51,265 nucleotides of DNA from Gemmatimonadota bacterium (GTDB lineage: Bacteria; Gemmatimonadota; Gemmatimonadetes; Longimicrobiales; Gaopeijiaceae), in the NCBI GenBank assembly GCA_039589315.1, contig JBDHHQ010000045.1:1-51265 (forward strand). Direction: 5' to 3'. The position numbers were made by a program, and so were the translations under genes. The notes beneath the pieces were generated by a model that saw nothing but the letters and a program-made list of their open reading frames with translations, was not told where the DNA came from and did no database searches. Of this stretch, positions 1-51,265 are shown piece after piece; position 1 is the first letter of the stretch, and every line of letters starts with the position of its first letter.

Positions 1-156
1 ACACCGCGCCGGACCCTTGCCCGACGCACGAGTCCACGGTTTCCCCACAGACCCTCAAACCCCGAGGAGACAATTTAGTATCGCCGACCTGTGTGGCGAG
101 TGTGTTCGTACGATCTCTGCGGAACCTCGCCCCTCAACCCTCCGAGGGAGGGAACC

Positions 157-1065
157 ATGAGTCGTCACGTGATGGTCCCTTTGGATGGATCGCGCTTCGC
201 GGAAACGGCGATCCCGGCTGCCCTCAGATTGACGGAAGCCACCGGATGCTGCCTGGAGCTCGTGATGGTCCAGGAGTTGGGGCCGGTCTTCGCCATGGAG
301 GCGTGGGAGGCTGCCTATCCCGAGGCCGCCCGAACCTACCTGGACGACGTCGTAGCCCGTCTGAGCAACGGAGCCCAACGGGAGGTCAAGACCACGGTGC
401 TGGTGGGACGGCCGGCCTCCGAGCTCGACGAGCGATCGCGAGAGTCGACGGCGGATCTCATCGTCATGGCAACGCACGGCCGCGGGCCCCTCAGCCGGGT
501 GTGGCTCGGGAGCGTGGCGGACGAGCTGGTGCGTCATACCCGAACGCCGATTCTGCTGGTCCGCCCCGGGGACAAGGGCAACGTGGACCTCACCGACCGT
601 CCGAGCTTCCAGCGGGTGCTCGTTCCCCTGGACGGTTCGGAGCGGGCTGAAGCCGTCTTGACCGAGGCTGCGACCCTGGCCCGCGGGGCCGAGGGGCACT
701 ACACGCTGCTCCGAGTGGTCCGCTACCCGGACGAGCTGGTGAGCGCATACGTCCCCGGCACCATTCAGATGAGCCAGCAGGTCGTGGACGAGGGAATCCG
801 CGAAGCCAATCTCTACCTCGAGCGCATCGCCACCCGTATGAAACAAGACGGGCTCGAGGTCGAGGCGCGGGTACTGGTTGATTCGAGGCCCGCCTCGGCG
901 ATCCTCGGCTACGCCGAGGACCATGAGGTCGATCTCATCGCCATGGCCACCCACGGCCGAGGCGGAGTTTCCCGGGCCGTGATGGGTAGCGTCACCGACA
1001 AGGTCGTGAGAGGCGCCCATCGACCGGTTCTGGTCGTCCGACCTGCCGAGGAAGCCGAGTCCTGA
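157..1065 (+). CDS. Tandem-domain universal stress protein (USP)
   Basis: Two USP domains (VMVPLDGS...MATHGRG...LGSVADELVR; LVPLDGS...MATHGRG...MGSVTDKVVR). ATG at 157 follows GAGGGAGG. Confidence 0.95.
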   Translation: MSRHVMVPLDGSRFAETAIPAALRLTEATGCCLELVMVQELGPVFAMEAWEAAYPEAARTYLDDVVARLSNGAQREVKTTVLVGRPASELDERSRESTADLIVMATHGRGPLSRVWLGSVADELVRHTRTPILLVRPGDKGNVDLTDRPSFQRVLVPLDGSERAEAVLTEAATLARGAEGHYTLLRVVRYPDELVSAYVPGTIQMSQQVVDEGIREANLYLERIATRMKQDGLEVEARVLVDSRPASAILGYAEDHEVDLIAMATHGRGGVSRAVMGSVTDKVVRGAHRPVLVVRPAEEAES

Positions 1066-1076
1066 CCCGACAGCGC

Positions 1077-1102
1077 GGGGCCACCCGGCAGCGGGTGGCT
1101 CC
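1077..1102 (+). terminator. GC-rich intergenic hairpin (possible terminator or mRNA stabiliser; no U-tract)
   Basis: GGGGCCACCCG-GCAG-CGGGTGGCTCC inverted repeat just after the USP stop codon. Confidence 0.3.
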
Positions 1103-1136
1103 GGACGAGATTCGATCACACGAGAGGAATCACCTG

Positions 1137-1676
1137 ATGACCACCCTTCTTCAGACCCGGGTCGATGGCTTGATGCAGACCAACCTGGTGACGGTGTCGC
1201 CCGATGCCACGGTCCGCTCGCTGACCCGACTCCTGTCCGACCACCAGATCAGCGGCGCCCCGGTCGTGGACCACTCCGGCCAAGTCGTCGGCGTCGTCTC
1301 TGCGACCGACATCCTGCGGCTCGCGGCGGACGAGACCGACGTGCGCGTCGGGTCCTTCCCCCCGATCTCGCCCATGGAATCCGATGAGCCCTCGGGCGAC
1401 GACGAGCTGGACCTGGTCGGCTACTTCGCGTCCATGGACGCCACCGTGGTGGCGCCCGAGGGAATCGACTGGATCTCGGAGGACGCCTTCAACGAGCGGA
1501 CCGTCCGTGACATCATGACGGGAATCCACTTCAGCGTGGGCCCGGACGCGTCCCTCGCCGAGTTGGCCGACCTCATGGTCAGAGGCCGGATCCACCGGGC
1601 GCTGGTCGTCGAGAACGGCGAGCTCCGTGGCATCGTGACGACCTTCGACGTGCTGAAGGCCATATCCAGTGCGTGA
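1137..1676 (+). CDS. CBS-domain pair protein
   Basis: LMQTNLVTVSPDATV...ISGAPVVD...VGVVSATDIL and VRDIMT...IHRALVVENGELRGIVTTFDVL, separated by an acidic linker. GAGAGG lies upstream of ATG 1137. Confidence 0.92.
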   Translation: MTTLLQTRVDGLMQTNLVTVSPDATVRSLTRLLSDHQISGAPVVDHSGQVVGVVSATDILRLAADETDVRVGSFPPISPMESDEPSGDDELDLVGYFASMDATVVAPEGIDWISEDAFNERTVRDIMTGIHFSVGPDASLAELADLMVRGRIHRALVVENGELRGIVTTFDVLKAISSA

Positions 1677-2856
1677 CGACCCGCTTCCCGCGACGTCGCT
1701 TCCGCGGCGTGCCGAGGTAGCGGTCGTCGGCGGCGGCATCGCTGGTACCTCGGCGGCCTATCACCTGGCCAGGGCCGGCTTGGATGTGACACTGCTCGAG
1801 CGCAAGCGCGTGGGCGAGGGCGCCACCGGTGCCGCCGTGGGCATCCTCGCCCCCCCGCTGCGCCAGCCCTTCCACGAGACCGCCCGCTTTCTCGGTGCCG
1901 AAGCGGCCGCCGAGATCTGGCGCTTCGCCCTCCGATCCGTGGCCGGCCTGGCCGAGCTCCTCGAGGAACGGGACGCGAGCGCACGGACCGGGCTCGATCT
2001 TCGCGGCGGGTACGTCCTGGCGGAGCCCCACACCCAGCACGATCTCGAGCGGGCGTGCGAGGCCCTCGTGAGTGCGTCCTTGCCGGTGGAGTGCCTCTCG
2101 GCCGACAAGGTGCGAGCCGTGACCCGGGGCCGCGGCTTCACGGGCGGCTTTCGCATCGACGGACTGGGTGCCCTGAGGCCCGAGGCGACCGCCCGAGCCC
2201 TGGCATTGGCAGCGGCCGACCTGGGCGCCACCATCGTCCAGGAAGCCGCCGTTCAGGGCGTCGGTAAGAACGGCGACCTCTTCGACGTCGCGACGACGGG
2301 CGGAAGCCTCGAGGCGAAGCACGTCGTGTATGCCGCACATATCGACTCGGGGCGATTGGCGCCTCATCTCGCCCGCGAGGTCGTGCCGGTACGGGGGCAG
2401 GGCTTCGTCACGGCCCCGATGCCGATCCGGTTTCGGGGGGCGTTCGCCACTCATTGGAAGCTCAACGTGTGGAGGCAGGACCCTGCGGGCCGGCTCCTCG
2501 TCTCGGGGTGGCGGCACGACGCCTGGGAACGCTCGTACCGGGAGACGGCGGAGCACGTGGACCCGCACCTGCAGGGCGATCTCCAGCGCTGGTTCGAGGC
2601 GGCTTTCCCCGACCTCGCCCCCCTGGAGATCGAGCATCGGTGGAGTGGCGTCTTCGGGTGGACGGCGGACTTCCTGCCCATCGTGGGCCGTCTGCCCGAC
2701 AGCCCCAACGAGCTCGCCAGCACCGGCTTCAGCGGAGGAGGTCTGCCCTTCGCGTTCGAGTGCGGACGCATTCTGGCTCACACCCTGGCGGACCTCGAGC
2801 CGGTCCCCGGCGCCGCCCTCTTCGATCCTGCCCGTTTCTCTCAACGCCAGGAGTGA
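1669..2856 (+). CDS. FAD-dependent oxidoreductase, DAO/PuuB-like family
   Basis: N-terminal VAVVGGGIAG dinucleotide motif, GEGATG, and C-terminal WSG...TADFLPIVG...GFSGGG. GTG start overlaps the CBS gene by 8 nt. Confidence 0.88.
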   Translation: MRDDPLPATSLPRRAEVAVVGGGIAGTSAAYHLARAGLDVTLLERKRVGEGATGAAVGILAPPLRQPFHETARFLGAEAAAEIWRFALRSVAGLAELLEERDASARTGLDLRGGYVLAEPHTQHDLERACEALVSASLPVECLSADKVRAVTRGRGFTGGFRIDGLGALRPEATARALALAAADLGATIVQEAAVQGVGKNGDLFDVATTGGSLEAKHVVYAAHIDSGRLAPHLAREVVPVRGQGFVTAPMPIRFRGAFATHWKLNVWRQDPAGRLLVSGWRHDAWERSYRETAEHVDPHLQGDLQRWFEAAFPDLAPLEIEHRWSGVFGWTADFLPIVGRLPDSPNELASTGFSGGGLPFAFECGRILAHTLADLEPVPGAALFDPARFSQRQE

Positions 2857-2877
2857 TCGAGGAAGGAGATGAGTACG

Positions 2878-3780
2878 ATGTTCAAGACGATCCTCGTTCC
2901 TCTGGATGGCTCGCCCTTCAGCGAGATGGCGATCCCTCCCGCGCTCAGCCTATCCCGACGCTGCGGGGCCAGCGTGCACCTGGCCAACGTCCGGGAGGCG
3001 GTTCCCACACTGGCGAGCGGGGAATGGGAGCCCGCAGCCGAGCTGTGGTCGACCACGTACCTCGGGGACGTCCAGCGGCGGGTTCGTGAGGCCACGGACC
3101 AGGAGGTAACGACCGAGGTTCTGGAGGGCGAGCCGGCCGCGGCTCTCGACAGCCACTCGTTCGCCATCGGCGCGGACCTCGTCATCATGAGCACCCACGG
3201 CCGTGGCGCCGCGAGTCGATTCTGGCTCGGGAGCGTCGCCGACGCCGTCCTGCGGCACGTGCAGGAGCCCATCCTCATGGTCCGCCCCGGCGAGAATGGG
3301 GAAGACCTGGATCTGGCCGCCGACGTGGACGTGAACCGGATTCTGGTGACCCTCGACGGCTCCAGTGCGTCCGAGGCCATCCTGTGGCCCAGCGCGCGCC
3401 TGGCCCGTGCTTGGGACGCGCCGGTCACCGTCCTCAGGATCGTGCCCTATCCCGACGAGATCGCCTCCGCCTACCTGCCCCACACCGTGCAGATGAACCT
3501 GGACGCCCTGGAGGAAGGCAGGAAGTCGGCGAGCCTCTACGTGGACGACATCGTGCAACAGCTCCGCGAGCAGGGCGTGGAGGCGGAGGGGAAGGTGGAA
3601 GTGGACACCTCTCCGTCAGCCGGCATCCTGCGCCAGGTGTTGGTGACCGAAGCCGGGGCGGTGGCACTGGCGACGCACGGATACGGGGGCATTCGGCGGG
3701 TGCTCCTGGGAAGCGTTGCCGACAAGGTCGTGCGGGGAACCGAGGGAATGGCGCTTCTCGTGCGACCGACGGACGACTAG
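2878..3780 (+). CDS. Tandem-domain universal stress protein (USP)
   Basis: FKTILVPLDGS, MSTHGRG...LGSVAD, LATHGYG...LGSVADKVVR. AAGGAG spacing favours ATG 2878 (alternative 2869). Confidence 0.95.
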   Translation: MFKTILVPLDGSPFSEMAIPPALSLSRRCGASVHLANVREAVPTLASGEWEPAAELWSTTYLGDVQRRVREATDQEVTTEVLEGEPAAALDSHSFAIGADLVIMSTHGRGAASRFWLGSVADAVLRHVQEPILMVRPGENGEDLDLAADVDVNRILVTLDGSSASEAILWPSARLARAWDAPVTVLRIVPYPDEIASAYLPHTVQMNLDALEEGRKSASLYVDDIVQQLREQGVEAEGKVEVDTSPSAGILRQVLVTEAGAVALATHGYGGIRRVLLGSVADKVVRGTEGMALLVRPTDD

Positions 3781-3830
3781 CGAGGCAGCGGCCCCCGCAC
3801 CGCGCGCCCTGAACGAGATCGGAAGACCCG

Positions 3831-4613
3831 ATGGGCGGTTTGTGGCACTCGACTCGGCGGACTCCCGTCCCTGCTCTGGCGGTGATTCTGGCGGTGTCGC
3901 CGGGCCAGGTCTCGGCACAGATCCCGGAGACGCCCCGCGAGATCGTCGATTACGTCGATCGGCTCCTGCGCGGCGAGTCGAGCTCGGGCCGCATCGCCAT
4001 GGAAATCGAGACCGAGAACTGGTCTCGCCGCCTTCAATTGGAGGTCTGGTCCCGAGGGCGAGACTACTCGATCATCCGCGTCCTCTCGCCGCGAAGCGAG
4101 GCGGGCACGGCGACGCTGATGGTCGAGGACCAGGTCTGGAACTACCTGCCACGGGCCGACCGGACCATCAAGATCCCTCCGTCGCTGATGATGGGCGCGT
4201 GGATGGGCTCTCACTTCACCAACGACGACCTCGTCAAGGAGAGCCAGCTCATCGAAGACTACGACATCTTCCTCGGTTACGAGGGCGACCGTGACGGCGT
4301 GGAGGTCTGGGAGTTCCACCTCACTCCCAAGCCGGAAGCGGCCGTTGTCTGGGACCGCATCGAGTACCAGGTGCGAAAGAGCGACATGATGCCCACCTGG
4401 GCCCTCTACTTCGACGAGGACGGGGAAGTGGCGCGCACGATGACGTTCTCGGAGTACGAGATGATGGGCGGGCGCCTCGTTCCCGCAGTCATGTCGATCG
4501 TCCCGACCGACAAGCCGGGCGAATCCACGACCGTCATCTACGAGGACGTGGACTTCGACGTCGAGCTACCCGACGACTTCTTCTCGCTGCGCAACCTCCG
4601 CAGCGGACGGTAG
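3831..4613 (+). CDS. Outer-membrane lipoprotein-sorting (LolA-like) periplasmic protein
   Basis: Signal peptide ending VSA-Q; family-like motifs SPRSEAGTATL, WNYLPRADRTIKIPPS, WMGSHFTNDDL, FFSLRNL. Confidence 0.88.
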   Translation: MGGLWHSTRRTPVPALAVILAVSPGQVSAQIPETPREIVDYVDRLLRGESSSGRIAMEIETENWSRRLQLEVWSRGRDYSIIRVLSPRSEAGTATLMVEDQVWNYLPRADRTIKIPPSLMMGAWMGSHFTNDDLVKESQLIEDYDIFLGYEGDRDGVEVWEFHLTPKPEAAVVWDRIEYQVRKSDMMPTWALYFDEDGEVARTMTFSEYEMMGGRLVPAVMSIVPTDKPGESTTVIYEDVDFDVELPDDFFSLRNLRSGR

Positions 4614-4619
4614 GGGGAT

Positions 4620-5882
4620 ATGAGCGGGAGCGTGTGGTGGAGAATCGGTTGGCGCAACGTGTGGAGGAACCGCCGCCGCACGGCCATAACCGTGGGAGCC
4701 CTGGCCCTGGGCTTCGTCTCCTCGACGATCATGATCGGGCTGTCCGAAGGGATCGTGGCCCAGATGATCGAGAACGGCACCGACCTGCTCACCGGACAGA
4801 TCCAGATCCACCAGGAGGGCTTCAAGCCGGAACGAAGCCTGTACACGACGGTGGGAGGCCGTGAGGGTACCGACCTCGAGCAGCTTCTGGCGCTGGTCCG
4901 CCGGCAGCCGGGCGTCCGCGGCGTCGCACCCCGGGTCTACGCCGGTGGCCTCGTGAGCTCCGGAGAGGAGACGAGCGCAGGGATCTTCATGGGACTGCAG
5001 CCGGGTCTCGAACGGGACGTGAGTCGGATCCTCGAGGCGCTCGAGGACGGTACGATGCCGGATCCGGGCGTCCGCGAGGTACTGCTGGGTGCTGAGATGG
5101 CCGAGAAGCTCGGGGTGAGCGTGGGTGACGAGGTGGTCCTCGTCGCACCCGCGGCGGACGGCTCCATGGGGAACGACGTCTACCAGGTCGCCGGGATCTT
5201 CCGGACCGGCGCTGCCGAGCTCGACAACTCGTACACGCTTCTCCTGCTCGAGACCCTCCAATCGCTCATCGCCATGCAGCCCGACCGGGTCCACGAGGTG
5301 GCGGTCGCCGTCACCGAGGTCTGGGCCGGCCCGGATGTCGCGGCGTCCCTGGAGGAGCAGATCCGAAGGGCGGGGATCCAGGTCCGGGTGGAGGCGTGGA
5401 CGGACTTCCGCTCCGACCTCGCCGAATACGCCCAACTCGCGGCGTCGTTCAACTGGGTGATCGTGCTCATCGTGTTCATCATGGCGATCTTCGGCGTGGC
5501 CAACACCATGCTCATGGCGACCTGGGAGCGCCGCCGCGAGTTTGCGGTGGTGCGGGCCCTCGGGTCGCCATCCACGGGAGTGATCCGGACGGTGGTGTTC
5601 GAGACGATCGTCCTCGGCATCGTCTCCCTGGGCCTCGGCGCGGTCGTGGTCGTGCCCCTGGTCGCATGGTGGAGCACGGCACCTCCGGACCTGAGCTGGA
5701 TGGTGGGTGACTTCACCATGGCGGGCTCGCTGGTCCGGGCCAACCTACGGGTCGAGCCGTCGCTGGAAGGTCCGCTCATCAGCGCCGTCGGCCTCCTCAT
5801 CACGGTGTTCCTGGCGGGCCTCTACCCGGCCGTACGGTCGGCGCTCCAACGACCCGCCGACATTCTCGCGGGAGCGGACTGA
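4620..5882 (+). CDS. ABC transporter permease, LolE/FtsX (MacB_PCD) family
   Basis: WRNVWRNRRRT plus TM1, large periplasmic domain, NTMLMATWERRREFAVVRALG, C-terminal LYPA motif. Confidence 0.93.
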   Translation: MSGSVWWRIGWRNVWRNRRRTAITVGALALGFVSSTIMIGLSEGIVAQMIENGTDLLTGQIQIHQEGFKPERSLYTTVGGREGTDLEQLLALVRRQPGVRGVAPRVYAGGLVSSGEETSAGIFMGLQPGLERDVSRILEALEDGTMPDPGVREVLLGAEMAEKLGVSVGDEVVLVAPAADGSMGNDVYQVAGIFRTGAAELDNSYTLLLLETLQSLIAMQPDRVHEVAVAVTEVWAGPDVAASLEEQIRRAGIQVRVEAWTDFRSDLAEYAQLAASFNWVIVLIVFIMAIFGVANTMLMATWERRREFAVVRALGSPSTGVIRTVVFETIVLGIVSLGLGAVVVVPLVAWWSTAPPDLSWMVGDFTMAGSLVRANLRVEPSLEGPLISAVGLLITVFLAGLYPAVRSALQRPADILAGAD

Positions 5883-5885
5883 GCC

Positions 5886-7178
5886 GTGGAGGCCGAGCCT
5901 ATTCCATCGTCCGAAGGCCTGTCCGTCGGCTTGCTGATTCGACTGGCGTTCCGGAACGTCCGGAAGTCCGCGCGGAGGAGCATCCTCACGGCCTCGGCCA
6001 TGGTGCTGGGTCTGGCGCTTCTGATCCTGTCGCGGACCCTGGCCGACGGCGCCCACGAAAGCTGGATCGACCAGGGTGTCCGATTGGCCTCCGGTCACGT
6101 GGCCGTTCAGGGCGCGGGCTACCAACACAGTCGATCACTCGACGACCTCCTGGGCGCGGCGGACCTGGCGCGCACGCGGGACCTGCTGACCTCCCCCGAC
6201 CTGTCCCGCAATCTGATTTCCACGGCCCCCCGGCTGGGCGTGGACGGGCTGGCAAGCTCGGCTGGCTCGTCCGCGCCGGTCCTCCTGATGGGCGTGGACC
6301 CGGCCGCGGAGCCCGCCTTCTCGCTCCTGGACGACAACCTGGTGGAGGGTCGCTACCTGGAGCCCGACGACCGACTCGCCGCCTTCGTAGGCCAGGGGCT
6401 GCTCGATCGGTTGGGACTGGGCCTCGGCTCCAGGTTCGTCGTGACCGCGGCCGATGCCAGCGGTGAGATCCAGGGGCAGCTCCTGCGGGTCCGGGGGGTC
6501 TACCGGACCGGTGTGGCCGATCTCGATCAGTCCCTGATCCACCTGCCGCTTTCCACGGCTCAGTCCTGGCTCGGGGCCGAAGGCGGCGTCACGGCGCTCG
6601 CGGTCCTTCTGGACTCGAGCCGCGAAACCCGTCGAACCATCCGAGCTCTTCAGCGCCAGCTCGATCCCACCGCCGCCGAGGTCCTGTCCTGGAGGGAGGC
6701 CTCGCCCGAGCTGGATGCGGCGGTCAAGATCGACGACCTGGGCGACTGGGTCTTCCACCTGATCACGCTGGCCATCGTCGCTCTGGCCATTCTGAACGCG
6801 ATCCTGATGTCGGTCATGCACCGCCAGCGGGAGTTCGGGGTGCTGCGTGCCCTGGGTCTCACGGCGAGGGAGACGGGCCGCGTGGTCCTGGCCGAAGGAA
6901 TCATGCTGTCCCTGGCCAGCGGCCTGCTCGGGGTCCTCGTGGGGCTGGCCATCGTGTTCGGATTCTGGCGGGATGGCCTGGACCTTTCCTTTCTCATGGA
7001 CAGCGAGCTGGAGTTCTCCGGGACGCTGTTCGATCCCGTGATGGTGCCTGCGTTCCGGCTGGCTCAGGTGGGATGGAGCCTGTTCTTCATCCTGCTCATC
7101 GGGATCACGGCATCCCTCTACCCCGCACACCAGGCCACCCGCATCGACGTGGCCGAAGCGATGAAGTTCGAGCGATGA
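5886..7178 (+). CDS. ABC transporter permease, LolE/FtsX (MacB_PCD) family
   Basis: AFRNVRKSARRS, NAILMSVMHRQREFGVLRALG, ASLYPA...IDVAEAMK. Confidence 0.93.
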   Translation: MEAEPIPSSEGLSVGLLIRLAFRNVRKSARRSILTASAMVLGLALLILSRTLADGAHESWIDQGVRLASGHVAVQGAGYQHSRSLDDLLGAADLARTRDLLTSPDLSRNLISTAPRLGVDGLASSAGSSAPVLLMGVDPAAEPAFSLLDDNLVEGRYLEPDDRLAAFVGQGLLDRLGLGLGSRFVVTAADASGEIQGQLLRVRGVYRTGVADLDQSLIHLPLSTAQSWLGAEGGVTALAVLLDSSRETRRTIRALQRQLDPTAAEVLSWREASPELDAAVKIDDLGDWVFHLITLAIVALAILNAILMSVMHRQREFGVLRALGLTARETGRVVLAEGIMLSLASGLLGVLVGLAIVFGFWRDGLDLSFLMDSELEFSGTLFDPVMVPAFRLAQVGWSLFFILLIGITASLYPAHQATRIDVAEAMKFER

Positions 7179-7942
7179 GCGACCACACAGCCACAGCGGA
7201 TACACGAAGCGCCGGCGGGGCAGGCGTCCTTCCACCGTCCGTGCGGACCGTGGACGTGTGGAAGACGTTCCCGCAGGAGCCCGAACCCATCCACGCCGTC
7301 CAGGGCATCTCCCTCACCATCGACCGGGGAGAGTTCACGGCCATCGCCGGACCTTCCGGGTGCGGCAAGACCACGCTCCTGAACATGCTGGGCGGACTGA
7401 CGCGCACCACCCGTGGTGACGTCTGGATCGCCGGGCAAGAGCTTGGCACGCTCTCCGACCGCGAGCTGGCCCGGCTGCGCCTCCGGAGCATCGGCTTCGT
7501 CTTCCAGGCGTACAACCTGCTCCCGGTTCTCACGGCCCTGGAGAACGCGGAGTTCACGCTCTTGCTCAGAGGCGTGGACGCGCACGAGCGCCGGCGGCGA
7601 GTCTCGGCGCTGTTCGCCAAGATCGGCATGGCCGGCATGGAGGACCGGCTCCCCCGCCGCCTGTCGGGAGGACAGCAGCAGCGCGTGGCGGTGGTGCGAG
7701 CCGTGGTGGGCGAGCCGGCCCTGGTTCTGGCGGACGAGCCCACCGCGAACCTGGACTCGCGCGCCAGTGACGATCTCCTGGCCATGATGGAGGTGCTCAA
7801 CGAGGATTTGGGCACGACCTTCATATTCGCCACCCACGATCCCATGGTCATGGCAAGGGCTCATCGGCTCGTCCACCTGGTGGACGGACAGATCGACTCT
7901 GACGATCTCCGGGAGCCGCCCGCCTCGGGTGATGGGGGTTGA
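7175..7942 (+). CDS. ABC transporter ATP-binding protein, LolD/MacB-like
   Basis: Walker A GPSGCGKT, Q-loop FVFQ, signature LSGGQQQRV, Walker B LADEPTANLD, ATHD. ATGA overlap with the permease stop. Confidence 0.96.
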   Translation: MSDHTATADTRSAGGAGVLPPSVRTVDVWKTFPQEPEPIHAVQGISLTIDRGEFTAIAGPSGCGKTTLLNMLGGLTRTTRGDVWIAGQELGTLSDRELARLRLRSIGFVFQAYNLLPVLTALENAEFTLLLRGVDAHERRRRVSALFAKIGMAGMEDRLPRRLSGGQQQRVAVVRAVVGEPALVLADEPTANLDSRASDDLLAMMEVLNEDLGTTFIFATHDPMVMARAHRLVHLVDGQIDSDDLREPPASGDGG

Positions 7943-9185
7943 GAGCCCCGGCTCGCCGGCCCGCTCTCCCCGACACAGGCCTCGCACACCAGCTGGAGCT
8001 CACCGGTTGGCGCTCTTCCTGGCCGCGTGCGGGGGGTACATCACCCTCGCGCCCAGCGATGCCGACGCGCAATTCGGGCCGGTCCGCGGCTATTCCCTGA
8101 GCGTCGGCACCGGATCCGAGGCCAGCGCGTTCGGGGATGCGGACGTGGGGCTCTTCCAGCGCCTCCGACTGATGGCCGCTCCCCGGATCGGTCCCGTCGA
8201 CTTCGATGTGGCCTACGAGCACGGCGTTCAGCTGCGGCAGAGCGCCGGCGGCTTTTCCTCGCCGTTGGGTGCGCCCACGGCGACGACGTGGCTGGACCTG
8301 CAGTGGACCCTCGTCGAGGAAGAGAACGTCACATGGTCCCATCGCTTCGACCGCTTGACGGCCTCCGCGGGCGGCTCCCGGTGGGAAGCCACCGTGGGTC
8401 GACAAGCCGTCTCGTGGGCCACCACCCTGTTCCTGACTCCGGCCGACCCGTTCGCCCCGTTCGATCCCTCCGATCCGTTCAGGGAGTACCGGGCCGGCGT
8501 CGACGCCGCCCGCCTCCGATACTACCCGGGAGCGCTGAGCGAGCTCGATCTGGTCGTCCGGCCATCGGACACACGGGACGGTACGACGATCACTGCCCTG
8601 GTGCGGGGTCAGACGACGCTGTCGTCCGCCGCCGTGTCGGCGTGGGCCGGCATCGTGCACGACGAGTTGGGCGCAGCCGTCGGAGCCTCCCGGAGCGTGG
8701 GCGACTTCGAGATCCGGGGCGAAGCGTCGCTCAGAGAGGATCCCGAGGGTTCGGGGCCCGCCCTCCGCCTCGCGACAGGCGTCGACCGACGCTTCACCGT
8801 GGCCGGCCGTGACCTCTATATGGTCCTCGAGTACCAGCACGACGACTTCGCCGCGGCCAGCGCTGACGGACTCGTCGAGGTGGTCCTTTCGGCACCATTC
8901 TCCCGGGGAGAGCTGACGGTGCTGGGCCGGGACGAGTTGGCGTTGTCGGGCGTCTATCAGATCCACCCGCTCTGGAGCACGGACCTGATCGTGTTGCTCA
9001 ACATCCGGGACGGAAGCTGGCTGGTGGGACCTGCCGGCTCCTGGTCCGCGAGTGGCGACCTGACCGCCCGTGGTGGGATCTTCCTGTCGTTTGGCGACGC
9101 CACCTTCGACCTCGAGGAGGGACTGGGGTCGGAGTACGGCGCAGTGCCCGCATCCGGCTACCTATCCCTTACGTGGTTCTTCTAG
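7932..9185 (+). CDS. Putative outer-membrane beta-barrel protein
   Basis: Signal-like N-terminus (ADA-Q), GRQAVSW and GVDAAR motifs, amphipathic strands, C-terminal YLSLTWFF beta-signal. Start uncertain. Confidence 0.7.
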   Translation: MGVESPGSPARSPRHRPRTPAGAHRLALFLAACGGYITLAPSDADAQFGPVRGYSLSVGTGSEASAFGDADVGLFQRLRLMAAPRIGPVDFDVAYEHGVQLRQSAGGFSSPLGAPTATTWLDLQWTLVEEENVTWSHRFDRLTASAGGSRWEATVGRQAVSWATTLFLTPADPFAPFDPSDPFREYRAGVDAARLRYYPGALSELDLVVRPSDTRDGTTITALVRGQTTLSSAAVSAWAGIVHDELGAAVGASRSVGDFEIRGEASLREDPEGSGPALRLATGVDRRFTVAGRDLYMVLEYQHDDFAAASADGLVEVVLSAPFSRGELTVLGRDELALSGVYQIHPLWSTDLIVLLNIRDGSWLVGPAGSWSASGDLTARGGIFLSFGDATFDLEEGLGSEYGAVPASGYLSLTWFF

Positions 9186-9257
9186 GCTGGGTCGGAGGCG
9201 GACGCCGCGGCTCTCCCAGCGCATCGTGATTGCGCCATCACCACATCGGAGACAGCC

Positions 9258-9428
9258 ATGAGAGACATCGCGCTGACCGGCATCCTCGCGCTCGTCCTGA
9301 CCGCCGTCGCAGTGCCCACGCTTCAGCTGGAGCGGCGGGCAGGCGTCATCGGCCTCACGTTCGCGATGTGCGTGTTGCTGGCAGGGGTCCTGGTCCGTGT
9401 GGTGACGGACTGGAGGTCCAGACGCTAG
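9258..9428 (+). CDS. 56-aa two-TM small membrane protein (not in ORF track)
   Basis: GGAG 6 nt before ATG. MRDIALTGILALVLTAVAVPTLQLERRAGVIGLTFAMCVLLAGVLVRVVTDWRSRR*, with GC3-rich codons. Confidence 0.65.
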   Translation: MRDIALTGILALVLTAVAVPTLQLERRAGVIGLTFAMCVLLAGVLVRVVTDWRSRR

Positions 9429-9451
9429 CCACGTGACCCCTGGCCCCCCTG

Positions 9452-9754
9452 TCACTCCTGGCGGCGCGGCGCCCGCACCAGCTCCCAGACCTCCTCCACC
9501 ACGAGCCGCCAGACGTCGTCCGGATCGACGCTCCATCGTCTCAGCGTGCGCCCTGCGTCCTCGAAGATCGCCACGTTCTCGGCCGAGTCGATTTCGAAGG
9601 CGCCGCGGAGCCCGCCGGCCCGCGGGATCCCCGCGCGCTGCATCTCCAGGTAGGTCATCTCCCGTAGAGCGGCGCGCTCGGGCGCGGTCAGTCGGGCGAC
9701 CACCCGCAGCGCCGCCTCGCCCACCGTCGTGGGCCAGCCCTCATCGGCCGGCAA
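9452..9754 (-). CDS. Hypothetical protein, DUF6794-like
   Basis: WPTTVGEAALRVVARL...DPDDVWRLVVEEVW pattern, recognised from memory. TTG start overlaps the marC stop. Confidence 0.5.
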   Translation of the reverse strand: MPADEGWPTTVGEAALRVVARLTAPERAALREMTYLEMQRAGIPRAGGLRGAFEIDSAENVAIFEDAGRTLRRWSVDPDDVWRLVVEEVWELVRAPRRQE

Positions 9755-10367
9755 CGAACTGGGCGGCGCCGCCGAGCAGAAGCTGCACGCCGATGGCCAC
9801 CAGGATCAGCCCCATCACGCGCAAGTAGGTGCCGTACCCGCCCTCGGTAAGGCGGGCGAGACGATGCGCTGAAAGGAGCGAGCCGAGCAGGATCAGGGCC
9901 ACCACGGCGACAGCGAGGAGCACCACGATGACGTGGCCCAACCCGTCCCCCCTCGCGGTCATGGCGATGACGGTCGCGATGGCCCCGGGACCGGCGACAA
10001 CGGGCAGGGCGAAGGGCACGAGGAGCGGGTCGCCGTCGGCACCGCTCGGTCTCGGCTCCTGTCCATGATCGCGCTGGACCCGAGTGGGGCTTCCGAGCAG
10101 CATTTCCAAGCCCATGATCGTGATCACCAGACCGCCGGCGACTCGGAGGGCCGAGAGCTCGATGGCGAGAGCCCGGAGGAGCCAGCCGCCCGCCAGAGCG
10201 CACACGGCCAGGATGATGTACACAACCAGGGTGGCGCGCACGGCCCCCTGACGGCGCTCCACCTCGGTCATCCCCTCGGTCAGGCGGGTGAAGACGGGTG
10301 CGGCCCCCAGCGGGTCCGTCACCGCGAGGATCGCAACCACCGCCTGAAGGAGGTATTGGCCGGTCAT
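9741..10367 (-). CDS. marC: MarC family integral membrane protein
   Basis: TDPLGAAPVF, ALRVAGG, VPFALPVVAGPGAIATVI, RVMGLILVAIGVQ; about 6 TM segments. Confidence 0.93.
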   Translation of the reverse strand: MTGQYLLQAVVAILAVTDPLGAAPVFTRLTEGMTEVERRQGAVRATLVVYIILAVCALAGGWLLRALAIELSALRVAGGLVITIMGLEMLLGSPTRVQRDHGQEPRPSGADGDPLLVPFALPVVAGPGAIATVIAMTARGDGLGHVIVVLLAVAVVALILLGSLLSAHRLARLTEGGYGTYLRVMGLILVAIGVQLLLGGAAQFVAGR

Positions 10368-10485
10368 GCCAAACGATATCGCCTCTCCACCCGGCCGGCA
10401 CGTCGGCTGCGGCCGACGCGGCCCGAGTAGGGCTCACCTGGCTCCGGACTCGCCCGTGTCGGCGCAGCCTCCGGGATGCGCCGCC

Positions 10486-12996
10486 CTACTCGGCCCGAAG
10501 CGCGGTGATGGGATCCACCCGCCCCGCACGCCGGGCGGGTAGGTAGGCGGCGGCCAGTGCCGTGCCCAGCAGGAGGGCGCTCCCGGCCAGGAGCGTCGCG
10601 GGATCCGAGGGCTCGACACCATGGAGGAGCCCACGGACCAGACCGGCGGCCGCGAAGGAGGTCCCCAGGCCGCCGACGAGTCCCACCATCACGGGGCCCA
10701 GGGCCTGCCGGACCACCATCCGATTGACCTCCCCGTTCCGGGCACCCAGCGCCTTGCGCACGCCGATCTCACGCGTGCGCCGGCTCACCCCCAACCGAAC
10801 GACGCTGAAGATGCCCAGGGACGCCAGCACCAGGCCCAGCACCGCCAGGGCCGCGAACATCTCGGCGTTCATCCGCTGCGCGTACAACGACCCCCGTACG
10901 ACCTCCACGTACGGCAGGGCGTTCACGACGGCCATGTGGGGCTCGAAGTCCCGAAGCCATCGCTCCATGAGGGGAATGGCGGCATACGGGTCGATGTCGA
11001 CGGCCACAACGAGCGCGCTGCCGGTGGGGTAGCGCTGCTGGAGGTAGGACAGGTAGACGGCCGGCTCGGGCTCCGCCAGGAAGCTCCGCACCCGGGTGGA
11101 GCCCACCACGCCTACCACTTCCAGCACCCTCTCGCCGTCGTCCATCTGCCACCGGAGGGTTCGCCCGATGGCGCTGCCGCCGGGGAAATGGCGCTCTGCG
11201 AGGGGCTGATTCACGACCGCGACGTCCGGGCCGCCGAGCGTGTCGAACGGCGTGAATACCCGACCCTCCTGGAGCTGGACGCCCATGGTCGCGAAGAAGC
11301 CCGGGTGTACCGGCGCGATGAGCAGTGGCACGGGCTCAGGCTCGTTCTCGACGCGGAAGGTGACGGAGGCGTGGGAGGAGAGGGGGGCATTCCCGGAGAC
11401 GGTGGCGGACCGAACCCACGGCTCACGCTCGATCTGCTCGGCCAGGGCGTGGAACCACGCCTCCCGTTCGTTAGGGGTGACCGCGGTGCTGCTCGTGGAC
11501 ACGTGGCTCGCCACCAGGGACTCGTACTCGAAGCCGGGGTCGATGCCCCCGGCCGACTCCAGGGTCCGCAGCACCAGACCCGCCACCACCAGGAGAACCA
11601 CGCACAGGGCGACCTGGGCGGCGACCAGCGTGTCGCGGGCGCTGACGGGACCGCGGCGCCGAGCGGCGCCCCCCAAGCCGCCCCCACCCTTCAGGACACT
11701 CAGCAGGTCGCCGCGCGACGCACGGATCGCGGGGAGCAACGCGGCCACCAGCCCCGTCAGGAGTGAGATCCCGAGCGCGAACAGCACCACCGTGCCGTCG
11801 ATGCTGAGCTCACGGCTGACGTTGGCTCCCCAGACGCTCGGGCGAGCGAAATAGGATCCCAACCGCGTGCTCAGAGGCAGTGCGAGGAACAAGGCGACGC
11901 CCCCCGCCACGGCCGACAGGATCACGTTCTCGGTGACGACCTGGCTGAACCGGCGGCGTGCCGACGCCCCCAGCGCGGCCTGGAGGGCGAGCTCCTGCTG
12001 GCGACCGCTGAAGACCGCCAGGAGAAGGTTGGCCACGTTGGCGCACACGAGGAAGAGGAACCCGACCGCTGCGCCGACCATGACTCGGTTGGTGGACTGC
12101 TCCGCGAGCCTGTCCCGCGGATCGATCCAGGTGCCAGGCGCCAGGCGGACACGACGCGGCTGATCCCTGGCCGGGTAGGCGTCGTCCAGGTTCCTTGCGA
12201 TGCCCGCCAGCTGCTCCTCGGCTCCATCCACCGAAACGCCGTTCGCCAACCGGGCGTAGACCCGGACCAGCGGTACGTCCCGGTCCTGGGCTCGACGGTC
12301 CCAGCCCGTGTAGCGATCCCGGAACGGGGCGATGGGAATCCACACGTGGGGCCGGAAGTCGGACGTCGACCCCAGGTGATCCGGCGACGCGACGCCCACC
12401 ACGGTGAACGGGCGGTAGTTCAGGAAGATCGTGCTCCCAAGGACGCCAGGGTCCCCATGGAACCGCTGCTGCCACCACGCGTGGGAGATCACGGCCGCCG
12501 ACTCGGCCTCGGGTCGGTCATCGTCGGGCAGAAGCCCGCGGCCCAGGGCGATCGGGACCTCGAGCAGACCGAAGTAGTTGCCGGTCACCGCCTCCAGGAA
12601 CGCGACCTCCGTCATGCTCTCGTGCCGGACGCTGGCGGCGTGATACGGTTGGACGGCAGCGACGCCCGTGAACGAGGTGCCGGACGCCCGGTAGTCGAGG
12701 AAATCCAGGAAGGAGAGGTCCATGTAGGGATCCTCTTCCTCCGAGGCGAAGAGCCGCACGAGCCCTGCGGTCTCCACACCGGGAAACGGCCGGTTGAAAG
12801 CGTTGACGTAGGTGAAGACCGCGCAGCTGGCGGACAGCCCGAGCGCCAGGATGAGCACGGCCACCGTCGGGTAGTGGGGACGCCGAACGAGCCGGCGGCC
12901 AGTTTGGCGCACCTCATCGATCAGGCCGGCGATCAGCCCCGCTCTGCCGCGCCGCGGCCCGGGGCTCCGGCCGGGAGGCGGCCCTACCCGACCCAT
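10486..12996 (-). CDS. ADOP duplicated orphan permease (2x MacB_PCD-FtsX), lacking an N-terminal prefix domain
   Basis: LVCANVANLLL, DPGF, RRTREIGVRKALGA, YLPARRAGRVDPITALRAE. Confidence 0.92.
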   Translation of the reverse strand: MGRVGPPPGRSPGPRRGRAGLIAGLIDEVRQTGRRLVRRPHYPTVAVLILALGLSASCAVFTYVNAFNRPFPGVETAGLVRLFASEEEDPYMDLSFLDFLDYRASGTSFTGVAAVQPYHAASVRHESMTEVAFLEAVTGNYFGLLEVPIALGRGLLPDDDRPEAESAAVISHAWWQQRFHGDPGVLGSTIFLNYRPFTVVGVASPDHLGSTSDFRPHVWIPIAPFRDRYTGWDRRAQDRDVPLVRVYARLANGVSVDGAEEQLAGIARNLDDAYPARDQPRRVRLAPGTWIDPRDRLAEQSTNRVMVGAAVGFLFLVCANVANLLLAVFSGRQQELALQAALGASARRRFSQVVTENVILSAVAGGVALFLALPLSTRLGSYFARPSVWGANVSRELSIDGTVVLFALGISLLTGLVAALLPAIRASRGDLLSVLKGGGGLGGAARRRGPVSARDTLVAAQVALCVVLLVVAGLVLRTLESAGGIDPGFEYESLVASHVSTSSTAVTPNEREAWFHALAEQIEREPWVRSATVSGNAPLSSHASVTFRVENEPEPVPLLIAPVHPGFFATMGVQLQEGRVFTPFDTLGGPDVAVVNQPLAERHFPGGSAIGRTLRWQMDDGERVLEVVGVVGSTRVRSFLAEPEPAVYLSYLQQRYPTGSALVVAVDIDPYAAIPLMERWLRDFEPHMAVVNALPYVEVVRGSLYAQRMNAEMFAALAVLGLVLASLGIFSVVRLGVSRRTREIGVRKALGARNGEVNRMVVRQALGPVMVGLVGGLGTSFAAAGLVRGLLHGVEPSDPATLLAGSALLLGTALAAAYLPARRAGRVDPITALRAE

Positions 12997-13024
12997 GGCC
13001 CCGGGCCGGTCCGTGCCCGTACCG

Positions 13025-15664
13025 TCACTCCTCCCTGAGCGCGGTAACCGGGTCCACCCGAAGTGCCGCCCGGGCCGGCAACCAGCACGCCAGCAGGGCG
13101 GCGAGAGCCAGGATCCCGCCCATGGCCGCGTAGGTGATGAAGTCCGTGGCTCCCACCCCGAACAGCAGGGACCGAAGGACCCGGCTCAGTGCCAATGCGG
13201 CCACGAGGCCCACGGCGATGCCCGCGCCCGCCGGCACCATCCCCTGACGGATCACCAGCCCAAGCACGTCCGGCGAGGTGGCGCCCAGCGCCACGCGCAC
13301 CCCCAGCTCCTGGGACCGCTGGCTCACCGAGTCGGCGATCACACCGTAGAGCCCTGCCAGGGCCAGGGCCAGCGCCACGCCTGCGAATACGGTCAGCAGG
13401 ATCATGGTGAACCGCCGTGAGGCGGTCGAGCTGCGCACCATCTCGTCCATCGTGCGTACCCCCGACATGGGCAGATCCGCGTCGATCTGGGCCAGCATGG
13501 CGCGGACGGGCTGCAGGGCGGCCCGGGGCTCTCCGGTCGTGTGCACGACGAAGTGGACCGGCGACCAGTCGTCCAGGTTGTACGTGAGATAGATGGCCCG
13601 GGTCTCGTCCTGACCGGGCCCTCGCTCTCTCATGTCCTCCACGACACCGACGACGGTGCCCACGCGGTCCGGTGTCACCCAGAGCTGGGCATGCTTGCCG
13701 ACGGCGCTCTCGCCGGGCCAGATCGCCTGTGCCAGGCTCTGGGAGACGACCACCTCCATGGGGCCACCCATGCCCTGGTCGCCCTCGCCCGGAATCTCGT
13801 GGCTCAGGTCCCGACCCTCCACCAGGGACAGTCCCAGCGACTGGAAGTAGTCGTCGCTGATCAGTCGCCAATCGGCCGAAACGGCGCCGCCGAACGTCTC
13901 GATGGTCTCTCCCACCGGGATGAGGCTCATGACCGTGTTGCCGCCGTCCACGGGCCGCATGTGCACGGCCGCCGCGGACTGCACCGTGGGCATCGTCCGC
14001 ATTCGGGACAGGAATTCCTCCCGAAAGGCCCGGCTCCCGGCCCGGGTGTAGGAATCCGGCAGGTTCACCTCGAAAGTCAAGCGGTTGTCCGCCTCGAAGC
14101 CGGTGTCGACGGTCTGGACTGCGATCAGGCTCCGGATGAGCAGGCCGGCCCCCACCAGGAGCACGAGGGAAAGGGCCGTCTCCGCGGCGACGAGCCAGCT
14201 GCGCAGTCGCGCCTGCGACCTGCCGCCCACACCCCCGCGGCCTCCGTCACGCAGCGTCGCGCCGAGGCCACGGAACGGAATGCGCACCGCCGGCAGCAGG
14301 CCGCCGATCACACCGGTTGCCAGCGCGACGGCGAGCGTGAACAGGAGTACCGGCCCGTTGATCTGCACGGCTTCGAGGCGGGGAATCTCGCCTGGCTCGA
14401 GCGCCACCAACGCGTACAGCCCGAGCTGGGCCACGCCGATCCCCAAGATCGCACCCGCCAGCCCCAACACCGCCGACTCGGTCAGGAGCTGGCGGATGAC
14501 CCGACCCCGCCCGGCGCCCAGTGCCATGCACATGGCCACCTGGCGTCGGCGTCCCGCCACCCGGGCCAGCAGTAGGTTGGCCAGGTTGAGGCAGGCGATC
14601 AGCAGCAGGAAGCCCACGGCGCCCATGAACACCCACAGCGAGCGTCTCAGGTCATCGGGGGCGGCCCACGTGCTGGACGGCTCCAACTGGAAGCCCATGC
14701 CCTCGTCTATGGGGGCGTTCCGGGCGGTCAGCCGCCGCGCCAGCGGGGTGAGCTCTGTCTGTGCCGCTTGAAGGCTGACATCGCCGCGAAGGCGAGCGAC
14801 CACGGCCAGGAAGTGATTGTCCCGGTTGCTCTCGGGGTTCAACGCGAGGGGAGTGTACAGCTCGTTGCGGAGCCACGGCTCGGCCTCGGGCAGCACGCCC
14901 ACGACCTCGTATCCCTCTCCGTCCAGCAGGATGACGCGGCCCTCTATGGCGGGGTCCGAGCCGAAGCGGCTCGTCCACGTCGCCTGGGACACCATCACGA
15001 CCCGACGGGCGTCCCATCCGTCCAGATCCGAGTCCCGAAAGGCGCGCCCCAGAACCGGCTTCACGCCGAGCATCTGGACGAAGTTGGGCGTGATCGGGCT
15101 CACTCCGATCCGCGCCGGCGGACCGTCTCCCGTCAGGTTCACGGTCCCGCCCCTGATGCCGCCTATGGCCTCGAAAGAGGTGCTGCTCTCCATGAGGTCC
15201 AGGAGGTTCATCTGGGAGAAGGCGAAGTGGTCCCATCCCTGGGCCATGTGGGTCTCGAAGACCTGCACGAGCCGATCGGGTTGGTGGAACGGCAGAGGGC
15301 GCAGAAGGACGGCGTCGACCACGCTGAAGATGGCCGTGCTGGCGCCGATCCCCAGCGCCAGCATGGCCAGGGCCACCGCCGTGAACCCCGGGCTCCGCCG
15401 AAGGCCGCGAACGGCCAGGCGCACGTCCCACCAGAGATCCCCCACCACCCGTCCTCCCCTGGCCGTCCGGGCCTCCTCCTTGAAGCGCTCCAGCCCTCCG
15501 AACTTCAGAAGCGCCGCGCGCCGCGCGTCTCGGGGCTTCATGCCGGCACGGATGTTGTCCTCGGTCTCCATGTCGACATGAAACCGCATCTCCTCGTCCA
15601 TTTCCCGCTCGACGCTGTCCTTCTGGAGCAGGATATGCAGCACTCGCCGCAAGCGTCGTGACAT
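13025..15664 (-). CDS. ADOP duplicated orphan permease with permease-prefix-1-like N-terminus
   Basis: EREMDEEMRFHVDMETEDNIRAGMKPRDARRAALLKFGG prefix; LLIACLNLANLLL; ELGVRVALGA; WLPARAALRVDPVTALREE. Confidence 0.94.
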   Translation of the reverse strand: MSRRLRRVLHILLQKDSVEREMDEEMRFHVDMETEDNIRAGMKPRDARRAALLKFGGLERFKEEARTARGGRVVGDLWWDVRLAVRGLRRSPGFTAVALAMLALGIGASTAIFSVVDAVLLRPLPFHQPDRLVQVFETHMAQGWDHFAFSQMNLLDLMESSTSFEAIGGIRGGTVNLTGDGPPARIGVSPITPNFVQMLGVKPVLGRAFRDSDLDGWDARRVVMVSQATWTSRFGSDPAIEGRVILLDGEGYEVVGVLPEAEPWLRNELYTPLALNPESNRDNHFLAVVARLRGDVSLQAAQTELTPLARRLTARNAPIDEGMGFQLEPSSTWAAPDDLRRSLWVFMGAVGFLLLIACLNLANLLLARVAGRRRQVAMCMALGAGRGRVIRQLLTESAVLGLAGAILGIGVAQLGLYALVALEPGEIPRLEAVQINGPVLLFTLAVALATGVIGGLLPAVRIPFRGLGATLRDGGRGGVGGRSQARLRSWLVAAETALSLVLLVGAGLLIRSLIAVQTVDTGFEADNRLTFEVNLPDSYTRAGSRAFREEFLSRMRTMPTVQSAAAVHMRPVDGGNTVMSLIPVGETIETFGGAVSADWRLISDDYFQSLGLSLVEGRDLSHEIPGEGDQGMGGPMEVVVSQSLAQAIWPGESAVGKHAQLWVTPDRVGTVVGVVEDMRERGPGQDETRAIYLTYNLDDWSPVHFVVHTTGEPRAALQPVRAMLAQIDADLPMSGVRTMDEMVRSSTASRRFTMILLTVFAGVALALALAGLYGVIADSVSQRSQELGVRVALGATSPDVLGLVIRQGMVPAGAGIAVGLVAALALSRVLRSLLFGVGATDFITYAAMGGILALAALLACWLPARAALRVDPVTALREE

Positions 15665-15676
15665 GAACCCACCCTG

Positions 15677-16033
15677 TTAAGTGGCTTCGACCGCACCGTT
15701 GCCGCTGACGCCCAACACTCGGTCCACCGCCGCGGAGAACTCTCGCCAGTGCCGGCCCTCGAGGGCCAGCTGCCGCCTGCCGGCCGGAAGCATCCTGTAG
15801 AACTTGGCTCTCCGGCCCGCCGGCGAGATGCCCCATTCTGCTTCGATCCAGCCCCGCTTCTCCAACCGGTAGAGAGCTGGATAGAGGGAACCCTGGTTCA
15901 CCTCGAGGACATCCTGCGAGATCTGGCGGATGTGCTTCGAGATGGCCCAGCCGTGCATGCGCCCGGGCCCCAGCGTCTGGAGGATCAGGAGGTCCAGGGT
16001 GCCGTGCAGCAGATCGGGCTTGGCTTTCTTCAT
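15677..16033 (-). CDS. PadR family transcriptional regulator (Acidobacterial type)
   Basis: DLLHGTLDLLILQTL, MHGWAI, GSLYPALYRLE, RRAKFY. Start taken at MKKAK. Confidence 0.95.
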   Translation of the reverse strand: MKKAKPDLLHGTLDLLILQTLGPGRMHGWAISKHIRQISQDVLEVNQGSLYPALYRLEKRGWIEAEWGISPAGRRAKFYRMLPAGRRQLALEGRHWREFSAAVDRVLGVSGNGAVEAT

Positions 16034-16095
16034 GGACGCCTCGCGGTCACGATTCGGTGCCGTGGCCGCAGCATGTCGCACCGGTCGATGCGATA

Positions 16096-16168
16096 CCTTG
16101 GTAATCGACACCACGACACCGTAAGCTCACCAGCTTGTTGTCGATTGTCAAGGCATAGGGCATCGACA
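16096..16168. promoter_or_regulatory. Putative PadR operators (inverted pair plus a third partial copy)
   Basis: CCTTGGTAATCGACA (16096-16110) and TGTCGATTGTCAAGG (16139-16153) are reverse complements at 13/15 positions; TAGGGCATCGACA at 16156-16168. Confidence 0.6.
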
Positions 16169-16356
16169 CACCGAAGGACCGCGCGGAGCGTGCGATGGAG
16201 CGGCGATCCCTCGCGATGCACCCCTCGTCAGGGCCCTCCTGAGCGAGGGTCACCTCCGTCGGCTCTTGGGTCAGGCCATCCCTCCCCGGACTCACCCCGT
16301 GATCTCGGGCGAGGTTCGCCCGGGACCGTCCCGAGGGCTCAGGCGCATCGGCGGCG

Positions 16357-19131
16357 CTACTCGGCCGACAGGGCCACGATGGGGTCGACCCGTCCCGCCC
16401 GACGGGCGGGCAGGTAGCTCGCTCCCAGGGCCACCGCCGTCAATCCGGCTGCAACCACGAGGTAGGTCAGGGGATCCGTTGCGTTTACGCCGAACAGCAG
16501 GCCCGCCATGAAGCGGGTCAGACTCACCGCCAGCCCGAGACCGATCGCCACTCCGGTCAGGGAGAGGAGCAGCCCCTGGCGGAGCACCATCTTCTTGATG
16601 TCCCGGGTTCGCGCACCGAGGGCCAGACGGACGCCCAACTCCCGGGTGCGCTGGCTCACGGCGTAGGAGATGACGCCGTACACGCCGATGAGCCCGAGCA
16701 GGAGAGCTGCCGCCGAGGCGACGGTGAGCAGCACCATGGTGAACGACGTCTGGGCCACGGACTGAGCCATGAGGCCCGACAGGGGTCGCACGCCGCGGAG
16801 TGGAGAGTTGGGCGCTACCTCCCAGATCGCTTCCCGCACGTCATCGAGGAATCCCGGCGTGCCTACACGTCCGCTCCGGATGGCGTAGCCCATGCCCCGC
16901 CAGGTCTGGACCGAGTCGGGCGCCCATCCTTCCCAGAAGGCCCGGGTCACCTGTGGCCAGTACACCATGAGCGGGGGATCCTGGTTCAGCCCCTGGTAGC
17001 GCACGTCCGCGGCGACGCCCACGACCTCGTGCCACCGTGGCGGGTCCGGGCGAGCGGCCACGCGTCCACCGATCGCCGCCTGGGGGGACCCCCAATACTC
17101 TCGCGCCAGGCTCTCGGAGACGATGGCACCGGGGAAACGGTTGTGGACCTCGTCCCACGTGAAGCTCCGCCCCGCCAGGAGGGGGATACCCAGGCTCTCG
17201 AAGTAGCCCTCGCCGATCCAGTTGTGGCGACGGGACGGTGAGCCCCCACCGGGCGGCGCGATGCCATCCACGTAGAAGGGGTTCACGTTACCGGAGGCGT
17301 CCATGGGTATGCGCGTCGCCATGGCCACCGAAGCCACGCCCGGCACCTGCTCCAGCCGACGGGCGATGCGCTCGAAGGCCAGGGCGGTTTCCTCGAGGTC
17401 CGGAATCTCCGAGCCCGGAATGGATATGCGAAGGGCCAGGATCTCCTCGGGCCCGAAGAACCCCGGATCCACGTCTTTGAGGGTCTGCATGCTGCGCAGC
17501 ATGAGGCCGGAGGCGACGAGCAGGACCAGCGCCAGCGCCATCTGGCTGATGGCCAGGACGTTTCTGGCCCGATTCTGCGCCCGCCCTCCCAGGCCGCGCG
17601 TACCCCCCTGCTTGAGCGCGTTCACCAACCCGCCGCGACCGTGCTTCAGGCTCGGAACGAGCCCGAAGAGCAGGCCCGTCCCCACCGATACGGCCACCGT
17701 GAACAGCATGACCGCCGAACTGAGGGACACGTTCTGGAGACGGGGGAGCTCCGCCGGACCGGCGGCAACGAGAAGTCGGAGGCCCCCGAAAGCCAGCGCC
17801 AGACCGACGGCCCCGCCAAGCACTCCGAGAAGAAGACTCTCCCTCATGTACTCCCACCCGATGCGGCGGCGGCTCGCGCCCATGGCCGTCCGTACCGCCA
17901 TCTCGGTTTCTTTGCCCTCGGCCCGGACGAGGAACAGGTTGGCCACGTTGGCGCACGCGATGAGCAGGACGACGCTCACGCCGCCCAGGAGAATCCAGAG
18001 GAGGTTCGCCACCGAGCCCACGAGACGGTCCTTCAAGGGCTGCAGCACGACCGCGTATGCCGCCGGATCGCTGGAGCTCGAGACGGGGCCGCCCGGGAAC
18101 TTCTCCCAGGCCATTGGCAACATGCGGGCGACGTCGGCTCGGGCCTGGTCCAGCGTGACTCCATCCTCGAGGCGCGCCACCGCGCCGAAGCCGATGTTGC
18201 CCACGAAGACCGTGGAGCGGTCGAAGCGGAGCGGAAGGACCAGGGACGGGGTCTGCTCGAGCCCACCCAGCTCCGGGGGCAGCACGCCTACGATCTCCCG
18301 CGTCACCCCGTTGACGCGTAGGGTCCGGCCGATGACCTCGGGGTCGGCGCCGAATCGTGTCTCCCAATATCCGGAGCTCAGGAGTACGGTCTGGGGCGCC
18401 CCAGGCACCTCGTCCTGCGGCGTGAAGCTCCGACCCAGCACGGGCTCGAGCCTGAGGGCCCGGAAGACTCCGCTCGTAGCGAACAGCGCCCGCAGTGAGG
18501 CCGGATCGCCCACGCCGGTTACGGCGACGGCCCCGGACGAGTACATGCCGAGATCCTCGAAGACCCGGTTCTCGTCCTCGTACGTGAAGTGCCAGGCCGC
18601 ACATTGGCCCACGTCGTCGAGTCCGCGGCCGGGTGCAGCGTGATGGATGGACACGAGCCTGTCGGCGTCGTCGTACGGGAGAGGCCGGAGCACGATGGCG
18701 TCGGCCAGCGTGAAGATGGCGGTCGTGGCACCGATGCCCAGGGCGAGCACCACGATGACGATCCCCGCGAAGAGGGGCCGCTGGCGGATGGCACGGAATG
18801 CCAGGCGGAGATCGCGCAGCGCGTCGGCCACGACGGTCAGTCGCCCACCCTTGCCGCGAACCACGTCCTCTCGACGTTCGATCCACCGCCCGGCCCGTGC
18901 GCCCGGCTCCAGGGGCTGGGAGCGGCCCAGCTCCCTGGCGGCGGTGTCCGTGTCCCCCAGCTCGAGCACCGCGAGGGCCTCCGCCTCTTCGGGAGTGGCG
19001 CCCCGGATGAGGGCCTCGTTGTAGAGGTCCGCCAGATGGTCGGCGAGCTCGACCAGCATGCGCTCGTCCCGGTGATTCCGCACGCCCTCGAGGTTCAGCT
19101 GCTCCCGCAGAAAGCCCTTCCAGTCACGCAT
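16357..19131 (-). CDS. ADOP duplicated orphan permease with helical N-terminal prefix
   Basis: MRDWK...ELADHLADLYNEALIRGATPEEAEALAVLELGD prefix; LLIACANVANLFL; QRTRELGVRLALGA; RVDPIVALSAE. Confidence 0.94.
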   Translation of the reverse strand: MRDWKGFLREQLNLEGVRNHRDERMLVELADHLADLYNEALIRGATPEEAEALAVLELGDTDTAARELGRSQPLEPGARAGRWIERREDVVRGKGGRLTVVADALRDLRLAFRAIRQRPLFAGIVIVVLALGIGATTAIFTLADAIVLRPLPYDDADRLVSIHHAAPGRGLDDVGQCAAWHFTYEDENRVFEDLGMYSSGAVAVTGVGDPASLRALFATSGVFRALRLEPVLGRSFTPQDEVPGAPQTVLLSSGYWETRFGADPEVIGRTLRVNGVTREIVGVLPPELGGLEQTPSLVLPLRFDRSTVFVGNIGFGAVARLEDGVTLDQARADVARMLPMAWEKFPGGPVSSSSDPAAYAVVLQPLKDRLVGSVANLLWILLGGVSVVLLIACANVANLFLVRAEGKETEMAVRTAMGASRRRIGWEYMRESLLLGVLGGAVGLALAFGGLRLLVAAGPAELPRLQNVSLSSAVMLFTVAVSVGTGLLFGLVPSLKHGRGGLVNALKQGGTRGLGGRAQNRARNVLAISQMALALVLLVASGLMLRSMQTLKDVDPGFFGPEEILALRISIPGSEIPDLEETALAFERIARRLEQVPGVASVAMATRIPMDASGNVNPFYVDGIAPPGGGSPSRRHNWIGEGYFESLGIPLLAGRSFTWDEVHNRFPGAIVSESLAREYWGSPQAAIGGRVAARPDPPRWHEVVGVAADVRYQGLNQDPPLMVYWPQVTRAFWEGWAPDSVQTWRGMGYAIRSGRVGTPGFLDDVREAIWEVAPNSPLRGVRPLSGLMAQSVAQTSFTMVLLTVASAAALLLGLIGVYGVISYAVSQRTRELGVRLALGARTRDIKKMVLRQGLLLSLTGVAIGLGLAVSLTRFMAGLLFGVNATDPLTYLVVAAGLTAVALGASYLPARRAGRVDPIVALSAE

Positions 19132-19471
19132 GGCTGACTCCGATCACCTCGTTCACCACCGCGGTGAAGGACGTCCACTCCTGACGCCGCAGGGCCAAGA
19201 TGTCGCGGCCCTTGTCGGTCAGGGTGTAGTAGCAACGCCTCCGCTGGCCCGCCTTCTCCACCCACCGTCCCTTGATCCACCCTTTGCCCTCCATCCGGTA
19301 GAGGGCCGAATAGAGGGTGGAGACCTTGAACTCCAGCTTCCCTCCGGACCTGAGCTCGATCAGCTTGCCGATCTCGTATCCGTGACGCGTCTCGGCGTCC
19401 AGCACGGACAGGACCAACAGCGCCATGCTGCCCCGCTTCAGGTCGGCACTGAACACGTTCGGCATCGTCAT
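19124..19471 (-). CDS. PadR family transcriptional regulator
   Basis: LKRGSMALLVLSVL, RHGYEI, TLYSALYRME, RRRCYYTLT. Overlaps the downstream permease start by 8 nt. Confidence 0.95.
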   Translation of the reverse strand: MTMPNVFSADLKRGSMALLVLSVLDAETRHGYEIGKLIELRSGGKLEFKVSTLYSALYRMEGKGWIKGRWVEKAGQRRRCYYTLTDKGRDILALRRQEWTSFTAVVNEVIGVSHA

Positions 19472-19509
19472 CCTCTCGGGTGGAGCTGCCCCTCACCTTT
19501 CGCCACGCG

Positions 19510-19530
19510 ATACTTCGCATAGCGAAATAT
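19510..19530. promoter_or_regulatory. Putative PadR operator (palindrome)
   Basis: ATACTTCGCATAGCGAAATAT, with TTCGC-N3-GCGAA core and matching flanks, about 40 nt upstream of padR. Confidence 0.65.
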
Positions 19531-19602
19531 AAGAAGTGGATGGCCGACAGGCCAGTGCCTCGGCGACGAGGTGGTGGTTGAAGCCTCGGGCTGGGACCTC
19601 GG

Positions 19603-22428
19603 CTACTCCTGGCGGAGCGTGCGCATCGGATCGATGCGTGTGGCGCGACGGGCGGGGAGCGCGCTGGCCAAGAGGGCGGCCAGGAGCAGCAGACCCAGCC
19701 CCGCGGCGAAAGCCAGCGGGTCGAGGGGACTCACGCCGGCCAGCACGCTTCGCACCGCCCGGGCCGCGGGTAGCGCGATCAGGACGCCCAGCGCGAGCCC
19801 CAGCAACGCGAGCTTCATCCCGTCCCGAACGATGGCTCGCAGGACCTGCCCACGCTCGGCGCCGATGGCCATGCGGACCGCCATCTCACGGGTCCTTTCG
19901 GTGACGGCGACCGAGACGATGCCGTAGATCCCGATCACGGCCAGGAAGAGCCCGAACGCGCCTCCCCAGGTGAGGACACGGGAGGCGACTCGGAGGTGTA
20001 CGAACTGGATCGACAGCTGGCTGGCGTAGGTCGAAGGAGGAAGGAGCTGTACCTCACCGCCCTCCGGCCGGACGTGATCCCGAAGCACCGAGATCATGGC
20101 TTCCGCGCTCTCCACGCCCTTGACGGACACCGCCACCGTCGACGCGTAGTCTTGATACAGGGACGTCCAGAAGTACGGTGTCGGTGCTTCGTCGAAGTCC
20201 CCGTACTTCCCGTCGCTGGCGATGCCGATGACCTGGAAGGTCCTGGGCTCGGGAGCGAGACCGTGGCGCGCGGCACCGGGGTCGGTGACCTCGAACCGTC
20301 GGCCGAGGGCGTCTTCCCCGGGCCAGAATCGGTCCGCCAGAGTCTGGTTCACCACCGCCACCAGAGGTGCGTTCTGGTCGTCGCCCTCCTGGAACGACCT
20401 CCCGCGCAGGAGTGGAATCCTCAGCATCTTCAGGTATCCGGGAGTCACGGCGTTGCGGAAGTACGTCTCTTCCTCGTCCAGCCGCGGATCCGCGCCGTCC
20501 ACCGTCACGTCGACCGTGGACCCGAGGAGAAGCAGCGTCAGCTCCAGACTCCGGGACAGCTGGACGTCCGCCACACCCGGCACGGCGGCCAAACGGGAGC
20601 GGAGCTCCCTGTAGTATTGGATGCCTTGCTCGGGTCCATGGTCCTGGGGGTCGAGTGTCTTCGTCGCCACGGCGACCCGCTCGGGGTCGACCCCGAGCTC
20701 GGTCCGTGTAGCGCTGCCGAGCGCGCGCACGAACAGCGTCGCCCCCACGAGCAGCACCAGCGACGCTGCGCACTGGATGACGACAAGGGCGTCCCGCGCG
20801 TTGATGCGCCCCTTCCGACGGATCCGACCGTCGCCCTTCAGTGCACTCAGGATCTCCGGCCGTGAGCCCTGTAGCGCGGGAAGCAGGCCGAATACCAGGC
20901 TGGCTCCTATGGCACTGGCCACAGCGAAGGTCAGTACCCGGCCGTCCAGATCGATGGAGAGGCGGATCGGAACATTCATCGGGAGGGATGCGGCACCCAC
21001 GAGGCCCACGATCCAAGCGGCGACCAGCAGGCCCACGAGGCCCGCGGCGACTCCCGGAATCAGGGCCTCCGTCAGGAGCATGGCGATGAGCCGGCGGCGG
21101 CCCGCCCCCAGGGCAGCGCGTACGGCGATCTCCCGGCTTCGTCGATTGGCCCGGGCCAAGAAGAGGCTCGTCACGTTGGAGCAGGCGATCAGGAGGATGA
21201 GGCCGGTGATCCCGACGAAGAAGACGCCGATGCCGCCCAGGAGGGTCCGGGTCCCGGGCTTCAGGCGTGAGTCCCTCTCCGATACGGCGCTGAGCGCCCG
21301 GGCCCTGCCCCGGGAGTCCGTCCAGGCACCGGGATACTCCTCGGCCAACCGGTCCTCGAGCACGGAGGCCTGAGCGCGCAGGTTGTCGAGCGAAGCGTCG
21401 GCGCGCAGGCGACCCAGGATCAAGAAGCGTCGTGCGCCGCGATCCCGCAGTCCGGCGTTCCGCAAGCTCTCCGGGCCCTCGGTGTTGCCCAGCGGCACCC
21501 AGACGTCGGGTTCCAGAGGGGCTCGCCGACTCACGACCCCGTCGGGGGCGACGCCCACGACCGTGTGTTCACGTCCGTTCAGCCGAACGGTCCCGCCCAC
21601 GACGCCCGGATCGCCGCCGAACTGCTCGACCCACAGATCATGGCCGAGCACTGCAACCGGCAGGGCAGCCCCCGCTTGCCCCTCCCCGGGCGCGAACTCC
21701 CGTCCGATCACGGGCCGGATCCCCGTGACGGCGAAGTAGTTGGCCGTGACCTCCTCGGCCAACAAGGCCCGGGGCTCCAGGGTCCCTCCGAGGGTCAGGG
21801 TGCGGATCGCGATCGCCGCGGCGTCCTGCATCGACTCGATCTCCCGCACGGCGTCCTCGTAGTCCGGGAACGACGAGAGCCCGTACGCGTCGCCGTCGTC
21901 CTCGCTCGTGTAGAGCGTCACCAGTCGGTCCGGCTGAGACAGGCCCACCGGAGCCCGGAACAGCAGGGAGTTGACCACCGCGTAGGCCGCGGTGACCGCT
22001 CCGATCCCCAACCCCAGGGAAAGGACCGTAACCGTCAGCGCCAGCGGTGACCTGCGAAGGCTCCGAAACCCGAAGCGCAGATCGCCCAGAAAGGTCATCA
22101 CGGGGTTGCCCCTCCGTCGCGCCATCCGGTGCCGGTCCTCGGCCGAGCCGAGCGCTCCTTTCACTCGCTGCGCCCCTCCAGCGACTTGTCCGGGCAGCGG
22201 GCGCGAGAGAACGGCGATGCGGGAGCGGAGGCCGGGCAGCACCGACCGGAGCACCTGTCGCCGGTACCATGAACGAGCCGACCCGGCGCCGTCACGAGCC
22301 ACCCGCTGCTCGAGCTCCTCTTCCAGGTCGGCCAGCGCGAACCGGCGGTCTGCCGCAGGGAGCACGACCGACAGGAGCGCTCGGGCGATGCGGGGCGCGG
22401 GGGTGGAGGGGTCGAGCCCCGCGCTCAC
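19603..22428 (-). CDS. ADOP duplicated orphan permease with permease-prefix-2-like N-terminus
   Basis: PRIARALLSVVLP...LADLEEE...ARSWYRRQVLRS prefix; LLIACSNVTSLFL; ERTREMAVRMAIGA; RIDPMRTLRQE. GTGA overlap with padR. Confidence 0.93.
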   Translation of the reverse strand: MSAGLDPSTPAPRIARALLSVVLPAADRRFALADLEEELEQRVARDGAGSARSWYRRQVLRSVLPGLRSRIAVLSRPLPGQVAGGAQRVKGALGSAEDRHRMARRRGNPVMTFLGDLRFGFRSLRRSPLALTVTVLSLGLGIGAVTAAYAVVNSLLFRAPVGLSQPDRLVTLYTSEDDGDAYGLSSFPDYEDAVREIESMQDAAAIAIRTLTLGGTLEPRALLAEEVTANYFAVTGIRPVIGREFAPGEGQAGAALPVAVLGHDLWVEQFGGDPGVVGGTVRLNGREHTVVGVAPDGVVSRRAPLEPDVWVPLGNTEGPESLRNAGLRDRGARRFLILGRLRADASLDNLRAQASVLEDRLAEEYPGAWTDSRGRARALSAVSERDSRLKPGTRTLLGGIGVFFVGITGLILLIACSNVTSLFLARANRRSREIAVRAALGAGRRRLIAMLLTEALIPGVAAGLVGLLVAAWIVGLVGAASLPMNVPIRLSIDLDGRVLTFAVASAIGASLVFGLLPALQGSRPEILSALKGDGRIRRKGRINARDALVVIQCAASLVLLVGATLFVRALGSATRTELGVDPERVAVATKTLDPQDHGPEQGIQYYRELRSRLAAVPGVADVQLSRSLELTLLLLGSTVDVTVDGADPRLDEEETYFRNAVTPGYLKMLRIPLLRGRSFQEGDDQNAPLVAVVNQTLADRFWPGEDALGRRFEVTDPGAARHGLAPEPRTFQVIGIASDGKYGDFDEAPTPYFWTSLYQDYASTVAVSVKGVESAEAMISVLRDHVRPEGGEVQLLPPSTYASQLSIQFVHLRVASRVLTWGGAFGLFLAVIGIYGIVSVAVTERTREMAVRMAIGAERGQVLRAIVRDGMKLALLGLALGVLIALPAARAVRSVLAGVSPLDPLAFAAGLGLLLLAALLASALPARRATRIDPMRTLRQE

Positions 22429-22769
22429 GGCGTCCCTCCGGGATCTCCCGCCAGCTGGAGCCCCTCCATCATCCGTCCGAGCATCTCCGCCGAGTGGGCG
22501 ACCGCGTCTTCTCCGGCCGGAGTCAATCGGCAGTACTTGCGTGGTCGACCCCGCCGACCGGGCTCGGGATCCGCCTTCTGTGTCAGGAGGTAGCCCTTGG
22601 CTTCCACGCGTCCCAGCGCGGCGTAGAGCGCGCCGATGGAGACCGGCCGCCCGGTCCGCGCCTCGATCTCCTGGCGCACCGAAGCGCCGTAGGCGCCGTC
22701 ACCCAGGCGCGCGACAGCGAGCATCACGTACAATTCGAACTCGGGAAGGAATCGACCAGGCACGTGCAC
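22425..22769 (-). CDS. PadR family transcriptional regulator
   Basis: EFELYVMLAVARL, AYGASVRQEIE, SIGALYAALGRVEAKGY, GRPRKY. Confidence 0.93.
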   Translation of the reverse strand: MHVPGRFLPEFELYVMLAVARLGDGAYGASVRQEIEARTGRPVSIGALYAALGRVEAKGYLLTQKADPEPGRRGRPRKYCRLTPAGEDAVAHSAEMLGRMMEGLQLAGDPGGTP

Positions 22770-22786
22770 CGACCTGTAGTGGGTTA

Positions 22787-22807
22787 TTTATTCTACAAAT
22801 GAATAAA
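22787..22807. promoter_or_regulatory. Putative PadR operator (perfect 7-7-7 inverted repeat)
   Basis: TTTATTC-TACAAAT-GAATAAA, an AT-rich patch immediately upstream of padR. Confidence 0.6.
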
Positions 22808-22936
22808 AACCCTCTGAGCCGCCGGGTCAACCCTCCGTGGTTGGAGCGGCCGCCGGGGCGCGCCGCGACACGACCGGCGACCCACGCCGCACCCCTTGGG
22901 GTGCCGGCAATGGCCCCTGCAGGTACGGTCCCGGGC

Positions 22937-23431
22937 TCAGCCCGGAGTCGCCTCGACAGTCTTCTTGCCGAGCTGCCGCCCGAGGATGCCACCGGCCACG
23001 GCGTTCGCGGCCAGAACACCCACGAGTCCGGGCGTCGTAACCGGAGGCCAAACCAGCACGAAGGCGGTGAACAGCACGACCGTGCAGACCGTGAGGCCGA
23101 AGATCATGCCGGTGATGGGGTTTGCCGGGATCCTGTAACGGGCGAACAGCTTGGCAGCCACGACCCCCAACGCCGCGAAGACCAGGAAATGGAAGCCGGT
23201 GTAGGCCACCAGCCTGAACAAGGCGGTGGCCACTGCCGTCAGCCGCGTGCCGGCGGACTCCGACAGGCCCAGCCCCGGACCGCCGACACCGAACAGGACC
23301 CGAGAGAACTCCATCGGCGTGGCCAGGGGGCTCATGGTGACGACGTCGTAGACGAAAAAGAGCACGATGACGGAGAGCCCCGCCTGAAGACCCGCGCCGG
23401 CGCCAACCAGGACCGTGTGCTTACGTTCCAT
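22937..23431 (-). CDS. Hypothetical membrane protein (about 4 TM)
   Basis: GAGGAGG before MERKHTVL; hydrophobic segments; YTGFH motif; overlaps the preceding gene. Confidence 0.75.
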   Translation of the reverse strand: MERKHTVLVGAGAGLQAGLSVIVLFFVYDVVTMSPLATPMEFSRVLFGVGGPGLGLSESAGTRLTAVATALFRLVAYTGFHFLVFAALGVVAAKLFARYRIPANPITGMIFGLTVCTVVLFTAFVLVWPPVTTPGLVGVLAANAVAGGILGRQLGKKTVEATPG

Positions 23432-23828
23432 CAGTGCCTCCTCGTTTGATGCCTCCCAGGACGGCCGGGCCAATCAGGGAGACGACCAGGACCAGGACCC
23501 ATAGCCGGCCCTCGAACACGTTGTAGTCCGCCAGAAGGACGGACCAGGGTACCCCGAGCACGTAGTGCTGGAAGAGGAACTCGAAGCTGGCGGTGAGCGC
23601 CACCCAGAAGACGCCGATGCGCACCAGGGAGCCTCGGTCGAGCGCCGGGCACATCCACGCGACGGTCCGCCAGATCAGCCACACGAAGACTGCGAGAAAG
23701 GCCAGCGTGCCTACCACGTGGGCCGCCTGGCTCCCCAGGCTGGGGAGAAGCCACGCCGTCCGCAGGACTCCCAGGGCGAACGCCGCCAGCAGTGTCAGCA
23801 GCCAGACTGAAAGCGCTTTGACATACAT
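23421..23828 (-). CDS. Hypothetical membrane protein (about 4 TM)
   Basis: AAGGGG RBS; FEFLFQHYV...LLADYNVFEGRLW; 27 nt downstream of nosY. Confidence 0.8.
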   Translation of the reverse strand: MYVKALSVWLLTLLAAFALGVLRTAWLLPSLGSQAAHVVGTLAFLAVFVWLIWRTVAWMCPALDRGSLVRIGVFWVALTASFEFLFQHYVLGVPWSVLLADYNVFEGRLWVLVLVVSLIGPAVLGGIKRGGTDGT

Positions 23829-23855
23829 AGCGCTGTCCCCTTGAAGCCTCCAGCC

Positions 23856-24650
23856 TCAAAAGTCCTTCTTGCCGAACAGCCGGACCCCTACCGCCAGTGG
23901 CGCCACCACCCACGCCGTCAGCGCGGTCACGGCCACGGCGGCCCCCACCGGACCACCGAAGAACTTCTGGAACACGGCTCCCGTGTACCCCATGAGCGCA
24001 GACACGTCGAAGTTCATCAGGAGGACGACACGGGCGAGGTCGATGGGGTTCAACAGCATCATCCCCAAGACCGGCTTCTCCAGGGGGTACGCGGAAAAGG
24101 CGTTCACCGCCATGAGCACGGCCGCGTCGTAAAGGACGGCGAGAACCAGCCAGAGCACCAGCGCCGTCGCCAGGCCCCGGACCCGGTCCTCCAGGCGCAC
24201 GGCGATCACGAAGGCCAGGGCCACGAAGATGAAGGTCAGGAACGCGCCCGCGCCTGCCAGGAGGGCCAGCGTCCCGGTCAACTCGGGCGCCCGCAGGGCT
24301 CCGTGCCAGGCGGCCGGAAGCAGGATTCCCACCAGGACGGCCAGCGACAGGGGCACGGCCAGCCCCAGATACAGACCGCCGAACAGCTCCCGACGACCCA
24401 CCGGGTGGGAGAGCAGCAGCTCGTTGAATTCCCGGGAGTTGTAGACGTACACCGTTCCCAGGATCACGCTGACCAGGGGCACGAGGAACAGGATCACGTT
24501 GACCATGCTCAGAAGGGCCCTCGGGCCCACACCGCTGAAGCGGAACAGGGCCTCCGTGGCGAGCAGCAGAAACAGCCCGTAGACCGCGACCGCGCGTGCC
24601 CTCGCCACGTCCCGCAGCTCGTATTTGAATACCTTCGCCAGCGAGCTCAC
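23856..24650 (-). CDS. nosY: Nos ABC transporter permease
   Basis: Multi-TM protein; YNSREFNELLLSHP, LNPIDLAR, SALMGYTGAVF, KKDF C-terminus; GTGA overlap with nosF. Confidence 0.92.
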   Translation of the reverse strand: MSSLAKVFKYELRDVARARAVAVYGLFLLLATEALFRFSGVGPRALLSMVNVILFLVPLVSVILGTVYVYNSREFNELLLSHPVGRRELFGGLYLGLAVPLSLAVLVGILLPAAWHGALRAPELTGTLALLAGAGAFLTFIFVALAFVIAVRLEDRVRGLATALVLWLVLAVLYDAAVLMAVNAFSAYPLEKPVLGMMLLNPIDLARVVLLMNFDVSALMGYTGAVFQKFFGGPVGAAVAVTALTAWVVAPLAVGVRLFGKKDF

Positions 24651-25360
24651 GGCGTCCCCCCCTCCGTCATCAGGCGGGCCACCGCCTCCTCCAGGTCTTC
24701 TCCCCCGGCGTGGGTCAGCAGATCGGTGACCGGGCCCTGGAACCGGACCTTCCCGTCCAGGAGGAAGACGATGTCGTCGGACAGGTCCTCGAGCTCCGCC
24801 ATGATGTGCGACGTCAGGATGAAGGTGCGCCCCGCGTCTCTCTCCCGCCGGATCTTGTCCTTGAGAATCCGGGCCGCCACGGGATCCAGTCCGGCAGTGG
24901 GCTCGTCCAGAATCAACAGCTCGGCGCCGAAACGGAATGCGATGGCCGCGTTGAGCTTCTGCCGGGTGCCCCCCGAAAGCGTCCGGAACGGCTTGCCGAG
25001 CTCCTTTTCGAGTCCGAACTGCTCCACCAGCTCGCCGTCCTGCACCCCCGGCGCGTTCCGCAGGTCCGCGAGCATGTTCAGGAGCTCCCGCCCGCTCAGG
25101 TTTTCCGGGAAACGGACGATCTGAGGCATGTAGCCGATGCGTCTCCGGTACGCCGAGTCGCCGTTCAGGGCGTGGCCGGCGAAGGAGATGACGCCGGCAT
25201 CCGGCTTGACCAGCCCGAGAACGGCCTTGATGAGCGTGGTCTTGCCCGACGCGTTCGGGCCCACGATGGCCGTCACTCTTCCGGGCCGTATGTCGACGTC
25301 GACGCCATCCAGCACCTCGAGGGCTCCGAAACGCTTGTGGAGGTCACGGATCTCGATCAT
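24647..25360 (-). CDS. nosF: Nos ABC transporter ATP-binding protein
   Basis: GPNASGKT, GYMPQ, LSGGTRQK, LILDEPTAGLDP; lies between nosD and nosY. Confidence 0.93.
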   Translation of the reverse strand: MIEIRDLHKRFGALEVLDGVDVDIRPGRVTAIVGPNASGKTTLIKAVLGLVKPDAGVISFAGHALNGDSAYRRRIGYMPQIVRFPENLSGRELLNMLADLRNAPGVQDGELVEQFGLEKELGKPFRTLSGGTRQKLNAAIAFRFGAELLILDEPTAGLDPVAARILKDKIRRERDAGRTFILTSHIMAELEDLSDDIVFLLDGKVRFQGPVTDLLTHAGGEDLEEAVARLMTEGGTP

Positions 25361-26823
25361 TGGATTCTCTGCATGCTCGGCCGCTCGTCGACGAGGGTTT
25401 CCGGCGTCAGGGCCGGTACCACACGCTCCGCGGCGTCCAGGAGTGCCACGAGGAAGCTGCGCAAGAGGACCAGGGACGGCTCGTTCTGCTCCACGATGAG
25501 CGAGAAGAGCCGTACGGGTCGGAAGGGCACGTCACCCACACCGTCACGATCCAGGTCATAGCCCCGGTAGTCGTCCCAGTAGTTGCCCTCGAACGTGCTG
25601 TAGGAGCGACGGCTGTTGGTGGTGACATCGAACGAGTTGCCCACGAAGTTGTTGCGTGTGAACACGTTGTCCAGAGAGTTCGCCATGATCTTCACGGCCC
25701 ACCCGTTTTGGACGAAGTCGTTGTCCTGGACCTGCAGTCGGTTCGAGCCCTCTGCGAGGATCCCGATCGAGTTCCGGTGGAACAGGTTTCCAGAGAGCTC
25801 GGAGTCGCGGATGTCCTTCATGAGGATCCCGAAGGATGCGTTGCCCCAATTGTGGTCGAAGACGTTGTTCCGCATGGTCACGTCCTCGGTGTACATGACG
25901 GCGACACCCGCACCGTTCTCGGCAAACACGTTGTTCGAGTAGGCGCAACGGTCGGAGAACATGAAGTGTAGGCCGTACCGCAGGTTGCCCCTACTCTCGT
26001 TGCCCTCGATCCTGCTGTCCTCCACGAACTCGAAGTAGATACCGTCCCGGTGCCCCTCGATCCGGTTTCCACGTATCGTCACGTTCCGCGAGTACCACAG
26101 GTGGATGCCGTTCGCCGACTGGCTCTCCCGCGTGGCCTGGGCGGTCAACTCGTTGTTCAGGATGTCGCACGACCCGCTGTTGGCCAGATAGATGCCGAAG
26201 AAGGCGTCCTCGAACCGGTTGTCCGCAATCCGGCAGCCGAGGCTGTCCTCCACGCGGATCGCCGCCCGGTCCTCCACGAACGACACACCCACGTCCTTGA
26301 AGACGAAGCCGGAGACGGAAACGTCGTCTGCGACGATGGTCATGAGCTGACGCTCGCCTTCCCCGTCGAGGATCGGCCGACCCTGCCCCACAAGCTCCAC
26401 CGGCTTCTCCACGGTCAGCGTAGGCTCGCGGTACACGCCGGACTTGACCACGATGCGGTCTCCGCTCCGGGCCAGCTCCAGGGCTCGCGTGATCGTGGAA
26501 AGGTCCGTGCCCGGCTCCACGACCCACTCCGTGCCGGGCACCCCTGCGCCCGCCACGGCAGGGCTCTGATCGGTCGCCTCGGCCTGCGCGGGGGAGGAAG
26601 CGACGCCCGATGCCGCGCCGGCCGTCGACGTGACGAACGCGCCGGACGCATCTGAGGCCACGCCGTGCGGGAGGGGCACGGCCGCCGCCAGCGCCTCGCG
26701 ACGAATCGCGTCCGTCGACGTGCCCCGGCCCGGCACGGCCAGGGCGAGCCCGCCGAGAGTCACGATCAGCGCCGCGAAGGGGTGGCGACGGAACGTAAGC
26801 CCTTCAGGGAGACGTGGTCTCAT
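25357..26823 (-). CDS. nosD: Nitrous oxide reductase maturation protein (beta-helix)
   Basis: GNRIEGHRDGIYFEF, LRYGLHFMFS, GVAVMY, GNYWDDYRGYDLDRDGVGDVPFRP. Start uncertain (26823 or 26841). Confidence 0.95.
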   Translation of the reverse strand: MRPRLPEGLTFRRHPFAALIVTLGGLALAVPGRGTSTDAIRREALAAAVPLPHGVASDASGAFVTSTAGAASGVASSPAQAEATDQSPAVAGAGVPGTEWVVEPGTDLSTITRALELARSGDRIVVKSGVYREPTLTVEKPVELVGQGRPILDGEGERQLMTIVADDVSVSGFVFKDVGVSFVEDRAAIRVEDSLGCRIADNRFEDAFFGIYLANSGSCDILNNELTAQATRESQSANGIHLWYSRNVTIRGNRIEGHRDGIYFEFVEDSRIEGNESRGNLRYGLHFMFSDRCAYSNNVFAENGAGVAVMYTEDVTMRNNVFDHNWGNASFGILMKDIRDSELSGNLFHRNSIGILAEGSNRLQVQDNDFVQNGWAVKIMANSLDNVFTRNNFVGNSFDVTTNSRRSYSTFEGNYWDDYRGYDLDRDGVGDVPFRPVRLFSLIVEQNEPSLVLLRSFLVALLDAAERVVPALTPETLVDERPSMQRIQ

Positions 26824-26873
26824 GGCTCGCCCCTGCGGCATCTACGCCGGTCGAGCATGCCCACCCGGACATG

Positions 26874-27386
26874 CTATGGGAGCGCCCGGCTCATCCGGGG
26901 CTTTGGGTGGGGCCCACCTTCGGGCCAATCGGACCGCACGTGCTCGATCACCTGTGCCCACGAGAGGAGGTCGCCGCCGAAGGAGTCCAGCACCGCCCTG
27001 GAGCGGATGCTCCCCTCACCGAAAGCGGTGAGGCCCAGGCCCATGGGGCTCTTGAGGTTGTCGCTTCTGAGGAAGAACGCCTCCGCAACCGGGATCAGGG
27101 TGGGCGGAGCGGCGAAGTCCGTGACCCAGACGGAGTGGACGTCCTCCGGCTCGGCATCGTGCAGAAGGTACGCGACCATGCACTCCACCGAGTCGAAGGT
27201 GTGCACCTTGCCGGTCCGGGTGACGATTTCGCTTCCCCACCTCTCGTCGGCGATGCCCATGAGACAGGTCTCGCACGCATCGTCGCCGTAGGCGATGGGT
27301 TGGGGCTGCGGGCTGCATGCCGTAACGACCAGCAGGCCGGCGGTCACCATGAGGCGTCGTGTGGCCCTTCCCGTCAACGGAATCAT
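26874..27386 (-). CDS. nosL: NosL copper chaperone lipoprotein
   Basis: Lipobox VTA-C, CETCLM, GKVHTFDSVECM, SPMG. Start taken at MIPLT. Confidence 0.93.
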   Translation of the reverse strand: MIPLTGRATRRLMVTAGLLVVTACSPQPQPIAYGDDACETCLMGIADERWGSEIVTRTGKVHTFDSVECMVAYLLHDAEPEDVHSVWVTDFAAPPTLIPVAEAFFLRSDNLKSPMGLGLTAFGEGSIRSRAVLDSFGGDLLSWAQVIEHVRSDWPEGGPHPKPRMSRALP

Positions 27387-27391
27387 GCGAA

Positions 27392-28117
27392 TCAAGCCGC
27401 GTTTCGTTCCTTGCGTCCGCGCCGGAACTCGGTGAAGGCCACGATCAAGCCGAGGCCGCAGGAAAAGGCTGCCGCCCACCCCCCCGGCCCGGGCCAGGAA
27501 GACGCGACGAAGTTGAGGATCTGCTTCGACCCGATGAGGGGCGGTTGATATGACATCCCCGGGATCTTGATGGCCGCCGTCGGGTCGAGGCTGTGCCCGT
27601 AGTCGTACCCCCAGACGTAGTAATCCACCATCCCCGCCATGGCGATGAGCACGAAGGCCACGACCCACACGTAGAGCAGCTTCCGGTTTCCGACCAGTGC
27701 CACGAGCAGCCCCGAGATCATCAGGGCTCCGATGATCCAGGGCATGATCCGCAGCTCGGGAATCGACTCCGGGTGGATCTCCTTCATGCCGATGTAGTGG
27801 TTGAGCCCGTTGATGTTCTTGAGGTCGTTGGGCTTCTCGCCGCGGATGTCATTCACCCAGATCTGCATCCCGATCCCCTCGGGGTACTGGGGAGCCTCCA
27901 GGGCAATCTTCCAAAGAGGCTGGACGTAGACCAGTCCCAATGCGAGGGCCGCGATGGCCACCAGCACTCGGGAACGTTTGCTCACTTTGTTGTCCGGTTT
28001 CCGGCGCCCGGTAGCGTCAGGCGGTATCGCATCAGGAACTCGTCCAGCGGGCTCTTCGATGAGCGGGACCTCCAGGCCGCGTGCGACCGGGTCCGGGATC
28101 TCTATGCCGGCTTTCAT
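27392..28117 (-). CDS. nosB: Clade II nos membrane protein (NosB-like)
   Basis: LWKIALEAPQYPEG, INGLNHYIGM, WGYDYGH, YQPPLIGSKQILNF; directly downstream of nosZ. Start may be later (GTG 27985). Confidence 0.85.
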   Translation of the reverse strand: MKAGIEIPDPVARGLEVPLIEEPAGRVPDAIPPDATGRRKPDNKVSKRSRVLVAIAALALGLVYVQPLWKIALEAPQYPEGIGMQIWVNDIRGEKPNDLKNINGLNHYIGMKEIHPESIPELRIMPWIIGALMISGLLVALVGNRKLLYVWVVAFVLIAMAGMVDYYVWGYDYGHSLDPTAAIKIPGMSYQPPLIGSKQILNFVASSWPGPGGWAAAFSCGLGLIVAFTEFRRGRKERNAA

Positions 28118-28196
28118 GCGTGACGCTCCAGGTCCTGTTCGCAGAGTCCGGGAGGGGCGGCGTCAGGCCACCCCTCCCTCGCTCCGTTTCAGGCGA

Positions 28197-30182
28197 TCAG
28201 TTGTCCGCGGAGGTCCAGCTTCCGCCGGTGCCCCACCGGAGCGGGACGTTCGAGCCCCGAGCCGACACGCGGACGTATCCCTGCATCTCCTGGTGGAGGG
28301 CCGAGCAGAAGTCCGTGCAATAGAAGGGGTACACGCCTGGTCGCGTCGGTTCCCAGATGATGGTCTTCGTGTCTCCGGGCATGACCAGCAGCTCGGAGGT
28401 GTTGGCGCCGATGGCGGCGAAGCCGTGGGGAACGTCCCAATCCTGCTCGAGGTTGGTCACGTGAAAGAAGACCCGGTCGCCCACCCGGATGCCCTCGATG
28501 TTGTCGGGCGTGAAGTGGGTGCGGATCGTCGTCATGCGTACGTGCACCTCGTTGCCGTTACGCTCGACGCCCGCCTCGGCCTCGCTTCTCACGCCGTAGG
28601 GATGGTTGTTCTCCTCCAGAGCGTAGAACTGTACCTGGTTCTGCGTGACCAGCTCGGCGGGGATGCCCTGGGCGTAGTGCGGCTCGCCCTGGGTCGGGAA
28701 GTCCAGCAGCATACGCATTCTGTCGCCGCTGATGTCGATGAGCTGCGCCGCGTGAGCCAGCTCCGGCCCGGTGGGCAGATAGCGGTCCTTGGTGATCTTG
28801 TTCAGCGCCACCAGGTACTTGCCCCACGGCTGACGGCTGTCGCCGCCCGGGATCATCAGATGGCCCACCGAATAGTAGACCGGGATCCGGTCCACGACCT
28901 GCCAGGTGCCCAGCTGCCACTTCACGATCTCGGAGCTGATGAAGGCCGTCGTGTACGCGTAGCCGTTGCCGTCGAACTCCGTGTGGAGCGGGCCGAGCCC
29001 GGGGTTCTCCACCTCACCGGCGATCACGCTCTCGTACGTCAGCACGGGGATCCCGTCGATGACCTGCTCGTAGTCCTCCGCCGCGATCGCGGCGATCATG
29101 TTCTCGAACGAGTGGACCGGGATCACCGTCGCGAGCTTGCCGCCCCCCACGATGTACTGACCCGACGGATCCACGTCCACGCCGTGGGGCGACTTGGGGG
29201 TCGGCAAGAAGTACACGAGGTCGGTGCAGTCGGCGGGCGTGATGACGGTCACGCTCTCGTTCACCTCGGAGACGGCGCTCCGGGTGTCGTGGTCCATGTA
29301 GTTGTGGTAGTACCTGGCCGGCATCTGGTCGGCGGTTCCACCGGCCACGCATTCCTCGGCCCGGCGGATGTTCACGGCCGCGATGAAGTCCTTGTCTCGT
29401 TGGGAGGCGTTCACTTCTAGCAGCGTGTGGGCCTCTTCGGTGTTGTACGACGTGAAGAACATCCAGCCTTCGGACGGGCCCTTCCCGGAATGGGCCAGGT
29501 CGTAGTTGTAGCCCGGTACGATGACCTGGAAGGCCACGTCCATCTCGCCCGGCGTGTCGGCACGGACGAAGCTCAGCATGCCCTTGAAGTTCCCCTGGTA
29601 CTCCTCGATCGGCATGTCACGCTGTGGTACCGGCACGCTGAAGCGCGTCGTGGCCACGATGTACTCTGAGTTCGGCGTGATGAATGGCGAGCCGTGGTTT
29701 CCGGCCGAGTTGGGAATCTCGACGATCTCCTCGGTCTCGAACGTGCTCAGGCTGATGCGCGCCACGCGGGGCGTGTTGTTGGCGTTGATGAAGATCCAAC
29801 GGCCATCGGGGATGCCATCCGTTTGGGACAGCTCCGGATGATGCGAGTCGTCCCACGGAACGAAGCCGTAGGACGTCATGAGCATGCCCTTGGTCTCCTC
29901 CGAGTAGCCCCAGGCATTCTCGGGGTGCTGTGAGAAGACGGGTACGGTCCTGAGCAGACGACCCGACGGGAGGCCCATGACCGTGATCTGGCCTGAAAAG
30001 CCTCCGGACATGAAGGCGTAGAACTCGTCGTACTCTCCGGGCGGCACGTAGACAGCCTGGGCCGCGTCGGCGATCCCACCGGCGCCGGCCTGGGGAGCCT
30101 GCTGGCACGCGAAGGCCAGTACGCTCGCCACGGCCAACGCGGCGCCGCCGATGACCCATCGACTCAGCTTGTTCGCGAACAT
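28197..30182 (-). CDS. nosZ: Sec-dependent (clade II) nitrous oxide reductase
   Basis: CuZ His motifs DSHHP, GNHG, SPHG, GPLHT, VGHL, EPHY; CuA PHGF...CTDFCSALHQEM; Sec/lipoprotein signal MFANK...LAFA-C with no twin-Arg. Confidence 0.98.
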   Translation of the reverse strand: MFANKLSRWVIGGAALAVASVLAFACQQAPQAGAGGIADAAQAVYVPPGEYDEFYAFMSGGFSGQITVMGLPSGRLLRTVPVFSQHPENAWGYSEETKGMLMTSYGFVPWDDSHHPELSQTDGIPDGRWIFINANNTPRVARISLSTFETEEIVEIPNSAGNHGSPFITPNSEYIVATTRFSVPVPQRDMPIEEYQGNFKGMLSFVRADTPGEMDVAFQVIVPGYNYDLAHSGKGPSEGWMFFTSYNTEEAHTLLEVNASQRDKDFIAAVNIRRAEECVAGGTADQMPARYYHNYMDHDTRSAVSEVNESVTVITPADCTDLVYFLPTPKSPHGVDVDPSGQYIVGGGKLATVIPVHSFENMIAAIAAEDYEQVIDGIPVLTYESVIAGEVENPGLGPLHTEFDGNGYAYTTAFISSEIVKWQLGTWQVVDRIPVYYSVGHLMIPGGDSRQPWGKYLVALNKITKDRYLPTGPELAHAAQLIDISGDRMRMLLDFPTQGEPHYAQGIPAELVTQNQVQFYALEENNHPYGVRSEAEAGVERNGNEVHVRMTTIRTHFTPDNIEGIRVGDRVFFHVTNLEQDWDVPHGFAAIGANTSELLVMPGDTKTIIWEPTRPGVYPFYCTDFCSALHQEMQGYVRVSARGSNVPLRWGTGGSWTSADN

Positions 30183-30241
30183 GGTCGCCTCTCCATGATT
30201 GGGTTCGCTCGGGGCTTGCTCCCCGAGCCGGGGTGCAAGGA

Positions 30242-30763
30242 TCAGGAGCCCGCCGGCGGCTCGGCGGCTTCGCGCCTCAGGTATTCGAGGACCGAGCGGG
30301 CTTCGGCTTCCGTCAGATTCTGGTTCGCCATGGGGACGGCGTACTGAGCAAGGAGCGCCCGGACCTCGGGATGCTCCGCCACCATGCCCTCCGGATTCAG
30401 AATCATGTTCATGACGAACTCGGGGGTCCGGCGCTGGGTTACGTCCCGAAGGGGCGGCCCCACATAGCGCTCGTCCATCTTGTGGCAGGCCGAGCACTTG
30501 ATGATGAAGGCCTCTTCACCGGTGGCGGCGAGCTCCGGATCGAGATCGGCCAACTCGAGGTTGGTGATCGGGCCCACGCCCTTCTCGAGCTGCTCCGGCG
30601 TGAGACCTTCCGAGGCCGCCGGCGCCGCGTTCATGCCGGAGCCGGCTTCGCTGGCGGCCCCATCTCCGTCACCGCCACCACAGGCGACGAGCGCCGGGAG
30701 GGCCAGGATGACCGTCAGCGTGTAAACCCCTGTGGACAAAGGCATTCTCCGTGCCGTCTTCAT
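30242..30763 (-). CDS. Monoheme cytochrome c lipoprotein of the nos cluster
   Basis: Lipobox LVA-C, CSACH, VGPPL, distal Met in PMANQNL. Start uncertain (30772, 30763 or 30745). Confidence 0.93.
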   Translation of the reverse strand: MKTARRMPLSTGVYTLTVILALPALVACGGGDGDGAASEAGSGMNAAPAASEGLTPEQLEKGVGPITNLELADLDPELAATGEEAFIIKCSACHKMDERYVGPPLRDVTQRRTPEFVMNMILNPEGMVAEHPEVRALLAQYAVPMANQNLTEAEARSVLEYLRREAAEPPAGS

Positions 30764-30978
30764 ATTGTTCACATCCAGATGAGGAATTGTTCGTGCCCTA
30801 ACAGGATAGGACGAAGGGGCGGTCCGGGGTGTCGGGCATTGAATGGCCGCGGATGTCGGGATAAGCGGATGGCCCGGTGGGGAATTACCCTACGCGTGGC
30901 AGGGTCCGGAATCGGTAGGGTGTGGCGGGGCGAGAGGGGTCGACCTCCGGGGGAGTAGCGCCTGCCTGACCGCCGGAC

Positions 30979-32592
30979 TCAGTCGACCAGGTCGGCCGCT
31001 CTCAGGACCGCCAGGGCGTCCGCCAGGACCCCCGGCGGCTGACCTGCGGCATCGACGGCAGTCCGGATCCGCTCGGTTGCCGCCGCCGGTTCCTCCCACC
31101 GCTCGGCGAGCCGCTGATAGATGGACCAGTCCGCGTCCGACGGCCCTGAGGTCCGGGTCAGCATCCGCGCCTTCACCAACTCTGGCTCCGCAACGAGCTC
31201 CAGAAGCAGCGTGCGGATGCCCCAGTGGGTACCGGCGTCGAGGAACGTCCTCCGGCGCGCCTCCTGCCAGAACGTGGCGTCCACGACCACACGCCCCCCC
31301 TGAAATAGGACCTCCTCGGCCTGGTCGAGGCAGGCGGTGTAGGTCCGCTCGGTCCACGCGGGGGTGTAGATGCCCTCGTCCAGCCCGGCGGCGGCGGGGG
31401 CGTCCGGAGGCAGGCCCGCCAGGCCCTTTCGCACTGCATCGGCCCGGATCACGTGGAATCCCGCCGCCTCCGCCAGGCCTCTGGCCACCGTGGACTTGCC
31501 CGTCCCCGGCAGACCGGCCACGAGCACCAGACAGGGCCGCCGTGCGGGCTGCTCCAGCTCCGCCAATGCCATGAGCCAGTGCCCCCGGGCCCGCTGCACG
31601 GCTGCGTCCCGCTCCTCTGCGGACACCTCCGGCTCCTCGGCCAGCATCCCGTCGACCTTGGCCCGGACCGCGGCGCGGTAGGATCGATAGAAGGGGAGGA
31701 GCCGCCGGCCCGGAGCGTCGTCCGCGAACGCGAAGTAGGAGTCGACCCAGACCTGCACGAGGTCGCGCCGTCCGTGATAGGCCAGATCCATGGCCAGGAA
31801 GGCCACGTCCGAGACCGGATCGGCGTAGCGGAAGCGCTCATTGAACTCGATGCAATCCACCACCACCAGGTCGTCGGGAGGCTCCCGGTCTGGAAAGACG
31901 TAGACATGATCCAGGTGTAAGTCGCCGTGGCTGTCTCGGGGAACGTGCTCCCGGGCACGGGACTCGATCAAGGTACGGAGCTCCTCCAGGCGTTCCTCGA
32001 GGAGCACCGCGAGCCTCTCGAACACGGCGGCGCTCAACGTGACCCCCGTATGTCTCTTGGACTGGAGCAGGTTCTCACGAGCGTTCCCCGCGACCACCTC
32101 CCAACTGCCATAGCGTGATACACCGGGACCCGCTTCCGCCCCGGCGTGGAAGGTCGCGATCATCCGCCCCAGCTTCTCGAGGACGTCCGCGAGTGGCTCC
32201 TCGTTGTGAAGACGACGCTCCAACGTCGCCTCGGCGGGAAGCCTGCGCATGCGGACCGCGTACTCCGAGGGGGCGCCGCTTCCAGCGACGCGGATGGACC
32301 CGTCCTCTACCGAGATGGGGACCACGCCCAGGTAGACGTCGCGCGCCAGTCGGCGGTTCAGGCGGACCTCCTCCTCACAGAAATGGCGGCGGCGCTCCAG
32401 CGTCGTGAAGTCGAGAAAGCCCAGATCCACAGGCTTCTTGACCTTGTACGCGTACGGGCCCGCCAGGAACACGACCGAGATGTGGGTCTGATGGACCACC
32501 ACGTCGCCCGGGACGGGATGGGGATAGGCCTCGCCTCGGGAAAGGCCTTCGATCAGCCGGGTCAGGTCCAGCCCTCCGTCGCTTCCGATCAC
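30979..32592 (-). CDS. Bifunctional APH-like kinase / AAA_33 P-loop protein (Rv2004c-like)
   Basis: QTHISVVFL, YKVKKPVDLGFLDF, HGDLHL, DCIEFNERFR, then GLPGTGKS and VVVDATF. GTG start near 32592. Confidence 0.92.
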   Translation of the reverse strand: MIGSDGGLDLTRLIEGLSRGEAYPHPVPGDVVVHQTHISVVFLAGPYAYKVKKPVDLGFLDFTTLERRRHFCEEEVRLNRRLARDVYLGVVPISVEDGSIRVAGSGAPSEYAVRMRRLPAEATLERRLHNEEPLADVLEKLGRMIATFHAGAEAGPGVSRYGSWEVVAGNARENLLQSKRHTGVTLSAAVFERLAVLLEERLEELRTLIESRAREHVPRDSHGDLHLDHVYVFPDREPPDDLVVVDCIEFNERFRYADPVSDVAFLAMDLAYHGRRDLVQVWVDSYFAFADDAPGRRLLPFYRSYRAAVRAKVDGMLAEEPEVSAEERDAAVQRARGHWLMALAELEQPARRPCLVLVAGLPGTGKSTVARGLAEAAGFHVIRADAVRKGLAGLPPDAPAAAGLDEGIYTPAWTERTYTACLDQAEEVLFQGGRVVVDATFWQEARRRTFLDAGTHWGIRTLLLELVAEPELVKARMLTRTSGPSDADWSIYQRLAERWEEPAAATERIRTAVDAAGQPPGVLADALAVLRAADLVD

Positions 32593-32606
32593 GGGGTGGC
32601 CGACCG

Positions 32607-33200
32607 TCAGGCGCCAGGCGGGTTCAGGCGGGCCCAGCCCTCCCGGCCGTACTGCACGGTGCTTCCGATCACGACCGCGGCGACAACGACGGCCCACGGC
32701 GTCACGAGGCCGGGTCCCAGGCCGGCCAGGACCCCCAGCAGAAGAAAGAAGAGCAGCGTGCTGGCGATCTTCCCGTGAGGTCGATGGATCACGCGGACAG
32801 GGCGTCCCTGGAGAGCCGTCACCAACCAGCTCCCCCCGAGGAGCAGGTCCCTCGCCACCACCACCAGGAGCAGCCACATGGGGATGCTCGTGAACGGAGG
32901 CCCAGTGCTGAGGGTCAAGTAAGCGAGCACGACGACCTGGGCCAGCTTGTCGGCGAAGGCGTCCAGAATGGCCCCGCTCTGGGACTGGAGGCCGAACCGT
33001 CGCGCCACCCATCCGTCCGCCAGGTCCGACAGACCGATGGCCAGGAATACGGCCAGAGCGCCCAACCCAGCCGCCCGGCCCCCGGCGCCCGTCGTCGCTG
33101 CGGCCCTTTCGGCCTCGGCGACCACGAGGAACACCAGGACCAGCGCGATCCGGATCCCGGTGATGAGATTGGGCAGCCAGGGTGGTACGGCCGAAGACAT
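32607..33200 (-). CDS. CDP-alcohol phosphatidyltransferase (PgsA-like)
   Basis: LPNLITGIRI and the signature DLADGWVARR...GAILDAFADK. Confidence 0.92.
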   Translation of the reverse strand: MSSAVPPWLPNLITGIRIALVLVFLVVAEAERAAATTGAGGRAAGLGALAVFLAIGLSDLADGWVARRFGLQSQSGAILDAFADKLAQVVVLAYLTLSTGPPFTSIPMWLLLVVVARDLLLGGSWLVTALQGRPVRVIHRPHGKIASTLLFFLLLGVLAGLGPGLVTPWAVVVAAVVIGSTVQYGREGWARLNPPGA

Positions 33201-33404
33201 GGGGCGCGCGGGGCTTTCGGTCACGGTCTGCGGGCGCGGGGGACTCGGGTCGTGCTGCTCCACTGAAGAGGCGCCAGCCGGCACCACGGCGCAAGCACCT
33301 CGGAGGGCTTGGGAGACGCTCCGCGTGGCGCCCGTCACAAGAGAGGGTGGGAGAGAGAGACTTGGATTCTCGGCCATCGGGCTCCCTATGGGCCGCTCGT
33401 CCCT

Positions 33405-34017
33405 CTACCAGCCCGGAGCGAATAGAAACCCCGAGTGCCAGCCCTTCACGGGACGCTGGAATGGGTATGCGAAGTAGATCTCCAGGACCAGCACGCCGAA
33501 CAAGCTGGATCGCGTCGAGAGCCCGGCGCTGAAGACCGGGATCCGTCCCAGCGAAGCCGTCGAGAACTCCAGAGTGGCAGGCCGGTCGCCGTCCCACGCC
33601 AGTCCTCCGTCCGCGAAGCCCACCAGCTCCACTGGCAGATAGGGAATGTCGATGAGGCCGTATCTGGACGTACCGGTCAGGGGCACCCGGACCTCGAGGT
33701 TCACGACCGTGAGTCGGTGCCCGAAGAGGCGGTCCAGCTCGATGCACCCGGATTCGGGCGTGACCGAGCACTCCCGGGTTTCGAAGCTGCTGTACTCGTA
33801 TCCCCGGATCAGCGTCTCGTAGCCGAGGTGGAAGGGGCGGAAGCCGTGCTCCTCGAGCTTCATCGTGTTGCCGTATCGACCGAAGTGGAATCCTCGGCGT
33901 CGCCAGTCCGCGAGGAGCGTGCCGTAGTCCACGGTCCCCGTGGCCCCCCTACCTCCAGCCTGTAGCGTCCCCCACGGACCGGCGACGTGAAGGCGGAGAA
34001 CGAATAGTGCCTACCAG
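33405..34017 (-). pseudogene. 3' fragment of a BamA/TamA-type outer-membrane protein, frameshifted
   Basis: Minus strand reads LVG/YSFSAFTSPVRGGRYRLEVG/ATGTVDYGTLLADWRR-RGFHFGRYG...IRGY...NLEVRVPL...GFADGG...YFAYPFQRP...APGW across two frame changes. No N-terminal part. Confidence 0.7.
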
Positions 34018-34188
34018 CCAGGTCGCAACCGCCAGTCCCAGGAACAGTCCGGCGAACTGGTGCTCCCGCAGCAGCAGCGCTCCCAAGGTCGGAACGCCGA
34101 GAATCAGCCCCAGAAGCTGAAAGAGGGACGACAGATGATACCTCACCGAGCGCCAGTCGAGATGCCCGGCAAACTCGGCGATCTTCAC
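34009..34188 (-). pseudogene. 5' fragment of a TrkH-like K+ uptake membrane protein
   Basis: VKIAEFAGHLDWRSVRYHLSSLFQLLGLILGVPTLGALLLREHQFAGLFLGLAVATWLVG resembles TrkH TM1-TM2; truncated after about 60 codons. Confidence 0.45.
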
Positions 34189-34275
34189 GGTGCCACAGCG
34201 CCAAACAACCTCACGCCGCCGTACAGGGTGGGACACGCCGCGACGGTGGGGAGCCGGCTCACACCGGTCCGCTCC

Positions 34276-34440
34276 TCAGCCCTTCTTCGCGGTCTTCAGC
34301 GCGACGGGGCTGAAGACGCGGGCCACGCGCGTGCTCCGGCACTTCGGACATCTGGGCCTGGCCTTCTCATGCTCGGATATCCGCTCGATCCGTGTGAAGT
34401 CATGCCCGCACTTCTCGCAGCGGTAGTCGTAGATGGGCAA
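34276..34440 (-). CDS. FmdB-family zinc-ribbon protein, 54 aa (not in ORF track)
   Basis: TTG start after GGAGG. MPIYDYRCEKCGHDFTRIERISEHEKARPRCPKCRSTRVARVFSPVALKTAKKG*, with two CxxC. Confidence 0.9.
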   Translation of the reverse strand: MPIYDYRCEKCGHDFTRIERISEHEKARPRCPKCRSTRVARVFSPVALKTAKKG

Positions 34441-34553
34441 GTCTGCCTCCCCCTTCGACCTTCAAACGATCCCGTACTTGGCCAACGCTTGGGTCGGGCG
34501 TCCCCACGCAGCGTGGCAACGTCGTTCTCTCGCCCGATCCGTGACTCTTCAAC

Positions 34554-34568
34554 GCACAGGGCGTGCCA
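34554..34568 (-). promoter_or_regulatory. Putative sigma-54 promoter for the FmdB gene
   Basis: TGGCACGCCCTGTGC (GG-N10-GC), correctly oriented, about 115 nt upstream of the start. Confidence 0.6.
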
Positions 34569-34596
34569 TGATGACGATCGAGTGACCCGCAAGGGC

Positions 34597-37452
34597 TCAG
34601 GCCCTGCGCAGGGTGAAGTAGAAGGTGCTACCGGCCCCGGGCTCGGACTCGGCCCAGATCGTTCCCCCGTGCGCCTCGACGATCTCTTTGGAGATGGCGA
34701 GGCCCAAACCGGCACCGGCCCTGCGGGACTGACGGGCTTGCGCATAGCGGTCGAACACCGTTGCCAAACGTTCCTTTTCGATGCCTATCCCCGTATCGGA
34801 TACCCAGAAAAGCTCGTCACCATCCCGAGGTTCGGCCCCGACAGTGATCCGTCCGCCAGGGTCGGTGAACTTCACGGCGTTGTCCAGAAGATTGGAGAGG
34901 ACCTGTAGGGTGCGGTCCCGGTCGGCCTGAACGGCGACCGCCTCAACCGGCGCGACGTCCAGGACAAGAGCCTTTGAATCGCAGCGGGGACGGAACTCCT
35001 GAATGACGGCATCCAGAAGCAGTTGCACTGACAGCCTACCCCGTCGTACCGCCAGCCGCCCCTCTTCCAGGAGCCGCACGTCGAGGAGATCGTTGATGAG
35101 CCGCTCCATGCGGGTCGCCGAGTCCCGGATTCCCTTCAAGTACGAGCGGGTCTTCTGACGCCGATCCTCATGGGCGGGGACGTCCAACAGGCGATCCGCG
35201 ACCATCGAAATCGAGCTCAGCGGACTTCCCAGATCGTGAGTTACGAAGGAAAGGACCTCGTCTCGCGCCCGGATCGCTTCCTGCGCACTTCGGTAGAGGT
35301 TCGCGTTGTCCAGCGCCATGGCGCACCGCTGTGCCAGCTCTTGGGCTGCCGAGAGATGTCTCTCCGAGTAGCGGTAGGGTGTCCCTGAAACGAGGGCCAT
35401 GGCGCCCAGCACCTTGCCGCGAGCCCTCAGCGGAAGCACCATCATCGACTGGCGCTCCGGCACCGGAAGGCCTTCAAATCCGTCGTCAGCCAGGGAGGCC
35501 GCTTGCGTGGCTCCCATGATCGTCAGTGGATGCAGATGGGCCGCCCCTCCCCGAATGACGTCGAGTACCAGATTCGACCCTTTTGCCACCACCGTCGAGC
35601 CCGTCGACTCCTGGAGGACCGCGTTCAGCTCCCGGTCCGCGTGTGCGCCCTGGACGCGGCGGACGGTCCCGTTCTCTTCGAGGGCGTACAGTATGCAACC
35701 GTCGCCCAGCGCGGGTACCGCAAGACGCGCGATGCTGGCGAGTACCTCTCCGTGGTGCAGGGACGAGGCAAGCACCCTCCCGGCCTCGGCCAGCATGGTC
35801 TGGGTCTCCAGGACCTCATGACGGTGGAGCTCGTTCCCGATCCAAAGCGCCGTCAGCCGGATCAGGTCCCGGTCGGACTGCGAGAAGGGGTCTTCACGTG
35901 GCTGCAGACTGGAGAAGCTCAGCGTGCCGTAGACCTCTCCTGCCACCGTGACTGGCGCGCCCAGATAGGCCTCCACGCGTCCGCCCGGATAGGCTGGATA
36001 GCCATCGTCGGCCGACCCCGGGGCGCGGGCGAACCCCAGGGGCTCCGAAGCTCGTAGCGTCCGCGCGCAGAACGTGCGACCGAGGGGAAAGACACTTCCC
36101 GGATGGACCGCCTCCGACTCGGGGTGGGTTTGTTTCACTTCCCAGCGATCGTCGACGACGCGGGCCAGCACACCCAGATCCAACCGGAATTGGTGACAAC
36201 CCAACTCCAACAGGGCTCGTATCTTCTCGTCCAGGGCCAGCGAGGGGTGTGATCCGATCTGATGCAACGCCCGGATTGCTGCCTCTTTCCGGCGGAGTGA
36301 CTTCTCTATCCGTTTGCGTCCCGTCACGTCGACGGCGGCCACATGGAAGCCCGATACGCTTCCGTGCTCGTCCACATCAGGCTCGAGCAGGACTTCCACA
36401 GTTCCGAGCTGGCCGTCGGGAGTCCGAAGGCCCGTCTCGAACCGAGCCCTCTCACCTTCGAGCGCTGCCTTCACATGCTCCTTGACGCTTCCGTAGGTCT
36501 CCTCCCCCAGGACCTCCCGAACGGACTTACCAACGATCTCCGTCGTGGGGATGCCGAACCATGTCTCGTACGCCGCGTTGACGAAGCGATACCGTTCGTC
36601 GACGTCGACGGAGGAAAACAGGATGGGCAGTGCATCTGCCATCCGGTGCCAGCGGGCTTCCAACTCCCGCAGCGCTTTCTCGGCCTCTCGCCTCGCTCCG
36701 ATGTCACGGAGGACAACCGTGAACACCAGCTCGCCGTCGACCGTCTGCTTCGAGATCGAGGCTTCGGCCGGAAACTCGTCACCGTTCTTCCGAAGGCCCA
36801 CGATCTCGCCGTGGTCGCCCATCCGTCGAGACTGCTCCGTGCCCTCGACAAAATGCCGGACGTGCTGACTGTGCCGTTCCCGAAACCGCTCGGGCATCAA
36901 AGCCGTCAGCGGCTGGTCGAGCATCTCCGCCGCCGTGTAGCCAAAGACCGCTTCGGCCCCCTGGTTGAACAGGATCACGCGCTGGTCCCGATCGACGGAG
37001 ACGATGGCGTCGGCGGAGAGCTCGATGATCCCCGCGAGCCGGCTCGTGGAGGTCCGCAGCGCATCCTCGGCACGCTTCTGTCGCGTCAGGTCTCGCGTGA
37101 CCTTGGCGTACCCGACAAGGCGGCCCTCCGCATCCTTCAGCGGCATGACCACGACGCTGGCCCAGAAGCGAGAGCCGTCCTTCCGCCGCCGCCAGCCCTC
37201 CTCTTCGTATCGGCCATCCTGGGATGCGACGACGAGCGCCCGCTCGGGCTTTCCGGCCTCGACGTCGGCCGGATCGTAGAACACCGAGATGTACTCGCCT
37301 AGGATCTCTTCGGGACCGAACCCCTTGAGCCGTGTCGCTTCGGGTGGCCAGCGGACGACTCGCCCCTCGGTGTCGAGGGCGAAGACGGCATAGTCATCCG
37401 CGACCTCTGAGAGGAGCCGGAGAAGATCCTCAGCTTGAGCGGCTGACTCCAT
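34597..37452 (-). CDS. PAS-PAS-PAS-GAF-GAF sensor histidine kinase (cytoplasmic)
   Basis: Three PAS/PAC repeats, two GAF domains, H-box THDLGSPL, N-box NLLDNAVKF, DTGIGI, GAGLGL; no TM segments. Confidence 0.95.
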   Translation of the reverse strand: MESAAQAEDLLRLLSEVADDYAVFALDTEGRVVRWPPEATRLKGFGPEEILGEYISVFYDPADVEAGKPERALVVASQDGRYEEEGWRRRKDGSRFWASVVVMPLKDAEGRLVGYAKVTRDLTRQKRAEDALRTSTSRLAGIIELSADAIVSVDRDQRVILFNQGAEAVFGYTAAEMLDQPLTALMPERFRERHSQHVRHFVEGTEQSRRMGDHGEIVGLRKNGDEFPAEASISKQTVDGELVFTVVLRDIGARREAEKALRELEARWHRMADALPILFSSVDVDERYRFVNAAYETWFGIPTTEIVGKSVREVLGEETYGSVKEHVKAALEGERARFETGLRTPDGQLGTVEVLLEPDVDEHGSVSGFHVAAVDVTGRKRIEKSLRRKEAAIRALHQIGSHPSLALDEKIRALLELGCHQFRLDLGVLARVVDDRWEVKQTHPESEAVHPGSVFPLGRTFCARTLRASEPLGFARAPGSADDGYPAYPGGRVEAYLGAPVTVAGEVYGTLSFSSLQPREDPFSQSDRDLIRLTALWIGNELHRHEVLETQTMLAEAGRVLASSLHHGEVLASIARLAVPALGDGCILYALEENGTVRRVQGAHADRELNAVLQESTGSTVVAKGSNLVLDVIRGGAAHLHPLTIMGATQAASLADDGFEGLPVPERQSMMVLPLRARGKVLGAMALVSGTPYRYSERHLSAAQELAQRCAMALDNANLYRSAQEAIRARDEVLSFVTHDLGSPLSSISMVADRLLDVPAHEDRRQKTRSYLKGIRDSATRMERLINDLLDVRLLEEGRLAVRRGRLSVQLLLDAVIQEFRPRCDSKALVLDVAPVEAVAVQADRDRTLQVLSNLLDNAVKFTDPGGRITVGAEPRDGDELFWVSDTGIGIEKERLATVFDRYAQARQSRRAGAGLGLAISKEIVEAHGGTIWAESEPGAGSTFYFTLRRA

Positions 37453-37665
37453 GAGGGCTCGATCCCCACGACATCCGGGGAGCTGCGGTGGGCAAAGCAT
37501 TGTAAACGTACCGACCCAGAGTGGCTCGAGCTACCCTCGCTGGATCGGGCCGGGAATGCCGGGTCCAGCGGTCGGCTACAGCCCCACGCCCCTCCCCGCC
37601 GAGTGGCTGGGGTACGTCTGACGACTGTGCATGCTCTGTCTCGCTTGCCGTGAACGTCGTACAGA

Positions 37666-40600
37666 TCACGAGCCGGTTCCGGGTCGCGGGGCATGTCCGG
37701 CTCCGCCGCTCGAGCTGGCCGCCGCACCTGCACCCAAGCGGACCAGGACGTCGTGCTCCTGCCCGTCATCGACGAGATCGATCCGATTCGACGGAAGCCC
37801 CGTGCCGTCGACGTGGATCCGCTGCACGCCGCTGCTCACGCCTTCCGGGTTCTCCACCCGGATCCGGTAGGTGGCCGTGTTCAGGCGCACTTCGACTTCA
37901 TAGCCGGGCCAAGTGGACGGAATGCACGGGTTGATGGCGAAGCCGCCGGGAACAGGGTACAGGCCCAGAATCGCCTCCGTGCCGAGCCTCCACATCCACG
38001 ACGCAGAGCCGGTGTACCACGTCCACCCACCGCGGCCGACGTGCGGCGGGACCGAGTACACGTCGGCCGCCACCGCGTAGGGCTCCACGCGGTACCGGAG
38101 CGCGCTCTCCCGGTCCCGGCTCTTGCTCAGCGGATTGAGCAGCTCGAAGCAGCGACCGGCTCGGTCCCCGTCCTTCAACGCAGCGAAGGCCCAGGCCGTC
38201 CACAGCGCCGCGTGGGTGTATTGCCCGCCGTTTTCCCGGACGCCCGGGGGATAGGCCTTGATGTAACCGGGCCATCGGTCGGTCCGGTCAAAAGGGGGAG
38301 TGAGAAGGAGGACGAGCCCGTCCTCTTCCCTCACCAGCTCCTCCCACACGGCCCCCATTGCCGACTCCACGCGCTGACGCCTGCCGCCGCCCGACAGCAC
38401 GGCCCACGCCTGGCTGATGGCGTCGATCCTGGCCTCGTCGTTCGTGGCCGACCCGATGGTCGCTCCGTCGTCGTAAGTGGCCCGGACATACCAGCGGCCG
38501 TCCCAAGCGAATTCCTCGACGCGGGCCAGGAGCTCGGCGGCCCCCTCTCGGAAACGGCCCGCGATCGGCTCGTCGCCCCGTGCCTCCACCAGCCCGCGAA
38601 AGGTCTCCAGCGTGGCGTAGAGGAACCAGGCCAGCCAGACGCTCTCGCCCAAACCCTCCACGCCGACCCGGTCCAGGGCGTCGTTCCAGTCCCCTGTGCC
38701 GATGAGCGGAAGGCCATGGGAGCCTTTCGTCGCTCCCCGCTCGACGGCCCGGATGCAGTGCTCATACAGCGTCCCACGCTCATCTCCATGGCCGTAGCTG
38801 CCGTACCGCTCCAGCTCGCCATTCGCCAGCGGCGCGCCGGCCAGGTACGCGACCTCTTCGTCCAGGATTCGGACATCTCCGGTGGCCTGTACGTAGGCGG
38901 CCGTCACGAAGGGCAGCCAGAGGAGGTCGTCGCTGCAGCGAGTCCGAACACCCCGTCCGGATGGCGGGTGCCACCAGTGGAGCACGTCGCCCTCTCCGAA
39001 CTGCCGGCTCGCGGCCTCGAGGATCTGCTCGCGCGCCACCTCGGGCCGGACGTGGAGGAACGCCAATGCGTCCTGGAGCTGGTCACGGAACCCAAACGCG
39101 CCGCTGGACTGGTAGAGGGCCGAGCGCCCCCAGAGACGGCAGGAAAGAGCCTGGTAGAGAAGCCAACGATTGAGCAAGGCGTCCATGGCCGCGTCGGGGG
39201 AGCGCACCGACACCCGTGACAACAGCGTCTCCCAGAACGCTCCCACACACTCTCTCATGCGCTCGACCGCACCGGGTCCGCGGCAGGTATGCACGATCTC
39301 CTTCGCTTCGGCCGCGGTCTCCGCCCAACCCAGGAAGAACCGCACGGTCTTGGACTCCCCCGGCATCAGATTCACGTGGACCTGAAGGGCGGCGCAGGGA
39401 TCGATTCCTGTGCCACGCCTCTTGCCGAGACCCATGCGCTCGAGCCCCGCCGGCCGCCGGAGGTCCCCACCGGGTCCCAGGAACTCGCGGCGATCCATCG
39501 TCCACCCATGCACCGCCTCGTCCGATGCCAGGAAGGCCACCCCCGCCTCCTCGAGCTCGTTGAACAGATCCCTAGCGAGAAGGATCTCGAGTCTGGGATC
39601 GAACTCCGTATCGAGGTGCGGCGCGGAGCGCTGCCGATCGGCCCCCAGCACCCACTCGGCGAAGTAGGTCACCGTGAGCCGACGGTCTCTGGACCAATCG
39701 TTCTCCAGGTCCAATGACACGACTTTGGCTCGGGGATCGGCGGAGGCGAACATCTCGAGCCGGTGGCGGACGCCGTGGCCGTGGTGCAGGAAGGTGGAGT
39801 ACCCGGCCCCATGCCGGATCTCGTAGGCTCCTTCCCCGGGCCGTGGGTGGGGCGTCGGTGACCAGTACTCCGCCGTTTCCTCGTCCCGTACGTAGATGGC
39901 CTCTCCCGAGCGGTCGAGGACGGGATCGTTACTCCAGGTGGTCAGCCGGCTCTCGCCACTGTTCCCCACCCACGAGAAACCCGATCCGGCCTCGGACACG
40001 ATGAACCCCAGCTCGGGCGTCGCCACGACATTGATCCACGGAGCGGGCGTGCTCACTCCGGGATCCAATCGAATCCGGTACTCCCGGCCATCCGGGGTGA
40101 GCCCGCCGAAGCCGTTGTAGAAGCGCACCCCCTCGAGCGGCGGCAACGGCTCGGTGGGCTCCGGGGCCCACGGTCCCGTCGGCATAGGCACGAACGGAGG
40201 TAGCTCGCGGGGCAGCTTCTCGATCCAGGCCAGGTGCGCGTCGAGGTCGCCCCGGTCCGTTTCCAGCATCACGCTGGCCGACTCCTCCACCGCAGCCCGG
40301 TGGAGAGGATCGAGGCGTGATGCCGGAAGGTAGTGCACGCCTCTCGGCCGATTCCGGTCTCCACCCCGACCCAGGCGGCCCAGCCTGGCGCGCAACCACT
40401 CTCCAAGCGGCTGATGGTACCCGTCTGCGCTCTCGTCCACGACCGCCAGCTCGATGGCCATGTTCTGCTCCCGCCACAGGGCGTAGGCCTTCACGGCCTC
40501 CAGCAGGAGACCGGTGTCCTCGGAACGGGAAACACGGACCACGAGAAGCGGGAGGTCACCCGAGATCCCCAGGGCCCACAGGCCCTGCTGCTGGGGCATC

Positions 40601-43600
40601 CGGTCGGGGAAGCGGGAGGCTCGCCCTCTGAGCCGGTGATAGGGATGGAGGAGCGCGGTGAGGAGCTGCTGGTAGCGTCGTACCTCGGCCGGCTTGATCC
40701 CCAGCGAATGAAGGAGCCTCTGCGACCGCGAACGGGACTGCTGAAACGCCCACGCTGCCGTGTCCGGTGTTCGATAGGTGTCGATCGCCTCCAGCACCGC
40801 TGCTTTGGACCGGCCAACGGCGGTCAGGTATACGAGCTCAATCTCCCCACTCGCCGGGACGTCGACCTCGCATGTGAAGCTCGCGATCGGATCCAGTACG
40901 GAACCTGCGCTTCCAGATCCTGCCCTTTCCCGAGGCTCGAGAGCCGCCGGCCTCCTGAGGTCACCGTTCCGACCCAGGAATCGCTCCCGGTCGGTTTCCC
41001 AGGCCGCGATCGAGCCCCTGCCGGGCCGATACGAGAGCGCATGGGCCATGAAGTGGGGTGGTTCCTGCGCTGACGCTGGTCTCCGGCGGTACAGAAGCAC
41101 GTCGAGCTCCGGGTGGAACTCGCTCTCCACAAACAGCTTGACGAATGCGGGGTGGCGCCGGTCCTCGTCCTGCTGCGCCAGGGAAACCTCCGCGAAGTTG
41201 GTGATGTGCAGCCTCCTTGGGCGCGCACGCTCGTTGACCAGCGTCACCCGGCGGATCTCGACGTCTGCACTCGGCGGTATGGTGACCGCCACCCGCACGG
41301 ACAGGTCGTCGTAGAGGCGATGATACTCGGCCTGGTGGGGGGAGAATGTCACCTCCACGTCTCCCTCCGACCAGGTCGGCGCGCGCGTGGCGGACCACAA
41401 CGCACCGGAGCTAAGGTCCTGGACGTAGAGCCAGTGACCCCAGGAGTCCGCCATTAGATCAGGGCGCCAGCGCGTGATGGCCCGGTCGCCCCACCGCAGG
41501 CCGCCAGCGCCCGTGGCCGTCACGAGCGAGCTGAGGCTGCCATTCGACAGGACCAGGGCCTGGACAGGCGACTCGTCCATGGGGATGGACCAGCTCTCCA
41601 CGGCCGGGGGACGGGTGATGGGCCGGAGCGGGACCGGGGCTTGCGGCGCCAGCGGCTCGGTCCGAACGTGGCCCGGAGCGCGCTCGTAAAGCAGGAACTC
41701 CGCTGCTGCCGTCCGGGGATCCGCGTGGAATCGGGCCACCATCACGTCGTCGTTCAGGAGGTTGTCCAGCGCCACCAGGATCATGCCTTGGTGGTGGGCC
41801 ATGTACGACCGAACCACCCGCGGTCTACGAGCCCTGGTGCCCTCGGGCGACCCGAAGTCGAGGGCCTCGTACAGGCCGTAGCTTCCGGAAGCCCCGTGGC
41901 GCTCGAGGGTCTCGAGGTTGGCTGTCACCTCCGCCGGCGTGAACGGGAGCGCGAGAACGCTGGCGTAGGGCGAGACCACCAGGCGCTGCAACGTGTCCCG
42001 CCTCAGCGCCAGGGCCGGGACGCCGAAGGCCCGGTACTGGTAGGTGGCGTGGCTGTCCAGATCGTGGTACGCCGATTCGGAGATGCCCCAGGGCGACCCC
42101 ACGCCTCGGGCGAACTGTATCTGCCGCTCGATCGCTCTTCGACAGCTCACCGCCAGGAGCGAATGCTCCGGAGTCCGCATGAAGAGCCTGGGCATGAGGT
42201 ACTCGAACATCGTGCCCGCCCAGGACAGCAGCACAGCCCCTCCTCCGGCCTTTCCGAACGGGCGGCCGAGGTGGAGCCAGTGCTCCGCCCTTATGTCGCC
42301 TTTCGCGATAGCCAGGAAGCTCGCCAGGCGGGCCTCGGACGCCAGCAAGTCGTAGTAGCTGTTGTCCAACTCCCCGGTCGTGGCGTTATAGCCGATGTGG
42401 AAGAGGTAGCGAGCGTCGTCATACAAGAACGCGAAGTCCATGCGCTCCGCCAGTTGAGCGCTCTGGCCCTGGAGGTCGTCCAGGGTCCTTAGCAGCTCTG
42501 TGGCGAGCTCGGAGGCCCGCCTCAACCGACACGCCAGCTCGCCCGCGAAGGTGCCACCTTCCCCGCTGTCCGGCGTGCTCGACGAGTCCAGAAGGGGCTG
42601 GAGCAGCCCTAGCGCCTCTCCGCAGATGTCCGGGATCTCCCGGAGAGACGCCGTCGGCGGAAGAGCGGACCGGAGCGCGCGCCATACGACCTCCGTGGAC
42701 GCGTCGTCTTCGCCGTTAGAAGATGGCGCCACGCCCTCGAATGCGCTGATCCAGGGGAGCAGCGCATCCACCCCACCCGAAACCTGCTCCATCTGTCCGT
42801 GGAGGCGAAGCAGCCAGTCCCGGATCTCCGGAAAGACTCCGCCCCCCCCTGAGCCCTCGGCCCCGGCCTCGACCATATCCTCGATCCGCCGTTCGACAGC
42901 GAACAGACCGCCTGCCACCTCAGGGACGGCAGCGTGGGGTCGGTCGCGCCGGGCCTCCACGCCGCGGATCAGCTCGCCGATCCGGAGCCCGATGTCTTTC
43001 ACGATTCCAGAAACGTCTTGGCCGCCCCTCTCCGGCATACGCTCCACCGCACTGCACAGGGCACGCAGTGTGTCCGCGAGCCCGTCCGACTCGACGCGCC
43101 TGGGGAGTGGGTCGTCGGCCATCGTGGCGCAGCCGATACGAAGCGTGACCAGGCTGGCCGCCAGATTCCCGCTGTCCACCGTGGAGACGTACCGGGGAGC
43201 CAGCGGTTCGAGGCTCCGGGTATCATACCAGTTCAGGAGGTGTCCACGGTGGGTCTCGAGCCGCTCGACGCCCTCCAGGATGTTGGATACCGTCGCCGCG
43301 AAACGCGGAAGGGTCAGATAGCCGAGGTCGTAGGCCGCGAGAGCCGAAAGCAGCCCGAGACCGATATTCGTGGGAGATGTTCGCGGCGCAGCCCTGCCTC
43401 CGGGATCCTCCTGGTAGTTGTCGGGCGGAAGCCAGTGGTTTTCGGGGCCGAGGAACCGCTCGAAGTAAGCCCAGGTCCGCCGGGCCAGTTCGCGGTGCGC
43501 CCTCGCGTCCGTGACTCGCGGAGCGCGTCGTCGCGGACGCAGGGGAGCGCTGACCCACAAGGCCACGACCGGGGAAAGAAGCCACCCCAGCAGGACTGGT

Positions 43601-46275
43601 GCGACCACCACCAAGCGCTCCGGAACCAGGAGCGCCACCAGGCCGCCCGCGCCGACCGCGAGTGCCGGCGCCGATGCCATCTGCTTCGCGAAGAACGTGA
43701 GCCCACGCTGCCCCGCCATCGCTGTGGACGTGACCGAGGCCGTGGTCCACTCGAGAAGCCGCTTTCGGCTGACGCACAGTCGAAACAGCGTCCGCAGGAT
43801 GCCGTCGATCTCCATGACCGCCTGATAGGGAAGGAACACCACCCCCAGAGCCCACCGGAAGAGCCCGAGGGGCGCCGACCGGGACAGGAAGGCACCCCGC
43901 CGGCCGAATCGGGCTCGTGCGCTCGTGGCGGCCCCGAGGAAGACCGGCGCGCCGAGAACCAGACCCATCGCGACCGTCCCCCACCACCAGTGGACTGCCG
44001 CAGACAGCCAGCTCCCCACGAGCAGGAGAGAGAGCGAGCCCATCAGGAGGCTGCGCCTCAGGTTGTCCGCGATCTGCCAGCGGCCAAGAAGCGAGATCGG
44101 GTTGCGGATCCGGTCACCCCCTTCCGCCGGAACGCGGGAGAGGAGCCACGGGGAGATCTGCCAGTCGCCCCTCACCCACCGGTGAAGCCGGCGAATGAAC
44201 GCCAGGACCGACGTGGGAAAGTCCTCGAAGACGGCAATGTCGCTGACGAGAGCCGACCGACCGTGGACGCCCTCGAAGAGGTCGTGGCTGAGCAGCGCGT
44301 TGGCGGGCACGCGACCGGCGAGTGTGCGCTGGAATGCTGCGACGTCGTAGACGCCCTTGCCGGCATAGATCCCCATCCGAAACAGGTCCTGATAGACGTC
44401 CGAGACGGCGTGGGAGTAGAGATCGAGCCCCTGATCGGCTTCGTAGACCTTCGAGAAGCGACTCGGCGCGTCTCCTCCCGGAAGCGTCTCGATTCGGGGC
44501 TGGAGCACGCTATAGCCGCGAACGAGCCGCCCGCTGGAGTCGACGCCGGGAGTGTTCAGCGGGTGGGCCAGCGTGCCTACCAGCCGGGCCGCCGCGCCCT
44601 GGGGGAGGAACGTGTCCGCATCCAGCGTGACGACGTACCGGGTCCCTTTCAGATCATCGATGTCGCCGACGGGCGAAATGAAATCGCCGTGGCCCAACCC
44701 GAGCGCCAGGCGATTGAGCTCCCAGAGCTTACCGCGCTTCCGCTCCCACCCCATCCAGCAGTTCTCGGACGGATTCCACCTCCGAGGTCGATGCAGGATC
44801 ATGAAGGCTCCACTACCGTCCCCACCGTAGCGCCGGTTCAGGGCCTCGATTTCGTCTATGGCCACCCGGAGCAGGGCGTCATCGCCCGCCATGACCTGCC
44901 GAGGAGCGTCGGTGTGATCCGTCAGGAGCACGAAGCGGACGACCGGGTCCGCGTTTCCTCCGTAGTTCAGCTCGAGTCGCCGTGCCAGGGATCGGATCTC
45001 TTCCTCCTCCGTCAGAAGACAGGGCACTACGACCACCGTGGGTCTCGTCTCTGGAATCCCCCTGGAGAAGTCCAACTTGGCGAGCGTACGTGGCCGCACT
45101 GCCTGAGCCACGGCCCAATTCACCACGGCGATCGCAACGGTTGTCGAAGGGACGACGGAGAGGAGGGTGAGCAGCGCCGCTGACCAAGGACGGCCTCCGG
45201 AGACTACGAGCGGGCCGACGATGGCCAAGAGCGCGCCGGCGCTGAGCGACGCAATGGCGCCGAAGTAGAGCATTGCCGAGTGCGAACGGAGCCACCTTGC
45301 TGCCCGGTGCCTCAAGGGCGGCGAGTATCCGAGTCGCGGTTCCAGCAGTGTTCGACCTTCGCCGGCGAGGTAGAATCCTACGTGGCCTCCGGGCACGACG
45401 TCGACCGCTGCGGGGCTCTCGTCAGGAGGACGGGCATCGCGGCTGGCCCGGGCCAGCTCCACCGCCTGGAGAGCCACGTGGCCTTCGCTCTGTCCGCTCC
45501 CCCGTGCGAGCTCTTCCACGACTTTCCGGTAGCTGTCCCGGGTATCGAAGTCCATCTGGGAGTAGGCCCCAGCGGGGTCCAGGCGGCGCAGCGTGCGTTC
45601 CACCCGGCTGACGCTTTCGAAAAAGGCCTTCCAGTCCAGCGTCCCGGCGGCGCGGAGGCTACCGATGGCTCCCGCGATCCGTTCGTCCAGGCTGGCGCCG
45701 GCGTCACCGGGTGCTGGAGCGGTTTGAACGGCCTCCGCCGGCTCTCGCTTCTTCCCGGACACGAGCTCGTCCCCGGTATCCGCCAGATCCGAAACCAGCG
45801 CGAGCCTCAACATCACGGGAAACGCCCAGAGCTCGGCCATCGTCAGCGGCGACACCGACTGATAGGCCTCGAGGAAGCGGCGGCTGCGCTCAGGATCTAC
45901 CCGGCCATGGCCCTCTGCCACGAGCGTCACCGCAATGGCATAGACCGGCGTGGGAACATCGAGAGGATTGCCCTCGAGCGTGCGAAGCGCGGCCAGGAAT
46001 CCGGGGGAAAGATCCCGTTGAACTTGCGTCAGCGCCCCCCTGACGACGTGCTGATTGTCGAGGAGCCATTCTGCCGACGCGGTGCGGCCGGCGGGCGATT
46101 CCTGGCCCAGCTCGGCGAAGTGGACGTCGAGGCGCTGCGCCAGCGAGGCGACGTAACGGCGGACCGCACCGCGCCGCGGCTGCCGTGACGACAGCCGGTG
46201 TGCGCGGGCCAGCTCGCGGGCGAGCTCCTCGATACCCGCCGCCGATTTGACCGGCGCCTGCGCTATGGACTCCAC
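37666..46275 (-). CDS. ndvB: Cyclic beta-1,2-glucan synthase (Cgs/NdvB/ChvB; GT84 + central domain + GH94)
   Basis: 2869 aa. WERKRGK, TLDADT, SHDLFEG, RRLHRWVRGDWQ; PPDNYQE, TSPTNIG, YDLLASEAR, WGISESA; YQSSGAFGFRDQLQD, GDWND, ENGGQYTH, WTWYTGS. Confidence 0.93.
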   Translation of the reverse strand: MESIAQAPVKSAAGIEELARELARAHRLSSRQPRRGAVRRYVASLAQRLDVHFAELGQESPAGRTASAEWLLDNQHVVRGALTQVQRDLSPGFLAALRTLEGNPLDVPTPVYAIAVTLVAEGHGRVDPERSRRFLEAYQSVSPLTMAELWAFPVMLRLALVSDLADTGDELVSGKKREPAEAVQTAPAPGDAGASLDERIAGAIGSLRAAGTLDWKAFFESVSRVERTLRRLDPAGAYSQMDFDTRDSYRKVVEELARGSGQSEGHVALQAVELARASRDARPPDESPAAVDVVPGGHVGFYLAGEGRTLLEPRLGYSPPLRHRAARWLRSHSAMLYFGAIASLSAGALLAIVGPLVVSGGRPWSAALLTLLSVVPSTTVAIAVVNWAVAQAVRPRTLAKLDFSRGIPETRPTVVVVPCLLTEEEEIRSLARRLELNYGGNADPVVRFVLLTDHTDAPRQVMAGDDALLRVAIDEIEALNRRYGGDGSGAFMILHRPRRWNPSENCWMGWERKRGKLWELNRLALGLGHGDFISPVGDIDDLKGTRYVVTLDADTFLPQGAAARLVGTLAHPLNTPGVDSSGRLVRGYSVLQPRIETLPGGDAPSRFSKVYEADQGLDLYSHAVSDVYQDLFRMGIYAGKGVYDVAAFQRTLAGRVPANALLSHDLFEGVHGRSALVSDIAVFEDFPTSVLAFIRRLHRWVRGDWQISPWLLSRVPAEGGDRIRNPISLLGRWQIADNLRRSLLMGSLSLLLVGSWLSAAVHWWWGTVAMGLVLGAPVFLGAATSARARFGRRGAFLSRSAPLGLFRWALGVVFLPYQAVMEIDGILRTLFRLCVSRKRLLEWTTASVTSTAMAGQRGLTFFAKQMASAPALAVGAGGLVALLVPERLVVVAPVLLGWLLSPVVALWVSAPLRPRRRAPRVTDARAHRELARRTWAYFERFLGPENHWLPPDNYQEDPGGRAAPRTSPTNIGLGLLSALAAYDLGYLTLPRFAATVSNILEGVERLETHRGHLLNWYDTRSLEPLAPRYVSTVDSGNLAASLVTLRIGCATMADDPLPRRVESDGLADTLRALCSAVERMPERGGQDVSGIVKDIGLRIGELIRGVEARRDRPHAAVPEVAGGLFAVERRIEDMVEAGAEGSGGGGVFPEIRDWLLRLHGQMEQVSGGVDALLPWISAFEGVAPSSNGEDDASTEVVWRALRSALPPTASLREIPDICGEALGLLQPLLDSSSTPDSGEGGTFAGELACRLRRASELATELLRTLDDLQGQSAQLAERMDFAFLYDDARYLFHIGYNATTGELDNSYYDLLASEARLASFLAIAKGDIRAEHWLHLGRPFGKAGGGAVLLSWAGTMFEYLMPRLFMRTPEHSLLAVSCRRAIERQIQFARGVGSPWGISESAYHDLDSHATYQYRAFGVPALALRRDTLQRLVVSPYASVLALPFTPAEVTANLETLERHGASGSYGLYEALDFGSPEGTRARRPRVVRSYMAHHQGMILVALDNLLNDDVMVARFHADPRTAAAEFLLYERAPGHVRTEPLAPQAPVPLRPITRPPAVESWSIPMDESPVQALVLSNGSLSSLVTATGAGGLRWGDRAITRWRPDLMADSWGHWLYVQDLSSGALWSATRAPTWSEGDVEVTFSPHQAEYHRLYDDLSVRVAVTIPPSADVEIRRVTLVNERARPRRLHITNFAEVSLAQQDEDRRHPAFVKLFVESEFHPELDVLLYRRRPASAQEPPHFMAHALSYRPGRGSIAAWETDRERFLGRNGDLRRPAALEPRERAGSGSAGSVLDPIASFTCEVDVPASGEIELVYLTAVGRSKAAVLEAIDTYRTPDTAAWAFQQSRSRSQRLLHSLGIKPAEVRRYQQLLTALLHPYHRLRGRASRFPDRMPQQQGLWALGISGDLPLLVVRVSRSEDTGLLLEAVKAYALWREQNMAIELAVVDESADGYHQPLGEWLRARLGRLGRGGDRNRPRGVHYLPASRLDPLHRAAVEESASVMLETDRGDLDAHLAWIEKLPRELPPFVPMPTGPWAPEPTEPLPPLEGVRFYNGFGGLTPDGREYRIRLDPGVSTPAPWINVVATPELGFIVSEAGSGFSWVGNSGESRLTTWSNDPVLDRSGEAIYVRDEETAEYWSPTPHPRPGEGAYEIRHGAGYSTFLHHGHGVRHRLEMFASADPRAKVVSLDLENDWSRDRRLTVTYFAEWVLGADRQRSAPHLDTEFDPRLEILLARDLFNELEEAGVAFLASDEAVHGWTMDRREFLGPGGDLRRPAGLERMGLGKRRGTGIDPCAALQVHVNLMPGESKTVRFFLGWAETAAEAKEIVHTCRGPGAVERMRECVGAFWETLLSRVSVRSPDAAMDALLNRWLLYQALSCRLWGRSALYQSSGAFGFRDQLQDALAFLHVRPEVAREQILEAASRQFGEGDVLHWWHPPSGRGVRTRCSDDLLWLPFVTAAYVQATGDVRILDEEVAYLAGAPLANGELERYGSYGHGDERGTLYEHCIRAVERGATKGSHGLPLIGTGDWNDALDRVGVEGLGESVWLAWFLYATLETFRGLVEARGDEPIAGRFREGAAELLARVEEFAWDGRWYVRATYDDGATIGSATNDEARIDAISQAWAVLSGGGRRQRVESAMGAVWEELVREEDGLVLLLTPPFDRTDRWPGYIKAYPPGVRENGGQYTHAALWTAWAFAALKDGDRAGRCFELLNPLSKSRDRESALRYRVEPYAVAADVYSVPPHVGRGGWTWYTGSASWMWRLGTEAILGLYPVPGGFAINPCIPSTWPGYEVEVRLNTATYRIRVENPEGVSSGVQRIHVDGTGLPSNRIDLVDDGQEHDVLVRLGAGAAASSSGGAGHAPRPGTGS

Positions 46276-47246
46276 GCGTAGGAGGCTCGGAGCGCGGCGG
46301 TCGAGAAGCTGTGCGCGTTCCCTGGCATCTGGATCCTCCGCGGGGCGTCCTGCAAGATCAAGATGGGAAGGCGGCCGTGCTCGATGAGACTACCTGCGAC
46401 GCTCCCGTACTGCCAGCCGGTTTCGACGGAATGGCCGTGAGCGCTGATCACGAGCATGGACGCTCGCTCCCGCTCGGCGAGCTCATCCAACGTCTTCGGC
46501 ACGTTGGAGGCGACCACGACGCGCTTGTGGACCCGCACGTCCGAGTGCGCCATGAGGTCTTCCAGGACATCCAGGTGGCGTTCGGCCTCCTGACGGCCAA
46601 GCTCGACCAGGCGGTCGATGACCCGTCGTTCTTCGACTTCCCCCTCTCCCTGGCTCAGGACCTCGGGGAGTGCGATCACGTGAACCAGACAAAGCTCGCT
46701 CCCCATGGGCTGAGCGAGAGACGAGGCGAGATGGGCCGCCCAGTCACCTCGGGTCGATCCATCCACCGGCACCATGATGCGCGGGAGCCGAGCCGGCTTG
46801 CCCGTTTCGGAGGGAAGCCCTGCCCGCACCAGCAACACGGACGTCTCTGCGGCCAAGGCGACCTTGTGGGCGGTTCCGCTGAGCCCAAAACGTGTGAGAC
46901 CGCCTTCCCCGTGAGTAGAGAGGAGGACGAGGTCGATGTTGCGCTGACGAGAAAGACGAACGATCTCCTGGGGCGCCGAGCCGGTGGTCACCTCCGTCTC
47001 AACCCGAGCCGCTGCCTGAGCAGATCGGAATGATCTCGCGATTCGTTCCAGATACGCGCGCGCCTCCTCCCGACTGAGACGCCATTCTACGCTCTCGAGT
47101 TGACCGTCGGTGGCGTGCGGCCCGGGTTCCAGCACGCGGTGCAGCAGCACACTGGACGAAAAGGCCCCCTGGAGGCTCAGACCGAAGGGAATCGTGCACT
47201 CGGCAAGCGGAGAACCATCCAGGGGAATGAGCAGCCGCTTCAGCAT
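46263..47246 (-). CDS. Tandem-domain universal stress protein (USP)
   Basis: LKRLLIPLDGS, LSTHGEGG, IMVPVDGS, ISAHG...YGSVA; overlaps the glucan synthase start by 13 nt. Confidence 0.93.
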   Translation of the reverse strand: MLKRLLIPLDGSPLAECTIPFGLSLQGAFSSSVLLHRVLEPGPHATDGQLESVEWRLSREEARAYLERIARSFRSAQAAARVETEVTTGSAPQEIVRLSRQRNIDLVLLSTHGEGGLTRFGLSGTAHKVALAAETSVLLVRAGLPSETGKPARLPRIMVPVDGSTRGDWAAHLASSLAQPMGSELCLVHVIALPEVLSQGEGEVEERRVIDRLVELGRQEAERHLDVLEDLMAHSDVRVHKRVVVASNVPKTLDELAERERASMLVISAHGHSVETGWQYGSVAGSLIEHGRLPILILQDAPRRIQMPGNAHSFSTAALRASYAWSP

Positions 47247-47303
47247 CGTCCGTCTCCGGTGCCGGCGTTCAGGCAAGTTCCGGTCGTCTTGGTCACGGGA
47301 AAG

Positions 47304-47318
47304 GCAAGACACATGCCA
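47304..47318 (-). promoter_or_regulatory. Putative sigma-54 promoter for USP-ndvB
   Basis: TGGCATGTGTCTTGC, a near-consensus -24/-12 element 57 nt upstream of the ATG. Confidence 0.75.
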
Positions 47319-47471
47319 TCAATACGCTCCTGTCGCGCTGTGAGAATCGCACCCTAACCACGCGGCCAACCGGCGCCCCGCCGGGGCGAATCCTCCTTCT
47401 ATCGGACCTCTTGGAGGCGTTTCCTGGGTGAACACCGCCAACACCGCTCGCTCGCTCGGGATCATGGAAGA

Positions 47472-48377
47472 TCAGCCTTCCGGAGCCCGCACGACCAGCA
47501 CCGTCTGTACCGCTCCCCGCACGACCTTGTCAGCGACGCTCCCCAGCACGGCCCGCCTGAATCCGCCATGGCCGTGACTCGCCAGGGCGATCAAATCCAC
47601 ACGCAACTCGTCCGCATGCTGGATGATCCCTCGGGCCACCGAGTTCACCACCGCCACCTCGGTCTCTACGGCAACGCCGGACTCGCTGAGACGGGTCGCC
47701 GCCCGAGACAGGTACTCCTCGGCGGTGGCCGTCCCCTCACGCACGATCTGCTCCACCATTTGCACGGTGTCGGGCAGGTAGGCCGAAACAGCCTGGGTCG
47801 GATAGCGGACCAGGCGCAGCAGCGTATACCTGGCATCCCAAGAGCGCCCCAGCGACAGGGCCAGCTCGAGCACGCTCTCCGCCACCGTGGAGCCGTCCAG
47901 CGGGATCAATACATGACGCAGCGCCACCTCCGTTCCCAGGTCTGGCGCCTCTTCTCCGTCGGGCCGTACCAGCAGGATCGGGACTCCTGAATCGCGGACC
48001 AGCGCGTCGGCGATGCTCCCCAGCCAGGCTCGGCTCATGGGCCCACGACCGTGAGTCGACATGACCACCAAATCGGCTCGCAGCTCCTGCACCACCGCTT
48101 GGATGGTCAGGCTGACCGGGCCATCACGGACGGTCGTCTCAGCCTCGACGCCAGTCCGCTCCCGGATTCGACTCCCCACGTCGTCCAGGTAATCCGTAGC
48201 CCAGCGTCGAACTGCGGTCCCGACCTCGAAGTGCACGTCCGGAATGGCTACGACCGGCTCCTCTACGGTCACGAGATGAAGTTCGGCGGCCCAACGATTT
48301 GCCAGACTCAGCGCCGTGGGTAACGCGTACTCGGCGAAGGCGGATCCGTCGAGCGGTACGATAATCGTCTTCGGCAT
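47472..48377 (-). CDS. Tandem-domain universal stress protein (USP)
   Basis: PKTIIVPLDGS, MSTHGRG...LGSIAD, LASHGHG...LGSVADKVVR. Confidence 0.95.
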   Translation of the reverse strand: MPKTIIVPLDGSAFAEYALPTALSLANRWAAELHLVTVEEPVVAIPDVHFEVGTAVRRWATDYLDDVGSRIRERTGVEAETTVRDGPVSLTIQAVVQELRADLVVMSTHGRGPMSRAWLGSIADALVRDSGVPILLVRPDGEEAPDLGTEVALRHVLIPLDGSTVAESVLELALSLGRSWDARYTLLRLVRYPTQAVSAYLPDTVQMVEQIVREGTATAEEYLSRAATRLSESGVAVETEVAVVNSVARGIIQHADELRVDLIALASHGHGGFRRAVLGSVADKVVRGAVQTVLVVRAPEG

Positions 48378-48457
48378 GAGCTTCTTTCCCCCTTCCGGCC
48401 TGGTTTGCTGCGGCAGGCCACTTTCGGTGAAGCCTCCCTCCGGACCACTCAGCACGT

Positions 48458-48504
48458 GCAGGTGAGGTGCCCGCAGTACACGACCCAGAGCATCACCTGT
48501 GCCC
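48458..48504 (-). promoter_or_regulatory. Two tandem sigma-54-like elements upstream of the USP
   Basis: GGGCACCTCACCTGC (48458-48472) and GGGCACAGGTGATGC (48490-48504), both GGCAC with GG-N10-GC spacing. Confidence 0.45.
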
Positions 48505-48796
48505 GGCGCCGATTACACCGACCCCCGGGAGCGGCGTACCGCCTGACTGAAAGGACAAGGATACTGATGCCGCGGACCGTGCGAGTGACGCCCTCTATGG
48601 CCCGGCGCCCGCCCCAAGCGGGTCAACATGTCCCTGACCGGGTTAAATCGTCCCTCCATTGGGTCGCAACGCCTGAGGACAAGCAACTTGCCCCTGGGCG
48701 CGGACGGCAAGAACCACCCCTCATCGGTCGACGAACCGGAAGCCGTCGGGGCAGGCGCTGTCACACGCCCCGCGCCTCGTGTCGGGTCGTCCAGAA

Positions 48797-48811
48797 TGGC
48801 ACTCGTCTTGC
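48797..48811 (+). promoter_or_regulatory. Putative sigma-54 promoter for degP
   Basis: TGGCACTCGTCTTGC, a consensus -24/-12 element. Confidence 0.7.
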
Positions 48812-48982
48812 CCATTCTGCACAGGGAATTCCGCCGAGCTCCGGAGACAGTACGCGTGAACCGGCCCTCACGGGGTGCGCGGGAGCGACCCGACCGACGC
48901 CGCTAGCTGCCGCCGCCGCGGTGTGCGAGGGCTCCGGGTTGGATTGGAGCCCTTCACGAACATCGAGAGCGGGGACATTGTG

Positions 48983-50506
48983 ATGCTCAAGAAGACGACG
49001 ATCCGGGAAGCTCCGGGAGTAGGCATTGCCGGAGCCGTTGTGCTGGCCGCGCTGATGGCGTGCGGCGATGCCCCGGCGCTCCCAGGCGAGGCTGCAGTCA
49101 CCCCTGCGACCCGGCCTGTGTTGGGCGGCAGCCCACTCCCTCTGGAGAACGACACCACAATCGCCGCAGCCCTCTCGGCGACGTTCCGGAATGCCGTTGA
49201 AGCGACACTCCCGGCCGTTGTCTTCGTCTCCGTGGAACGCGAGTTCAGAGGTCCAGAGCGCTTCCTCCCCATCCCCGAGGAGTGGCGCCGGTTCTTCGGC
49301 CTCCCCGACGAAGGCGTCGAGCTGCCTCCGCAACGTGGATCCGGTACCGGGTTCATGATCGAGCACCGGAACAAGGTCGTGATCCTGACCAACAACCATG
49401 TCGTGGCCGATGCCGCCCACGTGCGGATCAGGCTCCAAGACGGGCGGGAGTTGGCAGCGTCGGTGGTAGCCGGCGACCCGACGACTGACGTGGCGGTCAT
49501 GCGGCTCGAGGACGACGTGGGCCGTTTCCCCACGGGCCAGATCGGCAGCTCGGACGCGCTACGTGTGGGCGACTGGGTGCTCGCACTGGGCAACCCCCTG
49601 GGACTGGATTTCACCGTCACGGCCGGCATCGTCAGCGCGAAGGGCCGCCAGCTTACGGGGCGGCCCACCGCCCTCGAGTCCTTCATCCAGACCGACGCCG
49701 CCATCAACCCCGGCAACTCGGGCGGCCCGCTCATCGACCTGCACGGCCGCATCGTCGGCATCAACTCCGCGATCTCCGGGGGCGCCTATTTCGTGGGATA
49801 CGGGTTCGCCGTGCCCATCGACCTGGCCATGAGAGTCGTCGACGACCTGATCGAGTATGGACACGTTCGTCGGCCAAGGCTCGGTGTGCGGGTGAGTGAT
49901 GTCACGGCCGTGGATGCCGCGGCGTACGGGCTCGACGAGGTGGCCGGAGCGGACATCAACACGGTCGAGGAGGGCTCCCCCGCCGACGAGGCGGGACTCG
50001 AGATCGGAGACGTGATCGTCGCGTTGGATGGGGAGCCCGTGCCCGATGCCACAGCGCTGACGACCTCGCTGGCGGAGTACGAGCCCGGCGATCGAGTGAC
50101 GGTCACCGTGGTCCGGGACGGTCGGCGGCGCGACTTCTCCGTGTCATTGGGCGAGTTCCCCCCGCCGGAGGCGGAGGGAGTGTCGGAAACAGAGCCGCCG
50201 GAAGCATCCCGCAGCGAGACGGTGCTGGGCTTTCGGGTCGAGGCCCTCACACCACTGATGGCCGACGAGTTGGGACACGACCGTGACGCTGGCGTCGTCG
50301 TGTCGGGTGTGGAGCCCTTCAGTGAGGCCGCCCGGGCGGGCATTTCCGTTGGGCAGATGGTCCTTCGCATCAACAACCGCGTCGTGGAGCGTCCGGACGA
50401 GGTGGAATCGATCGTGAGCTCTCTCTCGCCCGGGGCCGTCGTCTCCATTCGTGTCCTGGACCCGGGGCTTGGCGAAACGATCATCAACTACCGCACGCGG
50501 CCGTGA
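48983..50506 (+). CDS. degP: DegP/HtrA (Do-family) serine endoprotease with two PDZ domains, probable lipoprotein
   Basis: TNNHVV, DVAV, IQTDAAINPGNSGGPL; two PDZ domains; lipobox LMA-C. Confidence 0.93.
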   Translation: MLKKTTIREAPGVGIAGAVVLAALMACGDAPALPGEAAVTPATRPVLGGSPLPLENDTTIAAALSATFRNAVEATLPAVVFVSVEREFRGPERFLPIPEEWRRFFGLPDEGVELPPQRGSGTGFMIEHRNKVVILTNNHVVADAAHVRIRLQDGRELAASVVAGDPTTDVAVMRLEDDVGRFPTGQIGSSDALRVGDWVLALGNPLGLDFTVTAGIVSAKGRQLTGRPTALESFIQTDAAINPGNSGGPLIDLHGRIVGINSAISGGAYFVGYGFAVPIDLAMRVVDDLIEYGHVRRPRLGVRVSDVTAVDAAAYGLDEVAGADINTVEEGSPADEAGLEIGDVIVALDGEPVPDATALTTSLAEYEPGDRVTVTVVRDGRRRDFSVSLGEFPPPEAEGVSETEPPEASRSETVLGFRVEALTPLMADELGHDRDAGVVVSGVEPFSEAARAGISVGQMVLRINNRVVERPDEVESIVSSLSPGAVVSIRVLDPGLGETIINYRTRP

Positions 50507-50609
50507 GGGGGACCGGTCCGGCTGGAGGGACCGGTCGCCTCACGCCATGCGACACAGGAGGACCGGACGCGACTTCGCTCTACACAAATCGCAACTTTCG
50601 GGGGGTCTC

Positions 50610-51071
50610 ATGAGCCTGACACTGGAGAGCGGAGGCTTCCGCTACGGAGACATCATCCCAAGGCAATACACGTGCGATGGAGACGACGTGTCTCCGCCCG
50701 TCGCGTGGAGCGACCCACCGGACCAGACGAGGACGTTCGCGCTGATCATGGACGATCCCGATGCCCCTGGGGGTCTCTGGGTGCATTGGGTGCTGTTCAA
50801 CGTTCCGGCGGCCGTAACGGAGCTGCCCGAGAACGGCTCGCGGGCGGAAACTCTGCCATCCGGAGCCACACATGGCACCAACAGCTGGGGGCGAATGGGC
50901 TATGGGGGACCGTGCCCGCCGGGAGGCACGCATCGGTACTTCTTCAAGCTCTATGCGCTGGACGTGAAGTTGGATCTGACTTCGGGGTCGACGGCTGAAG
51001 GGCTCACCGACGCCATGAGAGGACACGTCCTCGGAGAGGCTACGCTGATGGGCCGCTACTCCAGGTCCTAG
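50610..51071 (+). CDS. YbhB/YbcL family Raf-kinase-inhibitor-like (PEBP) protein
   Basis: YTCDGDDVSPP, DDPDAP, WVHWVLFN, YGGPCPPGGTHRYFFKLYALD. Confidence 0.95.
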   Translation: MSLTLESGGFRYGDIIPRQYTCDGDDVSPPVAWSDPPDQTRTFALIMDDPDAPGGLWVHWVLFNVPAAVTELPENGSRAETLPSGATHGTNSWGRMGYGGPCPPGGTHRYFFKLYALDVKLDLTSGSTAEGLTDAMRGHVLGEATLMGRYSRS

Positions 51072-51265
51072 GAGACGCTGGCGGACTTCGGCCGCCACGA
51101 GGTGGCGCGTAGTGCCCGCAGGTCGAGCGGGCGAACCAACTGAGGCGCGTATCAGCGCTCGAGTCGCTGCTGTTGTTCATAGAGGGGCCCGGGATCGTCC
51201 GCGACCGGGCATCATCCGCCGTGGAGCGTCTAGCATTGAGACACAATGTCCCTGCGGCGGCGTCT

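Follow-up and report, generated by a model that had tools for sequence, protein, structure and literature searches.

The locus studied here raises the question of how a series of adjacent regulators, each paired with a permease gene, is controlled. The window, that is, the whole stretch of 51,265 nucleotides that was analysed, contains three modules, all on the minus strand, in which a padR gene lies directly upstream of an ADOP permease gene. Each permease carries an N-terminal segment, the head, and the question is whether that head acts on the PadR protein encoded next to it. As in the preliminary description, padR1 (15677..16033) is separated by 12 nt from ADOP1 (13025..15664; 879 aa, with 8 TM segments predicted from hydropathy), padR2 (19124..19471) overlaps ADOP2 (16357..19131; 924 aa) by 8 nt, and padR3 (22425..22769) overlaps ADOP3 (19603..22428; 941 aa) by 4 nt. 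The real start of padR3 may be the GTG at 22763, judging from the sequence of homologue L148.

The three PadRs, all members of Pfam PadR, are as divergent as had been proposed, with pairwise identities of 38%, 28% and 28%. PadR1 falls in clade B of the tree (recognition helix NQGSLY) and PadR3 in clade D (VSIGALY); PadR2 belongs to clade B2 (FKVSTLY). The cut-off of NCBIfam TIGR03433 (padR_acidobact, 101.8 bits) is reached by PadR1 alone (138.4), PadR2 being marginally below it at 98.5 and PadR3 scoring 27.9; the Pfam PadR scores of the latter two are 72.5 and 42.6, respectively. The three permeases were correctly recognized as ADOPs (TIGR03434, 845, 815 and 719 bits; cut-off, 622 bits), but a fourth had been missed. 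This protein, ADOP0 (10486..12996, minus strand; 675.9 bits), is a duplicated MacB/FtsX-type permease with neither a padR gene nor a head (no prefix match); it lies in tandem 28 nt behind ADOP1, with which it is probably co-transcribed. All four window permeases contain two stretches each of MacB_PCD and FtsX. The ADOPs here are orphan permeases, encoded in operons without an ABC ATPase gene. The genome holds 95 ADOP bodies versus about 8 LolD/MacB-type ATPases. For a single ADOP of the 95, any ABC ATPase is encoded within 1.5 kb; it lies on the other strand and outside the LolD-type top matches.

The heads precede TM1, the first TM-like hydropathy window being at residues 98, 124 and 129 of ADOP1, ADOP2 and ADOP3. 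Head 1 (residues 15-65; 15470..15622, minus strand), an acidic helix with a helical model, scores 49.1 with NF038403 (perm_prefix_1), and head 2 (residues 18-68; 18928..19080, minus strand) scores 31.9 and is a separate perm_prefix_1 subtype, also found behind relatives of PadR2. Head 3 (residues 12-67; 22228..22395, minus strand), with three predicted helices, is perm_prefix_2-like, its NF038404 scores of 26.4-31.9 being below the cut-off of 35. The motifs quoted earlier for three different heads are present and mark three subtypes, but because heads 1 and 2 both exceed the NF038403 cut-off of 30, the families number two and not three. The NCBIfam descriptions of both prefix models, and those of TIGR03433 and TIGR03434, give no function.

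The head 1/2 type is related to HAAS (PF22564) through a bridge: hhalign connects it to partners (94%, E 9e-8), of which both that were tested pass the Pfam cut-off. Direct Pfam HAAS matches are weak: they occur in 10 of 60 members, with E 1.5e-4 at best, and in none of the window heads. The head 3 family is not detectably HAAS, with hhalign values of 1% against HAAS and 0.7% against the head 1 type; weak Pfam HAAS matches (E 0.02-0.03) occurred in 3 of its 26 members and, in the window head, covered the first two helices. The GxP kink of the third HAAS helix is absent from head 3, and the head 1 type retains FG, mostly without the P. Modelled alone, the head 1 type forms two helices and head 3 forms three. 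PDB fold searches with both models and a profile search returned nothing at E <= 0.001, short helical models being uninformative in such searches, and the ESM Atlas gave for head 3 only unnamed clusters of 60-62 aa, possibly fragments. Natural PadR-head fusions were also considered: a head or permease start was present in 31 of 69 longer proteins. We gave these no weight, since almost every one is a single-member record whose junction looks like a frameshift.

The idea that a membrane-bound head signals to PadR is already in print. According to the available text of Ravi et al. (mSystems 2024, PMC11237479; bioRxiv 2020.09.24.301986), HAAS and a PadR-like wHTH form a dyad in which signal transfer to PadR was proposed; that text includes FtsX/MacB-PCD fusions (ACO32024.1), merges DUF1048 into HAAS and offers gene-neighbourhood support only. 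Our modules share with the dyad a stand-alone PadR and a helical domain N-terminal on a multi-TM protein, heads 1 and 2 being HAAS-related. They differ in that head 3, and the heads of clades A and C here, represent a family not detectably HAAS, and in that clade matching, body exchange, operators and internal starts are features found here and not in that text.

The coupling of a helical domain to a stand-alone padR holds throughout the genome, which contains 65 padR-ADOP pairs: all 65 padR-linked ADOPs carry a head, versus none of the 22 padR-less ADOPs that have at least 700 nt of contig upstream, although one padR-less ADOP bears a frameshifted head remnant. The proposal that PadR subtype covaries with head type was supported strongly. 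The nearest neighbour of a head belongs to the same PadR clade in 65 of 65 cases (20,000 shuffles: mean 19.2, maximum 37), whereas that of a permease body does so in 12 of 61, which is at chance level (shuffle mean 18.7). In foreign loci, the 300 assignable PadR/head pairs all match, without a mismatch; they comprise 191 clade B pairs (26 further padRs without a head, 6 too near an end), 84 clade D pairs (15 and 7, respectively) and 25 of 29 in clade A. No head was detected behind 45 foreign padRs. The same heads, behind the same PadR clades, are found on unrelated membrane proteins of 2-4 helices; of 63 metagenome loci with head D, 49 carry it on a protein other than ADOP, and 2-4 TM segments were counted in 36 of the 37 such proteins that are complete.

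Matching in clade B extends to the subclade level, but PadR and head similarity within clades was not significantly correlated (Mantel r -0.01, 0.22 and 0.13). The top inter-protein MI z-score in clade B was 11.3 for PadR-head, as compared with 6.6 for PadR-body and 7.9 for shuffles, and the charges at PadR33/head36 are complementary in 125 of 130 cases. This charge covariation was lost on phylogenetic correction (2 changes for 47/33; median sign-test p 0.125 with 8 pairs for 33/36), and the clade D MI did not exceed shuffles (6.6 vs 7.2). Residue covariation between PadR and head is no more than suggestive.

A related case is known in Listeria, where a PadR repressor, LftR, is co-encoded with a DUF1048 protein, LftS, that the available text describes as required for derepression (bioRxiv 2023.07.27.550809), and where the operator is likewise short and partly palindromic. 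In that system, by contrast, LftS carries no permease, the genes for the transporter LieAB lie at another place, and there is one copy as against 65 here. Effects of LftS seen also without LftR, according to the accessible part of PMC4517056, count against an anti-repressor reading. The Listeria pairs LstR-Lmo0421 and LltR-Lmo0600 are similar in that autorepressing PadRs lie upstream of membrane proteins, Lmo0600 having DUF1700, and dissimilar in that the partners are a RodA-like and a DUF1700 protein instead of ADOP, with head-PadR contact not reported in the text available (PMC6624303).

We favour, as somewhat the better bet, the hypothesis that the head is a co-regulator of PadR, likely an anti-repressor. 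A PadR dimer would repress its own operon; the permease head matching its clade would bind PadR, perhaps via the face formed by helix 2 and the recognition helix, and the periplasmic or membrane state of the permease would gate this contact. An envelope signal would thereby lift the predicted autorepression, with derepression as the outcome by analogy with LftS.

One alternative, which we regard as unlikely, is that PadR senses a small molecule directly, in the manner of LmrR, and controls its own expression together with that of an ordinary transporter. The head would then have a different role, such as anchoring in the membrane, docking a shared ATPase or coupling translation, and would be matched through tight linkage alone. 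The PadRs have close matches among solved PadR-family structures, one of which we take to be LmrR, and Trp96, presumably the counterpart of the drug-binding residue of LmrR, is invariant in clade B. Moreover, padR and head overlap or abut, co-inheritance of such adjacent DNA is favoured by linkage alone, and PadR/head covariation is not significant once corrected for the tree. However, PadR3 has Met at the position of the clade D C-terminal Trp, head-less ADOPs are common, so the permease body does not need the head, and the same PadR clades precede the same heads on unrelated small membrane proteins. Furthermore, the accessible part of PMC11970672 indicates that aurantimycin binds neither LftR nor LftS in vitro.

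Less probable still is that the head binds PadR constitutively or as a co-repressor, the pair forming a copy-number or assembly feedback loop instead of a sensor of outside signals. Start-stop overlaps of -4, -1 and -8 nt in most pairs would suit 1:1 synthesis, and candidate internal starts, present at 33 of the 65 pairs and enriched genome-wide, could tune the head:body ratio. In ADOP3, a candidate internal ribosome site (GGAGG with GTG ATG, Met111; 22096..22116, minus strand) lies at the head/body junction, as does a possible one in ADOP1 (GGGGAGG with GTG; 15443..15459, minus strand), which is poorly conserved (1 of 50 homologues). Against such a loop, one and the same cassette is combined with different bodies that have large periplasmic MacB domains, which would be expected of bodies that provide the input. 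Derepression in the LftR system also depends on a signal and requires LftS, as far as the available text goes (bioRxiv 2023.07.27.550809). If the head is an anti-repressor, internal starts would yield a head-less permease beside the full-length form.

The predicted operators, all on the minus strand, overlap -35/-10-like boxes. They were defined with matrices from homologues; a palindrome score alone missed op1 and mis-registered op3. Upstream of padR1 are op1a (16136..16152; CTTG-N5-CGAC core), which contains a TTGACA -35-like hexamer at 16146-16151, and op1b (16095..16111; GTCG-N5-CAAG core), a site type that homologues also carry. The two nearest homologues, L127 and L145, retain the right half of op2 (19510..19528; TTCG-N5-CGAA core). 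The op3 site (22789..22805; TATTC-N7-GAATA) follows a TTGACC -35-like hexamer (22825-22830) at a distance of 20 nt and has a near-identical counterpart in L148. A matrix built on 25 foreign loci gives op1a a score of 17.7, above each of 1500 random windows, and one built on 41 foreign loci gives op3 a score of 11.6, which a single random window of the 1500 also attained. When the three promoters of the window are compared, the operator matrices rank their own site best. Each padR has its own inverted-repeat-like site, as had been described, but there are partial resemblances: op1 and op2 conform to a 4-5-4 pseudo-palindrome, and op2 and op3 have TTC-N7-GAA in common, as read from the sequence. 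A matrix from broader PadR2 relatives does not fit op2 (score 5.0) because those subtypes use another site, and for the clade-B E/D matrix no common register was reached.

Operators track PadR subtype, and padR, head and operator are shown to travel as a set while the permease body is freely exchanged. The most doubtful reading is the strong one, in which every module is fully insulated, one-to-one at both the protein and DNA levels: operators differ among paralogues of one clade, clade B is matched at the subclade level, and each window operator is matched nowhere else in the 6.67-Mb genome at <= 2 mismatches (op2 at <= 3), but heads 1 and 2 belong to one family, the Mantel tests are not significant, the PadR1 matrix rates another padR promoter, C128, as highly as op1 (17.2 vs 17.7), and the op3 core 13-mer recurs before a padR-less ADOP (C47:11604; 0.004 expected). 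Of the insulated circuits first proposed, operator uniqueness stands, and strict one-to-one insulation, with matching at clade level and two possible cross-targets, is not supported. The PadR3 matrix is no measure of cross-talk, since AT-richness contributes to its scores, 36 of 73 promoters lying above the 99th percentile. Proteins would be matched by clade or subclade, and operators would hold most of the module specificity, with some cross-talk.

More tentatively, these bacteria may possess a three-part signalling kit on a massively parallel scale. Each genome would encode about 65 PadR repressors, and every repressor would have an operator of its own, specified by a readable recognition code; the two head families, unrelated to each other, would act as clade-matched anti-repressors, the cassette being moved between mainly sensory permease bodies; and internal starts would make head-less versions. 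The openly accessible literature searched yielded nothing on ADOP function, clade matching or a tested HAAS-PadR complex; relative to it, the second head family, not detectably HAAS, the exchangeable bodies, the operator code and the internal starts are new.

What turns off a small PadR repressor whose ligand is not known is the point at issue, as the failure of aurantimycin to bind LftR or LftS (PMC11970672, accessible part) illustrates. This genome is a ready panel, with four PadR clades, matched heads of 55-60 residues that are accessible as peptides, and its head-less permeases and non-cognate heads as natural negative controls. Its PadR/operator pairs form a natural library from which to derive a winged-helix recognition code and to draw orthogonal repressors, and the head 3 type adds a second head family that is not detectably HAAS. 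Among the uncharacterised paralogue expansions of these soil and sediment phyla, ADOP is one of the largest, and it would gain a function if the proposed mechanism is true.

The three minus-strand modules of the window, each a padR gene directly followed by an ADOP permease gene, proved to be real: padR1 and ADOP1 are separated by 12 nt, and padR2/ADOP2 and padR3/ADOP3 overlap by 8 nt and 4 nt, respectively. The three PadRs are divergent (28-38% pairwise identity), as had been noted. In profile searches, all of the window permeases exceeded the cut-off of TIGR03434 (ADOP); for TIGR03433 (padR_acidobact), PadR1 was above the cut-off, PadR2 narrowly under and PadR3 well under it. The nearest relatives of PadR1 (84-85%) come from Gemmatimonadota assemblies. 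The preliminary description had also claimed three different N-terminal permease prefixes, here called heads. Head 3 is indeed distinct (NF038404-like, below cut-off), but heads 1 and 2 both passed the NF038403 cut-off, and thus the window contains two head families. A fourth permease, ADOP0 (10486-12996), lies 28 nt behind ADOP1 and has neither padR nor head. A MarC-family membrane protein is encoded downstream of ADOP0 (9741-10367, minus strand), and a hydrophobic 178-aa protein with no family match upstream of padR3 (22937-23473, minus strand). Elsewhere are a nitrous oxide reductase gene (28197-30497, minus strand; nos propeller matches), followed by nosL-, nosD-, nosF- and nosY-like genes named from reading translations (the whole set 23856-30497, minus strand), a gene for a 2869-aa protein with glucoamylase-like and GH94 domains (37666-46275, minus strand), and three tandem-Usp genes (2869, 46263 and 47472).

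The genome of the window (6.67 Mb, 95% complete, 5% contaminated) contains 99 ADOP-like ORFs, and the start of the body, the permease without its head, could be located in 95. It also encodes 73 PadRs, which belong to clades A, B/B2, C and D except for one outlier. Of the ADOPs, 65 are immediately preceded by a padR (clade A, 21; B, 10; B2, 2; C, 6; D, 26). Comparable expansions occur in several relatives, with an above-cut-off match in 14 of 21 genomes. The predicted covariation of PadR subtype with prefix type was borne out: in a nearest-neighbour test blind to PadR, with B2 pooled with B, all 65 heads had a nearest neighbour from their own PadR clade (20,000 shuffles: mean 19.2, maximum 37). 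Bodies agreed in 12 of 61 cases by the same test (18.7 expected), and all clades and head-less copies are intermixed in the body tree. Eight padRs are unpaired, two of them followed by a truncated ORF with a matching head. Of 30 unpaired ADOPs, 22 are preceded by 700 nt or more of contig sequence, and these gave no head match; one of the 22, on contig C47, carries a frameshifted clade-A head remnant. The other eight lie close to contig ends, and two of these have heads.

Head models built only from this genome matched behind 191 of 223 foreign clade-B padRs (26 without head, 6 too close to the locus end), 84 of 106 in clade D (15 and 7) and 25 of 29 in clade A, and no padR of these clades was followed by a head of a different clade, although the counts are non-independent because the loci are related and were picked by similarity. 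Among clade-D metagenome loci with room, 63 of 73 have head D, in 49 of the 63 on non-ADOP proteins; 36 of 37 such complete proteins have 2-4 hydrophobic segments. The linkage pattern in this and other genomes argues that padR, head and operator form the conserved unit and that the membrane body is exchangeable. L161, L170 and about 35 similar loci encode, behind a clade-D padR, ~215-aa proteins with head D and 3-4 TM segments; two that were tested had no Pfam match, and the ATG lies 7-8 nt past a −10-like box, suggesting leaderless mRNA. Six loci from several Gemmatimonadota (L049, L050, L053, L056, L062 and L098) have a solitary clade-B padR that carries a single operator but is not followed by a head gene; it may work in trans.

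A Shine-Dalgarno match with ATG or GTG occurs at the head/body junction of 33 of the 65 paired ADOPs; nine control windows gave 0-5 of 65. Arginine codons at the junction are AGG or AGA in 43 of 93 cases versus 278 of 2876 in the body. Outside this genome, the junction start varies by lineage and clade (clade B, 7/109 and 2/58; clade D, 7/20 and 3/16; a clade-A set, 8/24; controls, 0). Present in ADOP1 and ADOP3 and absent from ADOP2, it may be a source of head-less isoforms or a leftover of cassette shuffling.

The predicted operators are subtype-specific. With a matrix derived from 25 foreign loci of the NQGS type, op1 (padR1) scored 17.7, above all 1500 random windows, and the padR2 and padR3 promoters scored 3.7 and 8.5. 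With one derived from 41 clade-D loci, op3 (padR3) scored 11.6, a value reached by 1 of 1500 random windows, and the other two promoters scored −0.7 and 1.0. The right half of op2 is kept in the closest PadR2 homologues, as is most of op3 in those of PadR3. In clade B, TGT-type half-sites accompany Q at recognition-helix residue 2 in 82 of 132 cases and E/D in 0 of 64; in held-out loci, where a site was located in 85 of 122, the numbers were 115/238 and 2/44. On the tree the split comes down to roughly two changes, which makes it a lead towards a recognition code, not a proof. A TTGACA hexamer lies within op1a, part of op1, and op3 is 20 nt behind TTGACC; in homologues, the site overlaps boxes that resemble −35 or −10 elements. 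This overlap is consistent with autorepression, which has been reported for Listeria PadRs (PMC6624303).

We consider it reasonably probable that PadR represses and that the head relieves repression upon an envelope signal. The linkage pattern, the subtype specificity of the operators and their overlap with promoters are observed; beyond these, we infer that PadR would repress its own operon, that the permease would report the signal so that the head binds PadR, and that this binding would lift repression. Among 186 clade-B pairs, PadR-head mutual information peaked at z 11.3 (7.9 for shuffled pairing, 6.6 for the permease body), involving PadR positions 33, 34, 46 and 47, and of 130 scorable pairs, 125 have complementary charges at PadR33 and head36 (8-9 changes at each position). 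Independent contrasts for these two positions were not significant (median p 0.125, 8 pairs, broader coding), and 104 clade-D pairs gave no signal over shuffles. Heads are helical in single-chain predicted models, which had no match in a fold search of the PDB. Direct ligand sensing by PadR, the head matching through linkage only, seems unlikely to us. Constitutive feedback or co-repression is somewhat less probable still; derepression is the direction suggested by LftS, a DUF1048 protein reported to be needed for LftR derepression (bioRxiv 2023.07.27.550809, PMC4517056). Strict one-to-one insulation, as first proposed for each module, is the most doubtful: the window operators are each unique in the genome at up to 2 mismatches, but possible cross-targets exist on C128 and C47. 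On C128, the promoter of the second NQGS-type padR (10860-11234) scores 17.2 with the PadR1 matrix, making cross-talk with module 1 likely. The 13-nt core of op3 has one further exact copy (C47:11604; 0.004 expected), upstream of the C47 permease (11634-14381), an ADOP lacking padR that has an intact internal ribosome site as well as its head remnant and is a possible trans target of PadR3. These matches, together with non-significant within-clade correlations of PadR and head similarity (A −0.01, B 0.22, D 0.13; p 0.53, 0.10, 0.14), place PadR-head matching at the clade or subclade level.

Any ABC ATPase lies within 1.5 kb of 1 of 95 ADOPs, on the opposite strand and outside the LolD-type top matches. 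The genome has about eight LolD/MacB-type ATPases (seven at ≥165 bits and a fragment), several next to their own permeases. Judged from this incomplete assembly, the ADOPs would have to share an ATPase in trans or work without one. A complete ABC system is encoded on the opposite strand, immediately downstream of the ADOP cluster (3831-9185, plus strand). It comprises two single MacB/FtsX permeases with a LolD-type ATPase of their own, a LolA-like protein and an unassigned 418-aa protein.

In the main texts searched, the literature offered neither a test of a HAAS-PadR complex nor a description of matching by clade, exchange of bodies, operators or internal starts. Head B aligned with head-B-like domains of actinomycete partner proteins (94%), of which two of two tested passed Pfam HAAS. 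Heads A and D are related (87%), head C weakly (5-7%), and heads A, C and D gave no alignment with HAAS or head B (at most 1%), save weak Pfam hints. ESM Atlas clusters matching head 3 (70-87 members) are unnamed 60-62 aa proteins like head D alone, perhaps free-standing heads or contig fragments. The window modules seem to work like the HAAS-PadR dyad proposed by Ravi and colleagues, who already name FtsX/MacB fusions (PMC11237479). Modules 1 and 2 are related to it by homology but do not show its GxP feature; module 3 would work alike, with a head that aligned with HAAS at no more than 1%. The modules are well supported as a real variant of the already proposed HAAS-PadR system.
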